Virus record (IMG/VR): IMGVR_UViG_3300022221_000009
Location: 1 to 57,503 of that record
Source: a virus
Taxonomy: Duplodnaviria; Caudoviricetes
Strand: one strand, 5' to 3'
Length of the DNA stretch: 57,503 nucleotides
The notes under the pieces are model-generated. The model did not search any database and was not told the origin of the DNA. It was given only the letters and a program-made list of their open reading frames with translations. Within the stretch, counting starts at the first letter, position 1; every line of letters starts with the position of its first letter. A program made the translations under genes and the position numbers. This document shows, in pieces, positions 1-57,503 of this stretch.

Positions 1-776
1 CTCTGCATAGGGTGTTGCTGCAACCAATTACCGAACGCATCTGATGACACAATCTCTTGTCGATCAGGATGTCTCTCGTCGATCTGCCGCAGATGGTCTG
101 CCATGGCATTACGATTTTGCATATGCCTGTCTTCAACAATCTGTTCCTGCATCGTGCTAATAACCGGAGTGATCTGGTTTTGCAGATTAGAAACCGTTTG
201 ATTGAGTGCATCGAGAATTGGTCCGACAATATCCGGATAGTCCTGCTGTGCCTTTTCAAGCTCAGCCGTCATCCGAACAACGTGTTCTTGACCGCTCTCA
301 CCCGGTCGCTGCTGGGTGATCTCGATTACGTTTGGTTGCTCACCACCACTCCCTTCACCACCTAAGTCGGTTGGTGTTTGGATTTGCGTGGCATTACCTT
401 CCTCGTTCCGACCAACTGATAGAATTGAGAGGTCACGACGCAACTTGGCATTATCTGCCGCCACTTGATCAGTGTGGGAGCGTAAATTGGCATAACTTTC
501 CTCAGTCTGTTGCCGTTTTTGTGCTTCCTCACGGTACAAGGCCTCGAAGTCAACACTGTTATCCGGATTGGGTTCAGCGGGGACTGCATGTGTGTTGAGA
601 TCTTCCGCGTTGGAAACAACCTCAACAGGCACTGCAGGCGCATCACCTTCACCGGGTACAGCTTGACCTTCTACCGGTTGCTCAGCGGGCTTATCTGGAT
701 TTCCCAGGGCTTCACCACTTTGCAATTGACTTGTCTGTTCTCTGATCTCTTTGGCTTTTTGTGCTGCGTTGGACAT
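1..776 (-). CDS. Capsid scaffolding protein, N-terminal part (runs off the window start; continues at the window end)
   Basis: Frame from ATG at 776 (MSNAAQKAKEIREQ...) with AGGAGA RBS at 781-786 reads open to base 1. Acidic, Pro-rich then coiled-coil composition; lies between portal and capsid once circularised. Confidence 0.8.
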   Translation of the reverse strand, partial: MSNAAQKAKEIREQTSQLQSGEALGNPDKPAEQPVEGQAVPGEGDAPAVPVEVVSNAEDLNTHAVPAEPNPDNSVDFEALYREEAQKRQQTEESYANLRSHTDQVAADNAKLRRDLSILSVGRNEEGNATQIQTPTDLGGEGSGGEQPNVIEITQQRPGESGQEHVVRMTAELEKAQQDYPDIVGPILDALNQTVSNLQNQITPVISTMQEQIVEDRHMQNRNAMADHLRQIDERHPDRQEIVSSDAFGNWLQQHPMQ

Positions 777-909
777 ACGTTCTCCTAACAGGGCTGACAT
801 AAATGTTTCATGTGAAACATTGACCGCTTATCTGCTCTCAGTTGGGCCAGGGCTACCTTTGGCTTATCTGGCGGTTAAAAATCACAACAGGGCTACCGTG
901 GCTTATCTG
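689..909 (-). promoter_or_regulatory. Four copies of a bipartite RNA motif CAGAUAAGC/GCCCUG around the scaffold RBS
   Basis: Plus-strand gcttatctg at 689, 826, 862, 901 and cagggc at 705, 789, 848, 888. Confidence 0.6.
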
Positions 910-926
910 CTGTGTTGAAAAGGCAT

Positions 927-953
927 AAAAAAAGGCCACTTAAAGTGACCTTT
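927..953 (-). terminator. Intrinsic terminator-like hairpin
   Basis: Minus strand AAGGTCAC-TTTAA-GTGGCCTT followed by a U-run. Confidence 0.6.
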
Positions 954-979
954 GTTTAAACCGTTTCGATTTGTGATTG

Positions 980-1273
980 TTATATGTGACCGACTCCTGA
1001 ATCATCTTGATCTGTTAGTTCTACTTCCCGGACGGGTTTTGATGCTCGACACATATTCTCAGCCTGCTCAAAGATATGACTCAAAGGTCTAAGTGCCTTA
1101 GCGGATCCTTGCGCCCGATAGACATCCTCACCAATTGCATTTTCCATTTCGTCACGAGCAGCCTTATGCAAGGTTTTTAAAAAGGTTTCTATAGTCCTCG
1201 CAGCCGATGGCATTTCTTGAGCAACCGAGTGAAAAGCCCGCGCCACATCAACATCCAATAACATCGAATTCAC
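980..1273 (-). CDS. Small hypothetical protein downstream of portal
   Basis: 97-aa ORF overlapping the portal stop; common position in podovirus head modules. Confidence 0.65.
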   Translation of the reverse strand: MNSMLLDVDVARAFHSVAQEMPSAARTIETFLKTLHKAARDEMENAIGEDVYRAQGSAKALRPLSHIFEQAENMCRASKPVREVELTDQDDSGVGHI

Positions 1274-3168
1274 ATCACACCTCCAGGCGGTAACATTGCT
1301 TGTTGCGGCGCTTGAGGCATCCCCTGCTGACCACCTGACATATCAGGCGCAACCTGGCCTGCCTTTTCTTCATCCGACACCACCATGGTGTCAGGTTTGA
1401 TATCCATACCGTCCGCAATCTCACGCATGGCCTCAGTACTCTTTAGGTCAGGATGACCGGCAAACATCTGCGCGAACTGCATCATCTTCTGGGTCTGGAT
1501 TTCTTTCGCCATGATCGCGGCAGAGCCTTTCGCCCTGACCAACATCTTGCCCAGAATCTCCCGTTTGGGGTTATGCCGCATATTCCAGTCATACATAGCT
1601 TCAATCAACGGCTCCAGGCCAAAGGCATCGATATTGCGCATCACCTTCTTGAGTGATCTGTTGGCATTGGAATTCAGGATACTCATGCCCGTGGCCGTAT
1701 CATTAGTGTTGGTCCCTTCCATGCCTGAGGTCAACGACGGCATAAAGGTTTCTTCGTCCATCAGCTGCCGGAACAGGTGGATGATCTTGATAAACTGATC
1801 TGTGTAGGCTGGTATCTCAAAAACATTGACCGCGCGCTTACTGTTATTACCGTCATGCTTCGAGTAAATCACACGCCAAGCCCGGATATCATCAACCTTC
1901 TCTCCGGGCTGTAATAAATCCATATTCACATCAAGTAATGGACCACTAGCAATCGCCGCGTTATCAATCATGATACGCGCCGCCGCGTTAATCGCGTCTT
2001 GAGAACCTTTACCCAGGTACGGGACGCCTTTCCCGAAAGGCCCAAAGCCAGCCCGTTTCACATATGGGATAATGTTGTATGGGATTCGGCCCTTGTGTTG
2101 CTTGGCCTTCAGTACAAACTGACCGCAGTACCAAATACAACCTTGTGTCTCCAGCGATTGCAATTCATACGGCATCTTGACGCCGGCATTACTTAATTCC
2201 TGTCCGGTGACCGGCCCATGGTAAACAATCACCCGATAACGCTTGCTTGCATTAGGGTCGGCATCGCCCGCGATAGTGCGTAACTCAATCTGATGCGTTT
2301 CAAGATTGGCATTACCCGCTGGAAAGTCTCGCAAGATCCGCAGGACCGAAGACGTATTGAACCCAGACTGCATTGCCAGATCCATCATTTGTGCGCGAGT
2401 CAGGAACAATTCTTCAAATATGCCGTTACCATCCTGAACACTAGTGGCTTCCATGTCCGGATAAAGATTGAAAATAGAGCAATACTTAACGTCCGGCTTA
2501 TGGCCCTGGCGCTCAATTTCGTTGGCGACCACCTCCATATTGGCATCGAACCCGACTTCCCAGTCACTCTTTTTGTCTTTGACCGTAAACGGGCCTTTCA
2601 AAGCACCTGATCCGGTAATCGTCATTTCAAGCACGGCCAGATCCAGATTTTCTGGCAAGTCAACCTCATCCAGCTGATTGCTGATTTCTGTCTTCATCGA
2701 TTCCGTGCGTACTCGCATCTCCTCGCGGATATGCTGAATAGTAATCCCCTGCTGTATCAAAAAAGGATGAAGCTCTGCATCATCCGGTATCGGCGCCGGG
2801 TCCAGGTCCCACGGCTCATCAGATAAGAAGTCCATGATCGCCGCATGCGCAGAATGAACTTTCATCTGCGTCAAACCAACCCACAATTTGGATCGACCAG
2901 CTTTAAACCGGGCCATTACGTTTGGTGAATACTCGTTGTTGTAACGACGGTAAGCATCCAACCACTCTTGTTCAAGTGTTTCACGCCGACGCCGACGTAC
3001 TTCTAATTCAGTATTTAACCTGGCGACCAAGTTACTTGGGCGGGACATTGTTTCCAGTGCTGCACCCAAGGTGTTTTCAACTTCTGCTAAATGTGCAGCA
3101 CGATTAGATAACTGATGATCACTTGGCCGGATAGCCATGGCTTGTACTTGTTGTTGTGGTACAGCCAT
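1270..3168 (-). CDS. Portal protein
   Basis: 632 aa directly after terL. Podoviral portal-like segments (GSGALKGP, FGKGV, INAAARIMIDNAAIASGP, TATGMSIL) and a Q/P-rich tail. Confidence 0.9.
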   Translation of the reverse strand: MAVPQQQVQAMAIRPSDHQLSNRAAHLAEVENTLGAALETMSRPSNLVARLNTELEVRRRRRETLEQEWLDAYRRYNNEYSPNVMARFKAGRSKLWVGLTQMKVHSAHAAIMDFLSDEPWDLDPAPIPDDAELHPFLIQQGITIQHIREEMRVRTESMKTEISNQLDEVDLPENLDLAVLEMTITGSGALKGPFTVKDKKSDWEVGFDANMEVVANEIERQGHKPDVKYCSIFNLYPDMEATSVQDGNGIFEELFLTRAQMMDLAMQSGFNTSSVLRILRDFPAGNANLETHQIELRTIAGDADPNASKRYRVIVYHGPVTGQELSNAGVKMPYELQSLETQGCIWYCGQFVLKAKQHKGRIPYNIIPYVKRAGFGPFGKGVPYLGKGSQDAINAAARIMIDNAAIASGPLLDVNMDLLQPGEKVDDIRAWRVIYSKHDGNNSKRAVNVFEIPAYTDQFIKIIHLFRQLMDEETFMPSLTSGMEGTNTNDTATGMSILNSNANRSLKKVMRNIDAFGLEPLIEAMYDWNMRHNPKREILGKMLVRAKGSAAIMAKEIQTQKMMQFAQMFAGHPDLKSTEAMREIADGMDIKPDTMVVSDEEKAGQVAPDMSGGQQGMPQAPQQAMLPPGGVM

Positions 3169-3290
3169 TAGTCGCTACCCAGCAAATCAAACGCATCGAC
3201 ACCAATACCACAGGATGCACATGGATTTTTACCTGAAGCCAATGCACCAATAGCAAAGTCACGTCCACTCCCCCACGCTATAATAGTCAA
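3168..3290 (-). pseudogene. Internally deleted HslV/proteasome-like Ntn-hydrolase remnant (40 codons)
   Basis: TTG start overlapping the terL stop: MTIIAW-GSGRDFAIGALASG...CGIGVD. Keeps the N-terminal Thr and the AWGSG motif with the middle missing. Confidence 0.6.
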
Positions 3291-4756
3291 TACCCTGCTC
3301 CTGTATCTGCTGGCTCATGCTGTCGAGAACCGACGCTACCACCGGTTAAAAATGGATTGCCGATCACTTCAAAGCGATACACAGATCGCACGTCATAACG
3401 TAGTGCATCCAGTAAGTGATCGTTTTTCTTCACAATCTTGCCTTTTTCATCTCGGTGATATAAATCGAATTCCTGTAAGGTTTGAACACAATGCCCCATA
3501 ATTTTAAGACGGCCTGTTGCGATACGCTGATAGCAGTCCAATATCCCAGCGGCGACCGAATTGTCAGCCAACTTGATATCAAGTCCGGCTTTCCCGTATT
3601 CCTTAATGACCTTCTTGCCGTCCAGTTCGTTGGACTTGTTACCGGACGGATCCCCCCAGATGGGAATATTGCCGAAGGCCTTGATGGCCGCGGCATGGTT
3701 GACCGGTGGTAACTGGCCCTGCTTGTACTCACCGTAGACGTAGATGATGTCACCCTCTTCGTCATAGCATTGCACACTAGCGGCAGTCCAATTCCAACCG
3801 AAGTCCATTCCAATCCCACGAGGCCAGTTTCTCGGTACCTGGAATGTCGGCACCACAACTTGGTCACGCACAAACGGGTAAATCTTGCCTGCACCCAGTT
3901 GTGGCCGACCATGTTCTCGGGCTTCGAGTTCATGTGGCGGCAATTCCTTGCGCATTTCTTCGACGACTGCCGGCGACAACCAAGGGTTGTCCTGCCAACC
4001 GGCCTGGATGCGATATCGGTTACTGGCATCAAACTCATCACCGAAAAACATCATGGCCACATCGGACATGCCCGACAGCGGCGTCATGGTGAGATACAGG
4101 ATCCCTTCCGTATCGGCTATACGTTGATAGCACTCGTCATAAACACTTTTCGGCGGTTCTTCGTCCAGGTGTATCCAGTGTAGCGATACCGCCTGGAACT
4201 TCTTTCGTCCTTGATCGTACGATTTAAAGTCAATCTCGGAGACACCGCCAGTCACATGCTGGATAGTGACCACATCCACCGCGTCGGCCACACCCCGCTT
4301 GCGCGTGATACTGAGTATCAGGTGTTTGGGTATTAACCCGGTGCCCCACTCACCCGGGGGACCCAGCAGGACACGCTGAATACCATCACGGGTACTTTCG
4401 GCAGTATCCGAAGCGACTCGACCGCGTGTATGCTCAGTAAACCGCCTGCCTTTCCACCACCATGGATACAGCCCGGTGGCGTGATACGCATCCTCGGCGC
4501 CACCACCAACACTTTTCCCAGTGCGGTTACCACCAAAGAAAGCGCGGACCCGGTGCAGGAATCCAGCTAAGTGAAACGCGACCTGCTTATGGTGCGGCCG
4601 GTTGAACTTCTTACCAACCGGATCGTATTGCTCCAGTTTGACCAGCTTACGGCGCTTCTTTAACGCCTCCAGCAGTACCAGCTTACGTTCAAGTGGGTTG
4701 TCCGGTAGCTGCTCGACTAAATCACGGGCGACGCTGGCCGAAACGGGGAAGTTCAT
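3287..4756 (-). CDS. terL: Terminase large subunit
   Basis: GGNRTGKS Walker A, WIHLDEEP Walker B, LTMTP, and nuclease motifs GMDFG and NDHLLDALRY. Confidence 0.95.
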   Translation of the reverse strand: MNFPVSASVARDLVEQLPDNPLERKLVLLEALKKRRKLVKLEQYDPVGKKFNRPHHKQVAFHLAGFLHRVRAFFGGNRTGKSVGGGAEDAYHATGLYPWWWKGRRFTEHTRGRVASDTAESTRDGIQRVLLGPPGEWGTGLIPKHLILSITRKRGVADAVDVVTIQHVTGGVSEIDFKSYDQGRKKFQAVSLHWIHLDEEPPKSVYDECYQRIADTEGILYLTMTPLSGMSDVAMMFFGDEFDASNRYRIQAGWQDNPWLSPAVVEEMRKELPPHELEAREHGRPQLGAGKIYPFVRDQVVVPTFQVPRNWPRGIGMDFGWNWTAASVQCYDEEGDIIYVYGEYKQGQLPPVNHAAAIKAFGNIPIWGDPSGNKSNELDGKKVIKEYGKAGLDIKLADNSVAAGILDCYQRIATGRLKIMGHCVQTLQEFDLYHRDEKGKIVKKNDHLLDALRYDVRSVYRFEVIGNPFLTGGSVGSRQHEPADTGAGY

Positions 4757-4765
4757 TTGTTCCCC

Positions 4766-5392
4766 TTAATTCAATCTTCCACGATGCTCATCCAGTTCCT
4801 TTTCAGCTTCGGCAATCAGCTTTTCAATTTCATCCTCGGGCAGATCAGAAGCCAACCGATCGGTAATCGATGTCGGCTTACCTTCGGCCAGCTGTGAGGC
4901 ATGGTGCACATCACGAATGACCCGAGCGGCTTCGCCTGGACCCACTGTTGATATCTGGCCCACCATTTCCTTGGCAACCACATCATACTTCTCAATTATG
5001 TATCCATTAACCAAACCATCTTTTACGGAATTTAGGGCCAGCATGATGGTGCCCCACGCCTCCTCAACAAACCCTTCACGCTTGGCGGCACGAATCTTTT
5101 GCAACTCATCCATGGGTATTTCATCTTTGATTCGTTGAATCTGCTCGCGGGTAAGACCGGATATGCGGGAAATTTCAGCAATATTGTCAGAGATACCAAA
5201 TAAGGCACGAACCAACTCCTCTTCCTTGGGGCCGGCATGCTGTCCTTTCTTACGCTGCACTGGCTTGATATCAGCTAATTCAGTAATGGGGCGAATGGCT
5301 TGTTTCTTAGCAACTTTCTTCTTAGCCACCTTTTTTTTGGTATGCGCGCGCGTAGAAGTTTGTTTTTTCTGGGGTTTCTTCTTCGCAGCCAT
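4766..5392 (-). CDS. Terminase small subunit (putative)
   Basis: Directly upstream of terL; Lys-rich N-terminus and HTH-like NIAEISRISGLTREQIQRI. Confidence 0.7.
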   Translation of the reverse strand: MAAKKKPQKKQTSTRAHTKKKVAKKKVAKKQAIRPITELADIKPVQRKKGQHAGPKEEELVRALFGISDNIAEISRISGLTREQIQRIKDEIPMDELQKIRAAKREGFVEEAWGTIMLALNSVKDGLVNGYIIEKYDVVAKEMVGQISTVGPGEAARVIRDVHHASQLAEGKPTSITDRLASDLPEDEIEKLIAEAEKELDEHRGRLN

Positions 5393-5540
5393 AGTTTAGT
5401 TGTCCGCAATTTTAGCGACGTTGGGTAACAAGTTCATCACAGTAATCTCTTACCTCGCAGTCTAAGTTTCCAAATTTGATACGCATATCAATCCTCAATT
5501 AAATTCCGCACCCACAGCCGCAGTTCCACATCTCCAGGCC

Positions 5541-5572
5541 AAAAAAAACCCCGTCCATTTGAATGGCGGGGC
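5541..5572 (-). terminator. Intrinsic terminator in the late leader (tR'-like)
   Basis: Minus strand GCCCCGCCATTCAAATGGACGGGG followed by U8, upstream of terS; fits Q-type antitermination. Confidence 0.65.
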
Positions 5573-5932
5573 TTTAAAACACAGCTAGATGGTCTGAACC
5601 TAACTATTGTTGACGACGATTCGGTGATGAGCAAGTTGTGGTATCAACCAGGAGACCCAACCATGGACCTCCGTAGTCACCTTGCGCAGCATACAGATAA
5701 ATCCTAAAGTAGATTAAACAATAAATCAACCAAATGTAATCTGAAGTAGTATTGTTTGTGATACTTAAAAAGGGTGCCCTGCATCCTGCAAGGCTTGGGA
5801 ATGGGTACAACTTCATGTTGTATTTCTGTCTTGGGAGAAACAGAAATAATAATTTATCACAACAAATTTGTTTGTGTAGCTTATTTTTTCTGGGTATCCG
5901 GATTTTATGATTGATATATGATTTATAGTCGC

Positions 5933-6133
5933 CTACAACAGCCTGTTTTTCTCGTCAATCAACAGTCGATTGATGAGGTCTGTCTCTGTCACATCATCCC
6001 CTAATTTGAGGCAGATTTTTAAAGCCTCGTTGGCCTCAGGCGAGAGCCTCCAGGATTTGCGGGCGCCGCCCGCGTGTTTGAGCGCGGCGATAGAGTCGTT
6101 TACTCGCTGCGTGGCTGTGCGTGGTTTAGTCAT
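5933..6133 (-). CDS. Small ribbon-helix-helix-type regulator (candidate Aca)
   Basis: 66 aa; strand RKSWRLS then two helices (PEANEALK..., TETDLINRLL). Last gene of the cassette; its stop codon lies within the left IR. Confidence 0.6.
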   Translation of the reverse strand: MTKPRTATQRVNDSIAALKHAGGARKSWRLSPEANEALKICLKLGDDVTETDLINRLLIDEKNRLL

Positions 6134-6639
6134 TTAGTTGGCTCCAGCGAGCGAAACGCCACACGCTCCATTTTGCGCACCTCGTCGGCCATTTCATCCG
6201 GCACGCAGACAGTGACACATTGACACTCGCGCGGACAGCCCACAATGCCGCGATGTTCGCGCAGGATTTTGTAACACCAGGTCCGCACGTCCTCGCGTTT
6301 TTTGCCTGTGATGTTAGCAACGTGTTTGTGACTGTGCCCCTCCACCAGCACCAGCCGCGCCGCCTCCAGGCTGGCGGGCGCGATCTTGGTGTAGCTGGCG
6401 GCAAGGTCAAATTGCTCGGGGGTCATGACTCGATATTCAAACATACCCTTAATAAATCCATTCAAGATTTCATCCGGCATTTCGGCCGCTCTGTCATTAT
6501 CTAAATCTGTTCGCCAGCCTTTAATTTTTGAATTCGTTGCAACAATGCCGCCGAGTTTGAATATCTCAATCGTTAAGTCTCTATCTCTACCGACGCCCGT
6601 CAAGTGCAGCAATTTTTTAAATATCTCGTTGTTGTTCAT
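6130..6639 (-). CDS. DUF1456/YehS-like domain fused to a KorA/TrfB (Aca4-like) HTH repressor
   Basis: N-part MNNNEIFKKL...DEILNGFIKG resembles DUF1456. C-part MTPEQF...EAARLVLVEG...VTVCVPDEMADEVRK follows the KorA/TrfB pattern. Confidence 0.7.
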   Translation of the reverse strand: MNNNEIFKKLLHLTGVGRDRDLTIEIFKLGGIVATNSKIKGWRTDLDNDRAAEMPDEILNGFIKGMFEYRVMTPEQFDLAASYTKIAPASLEAARLVLVEGHSHKHVANITGKKREDVRTWCYKILREHRGIVGCPRECQCVTVCVPDEMADEVRKMERVAFRSLEPTK

Positions 6640-6658
6640 TATCTGACCCCGCTTACTT

Positions 6659-6686
6659 ATTAGAAGCTGCCTATGCGGCAGCGTAA
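6659..6686 (-). CRISPR. Solitary type I-F CRISPR repeat-like unit #2 (not an array)
   Basis: Minus strand TTACGCTGCCGCATAGGCAGCTTCTAAT; the CTGCC-GCATA-GGCAG-CTT core matches the Cas6f hairpin of I-F repeats. Confidence 0.7.
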
Positions 6687-6712
6687 ATTATCTTTGTATG
6701 AGTCAGTTAGTC

Positions 6713-6955
6713 TTACAAAAGATTCTTTATTTCAAGAACATACCTGATCAAATAATGCTCTAAAGTTTCGCCGTTTTCGTCTTCTTTATCGTCCGGACAA
6801 CGAAACCATACCGCATTAACTGTTTTATACTCTACATCTTCTTCTTTTGACGCCCAATTGAATAAAACTCTTTTGAAACCCTGGTTGTTAAATTCTGCAC
6901 ATTCAAGCATAAATGAATGTGCATCGCTTTCGTTTTTAAAATTTAAGACTGGCAT
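6713..6955 (-). CDS. Small acidic protein, anti-CRISPR candidate (80 aa)
   Basis: Start re-called to ATG 6955 (MPVLNFKN...) with GGAGA RBS at 6964-6968; lies between two I-F repeats, upstream of Aca-like genes. Confidence 0.6.
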   Translation of the reverse strand: MPVLNFKNESDAHSFMLECAEFNNQGFKRVLFNWASKEEDVEYKTVNAVWFRCPDDKEDENGETLEHYLIRYVLEIKNLL

Positions 6956-6975
6956 TATAAGTTTCTCCGTTTCAG

Positions 6976-7005
6976 TCCCGGCATGACCCCGGCCGGGAAT
7001 CGGGG
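6976..7005 (-). promoter_or_regulatory. 5'-UTR H-type pseudoknot, copy 2
   Basis: CCCCG-AT-TCCCGGC-CGGGG-TCAT-GCCGGGA immediately upstream of the RBS. Confidence 0.6.
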
Positions 7006-7033
7006 TTTTTAAGCTGCCTGCACGGCAGTAAAT
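7006..7033 (-). CRISPR. Solitary type I-F CRISPR repeat-like unit #1 (Racr candidate)
   Basis: Minus strand ATTTACTGCCGTGCAGGCAGCTTAAAAA; 24/28 identical to the I-F repeat GTTCACTGCCGTACAGGCAGCTTAGAAA. Confidence 0.8.
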
Positions 7034-7057
7034 TTGTTTATTGATACAACACACTAA

Positions 7058-7345
7058 TTAGCTCACATGCACAAAATAAATAGTTTCTCGTGTGAAATCC
7101 TCTCTAACTTCGGATGTGTCGTTATAATCTTGATCTATGTCATCGCCAGATCCGATGTGGTCAGAATAGCCCACGCCATGAATTTCCAGCATTACCTCGT
7201 TTTGTATATCATCAAAACACTGAGCAATAAAATCGCTGTTTTCAAAACCGCTGCCCGCGCCGTGCGGTACAAGCGGTGCTTTAATTGCGGAATCAAAGTA
7301 TTCTTGACACCGCTCAACCATTAACTCTTTTGCATTCGTGCTCAT
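7058..7345 (-). CDS. Small acidic protein, anti-CRISPR candidate (95 aa)
   Basis: First gene after the strong promoter; AGGAGA RBS; D/E-rich. Confidence 0.65.
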   Translation of the reverse strand: MSTNAKELMVERCQEYFDSAIKAPLVPHGAGSGFENSDFIAQCFDDIQNEVMLEIHGVGYSDHIGSGDDIDQDYNDTSEVREDFTRETIYFVHVS

Positions 7346-7363
7346 TAATGTATCTCCTATCGG

Positions 7364-7394
7364 TCCCAGCGTCAGCCCCGGCTGGGAATCGGGG
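7364..7394 (-). promoter_or_regulatory. 5'-UTR H-type pseudoknot, copy 1
   Basis: CCCCG-AT-TCCCAGC-CGGGG-CTGAC-GCTGGGA; A-U replaces the G-C pair of copy 2. Confidence 0.6.
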
Positions 7395-7421
7395 GAGCTA
7401 AATATCTCAGCTCATTGGTAC

Positions 7422-7450
7422 AGTGTAGTCGCCTACGGTCTATTTGTCAA
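7422..7450 (-). promoter_or_regulatory. Near-consensus sigma70 promoter of the cassette
   Basis: TTGACA (7445-7450), 17-bp spacer, TACACT (7422-7427); overlapped by the quasi-palindrome GTAGTCGCCTAC. Confidence 0.8.
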
Positions 7451-7482
7451 CTATAAAATCCGGATACCTTTTTTCTCATCCT

Positions 7483-7740
7483 TTAATTAAACACCATCAC
7501 CCAGGCCGCACGCAGCCGCTGTCGAAAGGTCATCCCTCCTATCAGCTGCGATCCAAGCGACATTAAATGCACAGCCATGACTGGCAAAGGCGTCCCTCGC
7601 TTGGTCTTGAAACCGAAATACTTTAATTGCTTACCGTCGTGGTAGATTATCTGCAACACCTCAACGCCAGTCTGCCGGTGCTTATCCAGCTTGAAGCCTT
7701 TAAACACCGGGCCTTTATAATTTGATTTTTTTTTGCTCAC
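7483..7740 (-). CDS. Hypothetical protein
   Basis: Basic ORF; GTG start coupled to the upstream stop. Confidence 0.5.
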   Translation of the reverse strand: MSKKKSNYKGPVFKGFKLDKHRQTGVEVLQIIYHDGKQLKYFGFKTKRGTPLPVMAVHLMSLGSQLIGGMTFRQRLRAAWVMVFN

Positions 7741-7931
7741 ATCTCTACTCCAGGAAACCAACGGTGATGATCACCAAGCCGGCGTTGAGTCTCCGGCAAC
7801 ACCTTCTCTTCCATCATTTCATAGTCGTTCAGGGCTTCCAGTACTCGTTCTTCTAACTCTTTTTGTGCCTGAAATTTTTCTATATTTCGTTTAGCTACTC
7901 CCAATTGCTGTTCGACCAGGGTTTCAAACAT
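7737..7931 (-). CDS. Probable C-terminal fragment of the split J-domain gene
   Basis: Frame stays open upstream to about 8005 (IRAIERYKGLKNKVRKKSEGPN-M). Confidence 0.45.
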   Translation of the reverse strand: MFETLVEQQLGVAKRNIEKFQAQKELEERVLEALNDYEMMEEKVLPETQRRLGDHHRWFPGVEM

Positions 7932-7999
7932 GTTTGGTCCTTCTGATTTCTTGCGGACTTTGTTCTTTAGTCCCTTATAGCGTTCAATTGCTCGGATGC

Positions 8000-8278
8000 T
8001 TAAAGAGTCTCTTTCTGGATAGCTATACCAAACAAAGCAATCAACTTATTCCTGACCTCAACCCAACCATCAGGGATATCACTCTCCCCGGTTTCATCAT
8101 ATTTAGCGCGTCGATTAACATCGTACAGAATTTCATAGGCATTATTCAGTTCGGCAAAAGTGTCCTTATCGCCACCGCGATCCGGGTGACACCGCATCGC
8201 CAGCCGTTTGTAGGCCGTCTTGATTTCTGCTTGAGTTGCATCCTTAGACACACCCAATACTTCATACGGATTTTGCAT
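8000..8278 (-). CDS. DnaJ/J-domain protein (possibly truncated)
   Basis: [15 protein letters not shown]...[15 protein letters not shown]...NAYEILYD; intact HPD motif. Confidence 0.85.
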
Positions 8279-8687
8279 TTTGTTTTTTCTCCTGTGTATA
8301 AAGCCAGACATCGATCCAGCGTAGGCCGTCTTTGACTTTGGCTCTAAATGTTGATTTTGATATTCCAAACCACGTGAGGTTATTAGATACACCTTCTAAT
8401 CCGATATAGTTTGCAATCAGGATTTGTGCTAATTCCTTGTAACGAGGATGGTCGCTCATTTCATGCATAGCTTTTTCTATTTGTTCAGCATCATCATTGA
8501 CAGGTGGTAACTTCTGGCCTTTGCTGCGAATCATAACGCCGCCCATTTCGATTAATTCATATTCCAGCGTTTTAGATGCATATCCGTTTAATTCTCCATC
8601 CTCACGCCGACAGGCCCAGTTCGCCCACATCTTAACCAACATATCGATGTATTGGAGCCGCTCGTCATCGTACTGGCGCATGCTCAC
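8262..8687 (-). CDS. Antiterminator Q-like late regulator
   Basis: [12 protein letters not shown]-terminus and C-terminal HTH-like [11 protein letters not shown]; near the end of the delayed-early arm. Confidence 0.55.
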
Positions 8688-8967
8688 CTCTTTTGGATTT
8701 TATCGCTTTATTCAAAATAAGGCGGCAACCATATATCTCTGCTTTTTCCAGATAACTGTAATCGGACTGCTTTGCTGCATAACGCAAATGCCTGGAACTA
8801 TGGCCGTCAGCATAATCAGTGGGTGGTAATACATCAGCTAGTTCATATAGCAAAATAGTAGCCTCGCATTCGTCCAGGATATAAACTAAATCACTGTCCT
8901 TGACGCCACGGTTACGCTGTTCTTCGATATTTTCAAATATGGCTTCCATAACATTCATGGCTTCCAC
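8665..8967 (-). CDS. Hypothetical protein
   Basis: 100-aa ORF in a tightly packed operon. Confidence 0.55.
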   Translation of the reverse strand: MEAMNVMEAIFENIEEQRNRGVKDSDLVYILDECEATILLYELADVLPPTDYADGHSSRHLRYAAKQSDYSYLEKAEIYGCRLILNKAIKSKRGEHAPVR

Positions 8968-9704
8968 TCCTTGATTTCCCGTGGCAGGAAATTAAACAGA
9001 CTGTTTTCCAGCGCCCAATCCTGAATTAATCTGGGATGCACGTCGGTCAGAGAATCACAGATAAACACTTTCACAAAAGTTTCATGCGCCCAGCGTTCGA
9101 TATTCTCCATGGCTTTTTTGTCAAACCACTCTCTTGTACCAAGGACACTTTCCCCATCATTGTGTTGTTTCATGTGATATTCATGCTTCATGGGTACCCC
9201 AGAATACTCTGGCTTATAGCTGGTACCTGCCTCACCCGACCGGCGCACATGGCAATACTCGCAACGTGGCTCCAGTCCACCGCCTGGCGTCAGTTCCGCG
9301 TAGTCATAATCACCACTGATAATACAGGGCTGTAGGCGCGTCCAGGCTTGATAGTCTTCATCGGTCCCCAGTGCCTGCCATACTGGTTTAGCTCTAAAAA
9401 AACCATTTCTATGCAACAAATGGGCAAAACGACCCCATTCGCCCTTTTCAGGTTCAACAGGTGTAGCTTGACTCAAATCAACGCCGGACTGTTCATCTTG
9501 GTCACTAATTTGAATAGCGGCATCGAATATTTGCCCGGTAATTTGTTTTTTTCCGGTTCCTTTGGTTACGGTAAATTGCTCGAAAAACTCCACATCTTCA
9601 TCGGACTGCAGGAAAAACTTCACCATTGGCGCCCGACCGCTGCTATCCGACTTTTGCCAGCCTGCCAACTGTAGCTCTAATATTTTTGGTTCATTGTCTG
9701 GCAT
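8955..9704 (-). CDS. DUF968-like HNH/Zn-finger protein
   Basis: YQAWTRLQPCIISG...CHVR...VPMKHEYHMKQH pattern. Confidence 0.6.
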   Translation of the reverse strand: MPDNEPKILELQLAGWQKSDSSGRAPMVKFFLQSDEDVEFFEQFTVTKGTGKKQITGQIFDAAIQISDQDEQSGVDLSQATPVEPEKGEWGRFAHLLHRNGFFRAKPVWQALGTDEDYQAWTRLQPCIISGDYDYAELTPGGGLEPRCEYCHVRRSGEAGTSYKPEYSGVPMKHEYHMKQHNDGESVLGTREWFDKKAMENIERWAHETFVKVFICDSLTDVHPRLIQDWALENSLFNFLPREIKEWKP

Positions 9705-9942
9705 GGGTATCCTCTAATTGTTTTTGTAGGTCATACCCTTCCCTGGTTAAACTGTACCCGAGTGAAAAACGCTTTGATGAATTGCTTATAGCAACAAGTC
9801 CATCATCATTCAGGTCCCGCAGCAACCGACTCACACGAGCCGGATGCTGCGTTACAGTTTGATTGTTAAATATCTTGTCAAAACTTACCGATGTTTTAAA
9901 ACACGAAAGGTAATTAATGACTTGTTTTGTTAACTTAGACAA
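9691..9942 (-). CDS. Hypothetical protein, winged-HTH-like
   Basis: VSRLLRDLNDDGLV...YSLTREG pattern. Confidence 0.5.
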   Translation of the reverse strand: MSKLTKQVINYLSCFKTSVSFDKIFNNQTVTQHPARVSRLLRDLNDDGLVAISNSSKRFSLGYSLTREGYDLQKQLEDTHARQ

Positions 9943-9946
9943 AAAA

Positions 9947-10753
9947 TTACTTCTTCGTAAATGAGCCGATGAACGTGTTATCTACATTAAGTGTTTTTAG
10001 TAAGATATCTTTGAATTCCTCACACATTTCTTCCTTATGCTTCTCGAATTGAACAACACGCAATACTAACTCTGGCTTTTCATGTCGATTTGTGATCACA
10101 CTCAACCGCATCAGGAAATCGCGTTCTGCCAGTCCATCATATGGTTGACATGTGTATTTAATATAGGCTGGCAAATTTCCTTCATCGTTACGAATATCCA
10201 ACTCCTCCATACCGCTTGCCCTGTGGCCCAGGTTCTTTTCCTCGGTATTACTCTCCGATTTAAATGAAACGGTAATGTTCCGCACGGCTGCGATTACCTT
10301 CTTGATATCAATTGCCTGGCTATCTACTGTCAAGCCGATCATGTAGTCGCGCCAGTCCTCAATCCACTCTGCTAATCCTTGTTGGGTGTAAGGACAACCA
10401 TCAATAGCACACATCACTGTATACGGTGAAAGCTTTTCTAATAACAACTTGGCAGAATGTTCGCCATGGCCTGGTTGATCAACATCACCTAGATCGAAAT
10501 AAGCTTTAGCCGACATACTGTCTGCATCAATAAAGCACTTCGGTATATCCTGTTGACCCACGTATGATTGGAATTCATTAATAATCTTGGTTGAAAAGTC
10601 GCCACGGAAACGGGCAGGTGCTTCCATGTACTTTTCCATATTTTTGACTTCATACCCACTGGCTACTACCAGGGCAGGCACGTTTGTCTCAGGAACCAGA
10701 ATCGGATTTCCGGTTTTCTGAATATGTTCAATTGCAGATTTATCCATTGACAT
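9947..10753 (-). CDS. YfdQ/DUF2303 family protein
   Basis: MDKSAIEHIQ, RFRG, AEWIEDWRD and PYDGL motifs; paired with a YfdP-like gene. Confidence 0.85.
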   Translation of the reverse strand: MSMDKSAIEHIQKTGNPILVPETNVPALVVASGYEVKNMEKYMEAPARFRGDFSTKIINEFQSYVGQQDIPKCFIDADSMSAKAYFDLGDVDQPGHGEHSAKLLLEKLSPYTVMCAIDGCPYTQQGLAEWIEDWRDYMIGLTVDSQAIDIKKVIAAVRNITVSFKSESNTEEKNLGHRASGMEELDIRNDEGNLPAYIKYTCQPYDGLAERDFLMRLSVITNRHEKPELVLRVVQFEKHKEEMCEEFKDILLKTLNVDNTFIGSFTKK

Positions 10754-10783
10754 AATTATTTACCTCATATTTGTTGTATTGAA

Positions 10784-11164
10784 TTAGTCTTGCGTGACAT
10801 CACCCTTCCGATCAATAAAAGACTGTTGATTGCCTGAAATCTTACCGTCAGGAAATAAAGTAACCTTGCCACCGAAACCAACATGCATTGGAGTATTCTT
10901 GGTACTGCTCTCACCTTTAGAGCCATACTTGGACGGCTTCTTAAACTCCGTTGTTGTTTCAAAATTGACTTGTGAACCCTCGCCAATCTGCTTTATCTTC
11001 ATTTTGATATTAACCGTACCCTCTTTTTCGTTCGTCACAACTGCCAGTGCAACATCTGATAAAATCATAGCGAGCTTTTCCTTAAAAACACCGCCATCCA
11101 GATCCTCGATAAACTCATCGACATCAGTAAAGCGACTTGAAACTTCTGTAACATTATCTGCCAT
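10784..11164 (-). CDS. YfdP-like prophage protein
   Basis: TDVDEFIEDLDGGVF and TPMHVGFGGKVTL motifs. Confidence 0.75.
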   Translation of the reverse strand: MADNVTEVSSRFTDVDEFIEDLDGGVFKEKLAMILSDVALAVVTNEKEGTVNIKMKIKQIGEGSQVNFETTTEFKKPSKYGSKGESSTKNTPMHVGFGGKVTLFPDGKISGNQQSFIDRKGDVTQD

Positions 11165-11180
11165 AATAAATACCCCTAAA

Positions 11181-11363
11181 TTAAATTAACCCTTTTTCCA
11201 TCGCCAACCACTCATGGATAGAAAACCATTTATCATCCACGTTATGCTCGTCTATCTGAGATAACGGGATCCATACTTCTTCATCACAGATCGAAAATAG
11301 GATCGACAGATCGGTGTCGTGGATGATGCTGTCGTATTCGATTTGCACTACATCGCCAGCCAT
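11181..11363 (-). CDS. Small hypothetical protein
   Basis: VWIPLSQI...EWLAMEKGLI, a common phage mini-protein pattern; start re-called. Confidence 0.6.
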   Translation of the reverse strand: MAGDVVQIEYDSIIHDTDLSILFSICDEEVWIPLSQIDEHNVDDKWFSIHEWLAMEKGLI

Positions 11364-11478
11364 AGCAACACCCCCGCCAGTACAAAACCAATAAAAGCTC
11401 CCCCGATAATTCCGGTCTGCGGATACCAAAACATCCACCATTTAGCTCTATGGAGAATCCAGTTTTTTATAAATTGTT

Positions 11479-12318
11479 TCATGATAGGGCTAACCCCTTC
11501 TGGACTTGATATTTCTCAGCCCGGTCGTTTAGCCAGACGCATTCGGTGCGCAGGCCTGTGCCTCTGCCGGCAGAGATGCGGGCCTTGGTTTCGTGGCGGG
11601 TCCAGTCGGCCAGAAGGTCGTCATATAGTTCGCTTCTATAGCCGGACAGGACGACATAGCCCTGGACTTGATGGAGTACCTGCAGCAGCTGGCGGTGATC
11701 GTCGTCGGTCATTTCGTGGCGGTAGACTAATGAGTGACTCATCTTTCTAGCGTCGTGCGTGTAAGGTGGATCGACATAGTGGAGTGTATCGAGGTCGTCA
11801 TTTGCCTGAATCACATCTATGGCTGGTCGGTTTTCAATTATTACGCCTTCAAGTCGTTCTCCGAAGCTGCGGATGTGTTCGGGATATTTGGCCCAGATGT
11901 GGGCAGCAAGGGAGTAAGCGCGTTTTGAATCACATCGAAATCCGGTTTTTAATCCAGAACTTCCAGCAGACCCGAAGCCTGCCTGTGCTCTGAACAATGT
12001 GCGACAGGCCTGTTCCACTGGGTCGCTGGAAGGCTGGTAGGACAATCTAAACTCATCACGAGAGAAGGGGGTCAGGATGCACTGTTCTATCAGTTTTTCT
12101 CGCAGGGCTTCATCACGCAGCACCCGGAAAACGTTGACTACTTCACCATCGAGGTCGTTATACACTTCGGCATAGCAGCGTTGTTTTTGCATGAGTACGC
12201 TACCGGCCCCGCCAAAGGGCTCGACATAGCATTGGTGTGCGGGGAAGAATTGCATGACCCAGGCAGCCAGTCGGAACTTGCCGCCGTGGTAGCGCATGAT
12301 GGGTGACACGACAGACAT
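11479..12318 (-). CDS. DNA adenine methyltransferase (D12 class)
   Basis: RYHGGK, YVEPFGGAGSV, YNDLD and catalytic DPPY. Confidence 0.9.
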   Translation of the reverse strand: MSVVSPIMRYHGGKFRLAAWVMQFFPAHQCYVEPFGGAGSVLMQKQRCYAEVYNDLDGEVVNVFRVLRDEALREKLIEQCILTPFSRDEFRLSYQPSSDPVEQACRTLFRAQAGFGSAGSSGLKTGFRCDSKRAYSLAAHIWAKYPEHIRSFGERLEGVIIENRPAIDVIQANDDLDTLHYVDPPYTHDARKMSHSLVYRHEMTDDDHRQLLQVLHQVQGYVVLSGYRSELYDDLLADWTRHETKARISAGRGTGLRTECVWLNDRAEKYQVQKGLALS

Positions 12319-12797
12319 TACAACCTCGCACTCATACTGGTCAACCGTGCCCCAGTAATCCCTGGCCGAAATATCACAAGACTATTCAGATAGCGGTTAT
12401 TCTTTTGCGGGACTCCGTCCAACTCAAACCAGATCCGATTTTGAATATTTCTTATTTCCGAGGCTTCCTGCAGGATGATGTCATGCCAGTAGTTGGTGTC
12501 GGTTGACGATAAAATCAGGGCCGCGATAGTGTTACCGTACTTGTGACACATGCGGGAACACCATTCGATCCACTTTTCCATTTTGTAATCCGGATCCGCG
12601 TATGGCGGATTCAGCCAGATCCGTTTTTTCTTAAACGTCATACTCAACACATTCTGATCGCGTGTTACGAACTTCTTGTGCTTGGCCGTACTGGGTTCTG
12701 CTGCGGCATCAAGCTGAAAGCGAAACTCTTCGTTACACCGGTTATAAAAATCCCATGGTGTGGCATAGCAGTTCTTGTCAAATTCCACTTCGCTCAC
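12318..12797 (-). CDS. Phage N6-adenine DNA methyltransferase
   Basis: ATP...F..LDAAA, WLNPPY and TDTNYWH motifs. Confidence 0.85.
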   Translation of the reverse strand: MSEVEFDKNCYATPWDFYNRCNEEFRFQLDAAAEPSTAKHKKFVTRDQNVLSMTFKKKRIWLNPPYADPDYKMEKWIEWCSRMCHKYGNTIAALILSSTDTNYWHDIILQEASEIRNIQNRIWFELDGVPQKNNRYLNSLVIFRPGITGARLTSMSARL

Positions 12798-13420
12798 ACG
12801 TACCCCCTGATAATCATTAATCGCCTTGCAATTGGATAATCATTTTTCAAGCGAACCAATAAACTCATCGTTTTAAAATCCTTTTCTTCCATATCAGAGA
12901 TTGTGACTTTCTTTATCTCTGCTTTTTTTTGTTTCACTTTACCTTTTGATGATTTCAATTCTTCTCTCACAGTTATTAAACCCTTATGATATTCTTCACG
13001 TTTTTTATCCCGATCATCATTCGACAATAAGCGTGACCGATCCTTTATTGCTCTATAGCAACTGTGATGATACTGAGGTGTGTAGTTCAATTCAAAACTG
13101 TTAACAGCCTCACCTATACACGCCTTCCTAAATTCCTCAGCACTTGGTGGCCAATCACCTTTCCAGTTTTCCAAGCCACGTTTTATATCTTCACCAGTCA
13201 AACCGGCCAACACTTGAGACCATTCTTCGACGGCAATCTTCTCATTGCCTTCAATCCCTGAAGCCCACTTATGCGGATATCGTGCATCGAATTTTTTAAA
13301 TAGCGCACTAATCCAATATTTCGGTAAGCCCGTTTTGTTCAATATCCTGTCTGGCAATTTCGTCGAGTTCATCACTAACCCGTCTTGATCGGCTTCGAGT
13401 TTCTGTATTATTTTTTCCAT
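12794..13420 (-). CDS. Replication protein P-like helicase loader
   Basis: EEW...LAGL...IKRGL...WPPSAEEFRKAC pattern; overlaps the initiator gene; AGGTGA RBS before ATG 13420. Confidence 0.65.
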   Translation of the reverse strand: MEKIIQKLEADQDGLVMNSTKLPDRILNKTGLPKYWISALFKKFDARYPHKWASGIEGNEKIAVEEWSQVLAGLTGEDIKRGLENWKGDWPPSAEEFRKACIGEAVNSFELNYTPQYHHSCYRAIKDRSRLLSNDDRDKKREEYHKGLITVREELKSSKGKVKQKKAEIKKVTISDMEEKDFKTMSLLVRLKNDYPIARRLMIIRGYV

Positions 13421-14153
13421 TCGATTCACCTTTCTCTGTATTTTCATCCCAGCCTTGAGCCAGGGCGCGTTTACACCAGGATACAAATTTACCGGGCCAG
13501 TTATCGTGGACGGTTTGTTCAGCTGCATGGTGAGCAGCAAAGACTGGTATTTGTCTTTCAACCAACTTGTCATGCAAACCAGACATTTTGCATAAGGCTA
13601 ATCCTTCGGCACTGGGTTGCCAGTGCACATCAATCTGTGAATGACCATCCGGTAATGTAGTTAGATCTGAAGTTGAAATTGAAGATGAAGGGGTTGGATT
13701 TTGCTTATCCTTGGTTTTTGTTTTTTGGTTGTTATTTTGGTTAAGCAAATTAGGATTTCCACCCAATTTCCCTACTTTCGTCCTAATTTTGCGCAATTCT
13801 TCATCACGCACCATTCGTCTACATATCAGGATATTTGTATCTTCTTCACGGGTAGCGACACCGTGTTCTAACAGGGTAGTTAGCGTGGTCGTTAACCCTC
13901 TTTCAATGATTTGGTTGGTGTTTTGCTTATCCAAAATATCAACCAACGGTAAACCCAGTATCCTGGCGAGAACAACATCCGTCATTGGTTTGGTATTTAA
14001 CACAAGTTTTCCTCGTTCTTCTGATTCGTGCATTATCAATAAAATCTCAAACCAGACCCCTTTATCGTGATAATCCAATGATTGAATACCCGGGTCTTTT
14101 CGCCAATCCCCACCATAAAATTGTAAGGCCGGTAATTTTTTCGACTTCGCCAT
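13308..14153 (-). CDS. Replication initiator (O-like)
   Basis: PALQFYGGDW N-terminus, RRMVRDE...GKLGGNP, low-complexity centre and DnaT-like C-terminus. Confidence 0.75.
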   Translation of the reverse strand: MAKSKKLPALQFYGGDWRKDPGIQSLDYHDKGVWFEILLIMHESEERGKLVLNTKPMTDVVLARILGLPLVDILDKQNTNQIIERGLTTTLTTLLEHGVATREEDTNILICRRMVRDEELRKIRTKVGKLGGNPNLLNQNNNQKTKTKDKQNPTPSSSISTSDLTTLPDGHSQIDVHWQPSAEGLALCKMSGLHDKLVERQIPVFAAHHAAEQTVHDNWPGKFVSWCKRALAQGWDENTEKGESNGKNNTETRSRSRRVSDELDEIARQDIEQNGLTEILD

Positions 14154-14497
14154 TATGGTTTTTTACAATACTTTTCTTTCATCGCAAAAACACCACGGGC
14201 TGCTTGAGTAACTAAAGATTCTAAATCTTCGGTAGGGATAATTGTTTCATCTGGCCCATCTAACCTTTCGGATAACTCTGCCGGTACGACAACAAGACCC
14301 AAGGCATCCATAATTTCTTCAAAGTCTGCAATGGTTGTCAGCTTTCCTTTTCCTAAGCGTTCATCGACGGTGGATTTACTTAATCCAATTTTCTTACCTA
14401 GTGTTTCGTACACTAGACCTCTATCGTGCATGCGCCTCAGTAATAGCGTTTCTAATTTTGGTTTCATACCCATTACCTGTAGTTGTGCAGCATTCAT
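14153..14497 (-). CDS. CII-like/HTH regulator
   Basis: HTH YETLGKKIGLSKSTVDE plus IMDALGLVVVP; lies just upstream of the O-like gene. Confidence 0.6.
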   Translation of the reverse strand: MNAAQLQVMGMKPKLETLLLRRMHDRGLVYETLGKKIGLSKSTVDERLGKGKLTTIADFEEIMDALGLVVVPAELSERLDGPDETIIPTEDLESLVTQAARGVFAMKEKYCKKP

Positions 14498-14510
14498 GTA
14501 TCACCTCCAG

Positions 14511-14590
14511 ATGTGGATCCAGCTTCGTCCGAGTCCGTACAGACATATCCGGTTTCGTCCGGATCAGTCCGGGACAGTTCGATACGGTCT
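14511..14590. repeat. TCCG repeats with 10-bp period (CII-type site array)
   Basis: TCCG at 14528, 14548, 14558, 14568; TTCG at 14578; TCCA at 14518. Confidence 0.5.
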
Positions 14591-14761
14591 TGTGCAATAC
14601 AGTTTTTCATCGAAAAATCCCGTGTAATCCAGTTTAAGGTTTGGAAGAATTTGTTGAAAAGAAGGGAATGGAGAACACCGGAAGCAAAGCCCGTTGTTTA
14701 AATATCGAAGGTATATATAAGAGTATATGTGCCATGTTTTACCCCATTCCACCGCCACAAT

Positions 14762-14775
14762 ACAATAAATCTTGT
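14762..14775. promoter_or_regulatory. 434-type operator ACAA-N6-TTGT in the leftward promoter region
   Basis: ACAATAAATCTTGT beside a minus-strand TTGACT -35 box. Confidence 0.6.
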
Positions 14776-14850
14776 TATTTAGTCAACAAGTTAACATTTG
14801 TTACAGCGGCATATTTCTTGTTTGTTTTAATTGTGATGGGTAGGTAAATT

Positions 14851-15306
14851 ATGAATCGGGTATTGGAAAAACTGGGTATTGAAAGAATGGAATATTGGGA
14901 GCGGGTTCAGGCCGCGATGGAGTACGCTGGCCTGGGACCAACTAAGGTAGCCGCGATTGTCCGGACATTTCCGGACTGCGAAACTGTCAGCCAGCAAACA
15001 ATCTCACAGATTGGCACTGAGCGGCGCAGAAGCTCTAAATATACCGTGCAGATTGCGATCGCCACCGGCACACGCCCAGAATGGCTTGCAGCAGAGCGTG
15101 GTGACATGATTGATATAGAAACAGCCAAAGATCCCAAGCTGGAAAGTATTGCCCGAGACATGGTTAAAGACGCCCTGACAGCCAGAAAAATTAAATTAGC
15201 CAAAGAAACCATCGACCAACTGGTCGACCTGGCTTACGACGATGTATCCAAAGGCCAACTAACGAAAGCCAAGGTATATAAGCTAATCAAGCTTGTGGCC
15301 GCATGA
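14851..15306 (+). CDS. CI-like repressor (HTH; no S24 peptidase domain seen)
   Basis: Divergent from the cII/O/P arm; recognition helix VSQQTISQI and IAIATGTRPEWLA. Confidence 0.75.
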   Translation: MNRVLEKLGIERMEYWERVQAAMEYAGLGPTKVAAIVRTFPDCETVSQQTISQIGTERRRSSKYTVQIAIATGTRPEWLAAERGDMIDIETAKDPKLESIARDMVKDALTARKIKLAKETIDQLVDLAYDDVSKGQLTKAKVYKLIKLVAA

Positions 15307-15507
15307 AATGATCTCCAGGTACTTCAAGTACTGATCCTTACCGCTCAGTCCGTCATTGAGTATTTTCGCTGCCTGAACCGTTTTACGGGCTTCTGCCACG
15401 ATATCTGACTGCGTTGTCAGGATTGTGGCGCCTACCACTATCGTCACCAGTGACGAAACAACCGACACAAACACCAATTTTGTCAGTTCTTTAGTTAATT
15501 CCGACAT
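15283..15507 (-). CDS. Small membrane-anchored protein
   Basis: 74 aa with an N-terminal hydrophobic helix; immunity-region position. Confidence 0.45.
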   Translation of the reverse strand: MSELTKELTKLVFVSVVSSLVTIVVGATILTTQSDIVAEARKTVQAAKILNDGLSGKDQYLKYLEIISCGHKLD

Positions 15508-15574
15508 ACCCTACTGCCTCAATACCTACTAAATGTAACAGGTTATCGGCCAGTTAACGCTTTGTCTTCGTTAA

Positions 15575-15727
15575 TTATTGTAATAGAACAAGATATAAGA
15601 CAGTCAGCCCAGCAATAACGCCAATCAAAACCGCTAGTCCATATAGCATCGTGTTGTGTATTTTATTTTTATAAATTTCATTTCCGATTTTTTCTGCTAA
15701 ATCAAGCGTTTCCCCAATATTGCTCAT
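15575..15727 (-). CDS. Small membrane protein
   Basis: GGAGG RBS then MSNIGETL...; C-terminal transmembrane helix. Confidence 0.45.
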   Translation of the reverse strand: MSNIGETLDLAEKIGNEIYKNKIHNTMLYGLAVLIGVIAGLTVLYLVLLQ

Positions 15728-15833
15728 GTAGCCTCCATTATACCCCACTAATTTATACAGCTTTAAAAAATAGGCTAATTTTCTGGATTTAACAACCTGT
15801 AACAATTGAAAATATCGGTACAATCCTGTTAAT

Positions 15834-15878
15834 ACAATTTTTCTTGTTGACTTAAATACAATTTTTGTTGTATATATT
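15834..15878 (+). promoter_or_regulatory. Early rightward promoter with two 434-type operators
   Basis: ACAATTTTTCTTGT (15834-15847) and ACAATTTTTGTTGT (15858-15871) flank TTGACT at 15847; AT-rich -10 region. Confidence 0.65.
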
Positions 15879-15910
15879 ACATATTGAATGGGAAACAGGA
15901 ATGGGTATCC

Positions 15911-16117
15911 ATGTATCAACTCTTCACACAGTGCAACCGCATTACTGAGAAGCCTACCTTTGATGAGGCTGAACGGGCCGCCATTGCCTTCGCCGGGCAA
16001 GAAATGGTGGACGTGATTATCTACGACCCCGACCAAATCCCAGGACACATTGACCGCTGGCTGGTACGCGCTGGACAACCGTTTGTCCAGGCGGCGCATA
16101 CCAAGGTGGCGGCCTAA
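15911..16117 (+). CDS. Hypothetical protein, first early gene
   Basis: ORF directly after the early promoter; start uncertain. Confidence 0.45.
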   Translation: MYQLFTQCNRITEKPTFDEAERAAIAFAGQEMVDVIIYDPDQIPGHIDRWLVRAGQPFVQAAHTKVAA

Positions 16118-16204
16118 ATAACGGCATTAATTGGGAGTTCAGGCCTTTTGAGGTATTCCCACGGGCTGTGCGGGTTAAACATTAACAAAATAGGAGATAG
16201 ATTG

Positions 16205-16486
16205 ATGGATATTTCACACCTGAATAAAGCCGATGTTTTGGCTGCTCTGTACAACCATTCACGACCACAAGGTATGGGGTTTTTACATTACACGCCTGAA
16301 GACATGACAACCGAACAGGCGCAAAAACTTTTAGATGATGGCCACACATATTTTGATTACCTGCAAGGCCGAGTAATGAAGATTGATTTGCGTGGCGACG
16401 ATCTGAGAACCGTTCTTTACAACCGTGACAACGGCCCGAACGCTGCGGAAAAAGTGATCGCTTCATTATCTACGAAAACCGCCTAG
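16205..16486 (+). CDS. Conserved phage hypothetical protein
   Basis: AGGAGA RBS; VLAALYN..PQGMGFL and YFDYLQGRVMKIDL motifs. Confidence 0.75.
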   Translation: MDISHLNKADVLAALYNHSRPQGMGFLHYTPEDMTTEQAQKLLDDGHTYFDYLQGRVMKIDLRGDDLRTVLYNRDNGPNAAEKVIASLSTKTA

Positions 16487-16880
16487 CCGCTTCCCTCTTA
16501 CACCTTCTCTGAGGGTGTAAGGGAAAGGGTTAATACATTCGCCAATGAAGTGACTGACTATCACTGAGGCAAACAGTGGGTGGCAAGCATGGGAACTGAC
16601 AAGCCCATGTTAGGACAACAAGGGTTAGCCGGATGAACCGCCGCTTCATCCAGTATCTACCGGCTAGGGTGCTGAACTTGTCATTCAGCGGGTAATTACT
16701 TCTTTGATGTGCCTACGGGATCCAGGGCTGCCCGGCCCACGAACAACCCAGAGAAAGGCCCTGAGCCGGGGCGGAGCAGCCAGGTTGCCAGCCTGGGGAG
16801 AGTGCCAATACGCATCTGACTTCATTCAGTAGAGCGAGATAGCTTGGCAGCGATGTAGCTTACTGAAAGGCCAATGAATT
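16487..16880 (+). ncRNA. Candidate structured non-coding RNA/leader
   Basis: About 400 nt without a credible ORF and dense in hairpins (see findings). Confidence 0.45.
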
Positions 16881-16901
16881 TAATAACAGGAGATATGGGA
16901 T

Positions 16902-17240
16902 ATGGGAACCATGAAAATTTTAAAAACAGACGGCACGCAAACAGACGAAGAATGTGTCGATGTTTACGAAGGGCAATCCTCTATGAGGGAAAGGCTAAAA
17001 GAGATTGTCGGCGGTGATATTGAGCATGTACACGTATTGTATGAAGAAAAACCTGCTTACATGGTTGTCAACGAAACCGGCGCAGTACAGAGCCCACCAT
17101 TACCAGTCAACAAAGAGGCTTCACATATTTATCACGCCGCATCAGCAAAGCGTGAAGGCTTAACGCTTGATCAAGCTTTTAATGAGTACCCGCCAGTGCA
17201 TGGCGATGTTGCTGTGCTGTTTGATTGTAAGGTTCGATAA
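16902..17240 (+). CDS. DUF3846-like protein
   Basis: LKEIVGGDIE, MVVNETG, LPVN..AS and VHGDVAVL motifs. Confidence 0.65.
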   Translation: MGTMKILKTDGTQTDEECVDVYEGQSSMRERLKEIVGGDIEHVHVLYEEKPAYMVVNETGAVQSPPLPVNKEASHIYHAASAKREGLTLDQAFNEYPPVHGDVAVLFDCKVR

Positions 17241-17245
17241 CGGTC

Positions 17246-17434
17246 ATGCCCCAAATCGCCCAATCCCAAACCATCAACACCCAAACGGTCATCATTGACA
17301 AATATGGGCTCCGGTTCTGTCAGTGCCGATACTGTAACGGTTTAATTCCATTAGGTCCAAATGAAGAACCAAGTCTATTGGGCGAAACATGCTCTATTGA
17401 ATGTAAGTTGCGAGATATCGAACATTACAACTAA
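17246..17434 (+). CDS. Small Cys-rich hypothetical protein
   Basis: CRYC and CSIEC motifs. Confidence 0.45.
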   Translation: MPQIAQSQTINTQTVIIDKYGLRFCQCRYCNGLIPLGPNEEPSLLGETCSIECKLRDIEHYN

Positions 17435-17796
17435 AAAAAGGAAAGGATATGAAACAGATTAAATTTAAAACCACCGCCAACATCGTCGATGTATGGCATG
17501 CAAATTTAAGGAATGGTCGCGCAATTATCTCTACTGTATCAGTCAAGCGGATGAATCAAGCCGTTATTCGTAATCGCCGCTGTATGGGTATACGGCACTA
17601 ACAAAAAGGAAAAATATAATGGAAGTAGAAAAATATATTGGATATATCTACCTGCTTTTTTTATTTGGTTTCGCCTGTTACGCATTAATCATTTTTTTTC
17701 TTTTTCGCAGCGAAGAAGATCACGACAGAACAGAAGATGATGCAGATCAGGTTGTTTATCTGCAAGATTATAAACGCAATAAAGGAGTGTAAAAGC

Positions 17797-17982
17797 ATGC
17801 TGATATTAACACGACGAGTTGGTGAAACGCTCATGATTGGTGATGAGGTTACTGTCACGGTCCTGGGTGTAAAAGGTAATCAGGTCCGCATTGGCGTCAA
17901 TGCCCCGAAAGAGATAGCCGTTCACAGGGAAGAGATTTACGACAAGATCAAAGCCGAGAAAAAAACAGCAGTCTCAGGCTAA
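17797..17982 (+). CDS. csrA: Carbon storage regulator CsrA/RsmA homologue
   Basis: [48 protein letters not shown]; AAGGAG RBS. Confidence 0.97.
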
Positions 17983-18011
17983 ACATTAAATTTACTTAGG
18001 AGTAAAACATT

Positions 18012-18980
18012 ATGGTAACAACAGCAACTGAAGTTTCAAAAGGTATCCCTTATACCGCTATCCCATTCGACACAAACAATCGTGAGGAATGGTTAGCTCT
18101 GCGTGATAAAGGTATTGGCGGTAGCGATGCCTCGATTGCGGCAGGTCTCAATCCTTATAAGACCCCTTATGAACTGTATATGGAAAAAACTGGCCAACTG
18201 AAACCAGAAGACCTCAGCAACAATGAGCGCGTTCACTTTGGGAACGTCCTGGAAGATGTCGTCGCACAGGAATATGTTCGTCGCCGGACTGAGCGTGAGG
18301 ACCGGGAAATCAAGGTACGGCGCGTCAATCGGATCCTGCAATCCAAACAACACCCCTTTATGTTAGCCAACCTGGACCGGGATGTGGTTGGAGAACCGCG
18401 CTTACTGGAGTGTAAGACCGCTGATGTCTATGCCGCCAAACCTGAATTGTGGGGGGAAGAGTTTACTGACGAAGTTCCTGAACACTATCTGATTCAAACA
18501 CAGCACTACATGAGTGTAACCGGTTATGAGGTTGCTGATCTGGCAGTCCTGATTGGCGGTAATACCTACCGGCAATACACTATCGAACGTAATGAAAACC
18601 TGATCACCAACCTGATCATGATCGAGGCCGACTTCTGGGATCGTATCAAAAAAGGCACCCCACCTGAAATCGATTATCTGGCACCCAGTACATACGACAT
18701 GCTGAAACGGCTCTATCCCGGCACCAATGGCGAAACGATTGAACTGGCCCCTGAATTAGCAGCCTGGGTCCAGACTATGAATCAGGCCGCTGAAAGGGTT
18801 AAGCAGTATGAGGCCGTCAAGTCTGGCGCCAAGAATCATATCCTGGCCGAAATGGGCGAGGCTGCCATTGCCCACATCCCCGGTATTGAGGGCGGCTTCA
18901 CACGAAAAATAGTCAATCGCAAAGGTTTTGAAGTTGACGCTACCAGTTATATCGATTTTCGATATAGCAAGAAAGCGTAA
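18012..18980 (+). CDS. YqaJ-like (lambda Exo family) recombination exonuclease
   Basis: WLALRDKGIGGSD, GNVLE, ANLD, LECKTA and YLIQTQHYM motifs. Confidence 0.92.
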   Translation: MVTTATEVSKGIPYTAIPFDTNNREEWLALRDKGIGGSDASIAAGLNPYKTPYELYMEKTGQLKPEDLSNNERVHFGNVLEDVVAQEYVRRRTEREDREIKVRRVNRILQSKQHPFMLANLDRDVVGEPRLLECKTADVYAAKPELWGEEFTDEVPEHYLIQTQHYMSVTGYEVADLAVLIGGNTYRQYTIERNENLITNLIMIEADFWDRIKKGTPPEIDYLAPSTYDMLKRLYPGTNGETIELAPELAAWVQTMNQAAERVKQYEAVKSGAKNHILAEMGEAAIAHIPGIEGGFTRKIVNRKGFEVDATSYIDFRYSKKA

Positions 18981-19006
18981 CGGTTTTTAAAAGCAAGGAG
19001 ATCATC

Positions 19007-19990
19007 ATGAATCAAGTAGTAACTAATCCGTTTGGTAAAGATAATAACCAAGCAAGTGGTATTGTCCAGGTTGAACAAAGTCGCGCCACGCAGGAAGTAC
19101 AGGCCGCAATGGTTGTTGCAAAAAAATTTCCACGCAATGAAGCCGAAGCGATGGACAGGATTTTAAAAACCTGTACCCGCCCTACTTTGGCTGTACAAGC
19201 TTTGTATGCCTATCCCAAGGGTAACACAACGGTTGCAGGCCCGAGCATCCGCTTGGCCGAGGCAATTGCACAGAACTGGGGGAACATCCAGTTTGGTATA
19301 CGCGAGTTGGAAAGGATGCACGGACAATCCACCATGGAGGCTTATGCGTGGGATTTGGAAACAAATACACGGCAGTCCAAAGTATTCTACGCAGAGCATA
19401 TCCGTCGTGCTAATGGTAAAAATAAATCACTCGATGATCCGCGTGACATTTATGAAATGACAGCCAACCTAGGCGCAAGGCGCCTACGAGCCTGTATTTT
19501 AGGTATTATTCCTGGCGACGTTGTTGATCATGCCGTCAAGCAAGTTGAAGTCACATTAAACAATCAGCATGGCGCACCGGAAGAGCAGATCACAAAGTTA
19601 GTTGAAGCTTTCGCTGCCTTTGGTGTAACGAAAGATATCCTTGCGAAACGGTTAGGTCATCGTGTTGAAAGTTGTATCAGTGCGGAAATTATCAACCTGC
19701 GGACTATTTACACAGCAATTCGTGACTGTGTTGGTAAGCCGGAAGATTATTTTGATATGCCTACCACAAACAACACCACCCCTCCTGCTCAAACCAATAA
19801 CAGCGGATCTCGATCCGATAGTATTGCAACCAAACTTACTTCTATTTCCGAACCTGCGGCACCAGCAGAAGAAGCAACCGCAACAGATGCAAGTGTGGTA
19901 AACGACGATGTACCACCCAATGTCGGTGATTTTGGCTTGCCGGATAATTACGGGGAAGAAAGTGCCGCTGAGTCGCGCCCAGAAGAGTGA
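19007..19990 (+). CDS. Putative single-strand annealing/recombination partner of YqaJ
   Basis: Adjacent to the exonuclease; EVQAAMVVAKKFPR and GPSIRLAE motifs; acidic disordered tail. Confidence 0.6.
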   Translation: MNQVVTNPFGKDNNQASGIVQVEQSRATQEVQAAMVVAKKFPRNEAEAMDRILKTCTRPTLAVQALYAYPKGNTTVAGPSIRLAEAIAQNWGNIQFGIRELERMHGQSTMEAYAWDLETNTRQSKVFYAEHIRRANGKNKSLDDPRDIYEMTANLGARRLRACILGIIPGDVVDHAVKQVEVTLNNQHGAPEEQITKLVEAFAAFGVTKDILAKRLGHRVESCISAEIINLRTIYTAIRDCVGKPEDYFDMPTTNNTTPPAQTNNSGSRSDSIATKLTSISEPAAPAEEATATDASVVNDDVPPNVGDFGLPDNYGEESAAESRPEE

Positions 19991-20237
19991 AGCAAACCCC
20001 CTTGCCCGTTTAGAGGAAGTCAAAGCCAAGCATCTACAACTGGCCACCCCTGACTTCCTCGAACGGCACCGGGCCTTTTGTGCTGCGGAAATAGATGATG
20101 ATCGGATCCGCTGCCTGGATTGCGAAAAGTGGGAGTTTAAACCGTATTATAAAAAATGGGAATGTATAGATAACGCTGGGTGTGTGCCAGATATATTACG
20201 CCGCTGTCTCCGATCAATAAAAAAGAAAGAAGGTTGA
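19908..20237 (+). CDS. Hypothetical Cys-containing protein (start uncertain)
   Basis: DDRIRCLDC...LRRC pattern. Confidence 0.45.
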   Translation: MYHPMSVILACRIITGKKVPLSRAQKSEANPLARLEEVKAKHLQLATPDFLERHRAFCAAEIDDDRIRCLDCEKWEFKPYYKKWECIDNAGCVPDILRRCLRSIKKKEG

Positions 20238-20241
20238 ATTA

Positions 20242-20586
20242 ATGATCACAAAGCAAATGAGCATTGCCATACATGTTATGACCACTCTAGCAAGAAAAGG
20301 ATCAACAACAGGACCAGCAATTGCCGCAGAATTGAAGTGTTCACAAACCTATGTGGCAAATATTATGAGAAAGTTAACTGAATCCGGTTATATCGTGGGG
20401 TTTAGTGGGTATGGTGGTGGCCGAATACTGAACGTACAAGCTAACGATATAACGCTGGCTAACATTGTCAGCATCTTTATTAATACTGATAACATCGATG
20501 GTGACGCAAAAATAGTATCTGATTTAATTATCCATAATCTCAACAAGATCACTTTATCAGATTTTGTTACTCGAAAGATGGTATAG
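20242..20586 (+). CDS. Rrf2-family winged-helix regulator
   Basis: AIHVMTTLA, IAAELKCSQTYVANIMRKL, G.GGG and ITL..I motifs. Confidence 0.75.
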   Translation: MITKQMSIAIHVMTTLARKGSTTGPAIAAELKCSQTYVANIMRKLTESGYIVGFSGYGGGRILNVQANDITLANIVSIFINTDNIDGDAKIVSDLIIHNLNKITLSDFVTRKMV

Positions 20587-20719
20587 ATATGTCAAATAAC
20601 GACAACAAATTTTATCTAATAGAAATGGTTGTGGTATCAGTCGGATTACTGATTGTTATTTATTTGCCTGATGTCATAAATTATTTTTTAACATATTAAA
20701 TTTAACAGGAGCATAAACC

Positions 20720-20998
20720 ATGCAACCAACAAACGATCCAAAATACGGCATTAACGAACAAGGTCAAATTTGCAATATCGCCACCGGCAAACCTATTCCG
20801 AATGATGAACCGATAATGATTTTTCGTGGCCAGGATGACTTAGCCGCCCAGGTTATCGCATATTATGAAAACTTGGTTGCTACTGGCGAACACAAAGCAG
20901 CAGTAGAAAGCCGTATTCATGATTTCAACAAATTCAAACGTGATCATCCTGAGCGCGTAAAAATGCCTGATACCGTGTTTCCTTTTCCTGCTGTTTAG
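20720..20998 (+). CDS. Hypothetical phage protein
   Basis: AGGAG RBS; IPNDEPIMIFRGQD.LA motif. Confidence 0.7.
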   Translation: MQPTNDPKYGINEQGQICNIATGKPIPNDEPIMIFRGQDDLAAQVIAYYENLVATGEHKAAVESRIHDFNKFKRDHPERVKMPDTVFPFPAV

Positions 20999-21006
20999 GT
21001 ATCGCC

Positions 21007-22065
21007 ATGACCAAAATCGAATGGACCGACGCCACCTGGAACCCCATCACCGGCTGCACCAAAGTCAGTGACGGCTGCAAACACTGCTATGCCGAACGGG
21101 TCTGGAAACGACTGGCCGGAAACCCGCACTGTGAATACTTCAAGCGGCCCTTTACTGACGTGCAATGCCACCCGGTACGCCTTGGTCAGCCCTTGCGCTG
21201 GAAAAAGCCCCGGATGATATTCGTCAACAGTATGTCGGATTTGTTTCATGAGTCGATACCCTTCGAATACATCGCCTCAGTCTTTGCCATCATGGGAGTC
21301 ACCACCCGGCATACCTATCAGGTACTCACCAAGCGGCCTGAGCGTATGCTGGAGTTTTTTGAATGGATAGATGATTGTGGTGGGATATTTCCGGGCGACG
21401 AAATATGGGAGTACTGGCCAGAGCATGTTAAGTGGAAGGGTTACGACAACTGCGGCCCAGGCTACCCCTTTGAAAACGTCTGGCTTGGCGTATCAGTCGA
21501 AGATCAGAAAACCGCAAACGAACGGATCCCCTTGCTACTCCAGACCCCGGCCGCTGTCCGGTGGTTATCCATCGAGCCCATGCTGGGGGCGATTGACTTA
21601 AGAATTCCATTAAATCTTATGTGGCTTGTTACAACACCATTTAGCGCCCGCACCGGCTATGTGGGGAAAAGCACCTCTGGCTGGCGACCGTCTTACAGGA
21701 TTGATGACCCAGACGAAACGCCTATACCACCCGATATTAACTGGGTAGTCGTCGGCGGCGAATCCGGCCCCAAAGCCCGCCCCATGCACCCCGACTGGGT
21801 CCGTTCCGTGCGCGACCAATGCCAGGCCGCTGGCGTGCCGTTCTTTTTTAAGCAGCATGGTGAGTGGATAGCCTCAGCTTTTTGTGCTGATGATCAAGCA
21901 GATGTCAAATGCCAAGAGGCTTATATCAGGCGGGATGGCTATGTTCATAATGGTGATAACGGCGTTGATTTCTTCGGATCAGACGAGCAAGTGCTTCGTC
22001 TCGGCAAAAAGAAAGCAGGCCGCACCCTCGACGGCAGGACATGGGAGGAATATCCCGATGCGTGA
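21007..22065 (+). CDS. DUF5131 (phage Gp37/Gp68) protein
   Basis: TKIEWTDATWNPITGCTKVSDGCKHCYA, FVNSMSDLFH, GGESG and FFFKQ motifs. Confidence 0.92.
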   Translation: MTKIEWTDATWNPITGCTKVSDGCKHCYAERVWKRLAGNPHCEYFKRPFTDVQCHPVRLGQPLRWKKPRMIFVNSMSDLFHESIPFEYIASVFAIMGVTTRHTYQVLTKRPERMLEFFEWIDDCGGIFPGDEIWEYWPEHVKWKGYDNCGPGYPFENVWLGVSVEDQKTANERIPLLLQTPAAVRWLSIEPMLGAIDLRIPLNLMWLVTTPFSARTGYVGKSTSGWRPSYRIDDPDETPIPPDINWVVVGGESGPKARPMHPDWVRSVRDQCQAAGVPFFFKQHGEWIASAFCADDQADVKCQEAYIRRDGYVHNGDNGVDFFGSDEQVLRLGKKKAGRTLDGRTWEEYPDA

Positions 22066-22186
22066 CCACCCCATCCTATTCAGCGCCGACATGGTCCGGG
22101 CCATCATCCACGGAAATAAGACCCAGACGCGGCGCATTGCAAAACCACTTGATATGAAAGGGCTTGGATTGAGTTATAGCCAATAG
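22058..22186 (+). pseudogene. Truncated ASCH-like phage protein
   Basis: MRDHPILFSADMVRAIIHGNKTQTRR then a stop after 42 aa, at the first linker repeat. Confidence 0.65.
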
Positions 22187-22202
22187 ATAAGGGTAAATAG
22201 AT

Positions 22203-22454
22203 ATGAATATACATTGCTGGTGGTTTGGATGTGAGCCGCACCCACAAGACCCCGCGCCACCTGAATTTCTGGAATGTGAAAGGTGTGGGGAGATTGTTGA
22301 TTATAGCGATCTTGTTGGCGATACCAGACATAACCGATTTAAAGAATGGTGCAGTTATTATCTATTCAGAAAATGGCTTCCAGAGAAGTGCCCTGATTGC
22401 AACAAACGATGGAACAAGGAAGATTGCAGCCGTTGTGATGGTTTGCCTTTCTAA
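22203..22454 (+). CDS. Cys/His-rich hypothetical protein
   Basis: Bounded exactly by linker repeats; CxxC pairs. Confidence 0.7.
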   Translation: MNIHCWWFGCEPHPQDPAPPEFLECERCGEIVDYSDLVGDTRHNRFKEWCSYYLFRKWLPEKCPDCNKRWNKEDCSRCDGLPF

Positions 22455-22478
22455 CATATACGATAAGGGTAAATAGAT

Positions 22479-22766
22479 ATGAGTGAACATGAATTAAAAA
22501 CAGATTCAAAAGTATTTGACGATGTTGCCGCAGGCTGTAAGTCTTTTGAAATTCGTTTCAATGACCGCGGATACCGGCAAGGCGATTTACTTATTTTACG
22601 GAAAACAAAACATACCGGGAAAGAAATGAAAGAAGGTAAGCCGCTAGAATATATTGGCCCTCCTTTGTATGTATACGTTACTTACATTCTGTATGGCCCT
22701 ATCTATGGGCTAGCTGATGGCTGGGTAATTATGGCAATTAAGCCAAGAGATACCGCTGGCAAGTAA
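22479..22766 (+). CDS. DUF3850/ASCH-like protein
   Basis: HELK...F..V..G.KSFEIRFNDRGY..GD motif. Confidence 0.8.
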   Translation: MSEHELKTDSKVFDDVAAGCKSFEIRFNDRGYRQGDLLILRKTKHTGKEMKEGKPLEYIGPPLYVYVTYILYGPIYGLADGWVIMAIKPRDTAGK

Positions 22767-22789
22767 CATATACGATAAGGGGAATAGAT

Positions 22790-23083
22790 ATGAGCAAAAG
22801 AATGTGCGATAACCACCCAGATAGGCTGTCAATAAAGCTTGTCCGAATATATCCGTACCCTGACGCGCCTGAATTATTGTATATGTGCACTGAATGCCTA
22901 AAAGAACATGAGCAAGCAGAAAAAGAAAATGCTATTGACAATTGTGACTGGTGTGGCAAAGAGGCTGATAAGTTTCATGCCACCAAAGATATTGACGAAG
23001 GGTTAGCCGGAATATACTACAAGGTTTGCGACCCATGCTATAAAAAATATCAGGCTCAATTACGTCAAGAGCTTGTTGATTAA
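22790..23083 (+). CDS. Zn-finger-like hypothetical protein
   Basis: CDNH, CTEC, CDWC and CDPC motifs; bounded by linker repeats. Confidence 0.7.
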   Translation: MSKRMCDNHPDRLSIKLVRIYPYPDAPELLYMCTECLKEHEQAEKENAIDNCDWCGKEADKFHATKDIDEGLAGIYYKVCDPCYKKYQAQLRQELVD

Positions 23084-23104
23084 CATATACGATAAGGGGA
23101 ATAG

Positions 23105-23407
23105 ATGATGGATAAGCAAATTGAAGACATGAAGAAGTATACCGATCTTATCCCGTGGTATTGGATTGCTTATGGCGAAAAATGCTATGCGTTTGCTGTG
23201 GTCGAGGCGTTCCAGATAAATGAAGATGACCCGCTTCCCGATCCTGGCAGCATGCTTGAACTAGGGGATGATGGCTGGATTGGTAAAAATGGCACTCGCA
23301 TGATGATTAACGCCTACATCTCTGATATTGAGAGCCAGAACGGCGGGGCTATTTGCGCGTTTATTGCGGCTGCACATGCTCATTTTTTACCAACAGGCAC
23401 ATATTAA
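23105..23407 (+). CDS. Hypothetical protein
   Basis: Bounded by linker repeats. Confidence 0.65.
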   Translation: MMDKQIEDMKKYTDLIPWYWIAYGEKCYAFAVVEAFQINEDDPLPDPGSMLELGDDGWIGKNGTRMMINAYISDIESQNGGAICAFIAAAHAHFLPTGTY

Positions 23408-23427
23408 CACACCATAGGGGAATAGTG

Positions 23428-23592
23428 ATGGAAATAAAAACTAAGGAAGATTACGAAAAAGCATGTAACGAATATGATGCAGCCCAACGGTTTTATACAG
23501 GTAGTGAAGACCCGGAGGTGATTAAAAAGGCTGGCGAGAGAGTGTCTGAGCTAGAAAAGGCTTTTGAAGATTGCGAATTCACGAACGATTAA
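23428..23592 (+). CDS. Small acidic hypothetical protein (54 aa)
   Basis: MEIKTKEDY...; bounded by linker repeats. Confidence 0.6.
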   Translation: MEIKTKEDYEKACNEYDAAQRFYTGSEDPEVIKKAGERVSELEKAFEDCEFTND

Positions 23593-23607
23593 CACACCAT
23601 AGGGGGA

Positions 23608-23856
23608 GTGATGGACAATACCAGCACAGCGACACAAAAAACGGATGACATAATGACAATAGAGAAGATTAATGAAGCTGTCGCATTAATAAAAGCCTTG
23701 GTTCCTAAAGAGGCTCCAGAAGATTGTCATTTAATTAGAGGCGTAACTGGTTTAAATATCATAAAGAATAACATGATGCCAGATGACACCATCATGGTAA
23801 GCAAAAGACTGTTTGATATGATATTTGAGTCAGCACAGGAACAGGATAATGAGTGA
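23608..23856 (+). CDS. Hypothetical protein
   Basis: Follows the last linker repeat. Confidence 0.6.
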   Translation: MMDNTSTATQKTDDIMTIEKINEAVALIKALVPKEAPEDCHLIRGVTGLNIIKNNMMPDDTIMVSKRLFDMIFESAQEQDNE

Positions 23857-24256
23857 TACAGGCAGACCAGATTCAGGGAAAAACATTTACAAGCACGGCA
23901 GACTTAAAACACGTAAAGAAATGGACGAAGATAGAATGAATGAGATGAAAGATATAACAGGAGGAAAGATTGAACAATTAACAGATAAAGCTCTTAATGG
24001 GGCTTTAAGGGATAGCATCAAAGTTGTTGCCAGTCCCGCTGAATTATTGAAACAAATATCCCAACTCCAAACAGAGAATGAAAGGCTGAGGGATGCGCTA
24101 AATGATGCGTATAAGTATATTCACAAACAAGGGACTTTAGGTGATTGGACCTGTAAGCAGTGTCGCCCTAGTAGCGGTATATTAGTTGATGGGTTTGTTT
24201 GTCAATTTCACAAGGCAGAAGCTGCATTACAGGACAATACGGCTGGAGGAAAATAA
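23849..24256 (+). CDS. Hypothetical coiled-coil/Zn-finger protein
   Basis: LQTENERLRDAL coil plus CKQC/CQFH. Confidence 0.55.
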   Translation: MSDTGRPDSGKNIYKHGRLKTRKEMDEDRMNEMKDITGGKIEQLTDKALNGALRDSIKVVASPAELLKQISQLQTENERLRDALNDAYKYIHKQGTLGDWTCKQCRPSSGILVDGFVCQFHKAEAALQDNTAGGK

Positions 24257-24414
24257 TGGATAAGACTGAAGAACTAACCAAAGCCGCCGAAGCAATTAAC
24301 ACCCTGGCGTTATTATTTCAGGCCGACAGTGAAGAGATCATCGAATTACTGACCGGCACTGTTGTTGATGAAGAAGAAGCGGGACAGTTGAAGTTAATTT
24401 GCGAGGGGGAATAG
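24256..24414 (+). CDS. Small acidic hypothetical protein
   Basis: GGAGG RBS and TAATG coupling. Confidence 0.5.
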   Translation: MDKTEELTKAAEAINTLALLFQADSEEIIELLTGTVVDEEEAGQLKLICEGE

Positions 24415-24416
24415 CT

Positions 24417-25001
24417 ATGAACACCGAAGCATATCCATTGCAATGGCCAGAAGGCCGACCACGGACACCAAAACACAGCAGAATTGATTCTAAAATGTCT
24501 GACAAGTTTACTCAGACCAGAGATCAATTAATAAATGAAATAAAACTCCTAAAAGGTAAATTACCGGTTATATCGTCTTGCTTAATGTTGAGAAAGGACG
24601 GTCTTCCTTTATCTCATCAAAGAGCCCCCGAGGATACTGGTGTAGCTGTTTATTTTACTTACAACGATAAACAAATGTGTTTTGCTTGCGACAAATACAA
24701 AAAGATTGCGCACAACTTACGGGCCATCACTTTAACAATCGAAGCTCTAAGAGGCATTGCCAGATGGGGGACCGGCGACATGATGGAACAGGCCTTTTCT
24801 GGTTTCGCTGCCCTGCCAGACCATAGTGGTGAATCATGGCGGGATATTCTTGGCGCACACGATGTTAACTCTATCTCTGCCATAGAGCATAAATACAAGT
24901 TATTGCGATCAAAATACCATCCAGACAAAGGCGGCGATGCGGTAATGTTTCATAAAATCAATAAGGCTTGGGAACAGGCAAAGGCAGAATGTGAGGATTG
25001 A
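24417..25001 (+). CDS. Phage protein with C-terminal J-domain
   Basis: AYPLQWPEGRPRT, D.GVAVYF, and YKLLRSKYHPDKGG. Confidence 0.85.
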   Translation: MNTEAYPLQWPEGRPRTPKHSRIDSKMSDKFTQTRDQLINEIKLLKGKLPVISSCLMLRKDGLPLSHQRAPEDTGVAVYFTYNDKQMCFACDKYKKIAHNLRAITLTIEALRGIARWGTGDMMEQAFSGFAALPDHSGESWRDILGAHDVNSISAIEHKYKLLRSKYHPDKGGDAVMFHKINKAWEQAKAECED

Positions 25002-25003
25002 TT

Positions 25004-25150
25004 GTGAGTGATGTAACCTGCCCATACTGCAACAACCTGGCTGAGCTGACCAGTTCAACAGAAGTCTATAACGGGCGCGACTATGGCCCTGTGTATCTCT
25101 GCCGGCCGTGCTGGGCTTATGTCGGCTGTCACTCGGGTACCACACATTGA
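25004..25150 (+). pseudogene. Truncated DUF3268-like Zn-finger protein
   Basis: VTCPYC...VYNGRDYG.VYLCRPCWAYVGCH.GT then a stop after 48 aa. Confidence 0.6.
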
Positions 25151-25314
25151 AAGCAACATGTAAACATAAATTTATTTCTACGGGATACAAAGTTCCGATT
25201 TACCCTCATATTGGGCCACCTCATGTAGCAAAACGTACTCAGCTGAGGTATGCAATTATTTATGAATGTAAATATTGTGGTTTCCAAGAAAATAGAGAAG
25301 CACTTTAACTGCTT

Positions 25315-26694
25315 ATGCCAGAACTAACCATCAGCCAATACCAGGGAGTCCTGCGCGAAGCAGGCAAACTGGTACCATCTGCCCGAACGATTAAGCGGGA
25401 GATCGCGTCTGGCCGACTGGGGGGCTACAAGAAACCGGGTCCAACTGGGCGATATGTTGTTGATCCTGATCGCCCGATCTCGGATACTACCCAACCAGAG
25501 GGAATGGGAATGGGTGGAAATCGACTACGGATCCATGATGGGTTGCCGCCTAACTTATATAAGTATAAGAAGAGCGATACTTGGTATTTTAGGTACAAAA
25601 TACCGGAACATATTAAAAATATTCCGGAAAATGAACGCTGGCAACCTTTAGGATCAAACGAATCAAAGGCCATCGATGCGGCCAATCAATTTAACCAGAA
25701 GTTTGGTAAAGGGTCTGATTTAGTGGCCCAGGTATACGCACGTCTGGACTCTATTGATCGCCATTTCGGGAGATATGTACAGAAGTTTCTGACGCAGATC
25801 CTCCCCGCTCGACGTGTTGGTAAGCGTAAAGAGCCTATGAGTCCGAACACTATTACTGAATACACCCGAATTTGTAATGACTTTCTATCGATCTGGAATG
25901 AAAAATACTTTCCGGAAATTACCCAGGCCATCATAGCTGAATACCTGAATAAGCAGGTATCTGCAGCAGTTTATAACAAGCACCGTACTGTTTTAGGGTT
26001 AATTTGGAAATATGCGATCAGCGATGGATTGATTGAAGATAAAGTTAATTTACCATTAGCTATTGTGAAAAGGGATGGAGAAAAGACAAAACGTCACCGA
26101 CTTACATTGGAAGGCTACCAAGCAATATTTGAACATGCTTCCTTTGCTGTTCAATCAGCCATGGAGTTATCGATCAATTGTATTCAAAGGCGATCTGATA
26201 TTCGGATATGGAAATTTGATGATACATTGGATAACGGCATGGTTCGTCGAATTGTTTCAAAAACAAAATCACGAGGAATGGAAGCCTATATAATGATTCC
26301 GATCACGCTTCCTTTGATCCATTCTGAACGAGGATGTAAAACACTCAAAGAATTAATTAATAGCTGTCGTGATAATGTGCCCTCACCTTATCTGGTTCAC
26401 CATAAGCCATACCGTCGAAAGCTATCTAAACAGAAAGACCACTGGACACAATTAAGCAAAGAAGAAATATCAAATGGCTTTGCTGATGCCAGAGAGAGCA
26501 GTGCGTTTTATCAAAAACTACCACCGGAAGAACGTCCCACATTACATGAATGTATTGCCCTTGGTGAACATCTTATGGGAAATGCAGGCTATGATGAAAA
26601 GTGGATACAGCTGCTCCGAGGTCATCAAAAAATTGAGACAACCCGACTTTACCTGGAGGACCATGAATGGACAGTGATACCGATGCCATGTTAA
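25315..26694 (+). CDS. int: Tyrosine integrase with N-terminal excisionase-like extension
   Basis: Arm-binding LPPNLY...YFRYK; catalytic QRRSD, KTK, HECI and LRGH...TRLY; adjacent to attP. Confidence 0.88.
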   Translation: MPELTISQYQGVLREAGKLVPSARTIKREIASGRLGGYKKPGPTGRYVVDPDRPISDTTQPEGMGMGGNRLRIHDGLPPNLYKYKKSDTWYFRYKIPEHIKNIPENERWQPLGSNESKAIDAANQFNQKFGKGSDLVAQVYARLDSIDRHFGRYVQKFLTQILPARRVGKRKEPMSPNTITEYTRICNDFLSIWNEKYFPEITQAIIAEYLNKQVSAAVYNKHRTVLGLIWKYAISDGLIEDKVNLPLAIVKRDGEKTKRHRLTLEGYQAIFEHASFAVQSAMELSINCIQRRSDIRIWKFDDTLDNGMVRRIVSKTKSRGMEAYIMIPITLPLIHSERGCKTLKELINSCRDNVPSPYLVHHKPYRRKLSKQKDHWTQLSKEEISNGFADARESSAFYQKLPPEERPTLHECIALGEHLMGNAGYDEKWIQLLRGHQKIETTRLYLEDHEWTVIPMPC

Positions 26695-26719
26695 TTATTG
26701 GCCTCTTATTTGAGGCTCT

Positions 26720-26954
26720 ATCTTGCGAATATCTTGCGAATATCTTGCGAATTAGAAAAAGCTAATATTCTCTAACTTATTGATTTAATTGGTCGGGACG
26801 GCAGGATTTGAACCTGCGACCACCACACCCCCAGTGTGGTATCGAAACGATAGTAAGTTATTGATTTAATTATTAAAAGCACCTGAATTACTCTTGGACA
26901 AATTAGTTATAACTGGTCATATCAATCAATAACTTACAGCTCGATATTGCGAAT
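26720..26954. other. attP: arm repeats, IHF sites and tRNA core
   Basis: ATCTTGCGAAT x3 (26720-26752) and ATATTGCGAAT (26944-26954); WATCAANNNNTTR IHF sites near 26773, 26854 and 26924. Confidence 0.85.
26790..26840 (-). tRNA. 3' half of tRNA-Pro(GGG) (attP core; not a complete tRNA)
   Basis: Minus strand ACCACACT-GGG-GGTGTGGTGGTCGCAGGTTCAAATCCTGCCGTCCCGACCA: anticodon arm, T-arm and CCA present; D-arm and 5' acceptor strand absent. Confidence 0.9.
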
Positions 26955-26975
26955 TGTATTGTAAGCGAAAAAACA

Positions 26976-27329
26976 ATGAAAAAGATAATTCTATTTTACC
27001 TCATGATCCCCTGGCATGCGTATGCTGATGATTGGTCCACAGCTGACACATGGAGAGAGTCAGCATTCCAGGTTTTAAACTTGGTGGATTTAGGTCAAAC
27101 ATTAAATATTGTTAACCGAAGTGACTTGTATGAACAAAATCCAGTGTTAGGAAAGCATCCAAAAAAAAAGAAGGTGTATACCTATTTTATTGCGGGCGGT
27201 TTTGCCCACTACGGCATTTCAAGGTTTCTGACCCCTAAAAATCGGCAGATATGGCAATATGTGACAATCGGCTTTGGTGTCGGCACAGTCTGGCGTAATT
27301 ATACAATTGGCGTAAATATCGACTTTTAA
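26976..27329 (+). CDS. Exported/membrane accessory protein (moron)
   Basis: Signal peptide ending AYA; D..QT and EQNPVLG motifs. Confidence 0.7.
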   Translation: MKKIILFYLMIPWHAYADDWSTADTWRESAFQVLNLVDLGQTLNIVNRSDLYEQNPVLGKHPKKKKVYTYFIAGGFAHYGISRFLTPKNRQIWQYVTIGFGVGTVWRNYTIGVNIDF

Positions 27330-27402
27330 ACCATAGACGGATATTTAACACAGTACTCAACTTGTGGTACCTTCCTCGATAAGGTCAAAAGGGGATGGTT
27401 CA

Positions 27403-27780
27403 ATGAGAATAATAACGCTATTAATTGTGGCGGCTTTACTCACCGCTTGCGCATCAGGTTCAGCAATACTTACCGGCACAAAACGCCCACCTATCAAGCA
27501 CACCAAAGTAAAAATCTATTCATCCCCACCATCACAGTATGAAGAAATAGGGCTTGTCCAGGCTGTCGGTAAGAGTGGATGGACAATGCAGCAAAAGCAG
27601 GATTACGCATTAAAGGAACTGAAAACTCAGGCCGCCAAATTGGGTGCCAATGGCGTCATACTGACAAATAATAGTATTGGCGAAGGGAGTAGTGCCGGCG
27701 TCGTTTCTGGGAATATGCTAATGATGGCCCCGGTACGTCATGCCCATCTTTCAGGCAAAGCGATTTACGTCAGCAAATAG
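27403..27780 (+). CDS. Lipoprotein (YbjQ-like fold)
   Basis: Lipobox LTAC; YEEIG.V...LKTQAAKLGANGVIL. Confidence 0.75.
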   Translation: MRIITLLIVAALLTACASGSAILTGTKRPPIKHTKVKIYSSPPSQYEEIGLVQAVGKSGWTMQQKQDYALKELKTQAAKLGANGVILTNNSIGEGSSAGVVSGNMLMMAPVRHAHLSGKAIYVSK

Positions 27781-27928
27781 AATAGGTGATATTAAATGTT
27801 TATCTATCCAGGGGTGGCAACGGGAATAGCGACTTTAAATAAAATAAAGATTGATAATGTACGGCATTCACTAGAACGGGAGGAAGCCTTTATTGAAAAA
27901 GAAAGGCGTGATCTGATAAATAAATTAT

Positions 27929-28195
27929 ATGACTTGTACCGGCTTAACAATATTTCAGGTTGAGATAGTCAACTTCATTGCCATGGCGATCACCATGGGG
28001 CCAGCCTTATTGGCCGGCCTTTATGTGTTTGCCCGAACTACCCGGAAAGTGGAAAGCCAGTACCAGACCCGGCATGGCTCGATGGAAAGACGAATCGCGC
28101 TAAACTTTGCCCTGATACCGGGCTTGATCGCCTTTGTATTATCCGCGGCCTTTCTTTCACTCCTGACCCAGCACCTTTTTTGCGTGTTCCCGTAG
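27929..28195 (+). CDS. Small two-TM membrane protein
   Basis: Two hydrophobic helices; convergent with the giant gene. Confidence 0.5.
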   Translation: MTCTGLTIFQVEIVNFIAMAITMGPALLAGLYVFARTTRKVESQYQTRHGSMERRIALNFALIPGLIAFVLSAAFLSLLTQHLFCVFP

Positions 28196-31100
28196 ATTCT
28201 CCATTTTCCGTTTGATCACCTGCTTCTGTTTCAGGTATTCCTGACCATCAATCAGATTCCGTTTTTTGTCCGACTCCAGCTGGAACATTTGACTACTTAG
28301 TGCACGCTGGATTTGATCGATATCCCGCGCATGCCAGGACAGACCGTATTTCACGTCATGGGGGGCCAGCTTGACACCGGCAGAGGATAAGAAAGCATAG
28401 CCGATCCCGTACTCACGGCCCAGCATGTCACGGCCACCCTTGATCGACCGTTCAATCTTTTGCCAGTACCAGGACTCCGGTATCCAGGGTGCTGCCGGCA
28501 TCCACGATCGCCACGCCCAGCCACCCAGCTTGGCTGCAGACTCCCCAGTGGTATCGATTTTCGAATCGACGATCTCCTTGCCGGTGAAGGCCTGCTTGTT
28601 CAAAGCCAATTCCCCAGCCAACATCAACGGGCCACTTAGCTGCAATGGCGCCGGTATCGGGAGTGCCCACTGACCCTGATTCATATCAAAGACATCCCCG
28701 GCCGGTATCCAGCGACGGATATCCAGGAAGACCGGGTTACCGTGTTCATCGTGCCAGGGCATGCGCATCATGCGAGGCACACCCGGCAGCCAAGTATTCC
28801 CTTGTGCTTGTTCACGCATGGAGCGGCGTTCCTCGTCCTCATCACCGGGCGATAGCATATAACCCAGGGCATTCACCATATAGGCAATCGTGGTGTACTT
28901 GGCCAGCTTCCACGGCCGTTCCGCAATGGATTTGGCGATCACCGGCACGGCCCGGTAGGTGTAGGCGATAAAGGGCAGCACAGTCCCGCGCATGGCGTTG
29001 ACCCAGGGTGCCCGAATATCGTAATTCAGGAACTGTTCACGCGCCGCACGGGCAGAGACATCCGGTTGATCACCGAGGGATAGACGGCGCATATAGGTGG
29101 CCATACGGAAAATCTCATCTTCCATCGAGTACCAGTCAATCATCCGTTTATCAGCCTTACCAACCCATTTCCAGATTGATTCGTACATCTGACTGAGGTT
29201 ATTCAGGCGACCCTCTGCCCCGCTGGCCTCGTCCAGATTCTGGCTTTTCAACTCTTCCAGGAGCGGGTCGAGGATCTGCCGGCGCACTTCCTGATCCACA
29301 AAGTTACTGCCAAACACCCCGTGCTCAACAGCATCCCGGTAGTCCTTGGTTTCATGGCGCAGGGCATACCAACCACGATACAGATCCTGCCAGCGAATAT
29401 CGGCCATATCCATAAAGATGAAGTTGGACATGATGTTATTCATGTGCACCACTGGGTTGCGGGCGGTCTTGTTCAGTTTCCACTGGGTCAGCAGCTTGCG
29501 CCACAAGCCCGGGACCTGGAGCCGACGCAGTTCATTCAGGTCACGCCAGATTTCCGCACGCACATACTTGCCGGCCAGAGGACCCCAGAGGCGTTTCGTT
29601 GTCCCGGGTAAGGTGGATTCTGGGATCTGCACCCATTCATAACCCACATACGTGGCCATGGCCCCCTTGGGGGTGGTGATGGTACCGGAATCGGGCGGTC
29701 CTTCTTCGGACCATACCCAGTTGGGGTTTTTGGCAATATCCGAGTAGAACCGTGCCGTGGACACATCATTGGCCAGCAACATATAGGACTTGGCCAGGAC
29801 ATACCGTGCATCGAGGATTTCCCCCATGGATTCACGCTCAGACTGCGTAAAGTCACGCCAGAGGGTGATCTTGTTGCCCTTGTAGCCGCGGGCCTCCCAG
29901 ATACCCTTGTTGTCCCAGCCCTTGTACATATTGGGCAGAGGCACGTCTGCAGGCCAGTAGCGACGGTCCAGGACACGCGGCTTGCGACCGGGCTCACCCA
30001 TTCCTTCGAAGGTTTCTGTGCCCTGCCCGACAGCCTGCACCTTGTCCAGCACGATAAACTTCATCCCCTGCAGGGAGCCGTCCGTCTTGTTTTTGAATTT
30101 CTGACGGCCCCACCAGTCAACCGGAACCGCATCAAGCAATTTGTCCTGCTCGATATTCATATTCATGCCCCGCTGGCGGAGCTGACTGCCAATCATCTTG
30201 GCTCGGCGGTTGGATAGCTGGTTATTGACCCAACGGCCCAAGCCGGTCTGTTCAATCTCATGCTTTTTGTACGCGCGGTGCAACCAGGTCCCCCGGTGGC
30301 GTTCATAGGTTTCCGCATCCAGCCAACCCAGTTCCACCAGTTCATGCCCCAGCTGGTCCAGGGCCTGACGAACCGGTGCCGCGATATCGTTCCACTCGGA
30401 ATCGGGAATTTGTTCACCTTCCAAAATGGCTTTGAAGACCTTGGCCTCTTTGACATCCATGCCCCGGTTCATCATGGTATTAATGAAATCAGCCCCTTCC
30501 ATCTGGATCCGACGCTTCTCGGCCTCACGCTCGAAGTCACGCTGTTTGTACTCTTCGGTCAGACCGTATCGATCGATCAAACCCGCACGTAAATGTTCAA
30601 GGAAAGGATTCATCCACCCCATATAGCCATCGGTATTGAACTTGCGATCCATCACCAGTTTTTCCAGTTGGTTATAGCCCTTCTTGGTTTTATCGGGCAC
30701 ACCGGCAATGTCGAAGGCCTTGCGGAAGACGCGATCAATTGGCTGACCTTTGCCCAGGCGGTCGAGGAGTTTCTTCTGGTTATCGGGGAGATCGTCGCGA
30801 TGGTCTTTGGAGATAGGGTCACCCAAGGAGAACATGACTTGACCTTGTTCCAGAACGGCGTCACGCATTTTTTTTGAGATATCAATGGAATGGGTAACCA
30901 AAGGATCTAATTGGTTTTCGTTTTTATTTACGAAAGCATCTGCTTCTTCTTCTGAGGCAAAAGTATCAAGGATATTTTCATCCATATCTACTACATGCCA
31001 TTCTCCCCGATTGTTACCCATAGCGAAGAGGCCTTTTAGGTATTTACGTTTACCAATATTAGTTTTACCAACTTTAGCCCCCCATTTTTTGACATACTTG

Positions 31101-34100
31101 TTGACAGCTGAAGGTAGTATTTTATCATAAAACCCTTTCATGCCTTCGCCGCCGACTTTGAGCTGCTCACCTTCTAGGTGATACGATGATCCGCCATTCT
31201 TGTTATCCCATCGTTTATTTTTTATTAATTTGTCCGCCGCTTCCTTCCCGATTAAATCAGGCAAATCTTCTTCTTTTACATCGCTTTTACTGATTACGCG
31301 ATCATGGTCTTTGTAAGCATACAGTGTCTCGGTACCACTATTGTATTCAACACTATCAATCTGCTTACTCAAGTCATACCGATCTGCCTGCTGTTCTCCG
31401 GTAGTCCAGGCGATCCGGTCAAATCCGTTCTCAGCGGCATAGCGGATCATGCGCTTCATAGCCAACAGGGGCCAGGTGGTTTTAAAGGGGGCATCAGGAA
31501 CAGTGTTTTTGGTATAATCTGAATGCTCCATCATCTCCTGTCGATAAGATTCTATATCGGTAACAGTGCTATCTAATTCGAAAAATTGACGCACCTCTGA
31601 ATCGCTAGGCACATCTTTTTTATACCCTTTCTTCCTGCCCTCCTGATGCCAGTCACTCTGTACTTCCTCGACAAATAACACACGTTTGCCCTCTGCGTCT
31701 GTGCGCTCATTGAAACGGATGTGGGCCAGAACATTGGGCTCATCGAAGTGGCTGGACTTGTAACTTTCACCATCCGGTGCGCTCAGTGCCACTTCTGGCA
31801 CCTGGTCTTTAATATCAAGTTTTTCAGATTCGGATAAATCATCCCAGCTAGGTTCGCCACCTTTTCGCATGAAGTTTTCATAGAATTGTTTTGCGCTGGC
31901 ATCTTCTGATAACTTTTTAACAGGCAACGTCAACAACATCTCCCGATAGTTTTTGCCTCCGGGTAATTGATATCCAGCAAATTTTGCTACTGAACTTGGT
32001 CTATGTGCAGCCTCTTGTAGTTTTTGTAATTTTTCTATAGCTGCCTTTGGCCATTCATAGGTTTGAGTTGTGCCGTATTTTATTTCCATTTCACGGCGAT
32101 ATTTATTTAATTCCTCAAGCTCTTTGTATTTGCCTGATATTTTTTCCATCTCTTCGATCTGGATATTATTCACCCGCAGGTAATCCAGCACCTGGTCCTT
32201 GCTTACCTTACCCTCTTGTTCCTGCAGCCACTCAACCAGTCCGGACCATTCCAGTTCTTCCTGTTTGAATTCGCCTTTCTTGGCCCATGACTGCACGGTC
32301 ATTGCCAGTTGCTTGGCTGGACCTGAGTTTGGTAATTTCTTAGCCAGGACAGATTGCAGTTGGCTGTAGAAAATTGGTGCATTAACTGAATACGAGACAC
32401 CTTCGCTTACAGTTTCCCCTGCTACAGCCGTTTCTTTTCGGATATGATTCGCTGCATCCTGCAGGATGACACCCATGTCGGCTTTGGTCAGTTTGAGATT
32501 AAACCCAAGTTGTCGCATCAAATCACGAATCATTGACACAATACGGTCAAAGAGTTGCTTGGCTTTTTTACTCAGAGTGTTGGCATGATAGGATTCAGCC
32601 AGTTTGGCAAGATATTCCTCGACAGCTTTTAATCTGTCGGATTCTTTATCGAGATCGAAATTGTAGCGTTTGGCAATATCGACAAGACTTGATCGACCAA
32701 CAGCCAGATAGACTTGTTTTAATATAGTAACCGCTTGATCACCGAAGCCTTTGAAACCGGCATGCAGTAATACTTCATGGAAGATGGCGCGCTCAACGTC
32801 TGCATCATTTAATAAGTTACCCGCAACCAGATAAACTTCACCGGTTTGATTATCGACAAAGCCCTTGATTCTATTTTCTTTGCCTTTTATTTGATTCTTG
32901 AATTTATCAGGCACGTCCTCGATAGAGGATAGAACGGTGATCTTCGGTTTGTTTTTCCAGCTGCTTGTCAGCCGATCAACAATTTCCTGTACCCCAGAAA
33001 CAGAAAACCCGGTTTGTGGCCGGGTTTCGGTATTGGATAGTTTGGCACTTACTGGTGGTCCTGATCCCTCAGTTCCCTCAGACGCTGCAGACTGTCGCGC
33101 TTGTTTTGCTGCAAGGAGGCGATCTCGGACGGACTCAGTTTCCGGTACCTTGACACGATCGAGGTATCGGGCTTCTGATTCTGTGAGGCTGTCAAATCCG
33201 TAGCCGAATTCTGAGACAAACCATTGTTCAAATTCATTTCCATAGCGTTCACGTAGTTTCTGTAAAATCTCCTGACTTGGTGCAAGTTTAGATGAATACT
33301 GCTTACCCATCAATGCAGACGTTAGAATAACCTCGCCACCCTGAGATTCAATGTAGCCCCGCAGGCTGGCCAGCGTTCCGCCTTGCGTTAAAGTATCGTC
33401 TACAATCAGGTACTTACGGCCTTTTTCCACTTCGCCGGTAAAGGTCGGCTGATTGGCCAGACGGTAGAAGCCATCTGACCCGCCTCGACCAATTTTCTCT
33501 GTCTGAACAATCGACTCGTCAACCTCCAGACCCAATTCATTGCCAATTACTTCGGCATACGCCAGGGGGATCTGGTTCACGCTGACCCGTTCCTCGGCAT
33601 GAATGGCCACCACAATGGGATAGTTATCACCAATAGCCCCGGACAGCTTATTAATGTCTTCATCCTCAATCAGATCCCGGGCCAATCGGTAAGCGGCCTC
33701 GATGTCGCCATCCTTCGCGGCACGGTAATCAGGGTGTCCCTGGGCTTCCTTGGCCGTTTTCAGGATAACTGCATTCGGGTAGTTTTCTGGCCATGGCGTG
33801 CGGACCTTATCACCAAGGGAAAAGCTGACGGATTCATCGCTGGGTAACGCTTCGACCATAAAGGCTTCGGCATTCTCTTTTTCCTTGAATATAAAACCTG
33901 TAGCGTAACGTGAATAATAACCATCATGCTTTTTAGCCAGCGATTTCAATTCCATATAACGATCACGTGGTACCCGGTCAACCATCTTAATGGTCCAGAT
34001 AGGATAATGATCTCTTGTGTGTTCACCCTCCGTCATTTCCAGTCCGGTGCGCTTAGCCTCTTCCTGGGCCTTGGCCTCGGCTTCCTCGGCTTCGCGTTCT

Positions 34101-37100
34101 TCCTTGGTCTTGGTTGGCTCATTCCGTGGATCGATAGAAAAGTCTTCTATTTCATCAAAAAACTCATGAACGGATTCAAAGCTACTGAAATCATAATTCG
34201 CTGACTGTGGCGCATCTTCCGGATTATCCTGTCGGTCCAGCACAACAACCCGTGTAGCCACCTTGGTTGCGGCCCGCTCAAAGGTCGCGGTGGGTAAAGT
34301 AATATCAGCCGCCAGATAAATATTCTCAGTCAACTTGTTGTCATACATAAGTTTATCGAACCGTTTGTCAGCCATACCCCCACGCGGAATGATAGCTGTA
34401 ATCCGGCCACCGTTTTTCAAATGTTTGATCGCTTTCTCGATATGACGAATAGCATCACTCCCGCCTTTACCGAAAGGGGGATTCATGGCGATCACATCAT
34501 ACTTGTTGATCAAATGATGATTTTCAAAGGTATCCCGGATCACCTTACCATTCGTGACAACCGCCAATTCACTGGCCAGTCGGCCGGACGGCTCAATAGC
34601 GGTATTATTTGAATGACCAGGGAAGAACCGCGCAATGGCACCATGACCGCCTGACGGCTCCATGGCATCTTCATTCGGCTTGATATTGGACCACTCGACC
34701 ATCTTTAGACCAAGGGGCTCAGGTGTCGCAAAATAATCCTTGCCCTCAGCGGATTTGTTGCGAGAAGTTTTCTTGCCTCGGGCCAAGTAATAGGTTTTGG
34801 CCCGATCAAAGTCTGATATCTCGCGCTGATTCCGGTCGCCTTCTTTCCCGCCTTTCCCTTGCCCTTCTTTGGGTGATTCTTCTACTGGGTTCAGATAGCC
34901 TTCCTTGAATGCAATATCCATGTCCCTGGCTGTCAAACCCATGGCCAAATTTTCAGCGGTACTGACACGCTGACTGATCGTGTCAGCATAAGCAAATCGT
35001 TCAAAGCTGGTGTTGATCACCGGGTATTCAAAGATTGCATCGGACTGAACACCAATCCGGTACACCCGGCCCTCCATCTGGATCGCGTCAGTCGGACTGG
35101 TCGGCAATCCCAACACCATCACCACACGCTGGCGCTTGCCCGTGATATCGTGAAGACTGATCCCTTCCTTACCCGCCATCTTCTGCACAACAAGAATAGA
35201 TAACTCGTTGTTATCGTTATTAAAATCCTTGATCGCGGCACGTCGGTCCTTTTTCGATTGACGACCATTGAACACCGCCACCTTTTCGCCAAAATGTTTT
35301 AACAGGGTATCAACCACAGGACGCAATCCAGATAGGTCAAGATTCACTAAATCAGAATGATGGTTTTTAAAGTGGGTTATTTCCTGTTCAAGTTCTTCTT
35401 CCCCATTTCCAACAAATCGGAAAGGATGTGCCGGAGCCCCTTCGATATAGTTGTGAAACACAACCACTTTACGTCCCAATGCCAGGTGCTTTTCAATTCG
35501 CTCAATGCTGGCCTTGGCCTTGATCGTTTCCAGTAAGCGATGCTTATAAATCCCCTTGGTTTTCTGACGCAGGTGCTCACTCAGTTTCGGGTAAGATTTG
35601 TGATCAATGACATCGTACATCCCTCGATCAATCTCGGTACCGATATCCGGATCCACCAGCACAAATTCACGGGCATAATCTTGTTCAACTTCAATAGCAC
35701 GACCGGATAATGAACCAGCTTCAACTAACTGCTGATTAAAGTTGCGCTCCAACAAACCGACATCGATACCAGCCTCGGGACGTTCAGCACGGTTATAGCG
35801 CATGTGGTACCCGAAATTCGATACCAGGAACTGATCAAAGTTATCCCCGGCGTTATAGTGGGACGTAGATGATTCGTCATATCCTTCTGTGGTATCGAAC
35901 ACATAGCCATCGGCATAGAACACATTCTTATGACCAGCCCACGGAGTCGCTGACAAAAAGACAACCTTAGTCGGGCTTTCCTCTTCCCATTTGCGGTACT
36001 TGTCGGCCAATTTATCGGCCTGTTTTTCAAGCAATTTGTACTCTTCCTTATATTTTTTTCTGGCCTTATCCTCTGCAGCAAAGCCATTTAATTTTTCTAT
36101 TTCTTCCAGTCGTTCCGCTTCTTTTTTAACCTTGGTTTGATATTTTGCATACTCATCCCGCAATTCATTGCGGCCACGCACCTTGTATTCAAAGTCTCGA
36201 TGATTGGTAATCGTGTAATGCTGCTCAGTGGTATCACTTTTCTTACCCTGCATATTCTCCATAAGCTTGTGAGACTCATCGTACAGAATCAGATCCCAGT
36301 GACGTTCGAGCAGAGCTTTGTTTTGGCGGAAATTGGCATACGTCGTAACGACCGCACCCTCACCAGCTGACACGACATTAGGTAGAGGTTCGGCTTTGAT
36401 AAACAGGTTTTTCGCATCAATCGCCCAATCAGTCACCTTGGCCTCAGAAGGGGTGACGATCAGAATATTGTTCTTACCATCCTTTGCAAACCGTTTGGCT
36501 ATTCCCAGGCCGGTATAGGTCTTACCGGTACCGGTACCATTGGTAAACATCATGCCTTTGCCATTGGCCTCATAAAACCGCTTTTCGGTTTTCAGGACAT
36601 CATCTTGCTGTTCGGGTGTGAGGAACGGGAGAGTTTCACGGATATTATCAATATCCTGGTGAATGTTTTTGATACGTTCAGCTTTGCGCTGGCGATCTAG
36701 TTTGGCTTGGTGCTCAGATTCCGTAGCATACGGTTCAATGTGGAGGCTTGTTTCTGGTTCAGTCTGTACTCCTGCGTCATCAGTTGTGTCGCTTCGTCCG
36801 GTGTCTGTACGTCCGGCAGGGCCTTCCTCAGATCTAAATTGTCCGTCTTGGCTAAATAGGTCGAAATTGCCTGATTCTCCAACATCGGCAGGGCTATCGT
36901 CTGATACGCGACGATCACCTTGTTGTCCACCTTGTCGGCTTTCAGTAGATTGGCTTGATGTTCCAGCGTCCTTTCCAGTTCCTCGTCCTGCATCACGAAC
37001 AGCATCTTCGCTGCCTGGCTCTTGGCCAGTGGTGCTATCTGATTCCAAATTGTCGCCGGTACTTGAAACATTATTGGTCTCCTGCTTTGAGTATAACTCA

Positions 37101-40100
37101 ATCTCTTTGGTGGTCGATAACCCTTTATTATCAAAATCGGGCCAGTGACGTACTCCCTCATACCAAGCACGCAAGTAGGGTTTTACGGCATCCCCCAGAT
37201 CGGCGATCATAGCCTTGGAAAAGTCTGAGAATTTCCGGGCACCGGCCTCGATGTGGTACCCGGCCAGAGTAATACCAGCCTGCATCATTTCCGGATCAAG
37301 GCCGGCACTGACCTGTCCCAGTTTCTTTTTCAGAAGTTCGCGGGCTTTGTCTGCGGCGTCTTGGGTGAAGATGGCATTTGTGCTACCGTAAGTAGCTGGT
37401 TTCTTGGGTTTGGCTTGCTCGACTTCCGCCTCAACCATACCATGACTTTTCAAATAAAGCCGGGCTTCATTTTCCGTTTTAAACTGCTTGGCAGGAACAG
37501 GATCAAGGATAGATGGGCCGCGTGGTTTACGTGACAACACGACTGACTCATGGTTGGCGCCCTTGATGCTAAACCCTTTATTGCCGGCTGGAACTATCTT
37601 GTAAGTCAATGTCTTGCGGGATTTTTTCTTAATCGCCCTCTGCTTATCCGGCTCGGCCACCCGCTTTTTTGTGTCTCCATTGTGTATCCAATCCTTGAAG
37701 GCCTCCAGGGTGTATTCCTTGACGCCACCAATGCCCTGCCAGCCTTTTTCATAGTTAGCCAGGTAAGCCTTGCGTGCGGCCGCTTCATTCTCGAAGCCCA
37801 TCATCACCTTGTGCTCATCGAATCGACGAGACTCGGGATTAACCTGATCGACAACAAACACAGGTAGATCGGCATTCTCGGCCTGATCACTCAGGAACAC
37901 ATCAACGTGATCACCGTCTTTACCTTCGGTTTTCTTGATGTAGCCGTAATGATTGGCCATCTTGATCGACCACTTCTTACCACCTTTATCAGTACCGCTA
38001 CGCTCAGATCCCTTCGGGTTCTCGATGGAGATATCCAGACCATGTAACCGGATATGGCCAAGCTTATAGTTTCCGGCTTTCTTCTGGGCCTGACTGGGTT
38101 CAGGGTGATCGTTGTTTGGGGAAGTGGCGGCTTCGTGAGCAGCTTCGTCGACAGGCTTTGGTTTTTTAGACTCACTTTCTTTTACTCGCTGCCGTGCCTC
38201 TTGCCTTATTTTATTTGCTTTATCTCGGTATGTGACTGCAAGAACGGCATCACCCAGTTCGCCAAGATTCTCTTGCTCCTGAGCCAGTCGGTCATAATTC
38301 GCAGCCCTTCTATCTGCTCCTTTAATGTGTTGTTCTGATGTAGTTCTTTTGATTTTTTGTGAGGATTGCCGCTTTTTACGTTCCTCCCAGAGAATATCCG
38401 GATCTATTGCTTCGTATTCGGATCCTTCTTCAGTTTTACTTGTTATCACAACCCCTGCTTTACGGGCGCTATCGACCTCATCAGACTTGAGGTTCCTGAT
38501 CGGTATCAGCCCCTGTGCAGTGAGAGGAAAATCTGGAAATTCACTAATAAGAGAATCAGGCAAATCAGATAATTGAGCTGACTGTTGGGCGGGAGCCTCA
38601 CCCTGGCTCCCTTTTTTCCTTTCATCCTTGGTTTCGGGCTTCGCGGGTTGTGTATCCTGGGTAGGTTCAGCGGTACGCTTACCTTTCATCTTGGAACGTA
38701 AAGTACGCTGTTTTTCGGTGTCACCTGAACGAAGAGGTTCTTCTTCCAAAGAAAAACCGGCTTGCGCCGGCTTCTTATCTGATTCTGTTTTTACCTTAGA
38801 TCCTGAAGGCTTAGGGGGTTCAGTCTCACTAAGGTCAACATCCTGACCTTGTGGGGCAGGGGTTACTTCTGGCGTGACTTCGGCTTCTTGCCTTCCTGCC
38901 GTTTCTGTCTGAACTCCTGCAGGGCCAGGTCGCGCTGACTCTGTTCCTCCTGCTGGGGTTGCGATGGTTTGGGTTGGTTGTTCATCGGTCTGTCCTGTCA
39001 GTAAGTTGGCCAGGGAACGAAAGGCTGCATCATCTGTGGTTTGGCGTTCCAGAATGGCTTCGGCCTGATCGGCAATATCATCGCCCATTGACCGGGCCTG
39101 TTCAAGCAAATCATAGAACGTCCTGCCCTCGGCATCCATGGCGGGGTGATAATCCTGTTCATCATACTCCCAATTGTCCTCATGGGTGAAGCGACTGAAA
39201 CCATACGTCCGGCGCAATTCACGGGCCTTGTCCAGCTGCTCACGCGCATAGTCCAGGTGTTCCGGGCTGGTACGCTCTCCCTGCACTTCATCCAGGAAGG
39301 CCGTCACGACACGGGCCTCACGTATCCCCAGTTTCTTGGCATTCATAGCCTTATTAATGGCAGTCTGAGCCTGCTCAACTGTGACTTTGGTTTCAGGATT
39401 TGAGGCAAGCGACTGATACCAATCAGGATTAATCGAGGAAGTCCGCCCCGTGATCTTACCGTGTTCATCTTCGATATAACCGATATCACCGCCTTTTATC
39501 AGGGAATCAGCCATTTGCTGGACTTTGACCCGGAAATCCTCACGGGCCAGACGCGGATCAAACAGGTTTTCGGGCAGGCGGGACTGCATGAATCGACGCC
39601 CCTCTTCTACGTCAGTCTCAAGTCCGGCACTGATAGAGGGAGGGCCAGGAGGCGCAGCGGGGCCTACCGTGACTGATTGCATCGGATCCTCGAAATCAAT
39701 CCCCCCTTCATACTTATATATAGGGTTCGCTGGTTGGCCTTGTTGATCCATAGGTTCCAGTTCCAGGTCAGGCGCCGGTTCCACAGGGGTCATTTCCGGA
39801 GCCTCGAAATCAATACCCCCGTCATACTGTACGGATTCATTGATGGCAGGTTCAGGAGTCCCGATCACATCTTCCGCGGCCAAAGGATCGGATAACGAAT
39901 CATTACCCATTGGCTGATCGGCAGCCGATTGACTGTCATTTGGATCACGTTTGCCCTTGTTCAGCTTCATACCCAAGGCTGCACCCAATGAATTCAACAG
40001 GAAACCCAGTGTCCAACCCACTTCCCCGCCACGCTGCACACCTTCGGTCAAATCCTGTTCCGGGTTATAGAGTTGCTGGGCAGCCAGGTTGCCACCAAAC

Positions 40101-41077
40101 TGCTGCATAACTTCTTGAGCCAGTTCCTCAAGCCCGCCCTTGAAGCCTTCTGCCACAATCTTCTTGACACCACCACCGCTGACACGATCAATACGATTCA
40201 ATAGAGACTGAATTGGCAAGGCTTCCATAGCACCTAAAGGGATGCCAGAGGCCATCAACTTGGCGCGAGTACCCGGGTCAACCGCTTCGCCCTTTTGGGC
40301 CTGAAAGTCCTTGTATTCATCGACCAGACCCACCCCTTCCGCAGAGGCACCCAGGCCACCGGCTATCAACCAGCTGGGCATCTTGGCCAGACGGCCGGTT
40401 AAGCCACCCCCCAGAAAACCGAACATTGAGCCAGCACCCGAAGCCAGATCCTGATTAAATTCACCCTGGTACTCGGAATTGGTCGGAAAGTTGTGTTCTA
40501 TCCACTGATCGATTGATTCACCCAGAGAATACAGCGCGGTATCTTCCGGCGTTTTCCCTTCAGGGTTACCTAATACGGGGTTATCACCGAACTGATTGGC
40601 GATAGCCACCGCCCCCTCACTGATCGCCTTGGGGACGGAACTGATCACATGACCGAAGCCCTGCATAAAGGATCCGTAGGCAGACGAGCCACGGCCTTGT
40701 GTAGATGGTATTGTCTCGGCAGGTACCGTGGTCAGCGGATCACTAAACATATCGGCTGTCTGATCAAGGCTGTGTGATCGTGCTTTTGCAGCCGACACCG
40801 CTTCATCGATAGTCTTAAATCCTTCTAGCTGTCGCCCATTTTCCGGATCAACCCCGCCCGCCTGAACTATTTTGTTAATAGCCTCATCCTCTGGCACCTG
40901 TTGACCATTAAACATGCTGGGAATGTTTGTCGGAAGACCATTATTGATTCGTTGATCAGTTACGGTAATAGAACGCTCTGTCGAGAACGTACCATCATCA
41001 TTGCCGACTAATGGACGACCAGAAGCTGTCGGATCACTGAACATATCATCCAGTACCGGCGCAGAATCTTGATTCAT
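28157..41077 (-). CDS. Giant DarB-like polyvalent virion protein (4306 aa)
   Basis: InPase-like domain (GNYKLGH, HYGYI, DGDHVDV), SF2 helicase (GTGTGKT, DESH, QMEGRVYR), N6-MTase (EPSGGHG, NPPF), PRTase (IVDDTLTQGGT), zincin-like HEVLLH, and large polyvalent C-terminal domains; last gene of the ejection cluster. Confidence 0.9.
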   Translation of the reverse strand: MNQDSAPVLDDMFSDPTASGRPLVGNDDGTFSTERSITVTDQRINNGLPTNIPSMFNGQQVPEDEAINKIVQAGGVDPENGRQLEGFKTIDEAVSAAKARSHSLDQTADMFSDPLTTVPAETIPSTQGRGSSAYGSFMQGFGHVISSVPKAISEGAVAIANQFGDNPVLGNPEGKTPEDTALYSLGESIDQWIEHNFPTNSEYQGEFNQDLASGAGSMFGFLGGGLTGRLAKMPSWLIAGGLGASAEGVGLVDEYKDFQAQKGEAVDPGTRAKLMASGIPLGAMEALPIQSLLNRIDRVSGGGVKKIVAEGFKGGLEELAQEVMQQFGGNLAAQQLYNPEQDLTEGVQRGGEVGWTLGFLLNSLGAALGMKLNKGKRDPNDSQSAADQPMGNDSLSDPLAAEDVIGTPEPAINESVQYDGGIDFEAPEMTPVEPAPDLELEPMDQQGQPANPIYKYEGGIDFEDPMQSVTVGPAAPPGPPSISAGLETDVEEGRRFMQSRLPENLFDPRLAREDFRVKVQQMADSLIKGGDIGYIEDEHGKITGRTSSINPDWYQSLASNPETKVTVEQAQTAINKAMNAKKLGIREARVVTAFLDEVQGERTSPEHLDYAREQLDKARELRRTYGFSRFTHEDNWEYDEQDYHPAMDAEGRTFYDLLEQARSMGDDIADQAEAILERQTTDDAAFRSLANLLTGQTDEQPTQTIATPAGGTESARPGPAGVQTETAGRQEAEVTPEVTPAPQGQDVDLSETEPPKPSGSKVKTESDKKPAQAGFSLEEEPLRSGDTEKQRTLRSKMKGKRTAEPTQDTQPAKPETKDERKKGSQGEAPAQQSAQLSDLPDSLISEFPDFPLTAQGLIPIRNLKSDEVDSARKAGVVITSKTEEGSEYEAIDPDILWEERKKRQSSQKIKRTTSEQHIKGADRRAANYDRLAQEQENLGELGDAVLAVTYRDKANKIRQEARQRVKESESKKPKPVDEAAHEAATSPNNDHPEPSQAQKKAGNYKLGHIRLHGLDISIENPKGSERSGTDKGGKKWSIKMANHYGYIKKTEGKDGDHVDVFLSDQAENADLPVFVVDQVNPESRRFDEHKVMMGFENEAAARKAYLANYEKGWQGIGGVKEYTLEAFKDWIHNGDTKKRVAEPDKQRAIKKKSRKTLTYKIVPAGNKGFSIKGANHESVVLSRKPRGPSILDPVPAKQFKTENEARLYLKSHGMVEAEVEQAKPKKPATYGSTNAIFTQDAADKARELLKKKLGQVSAGLDPEMMQAGITLAGYHIEAGARKFSDFSKAMIADLGDAVKPYLRAWYEGVRHWPDFDNKGLSTTKEIELYSKQETNNVSSTGDNLESDSTTGQEPGSEDAVRDAGRGTGKDAGTSSQSTESRQGGQQGDRRVSDDSPADVGESGNFDLFSQDGQFRSEEGPAGRTDTGRSDTTDDAGVQTEPETSLHIEPYATESEHQAKLDRQRKAERIKNIHQDIDNIRETLPFLTPEQQDDVLKTEKRFYEANGKGMMFTNGTGTGKTYTGLGIAKRFAKDGKNNILIVTPSEAKVTDWAIDAKNLFIKAEPLPNVVSAGEGAVVTTYANFRQNKALLERHWDLILYDESHKLMENMQGKKSDTTEQHYTITNHRDFEYKVRGRNELRDEYAKYQTKVKKEAERLEEIEKLNGFAAEDKARKKYKEEYKLLEKQADKLADKYRKWEEESPTKVVFLSATPWAGHKNVFYADGYVFDTTEGYDESSTSHYNAGDNFDQFLVSNFGYHMRYNRAERPEAGIDVGLLERNFNQQLVEAGSLSGRAIEVEQDYAREFVLVDPDIGTEIDRGMYDVIDHKSYPKLSEHLRQKTKGIYKHRLLETIKAKASIERIEKHLALGRKVVVFHNYIEGAPAHPFRFVGNGEEELEQEITHFKNHHSDLVNLDLSGLRPVVDTLLKHFGEKVAVFNGRQSKKDRRAAIKDFNNDNNELSILVVQKMAGKEGISLHDITGKRQRVVMVLGLPTSPTDAIQMEGRVYRIGVQSDAIFEYPVINTSFERFAYADTISQRVSTAENLAMGLTARDMDIAFKEGYLNPVEESPKEGQGKGGKEGDRNQREISDFDRAKTYYLARGKKTSRNKSAEGKDYFATPEPLGLKMVEWSNIKPNEDAMEPSGGHGAIARFFPGHSNNTAIEPSGRLASELAVVTNGKVIRDTFENHHLINKYDVIAMNPPFGKGGSDAIRHIEKAIKHLKNGGRITAIIPRGGMADKRFDKLMYDNKLTENIYLAADITLPTATFERAATKVATRVVVLDRQDNPEDAPQSANYDFSSFESVHEFFDEIEDFSIDPRNEPTKTKEEREAEEAEAKAQEEAKRTGLEMTEGEHTRDHYPIWTIKMVDRVPRDRYMELKSLAKKHDGYYSRYATGFIFKEKENAEAFMVEALPSDESVSFSLGDKVRTPWPENYPNAVILKTAKEAQGHPDYRAAKDGDIEAAYRLARDLIEDEDINKLSGAIGDNYPIVVAIHAEERVSVNQIPLAYAEVIGNELGLEVDESIVQTEKIGRGGSDGFYRLANQPTFTGEVEKGRKYLIVDDTLTQGGTLASLRGYIESQGGEVILTSALMGKQYSSKLAPSQEILQKLRERYGNEFEQWFVSEFGYGFDSLTESEARYLDRVKVPETESVRDRLLAAKQARQSAASEGTEGSGPPVSAKLSNTETRPQTGFSVSGVQEIVDRLTSSWKNKPKITVLSSIEDVPDKFKNQIKGKENRIKGFVDNQTGEVYLVAGNLLNDADVERAIFHEVLLHAGFKGFGDQAVTILKQVYLAVGRSSLVDIAKRYNFDLDKESDRLKAVEEYLAKLAESYHANTLSKKAKQLFDRIVSMIRDLMRQLGFNLKLTKADMGVILQDAANHIRKETAVAGETVSEGVSYSVNAPIFYSQLQSVLAKKLPNSGPAKQLAMTVQSWAKKGEFKQEELEWSGLVEWLQEQEGKVSKDQVLDYLRVNNIQIEEMEKISGKYKELEELNKYRREMEIKYGTTQTYEWPKAAIEKLQKLQEAAHRPSSVAKFAGYQLPGGKNYREMLLTLPVKKLSEDASAKQFYENFMRKGGEPSWDDLSESEKLDIKDQVPEVALSAPDGESYKSSHFDEPNVLAHIRFNERTDAEGKRVLFVEEVQSDWHQEGRKKGYKKDVPSDSEVRQFFELDSTVTDIESYRQEMMEHSDYTKNTVPDAPFKTTWPLLAMKRMIRYAAENGFDRIAWTTGEQQADRYDLSKQIDSVEYNSGTETLYAYKDHDRVISKSDVKEEDLPDLIGKEAADKLIKNKRWDNKNGGSSYHLEGEQLKVGGEGMKGFYDKILPSAVNKYVKKWGAKVGKTNIGKRKYLKGLFAMGNNRGEWHVVDMDENILDTFASEEEADAFVNKNENQLDPLVTHSIDISKKMRDAVLEQGQVMFSLGDPISKDHRDDLPDNQKKLLDRLGKGQPIDRVFRKAFDIAGVPDKTKKGYNQLEKLVMDRKFNTDGYMGWMNPFLEHLRAGLIDRYGLTEEYKQRDFEREAEKRRIQMEGADFINTMMNRGMDVKEAKVFKAILEGEQIPDSEWNDIAAPVRQALDQLGHELVELGWLDAETYERHRGTWLHRAYKKHEIEQTGLGRWVNNQLSNRRAKMIGSQLRQRGMNMNIEQDKLLDAVPVDWWGRQKFKNKTDGSLQGMKFIVLDKVQAVGQGTETFEGMGEPGRKPRVLDRRYWPADVPLPNMYKGWDNKGIWEARGYKGNKITLWRDFTQSERESMGEILDARYVLAKSYMLLANDVSTARFYSDIAKNPNWVWSEEGPPDSGTITTPKGAMATYVGYEWVQIPESTLPGTTKRLWGPLAGKYVRAEIWRDLNELRRLQVPGLWRKLLTQWKLNKTARNPVVHMNNIMSNFIFMDMADIRWQDLYRGWYALRHETKDYRDAVEHGVFGSNFVDQEVRRQILDPLLEELKSQNLDEASGAEGRLNNLSQMYESIWKWVGKADKRMIDWYSMEDEIFRMATYMRRLSLGDQPDVSARAAREQFLNYDIRAPWVNAMRGTVLPFIAYTYRAVPVIAKSIAERPWKLAKYTTIAYMVNALGYMLSPGDEDEERRSMREQAQGNTWLPGVPRMMRMPWHDEHGNPVFLDIRRWIPAGDVFDMNQGQWALPIPAPLQLSGPLMLAGELALNKQAFTGKEIVDSKIDTTGESAAKLGGWAWRSWMPAAPWIPESWYWQKIERSIKGGRDMLGREYGIGYAFLSSAGVKLAPHDVKYGLSWHARDIDQIQRALSSQMFQLESDKKRNLIDGQEYLKQKQVIKRKMENLREHAKKVLGQE
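33001..33030 (-). terminator. Terminator-like hairpin inside the giant ORF
   Basis: Minus strand AAACCCGG-CCACAAA-CCGGGTTTTCTG, just after the PRTase domain. Confidence 0.4.
36697..37071 (-). CDS. Overprinted gene (124 aa) in the +1 frame inside the giant ORF
   Basis: AGGAG-N7-ATG (MFQVPATIWNQ...); amphipathic helical sequence exactly where the main frame is low-complexity. Confidence 0.65.
   Translation of the reverse strand: MFQVPATIWNQIAPLAKSQAAKMLFVMQDEELERTLEHQANLLKADKVDNKVIVAYQTIALPMLENQAISTYLAKTDNLDLRKALPDVQTPDEATQLMTQEYRLNQKQASTLNRMLRNLSTKPN
38863..38985 (-). CDS. Possible overprinted 40-aa gene in the +1 frame
   Basis: AGGA-N8-ATG (MNNQPKPSQ...KKPKSRQK); terminator-like hairpin downstream at about 38752-38778. 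Confidence 0.3.
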   Translation of the reverse strand: MNNQPKPSQPQQEEQSQRDLALQEFRQKRQEGKKPKSRQK

Positions 41078-41080
41078 GAA

Positions 41081-42592
41081 TTAACCTTTGAGTGATTGCT
41101 TGAGTTGTTTTTTCAGTTTGACGGCTTCCTGCAGTTCTTTGCCATCCAGGTAGGGCATGGCATCTTCAACCGTTTTTAATGCTGAATGAGCAGGCCGTCC
41201 TGCCCTACTACTACCACCTCCAGGCAAGGATTTTCCACGCAGCTTGGTCAATAACTTCTGATAGGCTGCAACCTTTTTATCTTTGAGAGCCGTTTTCGCT
41301 TTACTGGGAACGCTGCCCTTTACTGATTCATTGGGACTCGCTATACCGCCAGGCACGCCGGTTGTCGCCATGGCTGGGTTTTGTGTCGGAGCTGGAGCCT
41401 GGATCGGATCAGGGAAATACTGTTTCACCTTCTGTTCCAGTTTATCTGCCGGCGTGTCTGGCCACATCTTACTCATAAGCGAACGATACGCATCCGGGCT
41501 TTGTTTAGCCTGAGCTTGTTCTTGCGCAGAAGGTGAATAGAACGGTTGCCGTTGTCCGGTTAAAGATGAATAGAACGGTTGCCGTTGTCCGGTTACAGGT
41601 TGTTTAACACCTTGTGTACTGGCACTCAATCCTTCATCCCTGTACTGCGTTTCCCCACTGGCAATATACTGTTTCACGTTATTTTCTGCTTTCGCTTGGC
41701 TCTCAGCGACCAGCTGCTGTGCCCGTTGCTGTATCCATTGATCGCGCTCCATACCAAAATCGGTTTGATCGGTAGTCCCCAAGCGGGCTTTGCTCTCGGC
41801 TTCTTGTTGCGCCATGGCCGTTGCCTCACTAACCGACAAAATCTGACTGGCCGCCTTACGCCCAATAGAAGCCCAGACTCCAGCTGGTTCGGGATTACCC
41901 CCGGCCTGTTGTTTACGCTGCACATCGGCATGATGTAAGCGTTGAGCCACGTTTAGGGCATAATCAAACTTATCGACCTGATCGGGTGGGATAAACAACT
42001 GATCGAGTTTGCTGTTATAGTTCCCACCGAACTCACCGGCCAAGACCCCTTTGATCTGATTATCCACGGTAGTCATGTTGTATTTTGCATACCCGCCACC
42101 ACCGACACCACCGATCTTTGGATTTTCGGCAATCAAGTCACCTTTGTCAGTAAAGGCTTTATTCCCCGGCGCCAGCGAGTTGAATCCCGGATCTTTTTTC
42201 TGAAACAGTTTGGCTGAGTTTTGTGGGCTTGCCAGGACCAACATAGTCGAACCAAACTCATCACGATCTTTAAAGGTTTTAGTAGGCAAGCCGCCCCCTT
42301 CAATCGTAATACTGCCATCATTATTTTTGTACGCTTTGAGAGGATCTTCTGTCCCAAATAAATTACTGGCCCAATCCGCTACCGGCTGCGGATCATCTGT
42401 CATCAGGAATTGGCGCATAGCGCCATCCAGGGCAGTAGTAATTTCACGATGTTTTGTTGCAAAGCCACGATCTTCTCTCGACCATTCGGCACGTTCATTG
42501 CGCAGTTTCTTTTCATCCTGCGCATCCATTTCATCCGTAATACCACGCAAACCCAAACCCGTTGTAGGTAAGCCACCTGCAAGCATGCTCAT
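41081..42592 (-). CDS. Internal virion/DNA ejection protein
   Basis: Position before the giant gene; Q/A/G-rich; contains a 33-bp-period duplication at 41534-41595. Confidence 0.65.
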   Translation of the reverse strand: MSMLAGGLPTTGLGLRGITDEMDAQDEKKLRNERAEWSREDRGFATKHREITTALDGAMRQFLMTDDPQPVADWASNLFGTEDPLKAYKNNDGSITIEGGGLPTKTFKDRDEFGSTMLVLASPQNSAKLFQKKDPGFNSLAPGNKAFTDKGDLIAENPKIGGVGGGGYAKYNMTTVDNQIKGVLAGEFGGNYNSKLDQLFIPPDQVDKFDYALNVAQRLHHADVQRKQQAGGNPEPAGVWASIGRKAASQILSVSEATAMAQQEAESKARLGTTDQTDFGMERDQWIQQRAQQLVAESQAKAENNVKQYIASGETQYRDEGLSASTQGVKQPVTGQRQPFYSSLTGQRQPFYSPSAQEQAQAKQSPDAYRSLMSKMWPDTPADKLEQKVKQYFPDPIQAPAPTQNPAMATTGVPGGIASPNESVKGSVPSKAKTALKDKKVAAYQKLLTKLRGKSLPGGGSSRAGRPAHSALKTVEDAMPYLDGKELQEAVKLKKQLKQSLKG

Positions 42593-44403
42593 ATTAAACC
42601 CCCTGCTCTATATTGAAGACCGAGATTATTCATTTCGTCAAGCCTGTCCTTACCATACAGATCGACTGCCGCTTTACTAAAAATATACTCACCGTCACTC
42701 ACTCGGATTGGCCGACCGTCATTTGCCTCAACAGCAGGAATAGAGTCTGATGTCCCTGTTCCTGGACCATTAATTAACCCATAGTCAACATCATCATCAC
42801 CGATTGCCCCACCTTCAGCAAATCCAAATTTGGCAAACCCAAATTTTGTAATCGGTGAAGTAACGGATTTACCTTTGTTCCATGTGTCGATCATTCGAGG
42901 TGCAGCAGTCATCGGTGATTTTGACGCCATTTTGTTTATGACGTTAGATTGGATTGAATTACCAGATGGCTTATAGAAAGGCAGCATATGTATGGAATTA
43001 TTGCTTGATGCGTTAACCGGCAAAGTGGAATTATTGCTTGATTGATTTTTACTTTTGTAATTCTTGTATGGATTATAACCAAGCTTAGTTTGATCAAAAG
43101 TTCCATCTTTTTTATAATAATCACTGCCATATTTACCTTCCCTCATAGCATCTTCCGGCATATTTTCATCCATAACCCATCCTGGCTTTAGACCCGGCCA
43201 ACCATATTGACGGATATATTGCTGTACCTGCGGTGGTGGACGGATCCCTTTTTTCATGTCGCGCATATATATTTCGGCTGGAACAGCAAACGGCCAGTCA
43301 CCTTCCCCTACGCCGCCATAACCACCATGCTCATTTTGCTTATACTGCCATGGTGCAGGTCCTCGCGTATCTGTCCAGACACCACCCTGATTGCCGGATT
43401 GTTGAGGGAAGTTTCTTGCTATTGATCCAGCTCCTGCGTTAATGTTGTTTCCAACTAATTTATTGTATCCAGCTGATAAAAGCGGATTTGAAGAGACAAC
43501 CGCGCTGGTTATCGGATTGCTGTTGACGACACCTTTTGCGAAAGACTTTACTCCACCCCCAACCATGCCGCCAATTGTGCCACCCCAACCGTATCTTTCG
43601 TCTTGGCCGACAAGCCCTCCGGCTGCAAAATCATCAAAATCATCATAATTATAATTATAATCATCTTCATAACTGTAGCCTTGATTTTGACCAGGGTAGG
43701 ACTCAGTGCCACTACTCTTAAATAAATCGCCAGTACGATAAATTAGATTCGTTAATGCCCTGTTTTGATTGTATTGGTTCTGAGACAGAGAGTTATTCAT
43801 CGCCATATTATTACGCATTGCATTACTCATCGTGACACCGGCACCACCTGCTGAATTGCCTGCCTGACCAGCCATAGCGGCCGCCTGACTTGGAAGACCT
43901 TTACCCATCGAGGCCACATCAAACCGCTTGCCCCACGTTAAATTTTCTGCGCGATCACGTTCACCCTGACGAGCCAGATTTCGACCAGCCACCAAATCCT
44001 TGGTTTTTGAACGATTTCGCTTTTCCATCATCGAAGCATATTGTGGATCGGATGGGTTTAAACCAGACCGTTCCAGGTTTCGATTAAACGACTCTTCGCC
44101 CAGGTTATAGGCCTGCTCAACATCAGCCGTCACATCACCCAGTCGCTCATCATACCGTGGCTCGACGCCGGTCATCGCTTCCATCGATAACATTTCATTT
44201 AGTGGCTGATATGTTGTCAGATAGTTATTCCATTGCTCTTTTGCAAGGTCGAGCTGTTCCCTGGATATCTGCATCTGCATTTCGGCAATTTCCTTGGCTT
44301 GCGCCTGCCCTGCTGCGTTTTGTGCTGCTGCCTCTTTATTGGCCTTTCCTCCTTGAACGATACCATAAAGGCCCACCGCCGCTGCTGCCCATGTTGCTGG
44401 CAT
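42589..44403 (-). CDS. Internal virion/DNA ejection protein
   Basis: A/G-rich hydrophobic N-terminus, coiled coil, C-terminal GPGTGTSDSIPA...SDGEYI. Confidence 0.7.
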   Translation of the reverse strand: MPATWAAAAVGLYGIVQGGKANKEAAAQNAAGQAQAKEIAEMQMQISREQLDLAKEQWNNYLTTYQPLNEMLSMEAMTGVEPRYDERLGDVTADVEQAYNLGEESFNRNLERSGLNPSDPQYASMMEKRNRSKTKDLVAGRNLARQGERDRAENLTWGKRFDVASMGKGLPSQAAAMAGQAGNSAGGAGVTMSNAMRNNMAMNNSLSQNQYNQNRALTNLIYRTGDLFKSSGTESYPGQNQGYSYEDDYNYNYDDFDDFAAGGLVGQDERYGWGGTIGGMVGGGVKSFAKGVVNSNPITSAVVSSNPLLSAGYNKLVGNNINAGAGSIARNFPQQSGNQGGVWTDTRGPAPWQYKQNEHGGYGGVGEGDWPFAVPAEIYMRDMKKGIRPPPQVQQYIRQYGWPGLKPGWVMDENMPEDAMREGKYGSDYYKKDGTFDQTKLGYNPYKNYKSKNQSSNNSTLPVNASSNNSIHMLPFYKPSGNSIQSNVINKMASKSPMTAAPRMIDTWNKGKSVTSPITKFGFAKFGFAEGGAIGDDDVDYGLINGPGTGTSDSIPAVEANDGRPIRVSDGEYIFSKAAVDLYGKDRLDEMNNLGLQYRAGGLI

Positions 44404-44404
44404 A

Positions 44405-44917
44405 TCAACCTCCTACCTTTAGTTCGTGAAATATATTACGCATTGCAAGATGATCAATATCAAACACATCTTGAACCTGAATATTCATTTTAATTAACTG
44501 TTTCCCACGTAAATCGTTATAAGGGTCATCAGAAAGGTAAGACCATATTTCTGGTAGCCTTTCATTAATCGATTGAAACGGGATCCGTAACCCATTAAGA
44601 CCATCCATAATACTTTTAAGTTGATCGATTGTTTTTGTTCCGTCTATCCCGTGAGTTTGCCGCATAAACTCAATCGCCCTTTTTGGATCTCTTTCAATAA
44701 TCAATATTTTTGCGTCAGGAAAATGTTTTTTATAATCCAGCAAAAGGCACGCTGGCCCACTATCGCCACCACTCCCAATTTTTTTCTTGTATTCATCCAT
44801 GTTATGACATCCGTTCAAACCTTCATGAAGACAATTCGACTTTCCATGCGTCATAAACACAGAAAGCCATGCCGTCCTACTTCTTGGCAGGCCGACGATG
44901 AAAAAATTATCAATCAT
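44405..44917 (-). CDS. Sulfotransferase-like P-loop protein
   Basis: FFIVGLPRSRTAWLS, CLHE and AKILIIERDP motifs. Confidence 0.55.
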   Translation of the reverse strand: MIDNFFIVGLPRSRTAWLSVFMTHGKSNCLHEGLNGCHNMDEYKKKIGSGGDSGPACLLLDYKKHFPDAKILIIERDPKRAIEFMRQTHGIDGTKTIDQLKSIMDGLNGLRIPFQSINERLPEIWSYLSDDPYNDLRGKQLIKMNIQVQDVFDIDHLAMRNIFHELKVGG

Positions 44918-44921
44918 TATT

Positions 44922-46481
44922 TTATTTTTCTTGTAAGAATTTCAAAGTATGAACATGGAAGTTACTATCGCCGGTTACAGCCCCATTATTAAATGACTCT
45001 GCCAGCACTATGTAATAAGCGTATGTCGTTCCACTAGGCAAATTTGTGGTTACCGTTCCAAGTAACGATCCATTTTGATAAAACTTAGCATTAACCCCTG
45101 AAGTAAATATAATCTCAAATTCATTTGTAACAGGCACTGTAAAGCCGGTAGTCAAAAGACTTGTAGTACAGGTTGTACCATCACAACAAACACCGTATAG
45201 ATTGCCACTTTGAACCAGAAAGTAAATTGATCTCCATGTTCCTGTGTACGATACACGACCAAACCCAAACCGTACTTCATGGTTTGCAAGTGTTGCATCT
45301 GTATCAAATTCCAGTATCGCTCGAAGCCTTCTGTTTTTATTCCAGGTAATCTTAGTTAAATTTTGTTGCTGACCTAATTGGGCGGTTGCTCTATCAAAGT
45401 TATTAATCCCTGTGTAAAGCCTTAAAAAACCTGCTCCACCAGACTTTTCCGTTGTTGCCGTTCCATTTGTACTTATTGCCCAATTTGCGTATCCGCCACT
45501 AAAAGAATAGTAAACAGCCTCATTATTATATGAGTCCGATCCTAAAAACTCAGTATCGACCCCTAGTGTTATCTCCCCTGTACTCGACTCGAACTTAATG
45601 TATTTTTCAGCACCATTCCCTGCATAAAACCTTGGATTTCCCGTGTTGTAATCAAGCTGGATACCAGATGCACCAAACGCACTGCCGCCTAGCGTCAACT
45701 TACCGGTCATGATCAACGCTGCTGTAATGGTCCCAGCTAATATTTTATTTGCACTCAAACTATCCACCTTTGCATCTGTTATGGCTAAATCTGCTATCTG
45801 GGCTGTACCTACTGACAAAAGACCAATCTTTGCGGTTACCACAGCAAGATCAGCAATCAACGCACTGGTGATCGCTGCTAATTTAATCTTTGCTGTCCCA
45901 ATCGATAGATCTTCTAAATCATTTTCGGCAACCTGGCTGGCTGTTACCACGGACCCTTTAATCGCGTTATAATCACCATCTTTATTTTTATTTGAGACAA
46001 ATCGCACCCAGTAATAATAAGTTACCCCTGTTCCAATATCATCAACATACAAAAAGTGCGGTGAGTTGCCGATTAACTCTGCCTGACCAATATCATCTAC
46101 CGACGCGCGATAGATTTCGGTATACGCATGATTACTGTATTGGCTGCGCGGATCCTTCCATTTAAGAATCACCACACCAATCGCCGCTGCGGCCTCAAAG
46201 TTTTCCGGCCTGGGTGGCCTGTCTAAATCAGGCGGACTATCAATAGTCGGCGCATTATCATTCACTAACTTGTCAGCGGATTGCAGTGTGCCCGTTTTTC
46301 CGCTAGTGGTATAACCAGCTTTTTGTAGTTCACGTATCGTTACAAACCGATCAACTACATCACCCGTAAAACCGGAACGAACCTCAATATGCTGCTTGAC
46401 CGAATCAAGGAAAGATTTTAATGCCGGATCGATATTATCCGGTATCTGTAGACCGGGCAGTAATGTTTGACGTTTAGCCAT
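44922..46481 (-). CDS. Tail tip/host-specificity protein
   Basis: FN3-like YYYWVRFV, IGTAKI/ITSALIAD repeats and a C-terminal beta-sandwich. Confidence 0.7.
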   Translation of the reverse strand: MAKRQTLLPGLQIPDNIDPALKSFLDSVKQHIEVRSGFTGDVVDRFVTIRELQKAGYTTSGKTGTLQSADKLVNDNAPTIDSPPDLDRPPRPENFEAAAAIGVVILKWKDPRSQYSNHAYTEIYRASVDDIGQAELIGNSPHFLYVDDIGTGVTYYYWVRFVSNKNKDGDYNAIKGSVVTASQVAENDLEDLSIGTAKIKLAAITSALIADLAVVTAKIGLLSVGTAQIADLAITDAKVDSLSANKILAGTITAALIMTGKLTLGGSAFGASGIQLDYNTGNPRFYAGNGAEKYIKFESSTGEITLGVDTEFLGSDSYNNEAVYYSFSGGYANWAISTNGTATTEKSGGAGFLRLYTGINNFDRATAQLGQQQNLTKITWNKNRRLRAILEFDTDATLANHEVRFGFGRVSYTGTWRSIYFLVQSGNLYGVCCDGTTCTTSLLTTGFTVPVTNEFEIIFTSGVNAKFYQNGSLLGTVTTNLPSGTTYAYYIVLAESFNNGAVTGDSNFHVHTLKFLQEK

Positions 46482-48583
46482 TATTCGTTTGGTAACCCGG
46501 CAATGTCGTCGGGTGTTTCCCCAAGCAAAATTTGTTTAACCACATCCGTGCCACTGACATTGGCGTAATATCGTGTCGCCAGATAACCGTCAGGCAAAGG
46601 GAATATTTCACCGTTTGTCACAACCTCGGTATGCTTTAACACATCGTCGGCATACAACTTAAAGGTTAAATCCGTGTAGGATTCTGCGATAACCTGTGCA
46701 GCTCCCAGATTGATCGGACTTGAGGCCCGAAAGGCTTTGGATTGCCATTCATGCGACAGCAGACTTAAACTATCAAACCGCTGTACCTTGTCATCGATAA
46801 TCAGGTACAGGCTGTCGGTTTCTACATCGGTCCAGCCACCATCGGCATATAATCCCAAATGTACAAAGGCCTGATTTTTCTTAAAAGGATCAAATATGAA
46901 TCCGGCTTGTGTCGTGCCATTATCATAAAAACCGATATACTGGTTATTGTAATAAAACCCCCTGATTGACTTCGGATTAAAATCAGACCATTGATCGCGC
47001 GTAAAGTAATCATCTGTCGCAATACGGATCCCGTTGACACCAATCGCAATCAGTCCGTCTTGACTGGCATATGCCACACCAAGGTCACCAAGCGAAACGA
47101 TACTTTCCTCGCTCACGCAGGCCTGTTCAAGCTGGGCCTTGGCCGGTGTTGTTGTCAGCGGATCGACCGCCGACATAACGTAAGGCAGCCCACGGGTACA
47201 AACAACAATAGTCTGCAGATAATACCCCAGTCCAACCGGCTCATAATCTGTCGTTTTTTTATAATCTGTCGGCCAGGCATGCGGCATATTGGGCACACTC
47301 ATGCACACCTGATTCTTTGATATTCCTGCCAGCACACCATTGGGCAAGGAGATCAAACCCTTCAAGTCGGTCGGTGGTGGCAACCAGTCCTCAGTCGGCA
47401 AGATTTCATTTAGTTCGCTGTCCTTTTTGGTGTCGTTATACGTCGTGACAGCAAGTGCAATCTCGTCGACATACTGATATTCGGCATTGAACGTGCCAGT
47501 ATTCAAGCGGTATATTCGCTTACGGTCCAGGTTATAGCCGCCGCCCGGCCCCGTATCCATCGCGCTTAGATCGACCTGCTGATCAAATCCGGCCGCAACA
47601 ACAACCGAATCCGGCGATGGCGGGCCTTCTTCACCTACGACAGAAACATACGTGTAAACATAGGTCCGCTCCTCAATATCACCCTCATCATAAATCTGTT
47701 TCCAGGTGCCACCACTGGTGTAAGTGGTATGGTTAACCCCATCCTCAGCATCGAGATAGAAGATGTCAGCATTGATGACGGTTACTCTAAATTCCCGATC
47801 ATTGATTTCTGTCATGCCACCGACACCAGTAATCAATACCAGATCGTTATCCTCCAAACCGTGCGCCGTGCTTTCAATGGCGACCGGGTTACTCTTGGTG
47901 GCATCGATAATAGAGCCTGTCCGATCAACCAGAACAACTGTCGCAGCCGTAGCAGGTGCCGGCACACCCAGGTTGTATGAATTATTGGGATAGTCTGTAC
48001 CGCCGCCTGATACCGCTATCGGGCTATAAGTCATCTTGGGTCCACCATCCCCGGTGTAATACACACGCTCTGTGGTATCTGCTGCTATCGCCCCTTTCAC
48101 AATATTGACCAGGGTAGTCCAATGGAACCAATAGCCGTTTTCATAGAACCAGTATCCGCCACTCGTGTAAGCAGCGTAACCCGTGCCGTTGACCCCATCC
48201 AGCGTAAAGGTGTCCACGCCGGTCACAGTGATAGCAAAGGTTAAATCATTGATTTCCGTCATACCGACCACACCGGAAATAAACACACGTTCCCCCGTTG
48301 TGCGGCCATGACCAACGCTGGTAATACTGACCGGATTGGCTTGTGTTGCCCCGGTTATCACGCCCTCAGCGTCCTTGCCGGCCACGGAACCCCACCGATA
48401 GATAGTCTGTTTCGTGCCTGCTTTAGAGGGCTTATTGACGGCCTGCACCCCTTTAAATGACTGAATTTTGCCGTTCAATAACTTGGTGTTTTTGGCATAC
48501 GACGCATAGGTGCGCGGTAGCAATTCATCCGACTTCGCGGGAATCATCCCTTTGAAATCAAGAATACGAATAGCAACCATCAA
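46481..48583 (-). CDS. Tail nozzle/stabilisation protein with two inserted E1-FCCH-like repeats
   Basis: YVYTYVSVVGEEGPPS, PHAWP, YASQDGL; two ITGATQANP...HG...GMTEIN repeats. Confidence 0.75.
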   Translation of the reverse strand: MMVAIRILDFKGMIPAKSDELLPRTYASYAKNTKLLNGKIQSFKGVQAVNKPSKAGTKQTIYRWGSVAGKDAEGVITGATQANPVSITSVGHGRTTGERVFISGVVGMTEINDLTFAITVTGVDTFTLDGVNGTGYAAYTSGGYWFYENGYWFHWTTLVNIVKGAIAADTTERVYYTGDGGPKMTYSPIAVSGGGTDYPNNSYNLGVPAPATAATVVLVDRTGSIIDATKSNPVAIESTAHGLEDNDLVLITGVGGMTEINDREFRVTVINADIFYLDAEDGVNHTTYTSGGTWKQIYDEGDIEERTYVYTYVSVVGEEGPPSPDSVVVAAGFDQQVDLSAMDTGPGGGYNLDRKRIYRLNTGTFNAEYQYVDEIALAVTTYNDTKKDSELNEILPTEDWLPPPTDLKGLISLPNGVLAGISKNQVCMSVPNMPHAWPTDYKKTTDYEPVGLGYYLQTIVVCTRGLPYVMSAVDPLTTTPAKAQLEQACVSEESIVSLGDLGVAYASQDGLIAIGVNGIRIATDDYFTRDQWSDFNPKSIRGFYYNNQYIGFYDNGTTQAGFIFDPFKKNQAFVHLGLYADGGWTDVETDSLYLIIDDKVQRFDSLSLLSHEWQSKAFRASSPINLGAAQVIAESYTDLTFKLYADDVLKHTEVVTNGEIFPLPDGYLATRYYANVSGTDVVKQILLGETPDDIAGLPNE

Positions 48584-48835
48584 TTAATCCCTGCGATCCA
48601 ATAATTCAATCAATGTGTTGTGCCGCTTTGCGCATGCGTCGTAGATCTGATCGTTCTTCAGCCCAGTTCTGAGCAACGTGGAACGTCTGCCGTCTGCGGC
48701 TGGCAGCAAGGTTTCTGCGCATCTGACACGCATATTGGCGGGTACGGGAGCGCATTCACTGTAGACGGTTGGCGTTGAACAACCGCAAAGCATCAGTATC
48801 AAAACAGACAGGATCGTCACTTTGTAATTCAACAT
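48584..48835 (-). CDS. o-spanin (Rz1-like lipoprotein)
   Basis: Lipobox LCGC; overlaps the i-spanin 3' end; C..RH..L C-terminus. Confidence 0.7.
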   Translation of the reverse strand: MLNYKVTILSVLILMLCGCSTPTVYSECAPVPANMRVRCAETLLPAADGRRSTLLRTGLKNDQIYDACAKRHNTLIELLDRRD

Positions 48836-49037
48836 AGCGAATAACCTCATTTTCTTGTTTCTCGGATTGTTTACGTCCTGATTGCAGTAGCGTTTCCAGC
48901 TCCATGGACTGACGGACAGAGTCACGAATTTCCTTCTCTTTGGCATCGAGTGCCTGGCTCAAATCATAACCATGACGCCAATCTGCAATTGTCCAGGTCG
49001 CAACAGCCGTTACCATAACTAAAGCAAGGTATTTCAT
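48756..49037 (-). CDS. i-spanin (Rz-like)
   Basis: N-terminal TM helix, coiled coil, VIRYV...C.D..LRLFN. Confidence 0.7.
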   Translation of the reverse strand: MKYLALVMVTAVATWTIADWRHGYDLSQALDAKEKEIRDSVRQSMELETLLQSGRKQSEKQENEVIRYVELQSDDPVCFDTDALRLFNANRLQ

Positions 49038-49393
49038 ATTACCCAGCCAATCAGCCTGTAAATCAGCCATACCATGCCAATAAAAATAATGACAAACACA
49101 ATCGGATGGTCGTTTGATTTATAATTATCAAAGTCGCGCTTTTTCGATTGACAGTGATTCTTGTCGATTAGATGCAATATCTTGCAACCGTAATAAGCAA
49201 ACGCATTACTGCTCATATTCTTAGCCATCCGTGAACTCATGGTTTCACGCGGATCACCAAACAAGATGGTGTTTGCCAGAATATCGAGCTTGATCAAGAT
49301 CCAAACAATATAATTTCTATTTGAGCCACCCATGAAGGCAGAAAAAAAGCCCCGAAGGGCTTTAGTTACATTCAAAAACCAATCTGTAATCAT
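49034..49393 (-). CDS. Membrane protein in the lysis cassette
   Basis: LD..AN...GDPRETMSSR...D.NHC motif; hydrophobic segments. Confidence 0.6.
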   Translation of the reverse strand: MITDWFLNVTKALRGFFSAFMGGSNRNYIVWILIKLDILANTILFGDPRETMSSRMAKNMSSNAFAYYGCKILHLIDKNHCQSKKRDFDNYKSNDHPIVFVIIFIGMVWLIYRLIGWVI

Positions 49394-49605
49394 GTATCTT
49401 CTCCTGTCTGTTTATCTCGATAGGCTTCAGAAAACTTGCTGACACCTTCGCTTGCAATGTAAGTAATCACCGATCCGTTAGTAACATACAACCACGCAGT
49501 TTCTGTGATCACGTGAAAAACGAGAAAATCACTCGCTACAGCAAACACACACAGAGCAAGCCATAAGCGGGTACTTTTGCCGCCTTTGTAATCAAGATTT
49601 TTCAT
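49390..49605 (-). CDS. Small two-TM protein (holin-like)
   Basis: KSTRLWLA...; two hydrophobic helices. Confidence 0.5.
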   Translation of the reverse strand: MKNLDYKGGKSTRLWLALCVFAVASDFLVFHVITETAWLYVTNGSVITYIASEGVSKFSEAYRDKQTGEDT

Positions 49606-50102
49606 TGCGCACCCTCCCGAATAAAATCACGCCAGTTCGCATCCGGCGCTTGCAGGTGTGGAAATTCTTTAAACGATCGCCAGGTACCAGCCCACTCTAA
49701 GCCGGAAGCCATTGCTATTTTACCGTAGGTTTGCCATAACGGATCTTTTTTACTCCAAACTGGCTTGCCACCCACCATCGGACAGCCATCCAGAGCTAGA
49801 TGATAATGGTGATTAGACTGTCCAGGACCAGCATATGTTTTTATTTTATCTCCCATCTGCGGTCCAACATCAATTAAAATTTGACTTAAATCAGGCCGAT
49901 TCCACTTCCGATCAAGTTCATCAACCTTTACCATAATTTTGGCTAATGTTCTTCCTTCACGGAATAATTTAGCCTGTTCTACAAAATCTCGATAAGTGCA
50001 GTAAATCAAAAAAGAAAAACCAGCTTTATTGCTGGCTTCTTTCATATTGTAGACTTTTTCCCTTGTGTCAGGTTCAAGGTCACTTAGTTTTCGACTAGCC
50101 AT
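49602..50102 (-). CDS. Endolysin, M15-family peptidase
   Basis: YR...EQ..L, PGQSNH...A.D, W.G.W.SFKE.PH.Q; start re-called to MASRKL. Confidence 0.88.
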   Translation of the reverse strand: MASRKLSDLEPDTREKVYNMKEASNKAGFSFLIYCTYRDFVEQAKLFREGRTLAKIMVKVDELDRKWNRPDLSQILIDVGPQMGDKIKTYAGPGQSNHHYHLALDGCPMVGGKPVWSKKDPLWQTYGKIAMASGLEWAGTWRSFKEFPHLQAPDANWRDFIREGAQ

Positions 50103-50103
50103 A

Positions 50104-50409
50104 TTATTTCCCCTCACGAATGGCGCGAGACAATTTGATGAATTGTTCAATTAACCGGACACCACCCAGTCCACCCAAACCGCCGAGTATCAACATCTGG
50201 TAAAAATCCATTTGTTGCAGCATCCCGAAGGAATACAAAATCACAGCACCGACAATAGCCAGACACACCTCACCTGTGAATTTTCGCCAATCAAAAGGCT
50301 CATTTGATACCAGGATACGACCGATGGCGGCGACCATAAACAAACCAATCATCGTCAGCATAGTCTTATCAATTCCGGTGGCATGATTTATGATCTCTTT
50401 TTCGGACAT
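50104..50409 (-). CDS. Holin
   Basis: Three TM helices directly upstream of the endolysin. Confidence 0.75.
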   Translation of the reverse strand: MSEKEIINHATGIDKTMLTMIGLFMVAAIGRILVSNEPFDWRKFTGEVCLAIVGAVILYSFGMLQQMDFYQMLILGGLGGLGGVRLIEQFIKLSRAIREGK

Positions 50410-50419
50410 ATTTTTTCCT

Positions 50420-52159
50420 TTAGTGAATGGTTACATCTGTTATTATTTGTGGAACGCTTACTTTTTCATCTAAAACATCTATCGATACAGTTGTTAAAGT
50501 ATTAATATTTTCAATTATATTTGTTGTATAAGCTTCTATTTTGTCTATTTCAGTATACAAATAATATATCTTAATCCCAATATTTCCAGGCTCAGAATGT
50601 GTTGGATCTTCCACGGAGCCTAACATTTGATCGTTAAAATAAACTGTAATAGTTGCATCAACTATTTTGGCGGTAAAATAATTAGTATCAAAGTAAGATG
50701 GATCAGGAGTATATCCACCTCCCAAATAGGTTGAGACTCCAGCATCAATCCTTCTAATATACCAGTTTTTAGATAAATGTATGGTCCCTATTTCGTATCC
50801 ACTAATTTCTGTGGTAAATCTTACTAATATTGCTACATTATATTCATAACCTAAATGAACTGTAACAATTTGATTGGCTGAAACAGGGTTTTCATTACCT
50901 AGTGTTCTTCCGTTTCCAGTATTATCCTCAAAATAAACTTTCCCTAAGCTATTAATAGAAAATTTTTCTGTCTGCAACCCGCTCCATCCACCGCCAATAT
51001 CAGAATTATGAGACTCTAATGGAACTGGAAAGCCTGTATCGTTTTTAAAAGTGTCTATTTTTATTGGTTCAAACTGAGCCACGTTGTTTTTAAACGATAC
51101 ATTACTGCTTGCTGATCGCAACACAACAGCAGACCGAGCATTAATAATATCGGCATAGATATCAAGAAAACCTACATACCCAGCTATATCTGCATTGCTT
51201 CTGAGTGCTTCCTGATTAATGCCTAATGCCATATCAGCAACAAATGACTGTATATCAACGTCACTTCTGGCACCTAAACCATTAAAACCGTGAATTAACG
51301 ATCCAGTAAAGTCCGCTATATCTCCCTCACTCCTGACACCAATACCCTGGTATCCGGCATGCACATCAGGCAATAGATAGTTGGTAATACCTGCATCTGA
51401 TCTGACGGCAGACTGACTAAACCCAACAGTAAGATCCGGCGTAAAGCTATTTACATCAACAAAACTGTGTTGCACCTCATTACTGATTCCTGAAACCAAT
51501 CCGGATACACCACCTGAATTGTCCGATTCTGATCGAACGGCAACGCCGGTAAAAGATGTTCCGCCAACAATATCTTCGACAAGCAGATTGTCAATATGGT
51601 AACCGGTTCCGGAAAAATTATCATTGCAACGAATCCCCGTTTTGTTTGCGACCGTGATACGACTAGCTGAGGTATCAGCATAACTAATCAATGGAGATCC
51701 GCTGATCTCGGGGACACTTAACTCGATATCGACTTGAGATCCGGAGGTGACCACTGATCCAATTATCGTGTAATCATTACCCGCTGTCAGCGTCTGCACG
51801 CTGCTCGCCAACAACGCATAAGTCCCTGCGTTTATACGATAAAGCTGGAAGGCTGTGGTGCCTGCTTTGCCCCAATATCTAAAAAGGTACCCCGTATCGG
51901 CCGATGTGCTAAATCGCAACACAAAACCAGAATGAGGGTTACCGTTAGCCACAGCACGGATGATCATCGTGCCTTTTTGATCTGGCCCGGCAGGTGTCCA
52001 GGTGTGGGTATACGCCGAAGTACCTGTTGCAGATTGAATGAGTCGGTTATTTAAAATTTCAGAATTAACAGTATAGCTTGGATGTTTTGACCAATCCGAG
52101 TTGAAAACAGATAACTCTGTACCGTTGACACCATTGAAGGTTTCATTATTTGACGGCAT
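50420..52159 (-). CDS. Tail fibre/adhesin with two lectin-like domains and a central repeat
   Basis: Similar N- and C-terminal beta-sandwich segments separated by VRSE/VRSD/ARSD repeats. Confidence 0.6.
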   Translation of the reverse strand: MPSNNETFNGVNGTELSVFNSDWSKHPSYTVNSEILNNRLIQSATGTSAYTHTWTPAGPDQKGTMIIRAVANGNPHSGFVLRFSTSADTGYLFRYWGKAGTTAFQLYRINAGTYALLASSVQTLTAGNDYTIIGSVVTSGSQVDIELSVPEISGSPLISYADTSASRITVANKTGIRCNDNFSGTGYHIDNLLVEDIVGGTSFTGVAVRSESDNSGGVSGLVSGISNEVQHSFVDVNSFTPDLTVGFSQSAVRSDAGITNYLLPDVHAGYQGIGVRSEGDIADFTGSLIHGFNGLGARSDVDIQSFVADMALGINQEALRSNADIAGYVGFLDIYADIINARSAVVLRSASSNVSFKNNVAQFEPIKIDTFKNDTGFPVPLESHNSDIGGGWSGLQTEKFSINSLGKVYFEDNTGNGRTLGNENPVSANQIVTVHLGYEYNVAILVRFTTEISGYEIGTIHLSKNWYIRRIDAGVSTYLGGGYTPDPSYFDTNYFTAKIVDATITVYFNDQMLGSVEDPTHSEPGNIGIKIYYLYTEIDKIEAYTTNIIENINTLTTVSIDVLDEKVSVPQIITDVTIH

Positions 52160-52164
52160 TAGAT

Positions 52165-52530
52165 TTATACCATAACCGATTTAATCATACTAACTATGTC
52201 ACCTACCGTCACAGCAGCGCCAACATCAACGGTGATACCAAATGTATCCAGTTTGTTCTGTATTGAATTTTTTTGACCATTACTTAAAATACTTTCAAGC
52301 GGTAAAGCGTCGATATAATAATTATCTGTTATAGCGTCGATTACACTGTAATCAGATACACCATCTATCGACACTAAACACCAGTTATATTTTGGAGTTT
52401 GATCGCCATTTTGCGACATCCACTGGTTTATAGTTACACCGCTCGAAACAACATCAGCAGGTAGGTCTGGTTCATAAAACAGAAATCCATCCTCTAACCT
52501 TGTTTTTATTTTGCAAAGGTAGATACGCAT
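52165..52530 (-). CDS. Hypothetical tail-associated protein
   Basis: ORF within the tail operon. Confidence 0.55.
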   Translation of the reverse strand: MRIYLCKIKTRLEDGFLFYEPDLPADVVSSGVTINQWMSQNGDQTPKYNWCLVSIDGVSDYSVIDAITDNYYIDALPLESILSNGQKNSIQNKLDTFGITVDVGAAVTVGDIVSMIKSVMV

Positions 52531-52532
52531 TT

Positions 52533-53474
52533 TTACCCAACGGCCGTTAAACCATTTGTCGGTATCGTCATACCAAAATCAGAACTTGAAGAATACGCTT
52601 CCGTATTTGAGTTAAGTTGCGTCCATCGGCCAGAGCGGCCAGATAATGGATAGGTTAATGTATTACCAATCTGATAAGTATTTGCGGCAACACCCGCAAT
52701 GGTATGAATAGTACGATTCACATCGACCATATCGGACTGCATGATAGAAATCACATCCGAATTAGCCAGGCCATGGCCTGCAGAAGTAACAACGCCGGGA
52801 TTAGCCACGGTGATATCAGTGATATCCCCGCCATTTTCATTCAAGTCCGTCCAGCCGAGTATCAAATCACTGGCTGCAGGTGCCGCTGCTGTCCCCTCGA
52901 TGATATACAGATACTTCGCCGCCAGGGTAACGGTTGTACCAAATGAAATATTGTCGCAATCAAAAGAACGACGCTTACCGTCAGTAATCACAGTATTGTT
53001 GGTCAGGGCCTGCCGGACATACCCAGTCTGCGCGCTGATCTCCAGTGTTTCATAGCCTGTGCCACCACTGGTGTACGCGGTGAAGCCGGTACCATCAACA
53101 TCCGTATTGGTGTAACTGTTAGCCCCATTCACCGCGACAGTCTGTAATGAATACGTGTCAGCCGATAAAGTCGTAATATGATACGTGTTGCCATTCAGCT
53201 CAGTCATGCCGACAACACCCGTGATCGCCACGTGGTCACCGGTTGTCAATCCATGGCCAACACTGGTGATCACTACCGGGTTTGCCTGGGTGGCACCAGT
53301 GATTGAATGGCTTGAGATTTGTGCCAGGTTCGCATACGTTGTATTTGCCGCAGCCGGCTGGTGACCCCCAAGCAGCAATATCGCGTAGAAATTCGCCGCA
53401 AGATCAAGATCCAATTGCGCCCGCATTATTTTATCGTACGCATTATCTTGAACAAAAAATGGGCTGAGTGTCAT
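52533..53474 (-). CDS. Virion protein with E1-FCCH-like repeats
   Basis: ITGATQANPVVITSVGHGL...GMTELNG and ITDITVANPGVVTSAGHGL. Confidence 0.7.
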   Translation of the reverse strand: MTLSPFFVQDNAYDKIMRAQLDLDLAANFYAILLLGGHQPAAANTTYANLAQISSHSITGATQANPVVITSVGHGLTTGDHVAITGVVGMTELNGNTYHITTLSADTYSLQTVAVNGANSYTNTDVDGTGFTAYTSGGTGYETLEISAQTGYVRQALTNNTVITDGKRRSFDCDNISFGTTVTLAAKYLYIIEGTAAAPAASDLILGWTDLNENGGDITDITVANPGVVTSAGHGLANSDVISIMQSDMVDVNRTIHTIAGVAANTYQIGNTLTYPLSGRSGRWTQLNSNTEAYSSSSDFGMTIPTNGLTAVG

Positions 53475-53496
53475 AATCGTGTCCTCATGCTAAAAA

Positions 53497-53895
53497 TCAA
53501 ACTGGGTTAATCGTAATGGACGGATATACTGTAACCGGTCCTCTGGCTACCGCTGTCGGCTCACTTGTTGGACTGATAATAAATAAATCATACTCAGACG
53601 AATCAAATGACCAATCACCTGTCACCGCTCCGGGTATTTTAATATCTACGGCATAAATCGGATCTGAATTCACATCCACGTCCCCGCTATCTACAACAGA
53701 TAACTCTCCATTACCCGTTGTAGACTGATGTAATACGGTTGCCGAATCGGTGTCGGCACGCATTTCCAGCATTGCGGTATAGCCGATCAGATTGATCGCG
53801 GTCCCGTCTTCATTGGTGATCTTGATACGATGGGTATAAGTACTTTCCTGATAGATATACAATTCAACAATATCAACGGGGTTCATTATGGCCAC
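53497..53895 (-). CDS. Tail-associated protein
   Basis: IYQEST...INLIGYTAMLEMR...YDLFI pattern. Confidence 0.6.
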   Translation of the reverse strand: MAIMNPVDIVELYIYQESTYTHRIKITNEDGTAINLIGYTAMLEMRADTDSATVLHQSTTGNGELSVVDSGDVDVNSDPIYAVDIKIPGAVTGDWSFDSSEYDLFIISPTSEPTAVARGPVTVYPSITINPV

Positions 53896-54542
53896 CCTTG
53901 TTCAATACAGTTAGGTTCAATGAAGGTAGACTTATTGGTAAAATCTTTCGAGGCATCAACGCGGGCTTCCGCTACTTTAGTGCCGAATTTCTCCTGATAC
54001 AGCAATGCACGTTCAGCGTCGGTCCATAGTTTGTCTTTCATCATCAGCACTTCACCCAGAGCCCCATACTCCAGGGCCTTTCGGTACCGTGTGGCAATAA
54101 AGTCATCGATTTCTGTCGCACTGTCTGTCGGTTTAATAATGACATCGATGTACAGACGGTCCTGTATTGTTTCAGGTGGATACGGGACCAGTCGCACGAC
54201 AGGTTGACTCTTGTCGTTAAACTTCAAATAGTAATAATGCGCCCAATTGGATTGAGCTTCCCGCCATGCCGGATAATTTTTATCGAGCCAGTCCTTCGAC
54301 TTGGGTAATACCGGTTCACCCATATGTTCCATCCGCTCGATACGCATTAACTCAGTATTGTCGGGCATCTTCAGAATGTACTCAGACTGCTTGCGTAAAT
54401 AGAGGGGCGTCAGTTCCTTTTTCCAGCACTCGGCATCATTACAAAGTTCAATCGCCGCATCGCGCAAGGCATTGGTAATCGTCGGGACAGGACAGCCAGA
54501 CGCATGGCGTTCGATATACCGGGTCATATCCGCAAACTTCAT
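53886..54542 (-). CDS. Head-tail adaptor/tail tubular protein
   Basis: GCP......LRDAAIELC and ALEYGAL..L.M..K.W motifs. Confidence 0.7.
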   Translation of the reverse strand: MKFADMTRYIERHASGCPVPTITNALRDAAIELCNDAECWKKELTPLYLRKQSEYILKMPDNTELMRIERMEHMGEPVLPKSKDWLDKNYPAWREAQSNWAHYYYLKFNDKSQPVVRLVPYPPETIQDRLYIDVIIKPTDSATEIDDFIATRYRKALEYGALGEVLMMKDKLWTDAERALLYQEKFGTKVAEARVDASKDFTNKSTFIEPNCIEQGWP

Positions 54543-55219
54543 GACATCACCGCCTGTTTACGTTGCGCCTTGCCTGACGGATCGTGTACCGCTTCGGCCC
54601 GGTCTTTTAAACCCAATTCCATGAAAAACGATTGCAGGTTAGCCGTCGACCGTTGCTGATTGGCCATAACAGCATTATTCTTGGCGTAGGCCTTGTGCAA
54701 TATCCAGTACAACAGTGCCTGACGGTACTCATCGGCCAAGCTGATATTGTTACCACCCCCTATTACCGCGTCGACGGGCGCCTTGGAATAGACCTCTTCG
54801 ACATGACCTTGGCTGGCAGCCGGTTGGGGGGGCCAGACATAAAACGCCTTGGGATCATCCTCAGCAAACAGGTAATGCACCGTCACACTATCCGCTGTGT
54901 CATTATGCCAATCCGGGTTATCGGCATTCATAGCGTCCATGTCTGCAATGCGAATCCCTTTGCCGGGTGTTGCACCATCGGTTCCCATGTTGCGGTTTAA
55001 GCGCAGGAACTGAATACCGCCTGACGGCAAGGCCTGTCGTGTCCCGGCAGCCAATTGAACAGCCGCAACGACGGTATTGGCCTCGGGCTTGAGACTCACC
55101 AGTTCCAACTGACCGCTATTAAGGTGACCCAATAGCTCAGTCTCTGACCAGCGAGTACGCGCCTCATCCATCAGTAGCGTACTCGCTTCGGTCAAAATGG
55201 CATCGGTTTCAATTGCCAT
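54539..55219 (-). CDS. Head-tail adaptor (DUF6682-like)
   Basis: RWSETELL..LN, L.AGTRQ.LP, FYVWPP and ALLYWIL.KAY.K motifs. Confidence 0.75.
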   Translation of the reverse strand: MAIETDAILTEASTLLMDEARTRWSETELLGHLNSGQLELVSLKPEANTVVAAVQLAAGTRQALPSGGIQFLRLNRNMGTDGATPGKGIRIADMDAMNADNPDWHNDTADSVTVHYLFAEDDPKAFYVWPPQPAASQGHVEEVYSKAPVDAVIGGGNNISLADEYRQALLYWILHKAYAKNNAVMANQQRSTANLQSFFMELGLKDRAEAVHDPSGKAQRKQAVMS

Positions 55220-55222
55220 GGA

Positions 55223-55750
55223 TTAATAGCCTTTGTAGTCGCCTTGTGGGGCCTGGCACGGGACCAAATCCATGCGTTCGCGTAATGCCGGTGTGGCCTC
55301 AAATACGCATTTGGTTTTCGGGTTATACAACCACTTGGTATCCGCTGGCCAACGTCTTATATCTTTTTCTTTACCGATTTGGATCACTTCAGGCTGAACA
55401 TTTGTTGCGATAATTTGTTCAGCTTTACTGGCATCAACCGTTTGGACAACTTCAGGGATTGAACCGGTTGGGACCGGTTCAGGCAAAATAACTTCCGCGT
55501 CATCGTCTTTTAAAGTGTTATCAGCCGCTTGTAGCAGTGACTCACCCATCGGGGTGTCACTATTGTCTGACGTTTGCGCAACCTCAGCGACCGCCAGGTC
55601 TTCAGGCACCTCCTGTCGCTTCGCGTATAAGGCTTCCAGCCCTTTCAAGACATCTGTCTTGTTGCCGTTGAGTTGTACATTAAACGTCTGCTTGGCGTGT
55701 CCAATCAACGCTGTTTTGTCTTTGGTGCGTAATTCTGCAGGCATCTGCAT
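55223..55750 (-). CDS. Hypothetical protein
   Basis: GAGG RBS; in the head operon. Confidence 0.6.
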   Translation of the reverse strand: MQMPAELRTKDKTALIGHAKQTFNVQLNGNKTDVLKGLEALYAKRQEVPEDLAVAEVAQTSDNSDTPMGESLLQAADNTLKDDDAEVILPEPVPTGSIPEVVQTVDASKAEQIIATNVQPEVIQIGKEKDIRRWPADTKWLYNPKTKCVFEATPALRERMDLVPCQAPQGDYKGY

Positions 55751-55771
55751 AATTCATTACCTCTTGTTGAT

Positions 55772-55803
55772 AAAAGAAAAAATGGGTAGCCGGAGCTACC
55801 CAT
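55772..55803 (-). terminator. Intrinsic terminator after the capsid/decoration genes
   Basis: Minus strand ATGGGTAGC-TCCG-GCTACCCAT followed by a U-rich run. Confidence 0.75.
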
Positions 55804-55814
55804 ACAGACTTAGG

Positions 55815-56249
55815 CTATATATTCAATGATGCTTGTTTTGTCAGCCTGATACAGACCGCCTGAATATCGATAATAGCCGCATCCAGAAGGATTGTCGGTG
55901 TGATATCGATATTGTCATCGGCTGCGTAATACTTACCACCGGAATAACCGGTTACCGTATTCGGTGCACCCTCAGTTAGAACGACAGGACCGGATACACC
56001 TTCACCCAACGCATTAACATCGGCTGCCGCAATAAAGCCATTCGGATCCGTGCCATCACCCATATCAAAGGTACCGGCAGCACCCTCGACGGTTTTGACT
56101 TCCCATCGCGTCAACATGACAAAGGTCCCGGCCTCAACCGCAAGTGCCGGCGCTGCCACCGCGGCGGCCAGATTTGTTTTTGAGCAGTCAATCGTCTTTT
56201 CAATCACGAAAATACGATCAAGTGCATCAGCAGAAACTTGATTACCCAT
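55815..56249 (-). CDS. Capsid decoration/minor head protein
   Basis: Follows the major capsid gene; small beta-rich protein. Confidence 0.6.
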   Translation of the reverse strand: MGNQVSADALDRIFVIEKTIDCSKTNLAAAVAAPALAVEAGTFVMLTRWEVKTVEGAAGTFDMGDGTDPNGFIAAADVNALGEGVSGPVVLTEGAPNTVTGYSGGKYYAADDNIDITPTILLDAAIIDIQAVCIRLTKQASLNI

Positions 56250-56304
56250 AATAAATTCCTCTTGTTACAGAAACAGTGAAAGCCCCTCAGTCGAGGGGCT
56301 ACAG

Positions 56305-57174
56305 TTACACAATCTTGATACCGGCCTTAATCAGCAAGGATGGCTGTGTCACCATAAAGTCATACACCTGCAGACCACGCACCAGGTCGCCAAAGGCGTT
56401 CGGGTTACGCAGTTTCTCAGTCTTAACAAATTGAGTTGCAAAGGTAATAGCTTGTGGATGACCGGCCAACACAATGTCATAAGCCCCGGGCTTGGCCAGC
56501 AGACTGGTTGAATAGACCTTCATGCGGTCCAGTGTCCCCAGTATGCCATTGCGCAAAATGGAAGTATCATCCCCCATCTTTTCAGCACTCAGGAAGTCCG
56601 GGTTTTTCTTGATTTCTCCTTTCATCCAGTGGGGCACAATGATCCATCGCTGTCCATCGTCCGGAATAAACGCTTCGTCCATTTTAACGCCGACATCAGC
56701 AATAAAATCGACGGCACTCGCTTTATTGACAACAGCATCCGCAATGATGTTGGCCGCAGGCACGTCAGCATAAACCGTGCTGAGCATCTGCTTATCAATC
56801 CAAAGTTTGTTCTTGATTGAAGCGTTGCTTGTTACCTTCTCAACCCAGGGAATATCGGACTGACGACGTTCAACATCATCGACCGGGAAGTTGTAATAAA
56901 TCCCCTTTTCAATCGGGAATTCAATACCTTCATCTTCCACGGCTTGCGTTTCGAGCTTCATGCCCTTGTAGTACTGATAGATTTCAACTTCAGGGTCGCG
57001 GCGAATAATCACCTTGGAACCAATATCGCTGATTTCACCTTCGAAGTCGGTATTGCAGATATCCATGCACATCGCGACTTCGTAGTAATTGGCCAGCATG
57101 TTGCCACTCCAGATGTGTGGAGCGAACTGACCATTGGGTACCTGATTGTACCCAGCAGCAGCAGGATAGTTCAT
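56305..57174 (-). CDS. Major capsid protein
   Basis: F.P.IWS, NTDFEGEI...G..V.I, and R....FGDLVRGLQVY motifs; follows the scaffold. Confidence 0.9.
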   Translation of the reverse strand: MNYPAAAGYNQVPNGQFAPHIWSGNMLANYYEVAMCMDICNTDFEGEISDIGSKVIIRRDPEVEIYQYYKGMKLETQAVEDEGIEFPIEKGIYYNFPVDDVERRQSDIPWVEKVTSNASIKNKLWIDKQMLSTVYADVPAANIIADAVVNKASAVDFIADVGVKMDEAFIPDDGQRWIIVPHWMKGEIKKNPDFLSAEKMGDDTSILRNGILGTLDRMKVYSTSLLAKPGAYDIVLAGHPQAITFATQFVKTEKLRNPNAFGDLVRGLQVYDFMVTQPSLLIKAGIKIV

Positions 57175-57186
57175 GAGATTTACCTC

Positions 57187-57503
57187 TTAAACGATTTTCC
57201 CAGCGGCTTGAGCGGCGTAGACCTTTGCCTTATTTTTACGCCAAAGAACAGGATCTTTCGACCACTCTTCCACCTGGGCTTGTGTAATAGTTTCAACCTC
57301 ACCCACAACCGCTGGCGCAGCAGGTGACGACGGTATACGACCGTTATCATCTGCCTGAGCAGCAGCAGCACGTTGATCGGCTGCCTGTCGTTGAGCAAGA
57401 TCCGCTTGATTAGCCGGGCTGGCTTGTTTGAATTCATCGAGGATGGTAATTATTTCTGACGCATTCCCGCCCACTTCACCGGCTTGGCGATTAGGGAACA
57501 ATG
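57187..57503 (-). CDS. Capsid scaffolding protein, C-terminal part
   Basis: Open from the window end, upstream of the capsid gene; ends ...VYAAQAAGKIV. Confidence 0.75.
   Translation of the reverse strand, partial: LFPNRQAGEVGGNASEIITILDEFKQASPANQADLAQRQAADQRAAAAQADDNGRIPSSPAAPAVVGEVETITQAQVEEWSKDPVLWRKNKAKVYAAQAAGKIV

What the first reader, a model, noticed from the sequence alone, without database searches (positions are those of the whole stretch)
5884..7476. Transposase-less mobile cassette delivering a putative combined RNA + protein anti-CRISPR operon
Seen: 44-bp inverted repeats (GGTATCCGGATTTTAT... at 5893 and 7468) with TTTTTTCT duplicated outside both ends. Inside, one minus-strand operon: promoter, pseudoknot, 95-aa acidic gene, I-F repeat, pseudoknot, 80-aa acidic gene, I-F repeat, DUF1456-KorA fusion, RHH gene. 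No transposase is evident in the genome. Known: several IS families (IS1, IS1595, IS256) have GG-initial ends and 8-9-bp target duplications; acr genes are small and sit upstream of aca repressors. Inference: a non-autonomous IS-derived cassette that moves an anti-CRISPR kit between phages. I do not know of this combination being described.
Basis: partly seen in the sequence, partly recalled or inferred. Interest (0 to 1): 0.92.

Follow-up and report, generated by a model that had tools for sequence, protein, structure and literature searches.

The report
Transposase-less ISL3 cassette carrying anti-CRISPR-like operon
A 1.6-kb gene cassette in a temperate phage is bounded by the end sequences of an ISL3-type insertion sequence but has no transposase, and it carries CRISPR-repeat mimics, two small acidic proteins and regulators that together look like an anti-CRISPR kit.

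Summary
A perfect 16-bp inverted repeat (5893-5908 / 7453-7468) brackets one minus-strand operon, and TTTTTTCT lies outside both ends.

The key new result is that these ends are ISL3-family (ISPpu12-like) terminal inverted repeats. The left end, GGGTATCCGGATTTTATGATTGAT, matches 21 of 24 bases at each end of a pYR1 element that encodes a DDE_Tnp_ISL3 transposase. The same motif is multi-copy in a MAG, where it sits just upstream of ISL3 transposase genes. ISPpu12 is reported to make 8-bp duplications (PMC3735179). Three other transposase-less elements carry the same ends with different cargo. The window has no ISL3 transposase.

The "IS-derived non-autonomous cassette" reading is therefore supported, but the family is ISL3, not IS1, IS1595 or IS256. 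Movement between phages is not shown: I found one copy only and no empty site.

One type I-F repeat mimic passes Rfam's threshold; the second is only the hairpin. The acidic proteins match no known Acr. Combined acr-racr operons are already published (PMC10651486). Anti-CRISPR function is inferred, not shown.

The parts
5776..5794 (-). Terminator-like hairpin plus T-run, about 100 nt downstream of the cassette's left end. Probably ends both the phage transcript and the cassette operon. It lies outside the element.
   Evidence: 8-bp stem, 5 GC pairs, tail ACCCTTTTTA. No terminator-like site on the minus strand lies between 5933 and 5892.
5884..5891 (.). Left copy of the 8-bp target-site duplication TTTTTTCT
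5892..5915 (+). Left terminal inverted repeat, 24 bp, GGGTATCCGGATTTTATGATTGAT (ISL3 / ISPpu12-like type)
   Evidence: 21 of 24 identical to each end of the pYR1 ISL3 element. 24 of 24 to a site in MAG G002 and 23 of 24 to one in G001.
5924..5937 (.). Near-palindrome TATAGTCGCCTACA, the second copy of the operator-like site. It overlaps the stop codon of the 66-aa ORF.
   Evidence: core TAGTCGCCTAC occurs exactly twice in the window
5933..6133 (-). 66-aa basic ORF (pI 9.43), last gene of the operon. Possibly a small DNA-binding protein. The RHH fold is unverified.
   Evidence: no family match
6130..6639 (-). 169-aa regulator: DUF1456-like N-terminal half fused to a KorA/TrfB-type HTH half (Aca-like position)
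   Evidence: Domains. The two halves occur as separate proteins elsewhere. A contig of run X2 has 50 extra letters at 6428|6429, just before the ATG of M72.
6659..6686 (-). Second, degenerate type I-F repeat-like unit (hairpin CUGCC-GCAUA-GGCAG at 6667-6681, followed by CUU)
   Evidence: (22.4 bits, below gathering)
6713..6955 (-). 80-aa acidic orphan ORF (pI 4.68), candidate Acr
   Evidence: only itself found; pLDDT 62
6976..7005 (-). Structured leader 2: 7-bp hairpin UCCCGGC/GCCGGGA, with a possible second stem CCCCG/CGGGG giving an H-type pseudoknot. It lies between the I-F repeat and the RBS of the 80-aa ORF.
   Evidence: (D2)
7006..7033 (-). Solitary type I-F CRISPR repeat unit (Racr-like), AUUUACUGCCGUGCAGGCAGCUUAAAAA
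   Evidence: CRISPR-DR4, 36.7 bits against gathering 35; the only Rfam match over gathering in the window
7058..7345 (-). 95-aa acidic ORF (pI 4.15), predicted three-helix protein, candidate Acr. It belongs to a small family.
   Evidence: pLDDT 89.7; 8 representative clusters in 1.84 billion
7364..7394 (-). Structured leader 1: same element as leader 2, with stem UCCCAGC/GCUGGGA. It lies upstream of the RBS of the 95-aa ORF.
7422..7450 (-). Sigma-70-type promoter TTGACA-17-TACACT. Its -35 hexamer lies in the inner part of the right terminal repeat.
7424..7437 (.). Near-palindrome TGTAGTCGCCTACG in the promoter spacer and -10 region (operator-like)
7446..7468 (-). Right terminal inverted repeat, GGTATCCGGATTTTATAGTTGAC (23 nt). 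It lacks the outermost G of the family consensus.
7469..7476 (.). Right copy of the 8-bp target-site duplication TTTTTTCT

Best explanation
The segment 5892-7468 is a mobile insertion cassette (MIC): a transposase-less derivative of an ISL3-family, ISPpu12-like insertion sequence. An ISL3 transposase supplied in trans, probably from the host while the phage was a prophage, inserted it into an AT-rich intergenic site of a temperate phage and duplicated 8 bp (TTTTTTCT).

Its cargo is one operon, read from a promoter whose -35 hexamer lies inside the right terminal repeat. The order is: structured leader, 95-aa acidic protein, type I-F CRISPR repeat mimic, structured leader, 80-aa acidic protein, degenerate I-F hairpin, DUF1456-KorA regulator, 66-aa basic protein.

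[quoted passage not shown] The repeat mimics would be bound and cut by host Cas6f and would draw Cas proteins away from real crRNAs, as shown for RacrIF1. The acidic proteins are candidate protein anti-CRISPRs. The regulator(s) would repress the operon through the palindrome in the promoter, as Aca proteins do.

Shown: the anatomy, the homology of the ends to ISL3 ends, the duplication, the absence of a transposase, the repeat match and the domain content. Inferred: that it transposed as a unit with this cargo, that it can still move, and every step of the anti-CRISPR function.
For: Ends.
- blastn of the left end against plasmids led to pYR1. There, two copies of a 2985-bp element [HTH_20 regulator, ArsP permease, transposase with DDE_Tnp_ISL3 3.7e-67, Zn_ribbon_ISL3 and HTH_Tnp_ISL3] are each bounded by GGGTATCCGGAATTTCTGGTTGAT and GGGTATACGGATTTAATGGTTGAT. 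Each is 21 of 24 identical to the window's left end.
- In MAG G001 the motif occurs 20 times at up to 3 mismatches, against 0 for the reversed control. G002 has 3 and G003 has 4.
- On contigs C59 and C80 of G001 the motif lies just upstream of open frames with DDE_Tnp_ISL3 (5.1e-58 and 1.3e-62).
- Flanks of 13 ends are 5-8 of 8 A/T.

Duplication.
- The 8-bp duplication is exact.
- ISPpu12 has imperfect 24-bp inverted repeats and makes 8-bp duplications (PMC3735179, passages).
- In pYR1, the composite of the two elements around a resistance gene is flanked by GGAAAAAT on both sides.

Transposase-less relatives with other cargo.
- pKD02, locus L016 4007-6003: cation-efflux protein plus MerR regulator.
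- L014 3676-5410: CpXC protein. Flanks agree at 6 of 8.
- L022 579-1523: no clear ORF. Flanks agree at 7 of 8.
- No PF01610 match in the window.

Cargo.
- Rfam CRISPR-DR4 over gathering.
- The Cas6f hairpin with its C-G closing pair is intact in both units and occurs nowhere else in the window. That C6-G20 pair is needed for RacrIF1 activity (PMC10651486, passage).
- Both small proteins are acidic.
- A regulator sits at the 3' end of the operon, and a palindrome lies in the promoter.
- Independent parallel: in plasmid pAsa_2939, an I-F solitary repeat (38.9 bits) sits in the leader of an operon that also holds a DUF1456 protein (50.7% identity) and a small HTH-like ORF, with a repeated palindrome at its promoter.
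- A 42% relative of the 95-aa protein lies next to a small RHH-like ORF (RHH-like by my reading; no family search run) in another phage-like contig.
Against: - Only one copy of the cassette was seen.
- No close relative of the phage exists in the collections, so no empty site could be found.
- Both runs that hold the phage hold the cassette. They are kept as contigs, which drop rare variants.
- The end pattern occurs in 0 other IMG/VR contigs. At up to 2 mismatches it occurs in 1 of 401 genomes of one class, and that one is the genome used as the centre.
- The right end lacks the outermost G and differs from the left at 3 of the next 23 positions. The cassette may therefore no longer be mobile.
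- The cassette's G+C (46.1%) does not differ from the phage's (46.6%).
- Neither small protein resembles a solved structure, including the anti-CRISPRs in the PDB, by sequence, by profile (both proteins by sequence; 95-aa family by profile) or by fold (95-aa protein only). There is no PHROG match.
- The 80-aa ORF has no relatives at all and folds with low confidence, so it may not be a gene.
- The second repeat unit is below Rfam's threshold.
- The host, and whether it has a type I-F system, are unknown.
- 3 of 5 DUF1456 loci examined have no CRISPR-repeat match.
Confidence: 0.6

Rival explanations
1. The cassette is an ISL3-derived insertion cassette, but the cargo is not an anti-CRISPR kit. 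On this reading the I-F repeat units are processing or regulatory sites. Either Cas6f cuts the polycistronic RNA into separate messages, or the RNA between the two units acts as a crRNA-like regulator that redirects the host complex. The small proteins would serve another anti-defence role or an unrelated one.
For: - The two units flank a whole cistron. The first unit would leave an almost canonical 8-nt handle (CUUAAAAA) on the downstream RNA and the second a 3' hairpin, which is the outline of a crRNA.
- Phage crRNA-like regulatory RNAs are reported. I saw the search listing and abstract only of bioRxiv 10.1101/2024.10.29.618823.
- The small proteins match no known Acr.
Against: - The stretch between the units is 319 nt, about ten times a I-F spacer (32 nt; recalled, from no call), and it encodes a protein.
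- Solitary repeats beside small acidic genes and a regulator are the published context of Racrs (PMC10651486).
- I did not search for a target complementary to the leader.
Confidence: 0.22
2. The inverted repeats are not transposon ends. They would be operator or recombination sites of the phage, or chance, and the TTTTTTCT flanks would be a coincidence of T-rich intergenic DNA.
For: - The 16-bp repeat only just exceeds the shuffle maxima of 12-15.
- TTTTTTCT is over-represented in the window, at 11 copies.
- A second, operator-like palindrome is also present at both ends.
- The right repeat abuts the promoter.
Against: - The 24-bp end is 21-24 of 24 identical to ends of elements that encode ISL3 transposases and to multi-copy repeats in unrelated genomes.
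- The duplication length equals the ISL3 length.
- The joint chance of the repeat plus the flank match is about 1e-4 or less (my multiplication: 0 of 30 shuffles reach 16: ~2e-3).
Confidence: 0.05
3. The operon is native to this phage lineage, and the two ends are remnants of two separate ISL3-type insertions or of a decayed full-length IS. On this reading the present cargo was never moved as a unit.
For: - G+C of the cassette as a whole equals that of the phage, while G+C inside it is a mosaic of 34-59%.
- The right end is imperfect.
- Only a single copy is known.
Against: - An exact 8-bp duplication directly outside both ends is what one transposition of the whole unit leaves. Two separate insertions would leave different flanks.
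- No remnant of an ISL3 transposase lies inside.
Confidence: 0.1

Closest known systems
ISPpu12 and related ISL3-family 'transporter' insertion sequences (for example the pYR1 element)
   Same: - 24-bp imperfect terminal inverted repeats starting GGGTAT.CGGA and ending TG.TTGAT.
- 8-bp target duplication.
- AT-rich targets.
- Passenger genes, including a regulator, next to one end (PMC3735179 and PMC4133298 passages).
   Different: No transposase gene. All interior genes are unrelated to the tnpA, tnpR, lspA and czcD set. The host replicon is a phage.
Mobile insertion cassettes (MICs), such as MIC231 of Bacillus cereus and the qnrD cassettes of Proteeae
   Same: IS-type terminal repeats around passenger genes, with no transposase, presumed to be moved in trans. 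I saw the PMC4133298 introduction passage and only the title and abstract listing of PMC3913671.
   Different: Those derive from other IS families (IS231 is in the IS4 family, recalled from memory) and carry metabolic or resistance genes on chromosomes or plasmids. This one is ISL3-derived, carries counter-defence-like cargo and sits in a phage. Its mobility has not been shown.
RacrIF1 and acr-racr operons (Camara-Wilpert et al. 2023, PMC10651486)
   Same: - A solitary type I-F repeat unit in a viral genome with the Cas6f hairpin and its closing C-G pair intact.
- Co-transcription with small candidate acr genes, as for acrIC5-racrIC1.
   Different: - Two units in one operon, placed between cistrons rather than directly behind a promoter.
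- The RNA between them would carry both a 5' handle and a 3' hairpin, whereas RacrIF1's product lacks a 5' handle.
- Each acidic ORF is preceded by a conserved structured leader.
- No activity data.
acr-aca loci (anti-CRISPR genes followed by an autorepressor that binds inverted repeats in the promoter)
   Same: Small acidic genes come first and an HTH regulator last. A palindrome overlaps the promoter spacer and -10 region.
   Different: The regulator is a KorA/TrfB-type HTH fused to DUF1456. I found no paper that links DUF1456 to anti-CRISPR: 0 papers hold both terms. Homology to the named Aca families could not be tested, because no library of them was on hand.
MITEs in viral genomes (PMC11602168) and mycobacteriophage MPME elements (PMC3029335, listing only)
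   Same: Non-autonomous transposable elements that reside in phage genomes.
   Different: Those are short and carry at most one small ORF. This element is 1.58 kb and carries a four-gene operon with its own promoter.

Membership tests
ISL3-family non-autonomous element (MIC type) | Terminal inverted repeats homologous to those that bound elements encoding a DDE_Tnp_ISL3 transposase | tested here: met
   21 of 24 to both ends of the pYR1 element, whose transposase scores 3.7e-67 on PF01610. In G001 the same motif lies directly upstream of ISL3 transposase frames on two contigs.
ISL3-family non-autonomous element (MIC type) | 8-bp target-site duplication | tested here: met
   TTTTTTCT at 5884-5891 and 7469-7476, an exact match. 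The 8-bp length for ISPpu12 comes from PMC3735179 passages.
ISL3-family non-autonomous element (MIC type) | No transposase between the ends; passenger genes instead | tested here: met
   No PF01610 match in six frames of the whole window. All four ORFs between the ends were scanned.
ISL3-family non-autonomous element (MIC type) | Evidence of movement: further copies, an empty site, or a polymorphic insertion | tested here: not met
   - One copy in the window.
- 0 other IMG/VR contigs with the end pattern.
- No relatives in the phage or plasmid collections.
- No joint across the cassette in contigs of the two runs.
These searches need near-exact matches, and contigs hide rare variants.
ISL3-family non-autonomous element (MIC type) | Mobilisation in trans by a cognate transposase | not testable with these tools
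   Needs a transposition assay.
Racr (RNA anti-CRISPR, solitary repeat unit), type I-F | A single unit matching the repeat of a CRISPR subtype, in a virus, outside any array and away from cas genes | tested here: met
   CRISPR-DR4 at 36.7 bits against gathering 35, at 7006-7033. It is the only such match over gathering in the window. The second unit scores 22.4 bits, below gathering.
Racr (RNA anti-CRISPR, solitary repeat unit), type I-F | Intact Cas6f hairpin with the closing C6-G20 pair | tested here: met
   CUGCC-N5-GGCAG is present in both units. The need for C6 and G20 comes from a PMC10651486 passage.
Racr (RNA anti-CRISPR, solitary repeat unit), type I-F | Transcribed at a high level from a promoter just upstream | tested here: inconclusive
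   Both units lie inside the operon, 390 and 740 nt from the predicted promoter. No RNA run holds the sequence.
Racr (RNA anti-CRISPR, solitary repeat unit), type I-F | Inhibits the cognate CRISPR-Cas system; host carries that subtype | not testable with these tools
   The host is unknown: the window is an uncultivated virus record from sediment metagenomes.
Anti-CRISPR proteins (Acr) | Homology to a validated Acr | tested here: not met
   - No PDB sequence, profile or fold match.
- No BFVD fold match at E <= 0.001.
- No PHROG match.
No dedicated Acr database was on hand, so unsolved Acr families were not covered.
Anti-CRISPR proteins (Acr) | Small, often acidic protein in an operon with an aca-type regulator on a mobile element | tested here: met
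   95 aa with pI 4.15 and 80 aa with pI 4.68, upstream of a KorA-type HTH. This is context, not proof.
Aca (anti-CRISPR-associated regulator) | HTH protein encoded at the 3' end of the acr operon, with inverted-repeat operator(s) in the acr promoter | tested here: met
   KORA domain 3e-10. Palindrome TGTAGTCGCCTACG lies over the spacer and -10 region. Binding was not tested.
Aca (anti-CRISPR-associated regulator) | Homology to a named Aca family | not tested
   No Aca library was on hand. Nearest solved relatives are KorA-domain proteins (7bbq, 1.7e-5) and TrfB.
MITE | Short (tens to a few hundred bp), non-coding, multi-copy | tested here: not met
   1577 bp, four ORFs, single copy.
   No ISfinder library. 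The match to ISL3-type ends makes these unnecessary.

The most novel reading that the evidence does not exclude
The two Cas6f hairpins are not mere decoys. By flanking the 80-aa cistron they would make host Cas6f carve out an RNA with a true 5' handle (CUUAAAAA), a pseudoknotted leader, a 243-nt coding region and a 3' hairpin.

This would be a giant crRNA look-alike that is also a messenger. It could nucleate a complete but oversized, useless Cascade: Cas8f-Cas5f at the handle and a runaway Cas7f filament along the RNA. It could at the same time make translation of the second anti-CRISPR depend on the presence of Cas6f, that is, on a host that actually has a type I-F system.

The whole sensing and decoy kit, with DUF1456-KorA as a new Aca-type regulator, would travel on an ISL3-derived cassette that any resident ISPpu12-like transposase can move between prophages, plasmids and chromosomes.
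Probability: 0.1. Interest if true: 0.85.

Novelty: new variant of a known kind. Interest (0 to 1): 0.66.

Why it matters
Anti-CRISPR genes are known to sit in variable islands of phages and plasmids, but how they get from one element to another is mostly put down to recombination. This is a concrete, sequence-level case in which a complete, self-regulated counter-defence-like operon lies between bona fide insertion-sequence ends with a fresh-looking target duplication. That suggests that host transposases can shuttle such kits in trans.

Insertion sequences are rare in phages (PMC11602168, introduction passage). A transposase-less cassette avoids the cost of carrying a transposase.

The locus also offers new test material:
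- two untested candidate Acr proteins;
- a two-unit Racr arrangement that would yield a handle-bearing RNA;
- a conserved structured leader;
- DUF1456, seen twice next to I-F solitary repeats, as a possible marker for such loci.

The ISL3-type end motif could serve as a search handle for further cargo cassettes.

Tried and rejected
Relatives of the phage, sought for an empty site:
- megablast and blastn of 5000-8500 against the phage collection: no match.
- Large terminase in IMG/VR: best relatives at 33% and 29% identity, too far for site comparison.
- A right-flank protein in IMG/VR: none.

Sequencing runs. Two sediment-metagenome runs hold the stretch, and both may be the source. No RNA holder was listed. 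Laid contigs cover the cassette without a joint across it. Contigs cannot show rare excision products.

The ends elsewhere:
- The 16-mer in IMG/VR: 6 single hits that do not extend, taken as chance.
- The 20-base pattern in GTDB genomes: 4 single hits. I first took these for chance or a coding motif. I later understood them as family members, once the plasmid hits showed the ISL3 link.
- The right end against the phage collection and the left end against the phage collection: only weak short hits at E >= 0.1.
- The whole cassette against plasmids at E <= 0.01: none.

Leader core pattern in IMG/VR: 0 hits. Rfam at E <= 10 gave only a 20-bit match of leader 2 to CRISPR-DR18 (gathering 50). I rejected this as evidence for a second repeat type.

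Proteins:
- The regulator and its halves in IMG/VR: none.
- The regulator in the phage collection: none.
- The 95-aa protein in the phage and plasmid collections: none.
- The 80-aa protein: only itself, and no usable Atlas hit.
- The two acidic ORFs are unrelated to each other.

Literature. 0 papers hold 'anti-CRISPR' and 'DUF1456'. 4 papers hold anti-CRISPR, terminal inverted repeats, target site duplication and phage; 3 hold anti-CRISPR and ISL3. All are unrelated by title and abstract. One more search gave nothing relevant. Supplementary files were not consulted. The Racr candidate lists in the supplements of PMC10651486 may include this IMG/VR record.

Full report
WHAT THE WINDOW IS

The window is an uncultivated virus record of 57,503 bp, estimated 92% complete. 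It encodes a large terminase, an SU10-type portal, a YqaJ recombinase, two adenine methylases and a lambda-type integrase at 25315-26694, so it is a temperate tailed phage. It has no close relatives in the phage collection. In IMG/VR the best terminase relative is 33% identical.

THE OBSERVATION

- The perfect inverted repeat is 16 bp, at 5893-5908 and 7453-7468. The longer 45-nt arms are 73% complementary.
- The additional similarity comes mainly from a 14-bp near-palindrome, 15 nt inside each 16-mer. Its core, TAGTCGCCTAC, occurs exactly twice in the window.
- TTTTTTCT lies directly outside the right repeat, and one base (G 5892) away from the left one.
- Among the 15 longest of the 16 perfect inverted repeats of 12 bp or more within 5 kb in the window, this one is the longest and the only one with a flanking direct repeat longer than 4 bp. 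30 shuffles reached at most 15 bp.
- TTTTTTCT is common in this phage, with 11 copies on the + strand, so the flank match alone has a chance of about 2e-3.

WHAT THE ENDS ARE

This is the main result.

A blastn of the left end against plasmids gave many weak hits, with E-values from 0.09 to 4. I would have dismissed them, but the two I opened both lay beside transposon genes.

In Yersinia ruckeri plasmid pYR1, two copies of a 2985-bp element are each bounded by GGGTATCCGGAATTTCTGGTTGAT on one side and GGGTATACGGATTTAATGGTTGAT, inverted, on the other. The element encodes an ArsR-type regulator, a permease and a 425-aa protein that matches DDE_Tnp_ISL3 (3.7e-67), Zn_ribbon_ISL3 and HTH_Tnp_ISL3. 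Each of these ends is 21 of 24 identical to the window's left end, GGGTATCCGGATTTTATGATTGAT (5892-5915).

This also explained an earlier puzzle. The 20-base pattern had hit four GTDB genomes, and three of the hits were identical to the window over 22-24 bases with no similarity on either side. Searching those three genomes whole gave the following:
- 20 copies of the motif at up to 3 mismatches in one Bacillota MAG (G001);
- 3 copies in G002 and 4 in G003;
- 0 for the reversed control in all three.

On two contigs of G001 the motif lies about 150 nt upstream of open frames that carry DDE_Tnp_ISL3. The eight bases outside 13 such ends are 5-8 of 8 A/T.

Published passages state that ISPpu12, an ISL3-family element, has imperfect 24-bp inverted repeats, makes 8-bp duplications, carries passenger genes, works in alpha-, beta- and gammaproteobacteria, and can move as a composite (PMC3735179; PMC4133298).

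The window's ends, the 8-bp duplication and the T-rich target therefore all fit one family. The window itself has no ISL3 transposase in any frame.

OTHER TRANSPOSASE-LESS ELEMENTS WITH THESE ENDS

- In Alteromonas plasmid pKD02, the ends enclose only a cation-efflux gene and a MerR regulator (1997 bp).
- In a Georgfuchsia MAG, they enclose a CpXC-domain protein and a membrane protein (1.7 kb). The flanks agree at 6 of 8.
- In G001, a 945-bp element has no clear ORF. Its flanks agree at 7 of 8.

Cassettes of this kind are called mobile insertion cassettes (PMC4133298 introduction). The window's element is one more of them, with different cargo.

LIMITS OF THE MOBILITY CLAIM

I found one copy only.
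- The end pattern occurs in no other IMG/VR contig.
- At up to 2 mismatches it occurs in 1 of 401 genomes sampled from one class, and that one is the centre genome itself.
- Both sequencing runs that hold the phage hold the cassette. They are kept as contigs, which cannot show rare excision.
- The right end lacks the outermost G of the family and differs from the left end at 3 further positions.

An insertion event is well supported. Present-day mobility, and transfer between phages, are not shown.

THE CARGO

Reading the minus strand from the right end:

- Promoter. A TTGACA-17-TACACT promoter lies at 7450-7422. Its -35 hexamer falls in the conserved inner part of the terminal repeat, and the palindrome covers the spacer and -10 region.
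- Leader 1 (7394-7364). A structured element upstream of the first ORF.
- 95-aa ORF. It is acidic (pI 4.15) and predicted with high confidence (pLDDT 89.7) to be a three-helix protein. It belongs to a small family: 8 representative clusters among 1.84 billion. The family has no match to solved structures by sequence, profile or fold, and none to PHROGs. A 42% relative lies next to a small RHH-like ORF and a phage protease-like gene (both by my reading; no family search was run on them) on a metagenome contig, without repeats, leaders or ISL3 ends.
- First I-F repeat unit (7033-7006). It passes Rfam's curated threshold for the type I-F repeat family and is the only such match in the window.
- Leader 2 (7005-6976). 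It shares a 19-nt core with leader 1.
- 80-aa ORF. It is acidic (pI 4.68) and has no relatives. Its fold prediction has low confidence (pLDDT 62).
- Second I-F unit. It keeps the hairpin and CUU but little else (22.4 bits).
- 169-aa regulator and 66-aa basic ORF.

The leaders. Ordinary folding gives a 7-bp hairpin. The additional CCCCG/CGGGG pairing that would make an H-type pseudoknot is geometrically possible, with loops of 2 and 4-5 nt. One pair of the hairpin differs between the copies on both sides, A-U against G-C. No Rfam family matches. The pseudoknot is therefore a reasonable but unproven reading.

The regulator. It has a KorA/TrfB HTH half (3e-10) and a DUF1456-like half (25.0 bits against a cut-off of 27). 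Elsewhere the two halves are separate proteins. A KorA-only protein begins exactly at the equivalent of M72, and DUF1456 proteins continue past the junction into a zinc ribbon. A contig of run X2 carries 50 extra letters two bases upstream of that ATG. G+C also jumps from about 38% to 58% there. The fusion therefore looks like a recent 50-bp deletion variant.

WHY ANTI-CRISPR IS THE BEST READING OF THE CARGO

- Solitary repeat units in viruses have been shown to act as RNA anti-CRISPRs. RacrIF1 is bound and cut by Cas6f and supports an aberrant Cas7f filament. The closing C-G pair is required, and both units here keep it.
- acr genes are enriched within 1 kb of such units, and one acr-racr pair is co-transcribed (PMC10651486, passages).
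- The order here, small acidic genes first and an HTH regulator with a promoter palindrome last, is the usual acr-aca layout (established knowledge).
- An independent parallel exists in Aeromonas salmonicida plasmid pAsa_2939. A near-canonical I-F solitary repeat (38.9 bits) lies in the leader of an operon that includes the closest plasmid relative of the DUF1456 half (50.7% identity) and a small HTH-like ORF, behind a promoter with a repeated palindrome.
- Against over-reading this parallel: three more distant DUF1456 loci on Pasteurellaceae plasmids have no repeat match. DUF1456 thus lay beside a I-F unit in 2 of the 5 loci I examined.

None of this is a functional test. The host is unknown.

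WHAT IS AND IS NOT NEW

Acr plus Racr in one operon is published. Transposase-less IS-derived cassettes are a known kind. Non-autonomous elements in phages are known.

In the searches named under Tried and rejected, I found nothing in print on a counter-defence-like operon carried between insertion-sequence ends in a phage, nor on a link between DUF1456 and anti-CRISPR loci.

Two details differ from the described Racrs. There are two units that flank a cistron, so the RNA between them would carry both a 5' handle and a 3' hairpin. Conserved structured leaders also precede the acidic ORFs.

VERDICT

- The 'IS-derived non-autonomous cassette' inference is supported and sharpened to the ISL3 family.
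- The anti-CRISPR function is plausible but untested.
- The claims of phage-to-phage movement and of an undescribed RNA-plus-protein combination are not supported.
- I rate it a new variant of known kinds, of solid interest to people who work on mobile elements and counter-defence.

Noticed in passing
window 6428|6429 (inside the 169-aa ORF): A contig of run X2 has 50 extra letters exactly here, 2 nt upstream of the ATG of M72. In that population the DUF1456 and KorA parts are probably two genes, and the window's fusion is a deletion variant. G+C also jumps from about 38% to 58% at this point. The 50 letters were not shown.
   Followed up: partly
L038 (Aeromonas salmonicida plasmid pAsa_2939) 2380-3484: A near-canonical type I-F solitary repeat (2437-2464, 38.9 bits) lies in the leader of an operon: a 157-aa ORF, a DUF1456 protein and a 72-aa HTH-like ORF. 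The palindrome TGCGAATCGCA occurs twice around the promoter. This looks like another racr/acr-aca-type locus, and it links DUF1456 to I-F repeat mimics.
   Followed up: partly
L014 3676-5410; L016 4007-6003; L022 579-1523: Three further transposase-less elements are bounded by the same ISL3-type ends, with other cargo: a CpXC protein plus a membrane protein; a cation-efflux protein plus MerR; and no clear ORF. Two of them have near-matching 8-bp flanks.
   Followed up: partly
L017 (pYR1) 133-6993: Two identical ISL3 elements flank an annotated trimethoprim-resistance gene. The whole composite is flanked by GGAAAAAT on both sides, so it probably transposed as a composite.
   Followed up: no
L015 63-556: A 42% relative of the 95-aa protein follows a 55-aa RHH-like ORF and precedes a terminator and a phage protease-like gene. 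The family thus recurs beside small regulators in phage-like DNA, here without repeats or IS ends.
   Followed up: partly
window 5393-5883: A stretch of about 490 nt between the cassette and the 208-aa gene upstream of the terminase has no convincing ORF. It holds a good terminator-like hairpin (5794-5776, minus strand).
   Followed up: no
window 28157-41077: A single 4306-aa ORF on the minus strand among the structural genes. I did not examine it.
   Followed up: no
window 5911-5939: The left terminal repeat carries the mirror image of the promoter (TTGATA-17-TACAAC), facing inward on the + strand. It lacks the final T of the -10 hexamer. It may be a decayed or weak antisense promoter.
   Followed up: no

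Follow-up and report, generated by a model that had tools for sequence, protein, structure and literature searches.

Two repeat mimics within a predicted phage operon

The window, that is, the whole 57,503-nucleotide stretch of DNA that was analysed (IMG/VR record IMGVR_UViG_3300022221_000009), is a contig from a sediment metagenome that represents a temperate phage and is 92% complete. Its minus strand carries a predicted operon with the order promoter, orf95, SRU1, orf80, SRU2, orf169, orf66 and terminator, in which SRU1 and SRU2 are mimics of the type I-F CRISPR repeat that occur as solitary repeat units (SRUs). In the direction of transcription, the locus comprises the following features:

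7422..7450, minus strand: predicted sigma-70 promoter (TTGACA, 17 nt, TACACT; 10/12)
7395..7413, minus strand: hairpin of 7 bp where the transcript is predicted to begin, unlike the I-F repeat
7364..7394, minus strand: leader element, copy 1, with box CCCCGATTCCC and a GC-rich 7-bp hairpin (7387..7364) ahead of the GGAG and ATG of orf95
7058..7345, minus strand: orf95, an acidic protein of 95 aa, predicted three-helix bundle
7006..7033, minus strand: SRU1, complete type I-F repeat mimic (stem-loop 7028..7014)
6976..7005, minus strand: leader element, copy 2, with box CCCCGATTCCC and a hairpin (6998..6976), followed by GGAG and the orf80 ATG
6713..6955, minus strand: orf80, an orphan of 80 aa
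6659..6686, minus strand: SRU2, I-F repeat mimic with the natural stem-loop and CUU and diverged flanks (stem-loop 6681..6667)
6130..6639, minus strand: orf169, 169 aa, with an N-terminal DUF1456-like domain and a KorA/TrfB-type helix-turn-helix repressor domain
5933..6133, minus strand: orf66, 66 aa, its start overlapping the orf169 stop
5776..5794, minus strand: terminator-like hairpin and T run, the predicted end of the operon

The promoter scan as a whole was not enriched (4 sites, against a shuffle mean of 4.8), so the case for the operon promoter depends on how good this single site is and where it lies. Transcription would start near 7415, giving a predicted transcript of 1,646 nt. The two leader copies differ in one stem pair that is changed on both sides, from A-U in copy 1 to G-C in copy 2, and the box that they share was not found in viral contigs. 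We considered the hairpin of copy 2 as another type of CRISPR repeat and rejected it: its match to CRISPR-DR18 had an E value of 2.3, and copy 1 has no GAAAC tail. No inverted-repeat operator could be established for the operon; separately, an 11-mer of the promoter spacer recurs directly past the last stop codon, possibly by chance.

Each mimic lies 24–26 nt past a stop codon, and the next ATG follows after 50 nt (SRU1) or 19 nt (SRU2). The gene caller's 113-aa form of orf80, which starts at GTG 7054, would place SRU1 inside the gene. There is better support for a start at ATG 6955, which gives the 80-aa form: a GGAG stands about 9 nt upstream and the preceding leader copies the non-coding leader of orf95.

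Sequence and structure of the mimics

An earlier sequence-only reading of this DNA had reported two I-F repeat strings, and both are present on the minus strand, at 7033..7006 (SRU1) and 6686..6659 (SRU2). SRU1 aligns with all 28 positions of the Rfam model CRISPR-DR4 and scores 36.7 bits, above the gathering threshold of 35; the match is on the minus strand, the coding strand of the operon. The likeness of 24/28 given by that reading holds for SRU1 against one array-derived repeat variant. Against another variant, from real 60-nt arrays, SRU1 matches at 26/28 letters (93%), and three of the four bacterial genomes with arrays of this variant also encode Cas6f. None of 200 block shuffles scored above 21/28. 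To count as an SRU, a sequence has to cover 90% or more of a known repeat of defined subtype with an identity of 90% or more (SRUFinder; PMC10651486); scored here against array-read repeats and Rfam DR4, rather than against SRUFinder's repeat database, SRU1 falls within this definition, with 93% identity to an array repeat and a DR4 score above the cut-off.

SRU2 is more diverged. Its full-repeat score is 21/28, a value reached by 2 of 200 shuffles, and comparison by hand with natural variants gave at most 22/28. Its DR4 match is partial, at 22.4 bits (E 0.088 in a search of 2.1 kb). At 21–22/28, SRU2 lies below the 90% identity of the SRU definition, and it would count as a partial match only, with 18/28 letters exact. 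The 18-nt core of SRU2 (stem, loop and CTT) is nevertheless letter-identical to that of the natural I-F repeat. This core occurs at least twice in 41 of 80 fetched loci, with the copies mostly some 60 nt apart. Chance single occurrences of the 18-mer are also seen in unrelated genomes: the 80 loci contain 26 single copies with no I-F-type stem as a neighbour, and many of these copies have no I-F flanks. An extra G-C pair lengthens the SRU2 stem to 6 bp, and 5 of the 8 letters of its 3′ handle match.

Both mimics lie in the sense orientation and keep all five pairs of the CTGCC/GGCAG stem around a 5-nt loop, as the sequence-only reading had described. The first and last loop letters are also kept, and in both copies the ten stem letters and the following CUU are intact while the flanks differ, which is the pattern expected if the part recognised by Cas6f is under selection. 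Natural I-F arrays vary at the same loop and 5′ letters as the SRUs, including the G at position 5 that is found in SRU2. The unusual 5′ flank AATTTAC is common to both mimics, which therefore look like paralogues. In the predicted 1,646-nt transcript, pair probabilities are 0.96–0.98 for the SRU1 stem and 0.99 for the SRU2 stem, and no U run comes after either hairpin when the sense strand is read. Cleavage by Cas6f would be expected between 7014 and 7013 at SRU1 and between 6667 and 6666 at SRU2.

The motif CTGCC-N5-GGCAG occurs twice in the window, compared with a mean of 0.03 in 100 shuffles, none of which reached two. No other stretch of the window exceeds 19/28 to the I-F repeat. The SRU starts are 347 nt apart, and the gap of 319 nt, close to the 320 nt reported earlier, contains orf80 (6955..6713); the locus does not have the pattern of a spacer array, with repeats about every 60 nt and spacers of about 32 nt, in agreement with the earlier description. 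A solitary unit has no full or partial repeat within 100 bp (PMC10651486). When each SRU was compared with its own 100-nt flanks, the best local alignments reached 46–57%, and no partial repeat was found within that distance. A Racr candidate is also expected to be intergenic and to sit on a mobile element that has no CRISPR-Cas of its own. Both SRUs lie between open reading frames and carry the C6–G20 closing pair (CUGCC-5 nt-GGCAG), mutation of which abolishes Cas6f binding and inhibition (PMC10651486).

Phage context

Six-frame searches of the window gave no family match to Cas6f/Csy4, Csy3 or Cas1. The earlier claim that cas genes are absent thus stands for these three families. The integrase gene (25315..26694) lies about 18 kb from the SRUs, and no tRNA genes were found in the window.

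Close relatives of the phage were found in none of the phage, viral, genome or metagenome collections searched. Blastn and megablast against 50,697 phage records returned only an 81-nt match to Gordonia phages (21016..21096), which is irrelevant to the locus; TerL and portal searches recovered distant relatives only, with at most 45% and 35% identity, respectively. Scans of viral contigs with orf169, orf80, orf95 and a DUF1456 alignment found no relative beyond one distant locus (L012), and tblastn of orf95 and orf169 against phages found none. We also compared 31 spacers from four fetched arrays with the window, and no convincing protospacer emerged (best match, 17/18 letters). Among the sequencing runs listed as holding the stretch there is no RNA run; the two that hold it are DNA runs from sediment metagenomes, either of which may be the source of the contig. 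Both copies are letter-identical to the stretch, and hence offer no variation for a covariation test.

Proteins encoded by the operon

The arrangement resembles that of acr–aca loci in that small genes stand behind a 10/12 promoter and a DNA-binding regulator lies near the end. Searches of orf95, orf80 and orf66 against Pfam, PHROGs, NCBIfam and PDB sequences gave no Acr or Aca relative. Three relatives encoded on other contigs (P0002, P0008 and P0009) show 67–75% identity. orf95 has no family in the three family databases, and its rows against PDB sequences were at chance level, with no Acr among them. Six proteins were recovered at E ≤ 0.001 from 1.84 billion representatives, five of which are of similar length and aligned with it. 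The structural model of orf95 (pLDDT 88) had no fold match at E ≤ 0.001 in Foldseek searches of PDB and BFVD; in the ESM Atlas it fell by structure with one viral hypothetical cluster (TM 0.62), and this resource gave a usable feature match for neither orf95 nor orf80. For orf80, a search of 5.8 billion proteins recovered its own sequence alone, no family was found in Pfam, PHROGs or NCBIfam and no match among PDB sequences, and its model is of low confidence (pLDDT 62). orf66 likewise has no family in these three databases, and its PDB sequence matches are designed repeat proteins only; by eye, its sequence suggests a ribbon-helix-helix fold.

By their position, orf95 and orf80 are candidate anti-defence proteins. 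As neither resembles a known Acr in sequence, and orf95 has no fold match at E ≤ 0.001, the label 'anti-CRISPR locus' is drawn from the layout.

The regulator-like gene is better defined. orf169 matches the KORA profile with an E value of 3e-10, solved KorA-domain proteins with 1.7e-5 and the DUF1456 profile with 25.0 bits, slightly below the cut-off of 27; its two halves occur elsewhere as separate proteins. It may serve as the regulator of the operon, in an Aca-like role. A word search of the text of a 2026 preprint surveying Aca proteins found no mention of KorA, TrfB or DUF1456.

Plasmid and phage relatives of orf169

A scan of genome contigs with orf169 recovered Flavobacterium DUF1456 genes only. 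A DUF1456 query against 401 sampled gammaproteobacterial genomes gave 0 matches in a search that had no positive control and is thus uninformative. The I-F repeat is absent from four of five plasmid loci that carry DUF1456 or KorA relatives, and it was not found at three further loci (L010, L011 and L012) either. Hairpins ahead of the KorA-like genes at L010 and L011 were considered and set aside as not I-F-like; their best Rfam match, on the opposite strand, had an E value of 0.87.

The fifth plasmid locus is that of Aeromonas salmonicida pAsa_2939 (NZ_OQ067800.1, 1937..2010), in which an I-F repeat (DR4, 38.9 bits) lies in an operon leader, downstream of a promoter that has a copy of a 13-nt palindrome on either side. 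The second gene of the operon and the DUF1456 part of orf169 share 51% identity. In plasmid and phage alike, an I-F repeat that exceeds the DR4 cut-off shares its operon with a DUF1456 homologue and a small last gene. They differ in that the plasmid has a repeat, 18 nt and a degenerate repeat with a compensated stem in its 5′ leader, whereas the phage SRUs are solitary and intercistronic, and the other proteins of the plasmid operon are unrelated to orf95 and orf80. The DUF1456 domain accordingly adjoins I-F repeat mimics in two unrelated elements, a phage and a plasmid.

Comparison with known repeat-derived RNAs

RNA anti-CRISPRs (Racrs) were first described in 2023, with 2,103 viral SRU examples listed (PMC10651486). 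RacrIF1, from a Thiocystis violascens prophage, is a small RNA that stands alone and is driven by a promoter of its own; the active product consists of the roughly 70–76 nt upstream of the cut (PMC10651486). Like RacrIF1, compared here by description and not by alignment, SRU1 and SRU2 are solitary I-F mimics that are carried by a temperate phage and keep the 5-bp stem and the C6–G20 pair intact, and the mechanism expected from their sequence, namely Cas6f binding, cutting and sequestration, would be the same; the phage differs in having two mimics inside a protein-coding operon, each with further cistrons after it.

In a Bifidobacterium prophage, acrIC5 is followed after 11 nt by racrIC1, and the two are co-transcribed; more generally, Racr candidates are over-represented in the 1 kb around predicted acr genes (PMC10651486). 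The acrIC5–racrIC1 pair shares with our locus a mimic directly past the stop codon of a small gene and co-transcription, which is predicted for the phage. That system is of type I-C, with one mimic that ends a bicistronic RNA and a known Acr as its neighbour, whereas the phage mimics are internal to the transcript and their neighbours, orf95 and orf80, have no Acr match. The CracrIF elements described in a preprint (bioRxiv 10.1101/2024.10.29.618823) are likewise I-F repeat-derived RNAs of phages and plasmids that adjoin anti-CRISPR genes; as described there, they have a second degenerate repeat and act as guides, whereas neither phage SRU has a second repeat within 100 nt. Engineered Csy4/Cas6f hairpins (PMC4604432, PMC13478208) also stand in an mRNA between functional parts that are separated on cutting. 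Those constructs are artificial, and no natural operon of this build was found in the literature searched.

Interpretation

Taken together, these features make it somewhat probable that SRU1 and SRU2 belong to the Racr type, as solitary units that mimic the type I-F repeat in RNA and are co-transcribed with candidate anti-defence genes. The sequence-only reading had likewise named the two repeats as Racr candidates, and the sequence-level features all fit, with the reservation that SRU2 by itself lies below the published 90% identity of an SRU. We regard Racr function as the best hypothesis rather than as a finding, because no RNA run was found, orf95 and orf80 match no known Acr, and SRU2 falls short of the SRU definition.

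From the sequence we infer transcription of the mimics, their binding and cutting by Cas6f, sequestration and an anti-CRISPR role of the operon, as follows. The SRUs would share one polycistronic early mRNA with orf95, orf80 and either one or two repressor genes. Where the host has a type I-F system, its Cas6f would recognise both hairpins, cleave each of them at the 3′ base and remain attached to the RNA upstream of the cut, a behaviour known from crRNA and RacrIF1; if it were retained on both hairpins, each transcript would withdraw two Cas6f molecules from guide production. Cas7f might line the RNA attached to the hairpin, and fewer working surveillance complexes would be available during establishment of the phage. 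Upstream of SRU1, cutting would yield a translated mRNA of some 400 nt, compared with about 70–76 nt for RacrIF1, and such a product may not support the same aberrant complex. This difference counts against the decoy reading, as do the diverged flanks and lengthened stem of SRU2 and the plasmid loci in which the I-F repeat is absent.

Several other explanations have to be weighed against RNA decoys. The SRUs might be mainly Cas6f-dependent processing sites that cut the operon mRNA into three pieces, with any decoy effect secondary, an account that we consider unlikely. By such cutting, small genes and repressor genes would be uncoupled, and the output of the operon would depend on an active I-F system in the host; downstream pieces would receive 5′-OH ends, and each upstream piece would finish in a 3′ hairpin capped by protein. 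The position of both SRUs exactly between cistrons, with SRU2 parting the candidate effectors from the regulators, suits this account, as do the greater stability of a 5′-OH product cut by Cas6f relative to the triphosphate transcript (PMC10651486) and the altered stability and translation of mRNAs with engineered Csy4 hairpins (PMC4604432, PMC13478208). Literature searches, which were aimed at other questions, returned no natural example; the sequence does not separate processing from a simple decoy, and the two are mutually compatible. The SRUs could instead be relics of captured repeats, SRU1 kept and SRU2 decaying, or general RNA hairpins unconnected with Cas6f, whose role, in hosts of any kind, would at most be to stabilise intercistronic mRNA. 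The drifted flanks of SRU2, the 5/8 match of its 3′ handle, the single chance occurrences of its 18-mer in unrelated genomes and the other intercistronic hairpins of the operon, unrelated to CRISPR, would all be in keeping with decay or general hairpins. We nevertheless find this account improbable, given that the ten stem letters and the CUU are intact in both SRUs despite their differing flanks, that two copies lie within 350 nt where 0.03 are expected per 57 kb, and that SRU1 matches at full length above the curated DR4 cut-off.

It is highly improbable that the SRUs are guide-like Cracr elements, in which the repeat would start a mini-array whose short spacer sends the host complex to the promoters of cas or toxin genes and so represses them. 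I-F elements of this kind exist in phages and plasmids (bioRxiv 10.1101/2024.10.29.618823), and the pAsa_2939 relative has exactly the form of repeat, 18 nt and degenerate repeat. Within 100 nt of either phage SRU, however, there is no second repeat, even a partial one (best alignment, 57%), the sequence past SRU1 is a leader that is also found repeat-free ahead of orf95, and the next real repeat is 347 nt off, beyond a gene. A role as recombination sites for integration of the phage into a host CRISPR array has next to no credence with us: although the phage is temperate and encodes an integrase, and repeat-like sequences can mediate integration into arrays (PMC10651486), both copies sit inside an operon about 18 kb from the integrase gene, and the rest of the window holds nothing above 19/28. 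Finally, it is distinctly doubtful that the repeat–gene–repeat unit is itself the weapon, that the operon senses Cas6f and that the DUF1456 domain is a dedicated partner of these RNAs. In that event, cuts at both SRUs would release a crRNA-shaped RNA of 347 nt, with an 8-nt 5′ handle (CUUAAAAA), the orf80 message as a 'spacer' of 319 nt, and Cas6f on a hairpin at the 3′ end; the SRU1-derived handle has 7 of the 8 letters of the natural one. Handle-binding subunits and a very long Cas7f filament could be recruited, soaking up every Cascade component and not just Cas6f and Cas7f. Because cuts by the host's Cas6f would decide how effector cistrons are balanced against repressor cistrons, the operon would act as a sensor of the immunity that it attacks.

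Returning to RNA decoys as the preferred reading, solitary-repeat decoys themselves are an already known class, and what is new is the layout, in which two mimics lie between cistrons and bracket a gene. The tested Racr examples described in PMC10651486 are a stand-alone small RNA (RacrIF1) and a repeat that ends a two-gene transcript (RacrIC1). Surveys that mask genes may miss mimics hidden by over-long gene calls, as SRU1 is under the 113-aa call of orf80. If the reading is true, phages would build Cas6f decoys into messenger RNAs too. This raises the questions of whether Cas6f cutting regulates the phage's own genes, whether a long mRNA with a handle and a hairpin nucleates aberrant complexes, and whether orf95, orf80 and the DUF1456 domain may be new anti-CRISPR or accessory proteins.

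Two repeat-like hairpins in a temperate phage

The virus record holds 57,503 bases at an estimated completeness of 92%. Its integrase gene (25315..26694) marks the phage as temperate, the terminase is podovirus-like and the portal weakly matches the SU10 portal family; we found no close relatives among GenBank phages, IMG/VR contigs or the genome collection. Separately, a 4,306-aa ORF (28157..41077, minus strand) carries InPase, ResIII/helicase C and methyltransferase-like domains and may be akin to the very large anti-restriction proteins that other phages inject.

Two type I-F CRISPR-repeat-like hairpins, the solitary repeat units (SRUs) SRU1 and SRU2, lie in one predicted operon. Every gene around them is on the minus strand, with genes for a Q-like antiterminator and a J-domain protein upstream of the operon and terminase genes downstream.

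Features of the predicted operon (proteins named by length in amino acids)
7450..7422, minus: near-consensus predicted promoter, TTGACA-17-TACACT
7413..7395, minus: hairpin, predicted transcript 5' end
7394..7364, minus: leader copy 1 (box CCCCGATTCCC, 7-bp GC-rich hairpin, GGAG)
7345..7058, minus: orf95
7033..7006, minus: SRU1, first repeat-like element
7005..6976, minus: leader copy 2
6955..6713, minus: orf80
6686..6659, minus: SRU2, second repeat-like element
6639..6130, minus: orf169
6133..5933, minus: orf66
5794..5776, minus: terminator-like hairpin and T run

The stretch is present in two public DNA sequencing runs and no RNA run, and its public copies are letter-identical, leaving no variation in the stems to compare. 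The spacer that separates the promoter's -35 and -10 hexamers includes an 11-mer, GTAGGCGACTA (7431..7441, minus strand), which recurs directly past the orf66 stop codon (about 5925..5935, minus strand); the pair may be an operator for an operon regulator, or chance, given an estimated ~0.5 such repeats expected per 2 kb.

CTGCC-N5-GGCAG is present at two places in the window (6667..6681 and 7014..7028), against a shuffled mean of 0.03, and none of 100 shuffles reached two. Across the window as a whole, only SRU1 exceeds the gathering score of an Rfam family, with 36.7 bits against CRISPR-DR4, the type I-F repeat family (cut-off 35; model positions 1-28, minus strand), and SRU2 is the second-best match to that family, at 22.4 bits (E 0.088) over model positions 6-23 only in a permissive search of 2.1 kb. 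When all window 28-mers were scored against the four commonest repeats from real arrays, SRU1 reached 26/28, SRU2 21/28 and the next stretch 19/28; the maximum across 200 block shuffles was 21, seen in two. The 24/28 given for SRU1 by the sequence-only reading is correct against one array variant.

Scored by itself as a complete repeat, SRU2 is barely distinguishable from chance. Its stem, loop and next three letters form an 18-mer identical to a natural I-F repeat core, which is present at least twice, mostly at ~60-nt spacing, in 41 of 80 genome loci fetched with it (Legionella, Gallibacterium, Acinetobacter, Providencia, Pectobacterium, Thiothrix, Nitrosomonas and others). The same loci also yield 26 isolated copies that have no I-F-type stem nearby; many of these lack I-F flanks and lie in unrelated bacteria, as expected by chance for an 18-mer across 596 billion bases. 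What speaks for SRU2 is therefore where it lies, not the 18-mer by itself: it shares the orientation of SRU1, stands 347 nt away and occupies the following intercistronic gap. Both elements have the unusual 5' flank AATTTAC, with two additional letters ahead of the stem in SRU2, which suggests that they are paralogues.

Solitary elements between genes

The two SRUs are separated by 319 nt containing orf80, in keeping with the earlier description of repeats about 320 nt apart with a gene between them. No partial repeat was found within 100 nt of either (best local alignments 46-57%); the pair is therefore neither an array, as already proposed, nor a repeat-spacer-repeat mini-array. A six-frame search of the window for the Cas6f/Csy4, Csy3 and Cas1 families gave no match, so the claim that cas genes are absent holds for these three.

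A public gene call makes orf80 113 aa long, from a GTG at 7054, and would thereby take in SRU1 and the leader. The leaders of orf95 (7364..7394) and orf80 (6976..7005), both on the minus strand, are copies of one element in which a single stem pair is altered on both sides; the window contains this pattern two times, with 0 expected. We prefer the 80-aa form, judging from these sequence features, because its ATG stands at a normal distance after GGAG and because the disputed stretch copies the non-coding orf95 leader with that compensated change. In the published survey of SRUs, genes predicted with confidence are masked (PMC10651486), so the 113-aa call could have hidden SRU1 from it. The leader element may be a translational operator or a processing site; its hairpins have pair probabilities of just 0.15-0.5 in a whole-transcript fold. 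Similar CCCGGC/GCCGGG hairpins stand ahead of two small genes (about 3447..3470 and 3693..3718) beside the orf95 homologue of another locus, L012.

Recognition by Cas6f and possible mechanism

The CTGCC/GGCAG stem with a 5-nt loop, noted in the sequence-only reading, is confirmed in both elements: all five pairs are intact, including the closing C-G pair, mutation of which abolished binding by Cas6f (Csy4, the I-F repeat-cutting enzyme) and inhibition in the experiments reported in PMC10651486. The SRUs depart from the common repeat in the loop and 5' flank, the same places where natural arrays vary; natural 5' flanks include GTTCA, GTTAA, CTTAT and GTTTG, the last with G at position 5, as in SRU2. 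Four bacterial genomes, three of them encoding Cas6f, have arrays with the repeat variant nearest SRU1. When the complete predicted transcript (1,646 nt) was folded with a partition function, stem pair probabilities were 0.96-0.98 for SRU1 and 0.99 for SRU2. The 3' handle matches the natural one at 7/8 letters in SRU1 and 5/8 in SRU2; according to PMC10651486, substantial inhibition remained after handle changes, and the inhibitory part of RacrIF1 was the product upstream of the cut.

We consider it somewhat better than an even chance that SRU1 and SRU2 are decoys of the Racr (RNA anti-CRISPR) type, a reading whose functional steps we infer throughout. The operon would be transcribed early, from its own promoter, and host Cas6f would bind both hairpins, cut past the last stem G (between 7014/7013 and 6667/6666) and stay on the upstream products, starving guide production and complex assembly. 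Compatible with such decoys, although improbable as the chief role, is that Cas6f cuts process and regulate the operon itself. It is about equally doubtful that the hairpins are relics or generic stabilisers, since their stems are intact beside diverged flanks. Neither is followed by a U run in the sense direction, so they do not look like operon terminators; the terminator-like match at SRU1 is on the opposite strand. Guide-like viral crRNA-like RNAs (Cracrs) are very unlikely here, as the second repeat is absent, and integration sites more unlikely still, given that both copies are internal to an operon and some 18 kb away from the integrase.

An anti-defence gene neighbourhood

The acidic orf95 belongs to a very small family: a search of 1.84 billion representatives gave six proteins at E up to 0.001, and five of similar length were aligned. 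Its model is a confident three-helix bundle (pLDDT 88), which no solved or predicted viral structure matched at E up to 0.001. The sole relative with readable context, in L012 (44% identity), lies within a row of small genes with two operator-like promoters upstream and, further along, a gene weakly like the anti-crispr-associated regulator Aca2/YdiL (18.7 bits, under the cut-off of 23.8). orf80 is an orphan, and neither protein has sequence likeness to any known Acr. orf169 combines DUF1456-like and KorA/TrfB repressor domains, halves that are separate proteins elsewhere, and distant KorA-like relatives on two metagenome contigs likewise have small genes ahead. The operon therefore has an anti-defence (acr-aca-type) layout without a validated member.

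One public contig (run X2) carries 50 extra letters at 6428/6429, exactly at the DUF1456/KorA junction of orf169, and the related protein P0002 begins at the methionine that is residue 72 of orf169; the fusion may reflect a recent 50-nt deletion, or the X2 insertion may be an assembly artefact. The J-domain protein gene (8000..8392) lies about 1.4 kb upstream of the operon, near the DUF1456 gene, and a Glaesserella parasuis plasmid (L147) has the order J-domain gene, one gene, DUF1456; this proximity may be a conserved neighbourhood.

A parallel on an Aeromonas plasmid

Among plasmids, the DUF1456 half of orf169 finds its best match on Aeromonas salmonicida pAsa_2939 (NZ_OQ067800.1, locus L145; 51% identity, E 4e-15), where the homologue is gene 2 of an operon with three unannotated genes. 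The operon leader contains an I-F repeat (DR4 38.9 bits, over cut-off), and upstream of it a promoter-like region that has a copy of the 13-nt palindrome ATGCGAATCGCAT at each flank (L145 1880..2040). Past the repeat, after a spacer of 18 nt, stands a degenerate repeat whose stem is compensated (CTACC...GGTAG). This is the form of guide-like viral RNAs described in bioRxiv 10.1101/2024.10.29.618823, and the locus looks like an undescribed Cracr-type candidate. A DUF1456 homologue and an I-F repeat mimic thus share an operon in two unrelated mobile elements. Of the five plasmid loci that we examined for having a DUF1456 or KorA relative, one has such a repeat, a count that leaves out the closer DUF1456 relatives P0003-P0006; loci L010, L011 and L012 have no I-F repeat.

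The IMG/VR provirus record L013 has three I-F repeats at 60-nt spacing (8333..8480), an array that may be host DNA at the provirus edge. A single I-F repeat (10044..10071, DR4 40.1 bits) lies 1.6 kb past the three and ends 5 nt from the stop of a convergent gene, which by eye we take to be BRO-like; about 36 nt beyond the repeat is a stretch with a repeat-like beginning, GTTCACTG.

Relation to published elements

That phages carry solitary I-F repeats, and that these cluster with anti-CRISPR genes, is already published, with 2,103 viral SRUs listed in the 2023 paper (PMC10651486), and in that respect SRU1 and SRU2 are one more Racr candidate. In the literature searched, supplements aside and some sources in part, we found neither the two-mimic layout nor the association of DUF1456 with I-F repeat mimics. 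Within those bounds the association is new, and so, relative to the published cases compared, is the layout, in which two mimics in one protein-coding transcript bracket a gene. Cutting at both SRUs would free an RNA of 347 nt, with a 5' end like a handle, then 319 nt of orf80 message and a hairpin at the 3' end.

Follow-up and report, generated by a model that had tools for sequence, protein, structure and literature searches.

What are two small, strongly acidic proteins of no recognised family doing at the head of a phage operon? The question is raised by the minus strand of a 57.5-kb temperate phage record (IMGVR_UViG_3300022221_000009), which was analysed over its whole length of 57,503 nucleotides (nt; the window) and carries an integrase gene. 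A sequence-only reading had put forward two D/E-rich open reading frames (ORFs) with good RBSs, first in their operon and upstream of Aca-like regulators, as new anti-CRISPR (Acr) candidates. The genes concerned and the predicted signals at the two ends of the operon are as follows.

7422..7450, minus strand: predicted sigma-70-type promoter, TTGACA-17-TACACT (consensus scan, 10/12 matches)
7058..7345, minus strand: P0001, acidic protein, Acr candidate 1 (95-aa ORF, two homologues)
6713..6955, minus strand: P0002, acidic protein, Acr candidate 2 (80 aa from the ATG at 6955, two homologues)
6130..6639, minus strand: P0003, DUF1456-like domain plus KorA/TrfB-type HTH, candidate Aca-like repressor (Pfam, PDB)
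5933..6133, minus strand: P0004, basic protein whose start overlaps the P0003 stop (66-aa ORF)
5776..5794, minus strand: terminator-like hairpin plus T run, 3' of the operon (predicted)

Both ORFs exist as described, and their RBSs can be read from the sequence (AGGAG 8 nt 5' of the P0001 ATG, GGAG 9 nt 5' of the P0002 ATG). Their place at the front of the operon also holds, with the predicted promoter preceding both and the terminator-like site ending the operon; the scan of the region returned 4 promoter-like sites versus 5.5 expected from shuffled sequences, so the promoter is to be read as a prediction only. The overall shape resembles that of acr-aca operons, with small acidic orphan ORFs first, an HTH family member late, and a predicted promoter and terminator of its own.

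The acidic character that had been noted is pronounced for P0001 (pI 4.15, net charge −15, 20 D+E versus 5 K+R) and clear for P0002 (pI 4.68, net charge −7, 16 D+E versus 9 K+R). P0001 has two homologues, at 73% and 67% identity, and a scan of 1.84 billion representatives gave two for P0002, at 57% and 55% identity. Because these homologues exist and all four have kept the acidity (pI 4.1-4.4), the two ORFs appear to be more than chance frames. The mechanical ORF list extends P0002 from a GTG to 113 aa (6713-7054); since both P0002 homologues begin where the ATG at 6955 lies, the 80-aa form is likely the actual product.

The earlier reading had not recognised either protein as a named Acr family, and neither has a match in Pfam, PHROGs or NCBIfam. 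The AlphaFold2 model of P0001 is a three-helix bundle (mean pLDDT 85.9, from an alignment of 3 sequences), and that of P0002 is a low-confidence beta-alpha-beta-beta-alpha arrangement (mean pLDDT 62). Foldseek searches with both models gave E-values of 0.8 or worse, VIA-align returned generic helical bundles for P0001 (Z ≤ 8.5) and Z ≤ 4.6 for the poor P0002 model, and the ESM Atlas gave no usable feature match for either. P0002 had no sequence match among the solved structures in the PDB. The best PDB row for P0001, a designed Kelch-like protein (1.2e-05), was rejected as compositional, with no stretch passing alone. The two proteins show no relationship to each other; to our knowledge, most Acr families have no relationship to one another. 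Phages commonly carry small acidic orphan ORFs, whatever their function may be, and it is from their genomic context that we infer an Acr role for P0001 and P0002. That context has been strengthened by two repeat-like units of type I-F, which support the proposal of new Acr candidates at the level of the locus.

These units provide the strongest contextual evidence, which the sequence-only reading had missed: a repeat-like hairpin lies 24-26 nt 3' of each acidic ORF (spacings of 24 nt and 26 nt), on the coding strand of the operon in both cases.

7006..7033, minus strand: SRU1, solitary type I-F CRISPR repeat-like unit (ATTTACTGCCGTGCAGGCAGCTTAAAAA), Racr candidate (Rfam RF01317, CRISPR-DR4)
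6657..6688, minus strand, core 6681-6664: SRU2, partial I-F repeat-like unit (ATTTAC-G-CTGCCGCATAGGCAGCTT-CTAATAA; Rfam)

Read along the minus strand, the order is thus predicted promoter, P0001, SRU1, P0002, SRU2, P0003, P0004, terminator-like site. SRU1 is the sole Rfam match above its gathering score within the 57.5 kb, scoring 36.7 bits against CRISPR-DR4 (gathering score 35) over 28/28 model positions (E of 1e-4 for the whole window) and being identical to the Rfam consensus at 23/28 positions. We take the CRISPR-DR4 model to be that of the subtype I-F repeat. This assignment agrees with the 60-nt-period arrays that the I-F hairpin pattern retrieves from viral records, and with the I-F repeats described in PMC10651486. 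SRU1 retains the 5-bp stem and the base-of-stem nucleotides C6 and G20, which are also present in the SRU2 core according to the Rfam alignment; stem, C6 and G20 are reported to be essential for Cas6f binding and inhibition (PMC10651486). SRU2 scores 22.4 bits, below the gathering score, and covers model positions 6-23 only (E of 0.036 in an 861-nt search); within these, 18/18 aligned model positions are paired or matched. It repeats the hairpin and the CUU (−12.3 kcal/mol, z of −3.4), has an extra G that lengthens the stem, and shares with SRU1 the unusual 5' flank AATTTAC. The I-F hairpin pattern occurs in the record at SRU1, at SRU2 and at one unrelated site with 1 mismatch (56152). A search of the text supplements of PMC10651486 gave no match to the SRU1 sequence; the text may be incomplete, and the unit may still be catalogued there.

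Could these hairpins have nothing to do with CRISPR? They might be intercistronic processing or stability hairpins, or DNA palindromes bound by a regulator, in a generic plasmid-like or moron cassette. SRU1 alone passes the Rfam threshold, by 1.7 bits; P0003 belongs to a family of palindrome-binding plasmid repressors; and no cas gene in the record ties the repeat to a system (0 matches to Cas6f in the whole phage record and no Cas family among the 43 ORFs of the phage that were scanned). However, the SRU1 match spans all 28 positions and includes both single-stranded flanks, hairpin, CUU and 5' flank are all retained in SRU2, and the same hairpin pattern finds genuine I-F arrays, as well as mini-arrays, in further viral records (L128, L129 and L137). 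Moreover, neither hairpin lies within the promoter, where an operator would be expected. We therefore regard an origin without a CRISPR link as improbable. The predicted promoter lies ∼390 nt upstream of SRU1, beyond the 250-bp distance by which the Racr study made its selection (PMC10651486).

A further reading of the two repeats, as a degenerate mini-CRISPR array or a Cracr-type crRNA-like gene that would guide host Cas proteins to cas or toxin promoters, would be in keeping with reports that viral I-F crRNA-like regulators are widespread and often lie beside acr genes (bioRxiv 10.1101/2024.10.29.618823), and one of the viral records retrieved, L137, with three repeats at a 47-nt period, fits that class. 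The class as described there, however, needs two units flanking a short spacer, with mature CracrIF RNAs of 46-49 nt, whereas SRU1 and SRU2 are 347 nt apart with the conserved P0002 gene between them, and thus solitary rather than parts of an array. No further I-F hairpin is found near SRU1 or SRU2, and we consider this reading highly improbable.

The two repeat-like units and the published Racr precedent (PMC10651486) together make it very probable that this is an anti-CRISPR locus, and likely that the subtype it targets is I-F. Besides the units, several other repeated or palindromic elements were found in the operon.

7363..7394, minus strand: leader copy A, CCCCGATTCCCAGCCGGGG-CTGAC-GCTGGGAC, directly 5' of the P0001 RBS (repeat search)
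6975..7005, minus strand: leader copy B, CCCCGATTCCCGGCCGGGG-TCAT-GCCGGGAC, between SRU1 and the P0002 RBS (repeat search)
7395..7413, minus strand: 19-nt imperfect palindrome or hairpin, GAGCTGA-GATAT-TTAGCTC, candidate operator or 5' hairpin (sequence)
5893..5937, plus strand: left arm of a 45-nt imperfect inverted repeat (repeat search, partner at 7424-7468)

The pseudoknot-like leader stands before both P0001 and P0002. Its 19-nt core occurs exactly twice in the window (0.01 expected), and copy B differs from copy A by one compensatory change, G:C to A:U. No exact copy of the leader element was found among viral contigs. An 18-nt version has at least 120 single sites in high-GC genomes; because only 3/120 have a weak arm-like motif downstream and 0/120 an I-F hairpin upstream, these were dismissed as chance matches. 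A resemblance of the leader to CRISPR-DR18 (Rfam, 20 bits, E of about 1) was not significant, and copy A has no matching 3' end. The 19-nt palindrome folds as a 7-bp stem just 3' of the −10 element and predicted transcription start. A second candidate operator is the 8-bp palindrome ATCCGGAT, within a conserved 16-mer 5' of the −35 element. The arms of the inverted repeat bracket the operon; they are 73% complementary, with the outer 16 nt identical, and the arm at 7424-7468 contains the predicted promoter. An 8-bp direct repeat flanks them (TTTTTTCTG at 5884-5892, TTTTTTCTC at 7469-7477). The 16-nt end of the inverted repeat gave 6 single matches in viral contigs, none extending past 21 nt, and thus no sign of a widespread mobile element.

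Aca-like regulators had been claimed downstream of the acidic genes. The claim applies in part to P0003, which matches the KorA/TrfB HTH family PF16509 (40.6 bits, cut-off 26.7; 3e-10) and the KorA-domain proteins in the PDB (1.7e-5), and is Aca-like by position only, being an HTH protein encoded downstream of candidate acr genes, as used to recognise Aca regulators. A search against all PDB chains (phmmer, E up to 10) gave no Aca among its 9 rows (7 KorA/TrfB proteins, a chain of HIV-2 RT and a VHH), and P0003 has no sequence membership in the Aca families with a solved structure (Aca1, 2, 7, 10 and 11). The protein, of 169 aa, is a fusion of this HTH with an N-terminal DUF1456-like domain (PF07308, 25 bits, just below the cut-off of 27; 2.2e-5), and its relatives encode the DUF1456 and KorA halves as two proteins. 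Of 20 metagenome loci examined with the DUF1456 half, L158 alone is a close match (63% identity); its DUF1456 gene comes after an ORF for an acidic protein of 138 aa. Most of the others look like ordinary cellular DUF1456 genes, 4 of which follow immediately on a large ORF that by eye resembles an excinuclease gene, and an I-F hairpin stands near the DUF1456 gene in none of the 20. We found no literature linking DUF1456 with anti-CRISPR. The other downstream protein, P0004 (pI 9.4), has no family in Pfam, PHROG or NCBIfam; its matches to designed repeat proteins in the PDB were set aside as compositional.

Do the acidic proteins themselves act on CRISPR, or do the repeats suffice? Searches for relatives of the whole locus returned none in viral contigs (with P0001, P0002, P0003, the small terminase and the P0002-family alignment) or in genome contigs (with the P0001 alignment as query), megablast of 5400-8000 versus GenBank phages gave no match, and the contigs of the two DNA sequencing runs that include the stretch, and may be its source, contained neither a variant lacking the cassette nor any sequence differences; the listing of runs with this DNA included no RNA run. 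Among 30 viral loci with the I-F hairpin pattern, 16 sites were classed as solitary by script, and at four of the 16 (L123, L140, L143 and L145), a minority, a same-strand ORF with a pI of ≤5.3 ends 8-18 nt upstream. The ORFs upstream of other solitary repeats showed no known family or Acr (3 compared with the PDB, 5 with Pfam). In L123 (IMG/VR record IMGVR_UViG_3300044504_000122), two I-F repeat units lie 784 nt apart; a small ORF with an acidic tail, one of two paralogues, comes before each unit, and a repeated leader and RBS come after it. The genes after these units encode a RadC-like JAB protein (PF04002, 2.1e-37) and a DUF7659 protein, no known Acrs, and so repeat units can accompany other cargo.

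This last point bears on the possibility that the repeat mimics are the sole anti-CRISPR agents here, and that the acidic proteins counter another defence (for instance restriction, by DNA mimicry) or serve early host takeover. P0001 and P0002 showed no similarity to any Acr in the family, PDB and fold searches, and the phage invests heavily in anti-restriction functions outside the operon, its counter-defence genes including those for two adenine methyltransferases and for a protein of 4306 aa that has both helicase and methyltransferase domains. Yet predicted acr genes are reported to be over-represented within 1 kb of solitary repeats in viruses, and inhibitors of one system are often gathered in a single anti-defence locus (PMC10651486). 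That each ORF is strictly paired with a repeat, at equal spacing both times, also suggests a functional unit. We thus judge it unlikely, if well short of negligible, that the mimics act alone.

The reading that we favour, with moderate confidence, is an anti-type-I-F operon that combines Racr candidates, two new Acr candidates and a repressor; judged from its sequence, the locus is most likely a combined RNA-and-protein device against host CRISPR immunity. One early transcript would carry leader, P0001, SRU1, leader, P0002, SRU2, P0003 and P0004. The repeat mimics would be bound by the endoribonuclease Cas6f of the presumed I-F host and probably cut after the base-of-stem G. Once bound, they would start non-productive Cas6f/Cas7f assemblies in competition with genuine crRNAs, as shown for RacrIF1 (PMC10651486). 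P0001 and P0002 would inhibit the same CRISPR system as proteins, and for P0001, with its net charge of −15, DNA mimicry is plausible. P0003, possibly with P0004, would then shut the promoter after a first burst, as Aca proteins do.

A bolder extension, which we hold to be quite improbable, would make the locus a small mobile cassette bearing an anti-CRISPR switch that senses CRISPR and amplifies itself. Where the I-F machinery is active, cleavage of the polycistronic RNA by Cas6f at each of the two repeat mimics would release a giant pseudo-crRNA, made of a 5' handle (CUUAAAAA), the ∼320-nt P0002 message and a 3' Cas6f hairpin, that could absorb dozens of Cas7f in addition to Cas5f and Cas8f. 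The same cuts would separate the acr messages from the repressor message, so that Acr output would rise only where CRISPR is present. The pseudoknot-like leader would protect the new 5' ends or gate their translation, and the 45-nt inverted repeats with the 8-bp direct repeat would be the signature of a module of 1.6 kb that was transposed as a whole.

If assays bear out the favoured anti-I-F operon, it would add as many as two protein families to the known anti-CRISPRs, together with new type I-F RNA decoys, and would be, in the portion of the literature compared, the first I-F case in which acr genes and repeat mimics alternate along one message. The locus also points to a blind spot. Gene callers run the second ORF to 113 aa across SRU1, as in the database entry P0007, and because of this, pipelines that look for solitary repeats in intergenic DNA only, as the SRUFinder search is described (PMC10651486), could miss such units. 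Searching uncultured phages for lone repeats that begin a few bases after the end of a small acidic ORF may offer an inexpensive route to new Acr families.

How does the locus compare with known systems? With the Cracr or crRNA-like RNAs (Liu et al., bioRxiv 10.1101/2024.10.29.618823), whose viral units are described as cooperating with co-encoded Acr proteins, it has in common phage-borne I-F repeat-like units beside Acr genes (candidates here), and it differs in the absence of two such units around a short guide. Like the acr-aca operons of PMC12658196 (acrIF1-aca1 of JBD30, acrIF8-aca2 of ZF40 and acrIF11-aca7), it has small orphan genes first, an HTH repressor gene towards the end, a strong promoter (predicted here) and palindromes nearby. 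In contrast to those operons, its regulator joins a KorA/TrfB-type HTH to a DUF1456-like domain without belonging to a named Aca family, and the gene for a small basic protein, P0004, follows it. L123 resembles it in having two tandem coding-strand I-F units, each with a small acidic-tailed ORF before it and a leader plus RBS after it, but the proteins are unrelated (no tblastn match), RadC-like and DUF7659 genes lie downstream, and no HTH gene was seen in the 4 kb retrieved.

The closest likenesses are to the viral solitary repeats that function as RNA anti-CRISPRs and occur in clusters with acr genes, in one case on a shared transcript (PMC10651486). RacrIF1, from a Thiocystis violascens prophage (Camara-Wilpert et al. 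2023, PMC10651486), shares with SRU1 and SRU2 the solitary I-F repeat, the Cas6f hairpin with its C6/G20 pair, and a temperate phage setting with cas genes absent nearby; it is an intergenic small non-coding RNA with its own promoter, whereas the two units predicted here lie inside a protein-coding operon. In acrIC5-racrIC1, from a Bifidobacterium pseudocatenulatum prophage, a single bicistronic RNA carries AcrIC5 and RacrIC1, with 11 nt separating the acr gene from the repeat that follows it, and the same CRISPR subtype is the target of the protein and of the RNA (PMC10651486). The likeness is that of a small gene with a repeat mimic nearby on one transcript, the transcript being a prediction in our case. 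That system is of type I-C, with one unit, a known Acr family and validated activity; the phage locus is I-F-like, consists of two interleaved units plus a regulator, encodes orphan proteins and is known from sequence alone. By our analysis, its architecture matches the published acr-racr kind, in a form in which two interleaved units are followed by an Aca-like gene.

The two small acidic ORFs of 95 and 80 aa described in the sequence-only reading are present (P0001 and P0002, with computed pI values of 4.15 and 4.68 and net charges of -15 and -7, respectively), and each has, as had been claimed, a good ribosome-binding site (RBS), which on reading the sequence is of the GGAG type and lies 8 to 9 nt 5' of the start codon. 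Their location had to be corrected: both ORFs exist, on the minus strand, and the second also has a longer mechanical form of 113 aa starting from GTG. Their proposed position at the head of an operon holds as well, with a predicted promoter before P0001 and a terminator-like site after gene four. The single virus record, 57,503 bases long and estimated to be about 92% complete, was assembled from DNA of a sediment metagenome. The operon comprises the following features.

7450-7422, minus: predicted consensus promoter TTGACA-17-TACACT, 5' of P0001
7394-7363 and 6975-7005, minus: two copies of a GC-rich leader element of 31-32 nt, directly 5' of both RBSs
7345-7058, minus: P0001, 95 aa
6955-6713, minus: P0002, 80 aa from ATG
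6639-6130, minus: P0003, 169 aa, third gene
6133-5933, minus: P0004, 66 aa, pI 9.4, fourth gene
5794-5776, minus: terminator-like site, 3' of P0004
5893-5937 and 7424-7468: 45-nt imperfect inverted repeat (73% complementary) bracketing the four-gene operon

A strong hairpin resembling a second terminator, seen by eye (CCCCGCC...GGACGGGG followed by eight T's; 5541-5578, minus), sits in the 530-nt noncoding gap between the operon and a small-terminase-like gene; it was absent from the listing of the terminator scan of the region.

Exactly two homologues were detectable for P0001 in very large protein collections (73% and 67% identity), and exactly two for P0002 when 1.84 billion representatives were scanned exhaustively with HMMER (57% and 55%). 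All four come from short metagenome contigs and all four are acidic, and the alignments of both ORFs show blocks of invariant residues with substitutions between them. The 113-aa GTG form is disfavored because the P0002 homologues start elsewhere, at the position of the 80-aa ATG. Public collections carry this longer form (P0007; 6713-7054, minus), which spans one leader copy and a CRISPR repeat-like unit, SRU1, so that the annotation would mask the repeat from searches limited to intergenic DNA.

P0001 was modeled as a three-helix bundle (pLDDT 85.9, good confidence given the shallow alignment) and P0002 as a low-confidence beta-alpha-beta-beta-alpha fold (pLDDT 62). The best Foldseek E value for either protein against the PDB and viral models was 0.8. 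A wide structural search returned only generic helical bundles for P0001, with a best Z of 8.5, within the range that the tool rates as common among helical proteins, and Z values of at most 4.6 for the low-confidence P0002 model. Family libraries, a PDB sequence search, and an Atlas search likewise gave nothing convincing for either protein; the sequence-only reading had recognized no named anti-CRISPR (Acr) family in them. Since family, sequence, and fold searches were all unconvincing, P0001 and P0002 are orphan proteins, a status typical of Acrs, yet also of many phage genes.

In an Rfam scan of the entire window, only one match exceeded the gathering score of its family: SRU1 (7033-7006, minus) matches CRISPR-DR4 over the full length of the model at 36.7 bits, the gathering score being 35 (E 1e-4). 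It equals the consensus GUUCACUGCCGcACAGGCAGCUUAGAAA, the type I-F repeat, at 23 of 28 positions; two of the five mismatches are loop positions, and the stem of 5 bp is intact, closing C6 and G20 included. A second unit, SRU2 (6681-6664, minus), is a partial match (22.4 bits, model positions 6-23) that has the same hairpin plus CUU; its stem is the stronger of the two (-12.3 kcal/mol, z -3.4). Both units lie on the coding strand, share the unusual 5' flank AATTTAC, and follow a stop codon closely (SRU1 24 nt after P0001, SRU2 26 nt after P0002); that the hairpins are unrelated to CRISPR appears improbable. For RacrIF1, published work showed that Cas6f binds and cuts this RNA, which nucleates a Cas7f filament without Cas5f and Cas8f, and that C6 and G20 are needed for these steps (PMC10651486). 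No Cas6f was found in the record, and a scan of 43 ORFs turned up no Cas family. The two units do not form an array, as 347 nt separate them and a conserved protein gene occupies that interval; this spacing and the lack of a short-guide arrangement make a crRNA-like regulatory RNA (Cracr) or mini-array very improbable.

The leader reads CCCCGAUUCCCRGCCGGGG, 4-5 nt, GCYGGGAC, and the window contains two occurrences of its 19-nt core, where 0.01 would be expected; the element is absent from Rfam. Two helices are possible, CCCCG/CGGGG at about -8 kcal/mol and CCCRGC/GCYGGG at between -10 and -12 kcal/mol, which would be mutually exclusive if nested and whose geometry is that of a predicted compact H-type pseudoknot. 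The copies differ in the connecting loop and in one compensatory G:C-to-A:U pair, two copies being too few for a covariation test. Because Aca2, an Acr-associated regulator, reportedly binds RNA (as cited in PMC12658196), the leader may by analogy be bound, as RNA, by the regulator of this operon. Alternatively, it may be a remnant of the terminator hairpin seen after lone I-F units in two other viral loci (L135 and L142).

P0003 is a fusion of a DUF1456-like N-terminal domain and a helix-turn-helix of the KorA/TrfB type (Pfam PF16509, 3e-10; PDB KorA-domain proteins, 1.7e-5), halves that occur as separate proteins in relatives. The start of P0004 overlaps the P0003 stop codon, and P0004 had no match in family-library searches. 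The nearest relative of the DUF1456 half (63% identity) is a stand-alone 89-aa protein in a metagenome locus (L158:296-984), with a 138-aa acidic ORF (pI 4.2) directly 5' and a DUF6685 protein 3'; this is a second instance of an acidic ORF upstream of a DUF1456-like domain.

The outer 16 nt of the arms of the bracketing repeat are identical, and the plus-strand 9-mers flush outside them, TTTTTTCTG (5884-5892) and TTTTTTCTC (7469-7477), agree at 8 of 9 positions, as did 169 of 200,000 trials with random pairs of window positions. The right arm holds the predicted promoter, and the left arm, which overlaps the stop codon of P0004, is a weaker copy facing inward. The repeat may mark either a cassette whose insertion duplicated the target site or two regulatory (promoter/operator) sites. 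No further copies of the end sequence were found, nor any cassette-free variant in the two sequencing runs containing this DNA.

An independent parallel came from viral contigs, where searching for the I-F hairpin plus a TTTAC flank gave 30 loci, including genuine arrays (60-nt period), a mini-array with a 47-nt period, and lone units. The mini-array (L137:2001-2116, IMGVR_UViG_2636416160_000019) has three I-F repeats with spacers of about 19 nt, then a terminator-like hairpin, and fits the published Cracr array class. Sixteen sites were scripted as solitary, and 4 of these have a same-strand ORF with a pI of ≤5.3 ending 8-18 nt upstream. In L123:1802-3063 (IMGVR_UViG_3300044504_000122), two I-F units 784 nt apart are each preceded by one of two paralogous ORFs (61 and 65 aa) with an acidic Glu/Tyr/Asp-rich tail, and each is followed by a repeated leader, an RBS, and the next gene, encoding a RadC-like JAB protein (PF04002) in one case and a DUF7659 protein in the other. 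This shows that ORF-repeat cassettes recur and that repeat units can be accompanied by genes other than known Acrs, a point in favor of the main rival explanation, that the decoys stand but the proteins serve another function; we regard that explanation as rather unlikely. With a probability slightly above even, we read the locus as an anti-type-I-F operon that combines two new Acr protein candidates with RNA decoys and a repressor.

Elsewhere in the phage, a 4306-aa ORF (28157-41077, minus) has matches to the PF18823 inorganic pyrophosphatase (5e-57) and ResIII/Helicase_C and weak methyltransferase matches, and is similar to the very large anti-restriction proteins that some phages carry in their virions. 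Adjacent adenine methyltransferase genes of the D12 class and Dam type (11479-12318 and 12318-12797, minus) probably serve self-protection against restriction. One of two DnaJ-domain proteins (8000-8392, minus; 24399-25001, plus) is encoded just upstream of the operon, adjoining a Q-like antiterminator candidate (8262-8687, phrog_79, 1e-5). The phage encodes SU10-type portal and adaptor proteins, and it is temperate, as indicated by a tyrosine integrase (25315-26694, plus) that has an arm-binding domain of the lambda type.

Solitary viral repeat units have been shown to act as RNA anti-CRISPRs (Racrs), with predicted acr genes enriched within 1 kb of them (Camara-Wilpert et al., PMC10651486). 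In the same account, AcrIC5 and RacrIC1 come from a single bicistronic RNA whose repeat lies 11 nt 3' of the gene; this ORF-then-repeat architecture is found here too, in I-F-like form and twice over. As in the classical acr-aca operons described in PMC12658196, a repressor-family gene comes after the acidic ORFs. The Cracr class, as defined in bioRxiv 10.1101/2024.10.29.618823, requires a short guide flanked by two repeat-like units, an arrangement that this locus lacks. The novelty lies in the two interleaved units and in the proteins being orphans.

Follow-up and report, generated by a model that had tools for sequence, protein, structure and literature searches.

The window, by which we mean the whole stretch of DNA that was analysed, is an entire IMG/VR virus record of 57,503 bases, estimated to be ~92% complete. 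No close relatives were found among deposited phages. The portal-like protein was less than 30% identical to the matches listed, and blastn of the region against phage and plasmid records returned no match. The stretch occurs in only two sediment-metagenome runs, both of which are possibly the source of this DNA; no RNA run was listed, and the contigs of those two runs held no variants of the stretch. The long ORFs of the region all lie on the minus strand, and the motif described below is therefore to be read on that strand. An inverted repeat of ~45 bp brackets the operon, in which we located the following features:

7422..7450, minus strand: predicted sigma-70 promoter, near-consensus (TTGACA, 17 nt, TACACT; 10/12 in the promoter scan)
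7058..7345, minus strand: gene 1, 95 aa, acidic, an anti-CRISPR candidate from its context
7006..7033, minus strand: I-F repeat mimic 1 (Rfam CRISPR-DR4, 36.7 bits, gathering score 35, model positions 1-28 of 28)
6713..6955, minus strand: gene 2, 80 aa, acidic orphan ORF
6664..6682, minus strand: second I-F repeat-like hairpin, CUGCC-GCAUA-GGCAG followed by CUU, found by pattern search (CRISPR-DR4, 22.4 bits, below the gathering score, E=0.084)
6130..6639, minus strand: gene 3, 169 aa; DUF1456 at the N-terminus, KorA/TrfB-type HTH at the C-terminus

The spacer of the promoter contains an inverted repeat, GTAGGCGACTAC, at 7425-7436, and transcription would start near 7415. Gene 1 belongs to no Pfam or PHROG family, had no PDB match at E<=0.001 in the fold search, and gave no informative match in protein-atlas look-ups. 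The protein search returned three proteins including gene 1 itself, with P0008 and P0009 at 73% and 67% identity, respectively, encoded on contigs of 4,847 and 565 nt. Its AlphaFold2 model is a three-helix bundle with a pLDDT of 86.1. Gene 2 is called by gene callers as a 113-aa protein from a GTG at 7054, running through the repeat mimic and the motif. Its sole database match was its own 113-aa form, with no family and no PDB match, and its structure model was poor (pLDDT 62). As neither ORF matches a known family or a solved structure, the label of acr candidate is given from context.

Gene 3 matched the Pfam family KORA with E=3e-10 and DUF1456 with E=2.2e-5 (25 bits, just below the cutoff of 27), and it matched PDB chains of KORA domains with E=1.7e-5. 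An Aeromonas salmonicida plasmid encodes a distant relative of the DUF1456 domain, with 50.7% identity across 70 residues. A full-text literature search for DUF1456 together with anti-CRISPR found no paper. KORA is the Pfam family given for Aca4, a type I-F-associated Aca, in PMC9410906. Judging from its sequence, gene 3 probably encodes the operon regulator, with an Aca4-type domain. Its end is overlapped by the start of a 66-aa ORF. No gene of the operon has a tested relative.

The I-F hairpin pattern occurred only at 7013-7028 and 6666-6681, ~325 nt apart with gene 2 between them, and the second hairpin sits between gene 2 and gene 3. The pattern search found no second I-F hairpin one spacer length from mimic 1. 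A genome search showed that the I-F repeat variant of the mimic is spread over many Gammaproteobacteria and beyond. As described in PMC10651486, solitary repeat units are RNA anti-CRISPRs that cluster with acr genes, and their co-transcription is possible. The DUF1456 relative on the Aeromonas salmonicida plasmid is part of an operon (locus L166) with an I-F repeat in its leader (38.9 bits), downstream of which we recognized, by eye, a degenerate second hairpin. Given the link between KORA and Aca4, the presence of solitary repeat units near acr genes, and the parallel with the Aeromonas salmonicida plasmid, the locus is best read as an anti-CRISPR operon.

A duplicated leader element

The initial annotation described a motif that would fold into an H-type pseudoknot and occurs twice. 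We found it twice at the coordinates given there, on the minus strand, and each copy lies just upstream (5-7 nt) of the Shine-Dalgarno sequence of a small ORF. The two leaders are composed as follows:

7395..7413, minus strand: hairpin A, GAGCUGA-GAUAU-UUAGCUC, in the RNAfold minimum-energy and centroid structures of 7418..7340; at the 5' end of the predicted leader, abutting copy 2
7394..7364, minus strand: motif copy 2, CCCCG-AT-TCCCAGC-CGGGG-CTGAC-GCTGGGA; stem 1 7394-7390/7380-7376, loop 1 7389-7388, stem 2 7387-7381/7370-7364, loop 3 7375-7371
7343..7363, minus strand: gene 1 leader tail, read from the sequence; CCGAT, Shine-Dalgarno AGGAG (7358-7354), 8-nt spacer, ATG (7345-7343)
7005..6976, minus strand: motif copy 1, CCCCG-AT-TCCCGGC-CGGGG-TCAT-GCCGGGA; stem 1 7005-7001/6991-6987, loop 1 7000-6999, stem 2 6998-6992/6982-6976, loop 3 6986-6983
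6953..6975, minus strand: gene 2 leader tail, from sequence and alignment; CTGAAAC, Shine-Dalgarno GGAG (6968-6965), 9-nt spacer, ATG (6955-6953)

Copy 2 is located in the untranslated leader, ~21 nt downstream of the predicted transcription start, and copy 1 adjoins I-F repeat mimic 1 with zero gap. The end of copy 2 is separated by 5 nt from AGGAG and by 18 nt from the ATG at 7345; for copy 1, the distances are 7 nt to GGAG and 20 nt to the ATG at 6955. With up to 3 mismatches allowed, the 19-mer CCCCGATTCCCRGCCGGGG occurred 2 times in the 57.5-kb window, compared to an expectation of 0.01, and none of 100 shuffles gave at least two matches.

The duplication is real, and the repeated unit is longer than annotated. 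The homologous unit extends from CCCCG up to the start codon, over 49/50 nt in the two copies, and the tails alone are identical at 14/20 positions. Because the similarity takes in the Shine-Dalgarno region and reaches the start codon, what is repeated is a leader of ~50 nt. The 30 nt upstream of both copies are unrelated (16/35 gapped columns identical). Within the unit, the differences are unevenly distributed: the stems and loop 1 are identical at 24/26 positions (2 differences), compared to 16/25 (9 differences) for loop 3 and the tail (Fisher p=0.019). Moreover, the two stem differences are the two sides of a single compensated pair. Of the bases in the stem 2 loop, the five that are complementary to CCCCG do not vary between the copies, and the other 4-5 differ. 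The spacing between the stem 2 arms is 9 nt in one copy and 10 nt in the other, which is tolerable for an RNA loop. Coding does not explain the conservation, because copy 2 is untranslated and the frames of the two copies relative to their own ATGs differ (18 vs 20 nt).

The terminator scan listed no terminator at either copy. The transcribed strand continues as CUGAAAC after copy 1 and CCGAUAG after copy 2, so that an intrinsic terminator is excluded on this strand by the lack of a U-tract; a run of five T is present only on the plus-strand complement of copy 1.

We also looked for further copies. In the cmscan of positions 6000-8000 (E<=10), no Rfam family reached its threshold on either copy, and no riboswitch or ribozyme family covered either of them. 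The rows over copy 1 were CRISPR-DR18 (20.2 bits) and the terminator-like PsrR1 on the plus strand (17.9 bits). None of the CRISPR repeat families was at threshold on the motif itself: DR18 was the best for copy 1, with E=2.2 and a gathering score of 50, and copy 2 had no match. The exact 19-mer with R at its variable position had 0 matches in IMG/VR. It had 22 in GTDB genomes, and the 3' arm followed in 0/22. A structure-shaped pattern had 0 matches in IMG/VR, and its lone match in JGI metagenomes was rejected as a GC-rich chance match. With stem 1 and loop 1 fixed and stem 2 left free, the pattern gave 22 IMG/VR matches, 0/22 of which had all 7/7 stem 2 pairs. A covariance model was searched against 330,005 bases from 29 sources, chosen from ~170 loci; it recovered only its own two training copies (56.7 and 55.7 bits), and the next best hit scored 19.5.

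Searches by way of the neighbouring genes gave the same picture. Neither IMG/VR nor the phage records contained relatives of gene 3, a search with the gene 1 alignment gave no match in IMG/VR or in genomes, and the search anchored on DUF1456 relatives found nothing. No syntenic relatives were obtained by protein-anchored searches. A 489-aa ORF (3287-4756) led to two distant loci, at 33% and 29% identity, which had neither the motif nor an I-F hairpin. Downstream of solitary I-F repeats in genomes (59 stretches), the motif was likewise absent. As no further copy was present in any collection searched (IMG/VR, GTDB genomes, JGI metagenomes), the motif cannot serve as the handle for finding new acr genes that the initial annotation suggested. 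It appears confined to this phage lineage, as far as these collections show.

Predicted fold of the element

In the two-row alignment, the proposed pairs are standard in both copies (12/12). Eleven of the 12 are invariant, and position 5 of stem 2 is changed on both sides, from G-C to A-U. The compensatory change in stem 2 noted in the initial annotation is thus present, as a single pair. With only two copies, which are paralogous, the covariation test has no statistical power (249/500 shuffles reached the observed value). Stem 1 is invariant, and it therefore draws its support from conservation and complementarity.

For each copy, as well as for each of the longer leaders, the minimum-energy nested structure given by RNAfold is the 7-bp hairpin of stem 2. 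The nested folding energies are ordinary for the base composition, with z = -0.35 and +0.31. In a rough energy model, consisting of stacking energies and a fixed penalty of 9.6 kcal/mol, the pseudoknot was estimated at -18.1 and -19.7 kcal/mol, compared to -11.4 and -12.2 kcal/mol for the best nested folds, i.e. a gain of ~7 kcal/mol. Among dinucleotide shuffles, the pseudoknot energy was matched in 1/300 and 4/300 cases and the gain over the nested fold in 0/300, in a test whose boundaries had been picked to fit the knot. Perfect 5+7 H-type candidates arose by chance at 0.225 loci per shuffled window, with at least one in 7/40 shuffled windows and at least two in 2/40. Because the two copies are related by descent and count as one event, the potential to pair is in itself weak evidence.

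We must also note that the stem 1 hairpin by itself is stable, at -7.8 and -8.0 kcal/mol, and that in both longer leaders RNAfold paired part of CCCCG with bases adjoining the Shine-Dalgarno sequence instead. A loop 3 of 4-5 nt spanning a 5-bp stem is near the steric minimum. Taken separately, stem 2 probably forms, and from its sequence stem 1 is a plausible helix. Formation of the complete H-type pseudoknot, as judged from the energy model, is possible, with the odds somewhat against it.

Function of the leader and relation to known systems

We propose that the motif is the structured 5' portion of a duplicated translation-initiation leader of ~50 nt, presumably transcribed on the minus strand within an operon of the anti-CRISPR type. 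The RNA would form the 7-bp stem 2 hairpin, and the upstream CCCCG would most likely pair with the first five loop bases, CGGGG, to give a compact pseudoknot of the H-type, with stems of 5 and 7 bp, a loop of 2 nt between them and a second loop of 4-5 nt. Such a structure would end 5-7 nt ahead of the Shine-Dalgarno sequences of both small acidic ORFs and would act in cis on translation initiation. In its likeliest mode, the element would be an RNA operator for a regulator encoded in the operon, i.e. the DUF1456+KorA protein, comparable to the leader hairpins of Aca2 and Aca1. A possible second role is to delimit the ribosome-binding site on its 5' side by a fixed boundary that resists nucleases; in copy 1, 8 nt would separate this boundary from the end produced by Cas6f cutting of the adjacent I-F mimic. 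We assign a probability of about 0.45 to the whole reading, a cis-acting leader RNA structure controlling translation of the two small ORFs. The parallel with the published Aca1 and Aca2 RNA motifs is close. A leader-RNA role as such is plausible, given the near-consensus promoter upstream of the motif and the KorA-type HTH gene that closes the operon.

The fold could be simpler than proposed. A plain leader hairpin made of stem 2 only, in which CCCCGAU and CGGGG are read single-stranded by a protein or the ribosome, or in which an alternative hairpin competes, agrees with stem 2 being both the nested minimum-energy fold and the site of the sole covarying pair. The stability of the stem 1 hairpin alone, the invariance of stem 1, and the pairing of CCCCG near the Shine-Dalgarno sequence in longer leaders fit it as well. 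We nevertheless consider it unlikely, since conservation coincides exactly with the 5+5 all-G-C blocks that are complementary to each other, and the estimated pseudoknot lies ~7 kcal/mol below any nested fold, a gain that the shuffles did not reproduce. The duplication could also be a functionless by-product of cassette exchange, with gene 2 having brought the leader of a related operon and the similarity reflecting descent and chance; the plus-strand complement of copy 1 might then incidentally work as a terminator. The entire leader is duplicated up to the ATG, beyond the fold, the ~45 bp inverted repeat around the operon suggests a shuffled cassette, and conservation over longer evolutionary times is not documented by any homologue; the plus-strand sequence of copy 1 is CCCCG-N9-CGGGG with TTTTT after it. 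However, copy 2 has no such T-run on the plus strand, and the long ORFs here are all on the minus strand. Moreover, the differences between the copies avoid the stems and loop 1 (2/26 vs 9/25), and the changes in the stem compensate each other, which makes this origin quite improbable. Still less credible is a double-stranded DNA operator, a 19-bp CCCCG-N9-CGGGG palindrome bound by the KorA-type protein or the gene 4 product, which would form a roadblock downstream of the promoter and again in the gap that separates gene 1 from gene 2. In both copies, the invariant block does measure exactly 19 bp, its inverted 5-bp ends are equally spaced, and the operon encodes an HTH protein of the repressor type. 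Such an operator would leave unexplained the conserved 3' arm of stem 2 with its compensatory change, as well as the 9 vs 10 nt spacing of the stem 2 arms. It would also be situated at about +21 to +40 and in an intergenic gap that has no promoter, and the promoter spacer carries a different repeat, GTAGGCGACTAC.

The proximity of the I-F mimics suggests yet another role, that of a decoy RNA aimed at a second type of CRISPR-Cas system, or of a crRNA-like part in which the 32 nt after the I-F mimic are a pseudo-spacer. In the decoy version, the copy 1 hairpin with ACUGAAAC would mimic a ~37-nt Cas6-type repeat with a AUUGAAAC-like 5' handle. Copy 1 is followed by CUGAAAC, and its last stem base with this tail gives ACUGAAAC; real arrays exist with 37-nt repeats ending in CCGGGA[CT]TGAAAC, and a search with the two-unit pattern yielded 57 stretches, the majority of which are multi-copy arrays. 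One further match to the repeat-tail pattern, locus L130, was rejected as a tandem repeat that is not CRISPR-array-like. The sole variable position of the 19-mer is base 12 past the I-F handle, and in type I complexes every sixth base is unpaired. Two I-F mimics are already present at the locus, and the weak DR18 alignment of copy 1 points in the same direction, as does the clustering of repeat mimics with acr genes, with which they can be co-transcribed (PMC10651486). Against this, the DR18 score is far under the gathering score and its alignment needs an inserted loop. Copy 2 has neither a CRISPR match nor a GAAAC tail (ACCGAUAG), so that the part common to the two copies is not the repeat-like part. 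The real repeats have loops of ~4-5 nt, as read from consensus strings, and belong to cyanobacteria, haloarchaea and Chloroflexi, not to I-F hosts. No I-F repeat stands ahead of copy 2, the next I-F hairpin after mimic 1 is ~325 nt on, and the 19-mer has no plausible genome target, its 22 genome matches being chance ones. In addition, viral crRNA-like RNAs mature to 46-49 nt, according to bioRxiv 2024.10.29.618823. We regard a decoy or crRNA-like role as rather unlikely.

[quoted passage not shown] They comprise proteo- and actino-motifs for Aca2, a hairpin for Aca1, and predicted motifs for Aca10 and Aca12. As there, the element described here would be a structured RNA in a 5' UTR, associated with small candidate genes of the anti-CRISPR type and with a putative HTH regulator encoded last. 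The Aca1 motif ends ~20 nt before the acr start codon, compared to 18-20 nt here, and Aca2 motifs are also found between genes inside operons, like the further copy between the neighbouring genes of our operon (PMC13551039). The fold is absent from Rfam, and the kind of element, a structured leader RNA in acr-aca operons that is repeated between genes, has been described already. The same source presents the Aca motifs as simple hairpins found in hundreds of operons (PMC13551039), whereas the element here is GC-rich with a probable pseudoknot and occurs in two copies. Conservation over many operons with significant covariation characterizes motifs of the Aca type; here, there are two paralogous copies, in which 1/12 pairs is compensatory. 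The regulator also differs, being a DUF1456+KorA fusion and not Aca1 or Aca2, and the fold excludes the Shine-Dalgarno sequence, unlike the Aca motifs. Aca2 RNA sites resemble the DNA operator of the protein; the stems of our motif have no resemblance to the inverted repeats of the promoter. Putative Aca-binding repeats were found in the core promoter, according to PMC9410906.

In terms of geometry, the putative knot is similar to a leader pseudoknot of T-even phages. The gene 32 mRNA of these phages has an autoregulatory leader pseudoknot, compact and of H-type, upstream of the ribosome-binding site. It consists of a stem 1 of ~5-6 bp and a very short loop crossing a 7-bp stem 2, with the stems stacked coaxially. 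The putative knot described here has a similar arrangement, and it too would precede the ribosome-binding site in the leader of a phage mRNA. The gene 32 knot is positioned farther upstream, and it nucleates cooperative binding of the protein that it regulates. No sequence similarity to it is claimed for our motif.

The locus also shares features with RNA anti-CRISPRs, which are non-coding elements in or beside acr operons and are co-transcribed with them (PMC10651486). The mimic at 7033..7006 meets the Rfam I-F model; in contrast, the motif itself is below the threshold of every CRISPR repeat family. With the viral crRNA-like RNAs, as they are presented in bioRxiv 2024.10.29.618823, the locus has in common an I-F repeat-like unit followed by a conserved non-coding stretch at an anti-CRISPR locus. 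Those RNAs are built of repeat, pseudo-spacer and repeat (same source), whereas no second I-F hairpin lies within a spacer length here. Unlike them, copy 2 lacks a preceding repeat, and strong self-pairing is predicted for the stretch here. A repeat mini-array of the crRNA-like kind does occur at the Aeromonas plasmid locus (L166).

A more elaborate scheme would join the I-F mimic and the pseudoknot leader into one module that couples host Cas6f activity to the expression of counter-defence genes and thereby senses an active type I-F system. Cas6f cutting at 7013 would then yield a gene 2 mRNA that begins with an 8-nt crRNA handle, on which the pseudoknot forms a cap. This structure would keep the Cas7f or Cascade assembly from extending onto the ribosome-binding site and would protect the message. 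Around the second mimic, a similar long-range helix would keep the regulator gene's G-rich ribosome-binding site masked until cleavage. We consider this coupling very improbable.

At present, the element belongs to a single lineage with two copies and is of no use for finding new acr genes. If the fold is real and regulatory, as the cis-acting leader reading supposes, post-transcriptional control of anti-CRISPR operons would extend past Aca1 and Aca2 to a KorA (Aca4-type)/DUF1456 regulator, and a pseudoknot architecture would be added to such control. It would also provide a compact case in which a protein-coding operon harbours an RNA structure immediately adjacent to a CRISPR-repeat mimic. 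This arrangement raises the question of how phages keep such messages translatable after Cas6f has bound and cut them.

Type I-F repeat mimics ahead of genes 2 and 3

Both intergenic gaps of the operon contained a sequence resembling the repeat of type I-F CRISPR arrays:

7006-7033, minus strand: type I-F CRISPR-repeat mimic 1 (Rfam CRISPR-DR4 score 36.7, reaching the gathering score of 35)
6664-6682, minus strand: type I-F CRISPR-repeat mimic 2 (Cas6f-type hairpin and CUU only; CRISPR-DR4 22.4 bits)

The two elements look like co-transcribed RNA anti-CRISPR candidates. Gene callers extend gene 2 to a 113-aa protein (P0010; 6713-7054, minus strand) with a GTG start at 7054. The frame of this longer form passes through mimic 1 and through copy 1 of the duplicated leader motif. 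An alternative ATG at 6955 is preceded by GGAG 9 nt upstream, and we consider it the more likely start.

The second hairpin was enclosed by a 7-bp long-range helix predicted by RNAfold, CUGACUC/GGGUCAG, pairing 6700-6706 with 6643-6649 (minus strand). The helix covers G-rich sequence that precedes the ATG of gene 3 by 4-10 nt. The z-score of the fold was -1.84, with 8 of 200 shuffled sequences folding equally well. In this model, cleavage by Cas6f, the repeat-cleaving nuclease, would separate the two arms.

Operon 3′ end and flanking inverted repeat

Gene 3 is followed by a small ORF and a stretch of ~330 nt with no convincing ORF:

5933-6133, minus strand: 66-aa ORF whose start codon (ATG) overlaps the stop of gene 3
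5540-5932, minus strand: stretch lacking a convincing ORF

The 66-aa product had no match in Pfam or PHROG; read by eye, its sequence suggests a strand-helix-helix pattern like that of ribbon-helix-helix repressors. The stretch beyond this ORF, a possible untranslated RNA, closes near 5545-5575 with a strong terminator-like hairpin (GCCCCGCC...GGACGGGG, then T8).

The four-gene cassette is flanked by an inverted repeat of ~45 bp (7425-7468, minus strand, and 5893-5936, plus strand), composed of GGTATCCGGATTTTAT, exact at both ends, then TTGACA or TTGATA, then GTAGKCGMCTAC. The downstream copy resembles a weaker promoter that faces inward (TTGATA-17-TACAAC), and it could serve as a second operator or mark the cassette boundary.

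Plasmid loci encoding DUF1456 relatives

Two plasmid loci encode a DUF1456 relative or a DUF1456 protein; they are listed with a further window gene:

L166 1937-2010, Aeromonas salmonicida plasmid pAsa_2939: I-F repeat in the leader of an operon with a DUF1456 relative (CRISPR-DR4 38.9 bits)
L168 763-2246, Glaesserella parasuis plasmid: J-domain protein, hypothetical protein and DUF1456 protein, in that order
Window 8000-8392, minus strand: J-domain protein (Pfam DnaJ, E = 3.4e-21)

The Aeromonas arrangement resembles a crRNA-like mini-array, because a degenerate hairpin (CTACCGCACAGGTAG, found by eye) lies 23 nt beyond the I-F repeat. We also observed the palindrome ATGCGAATCGCAT twice in the promoter region of this locus. 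Elsewhere in the window, a single ORF of 4,306 aa occupies 28157-41077 (minus strand).

The J-domain gene of the window lies ~0.6 kb upstream of the operon. The co-occurrence of J-domain and DUF1456 proteins hints at a common set of accessory genes.
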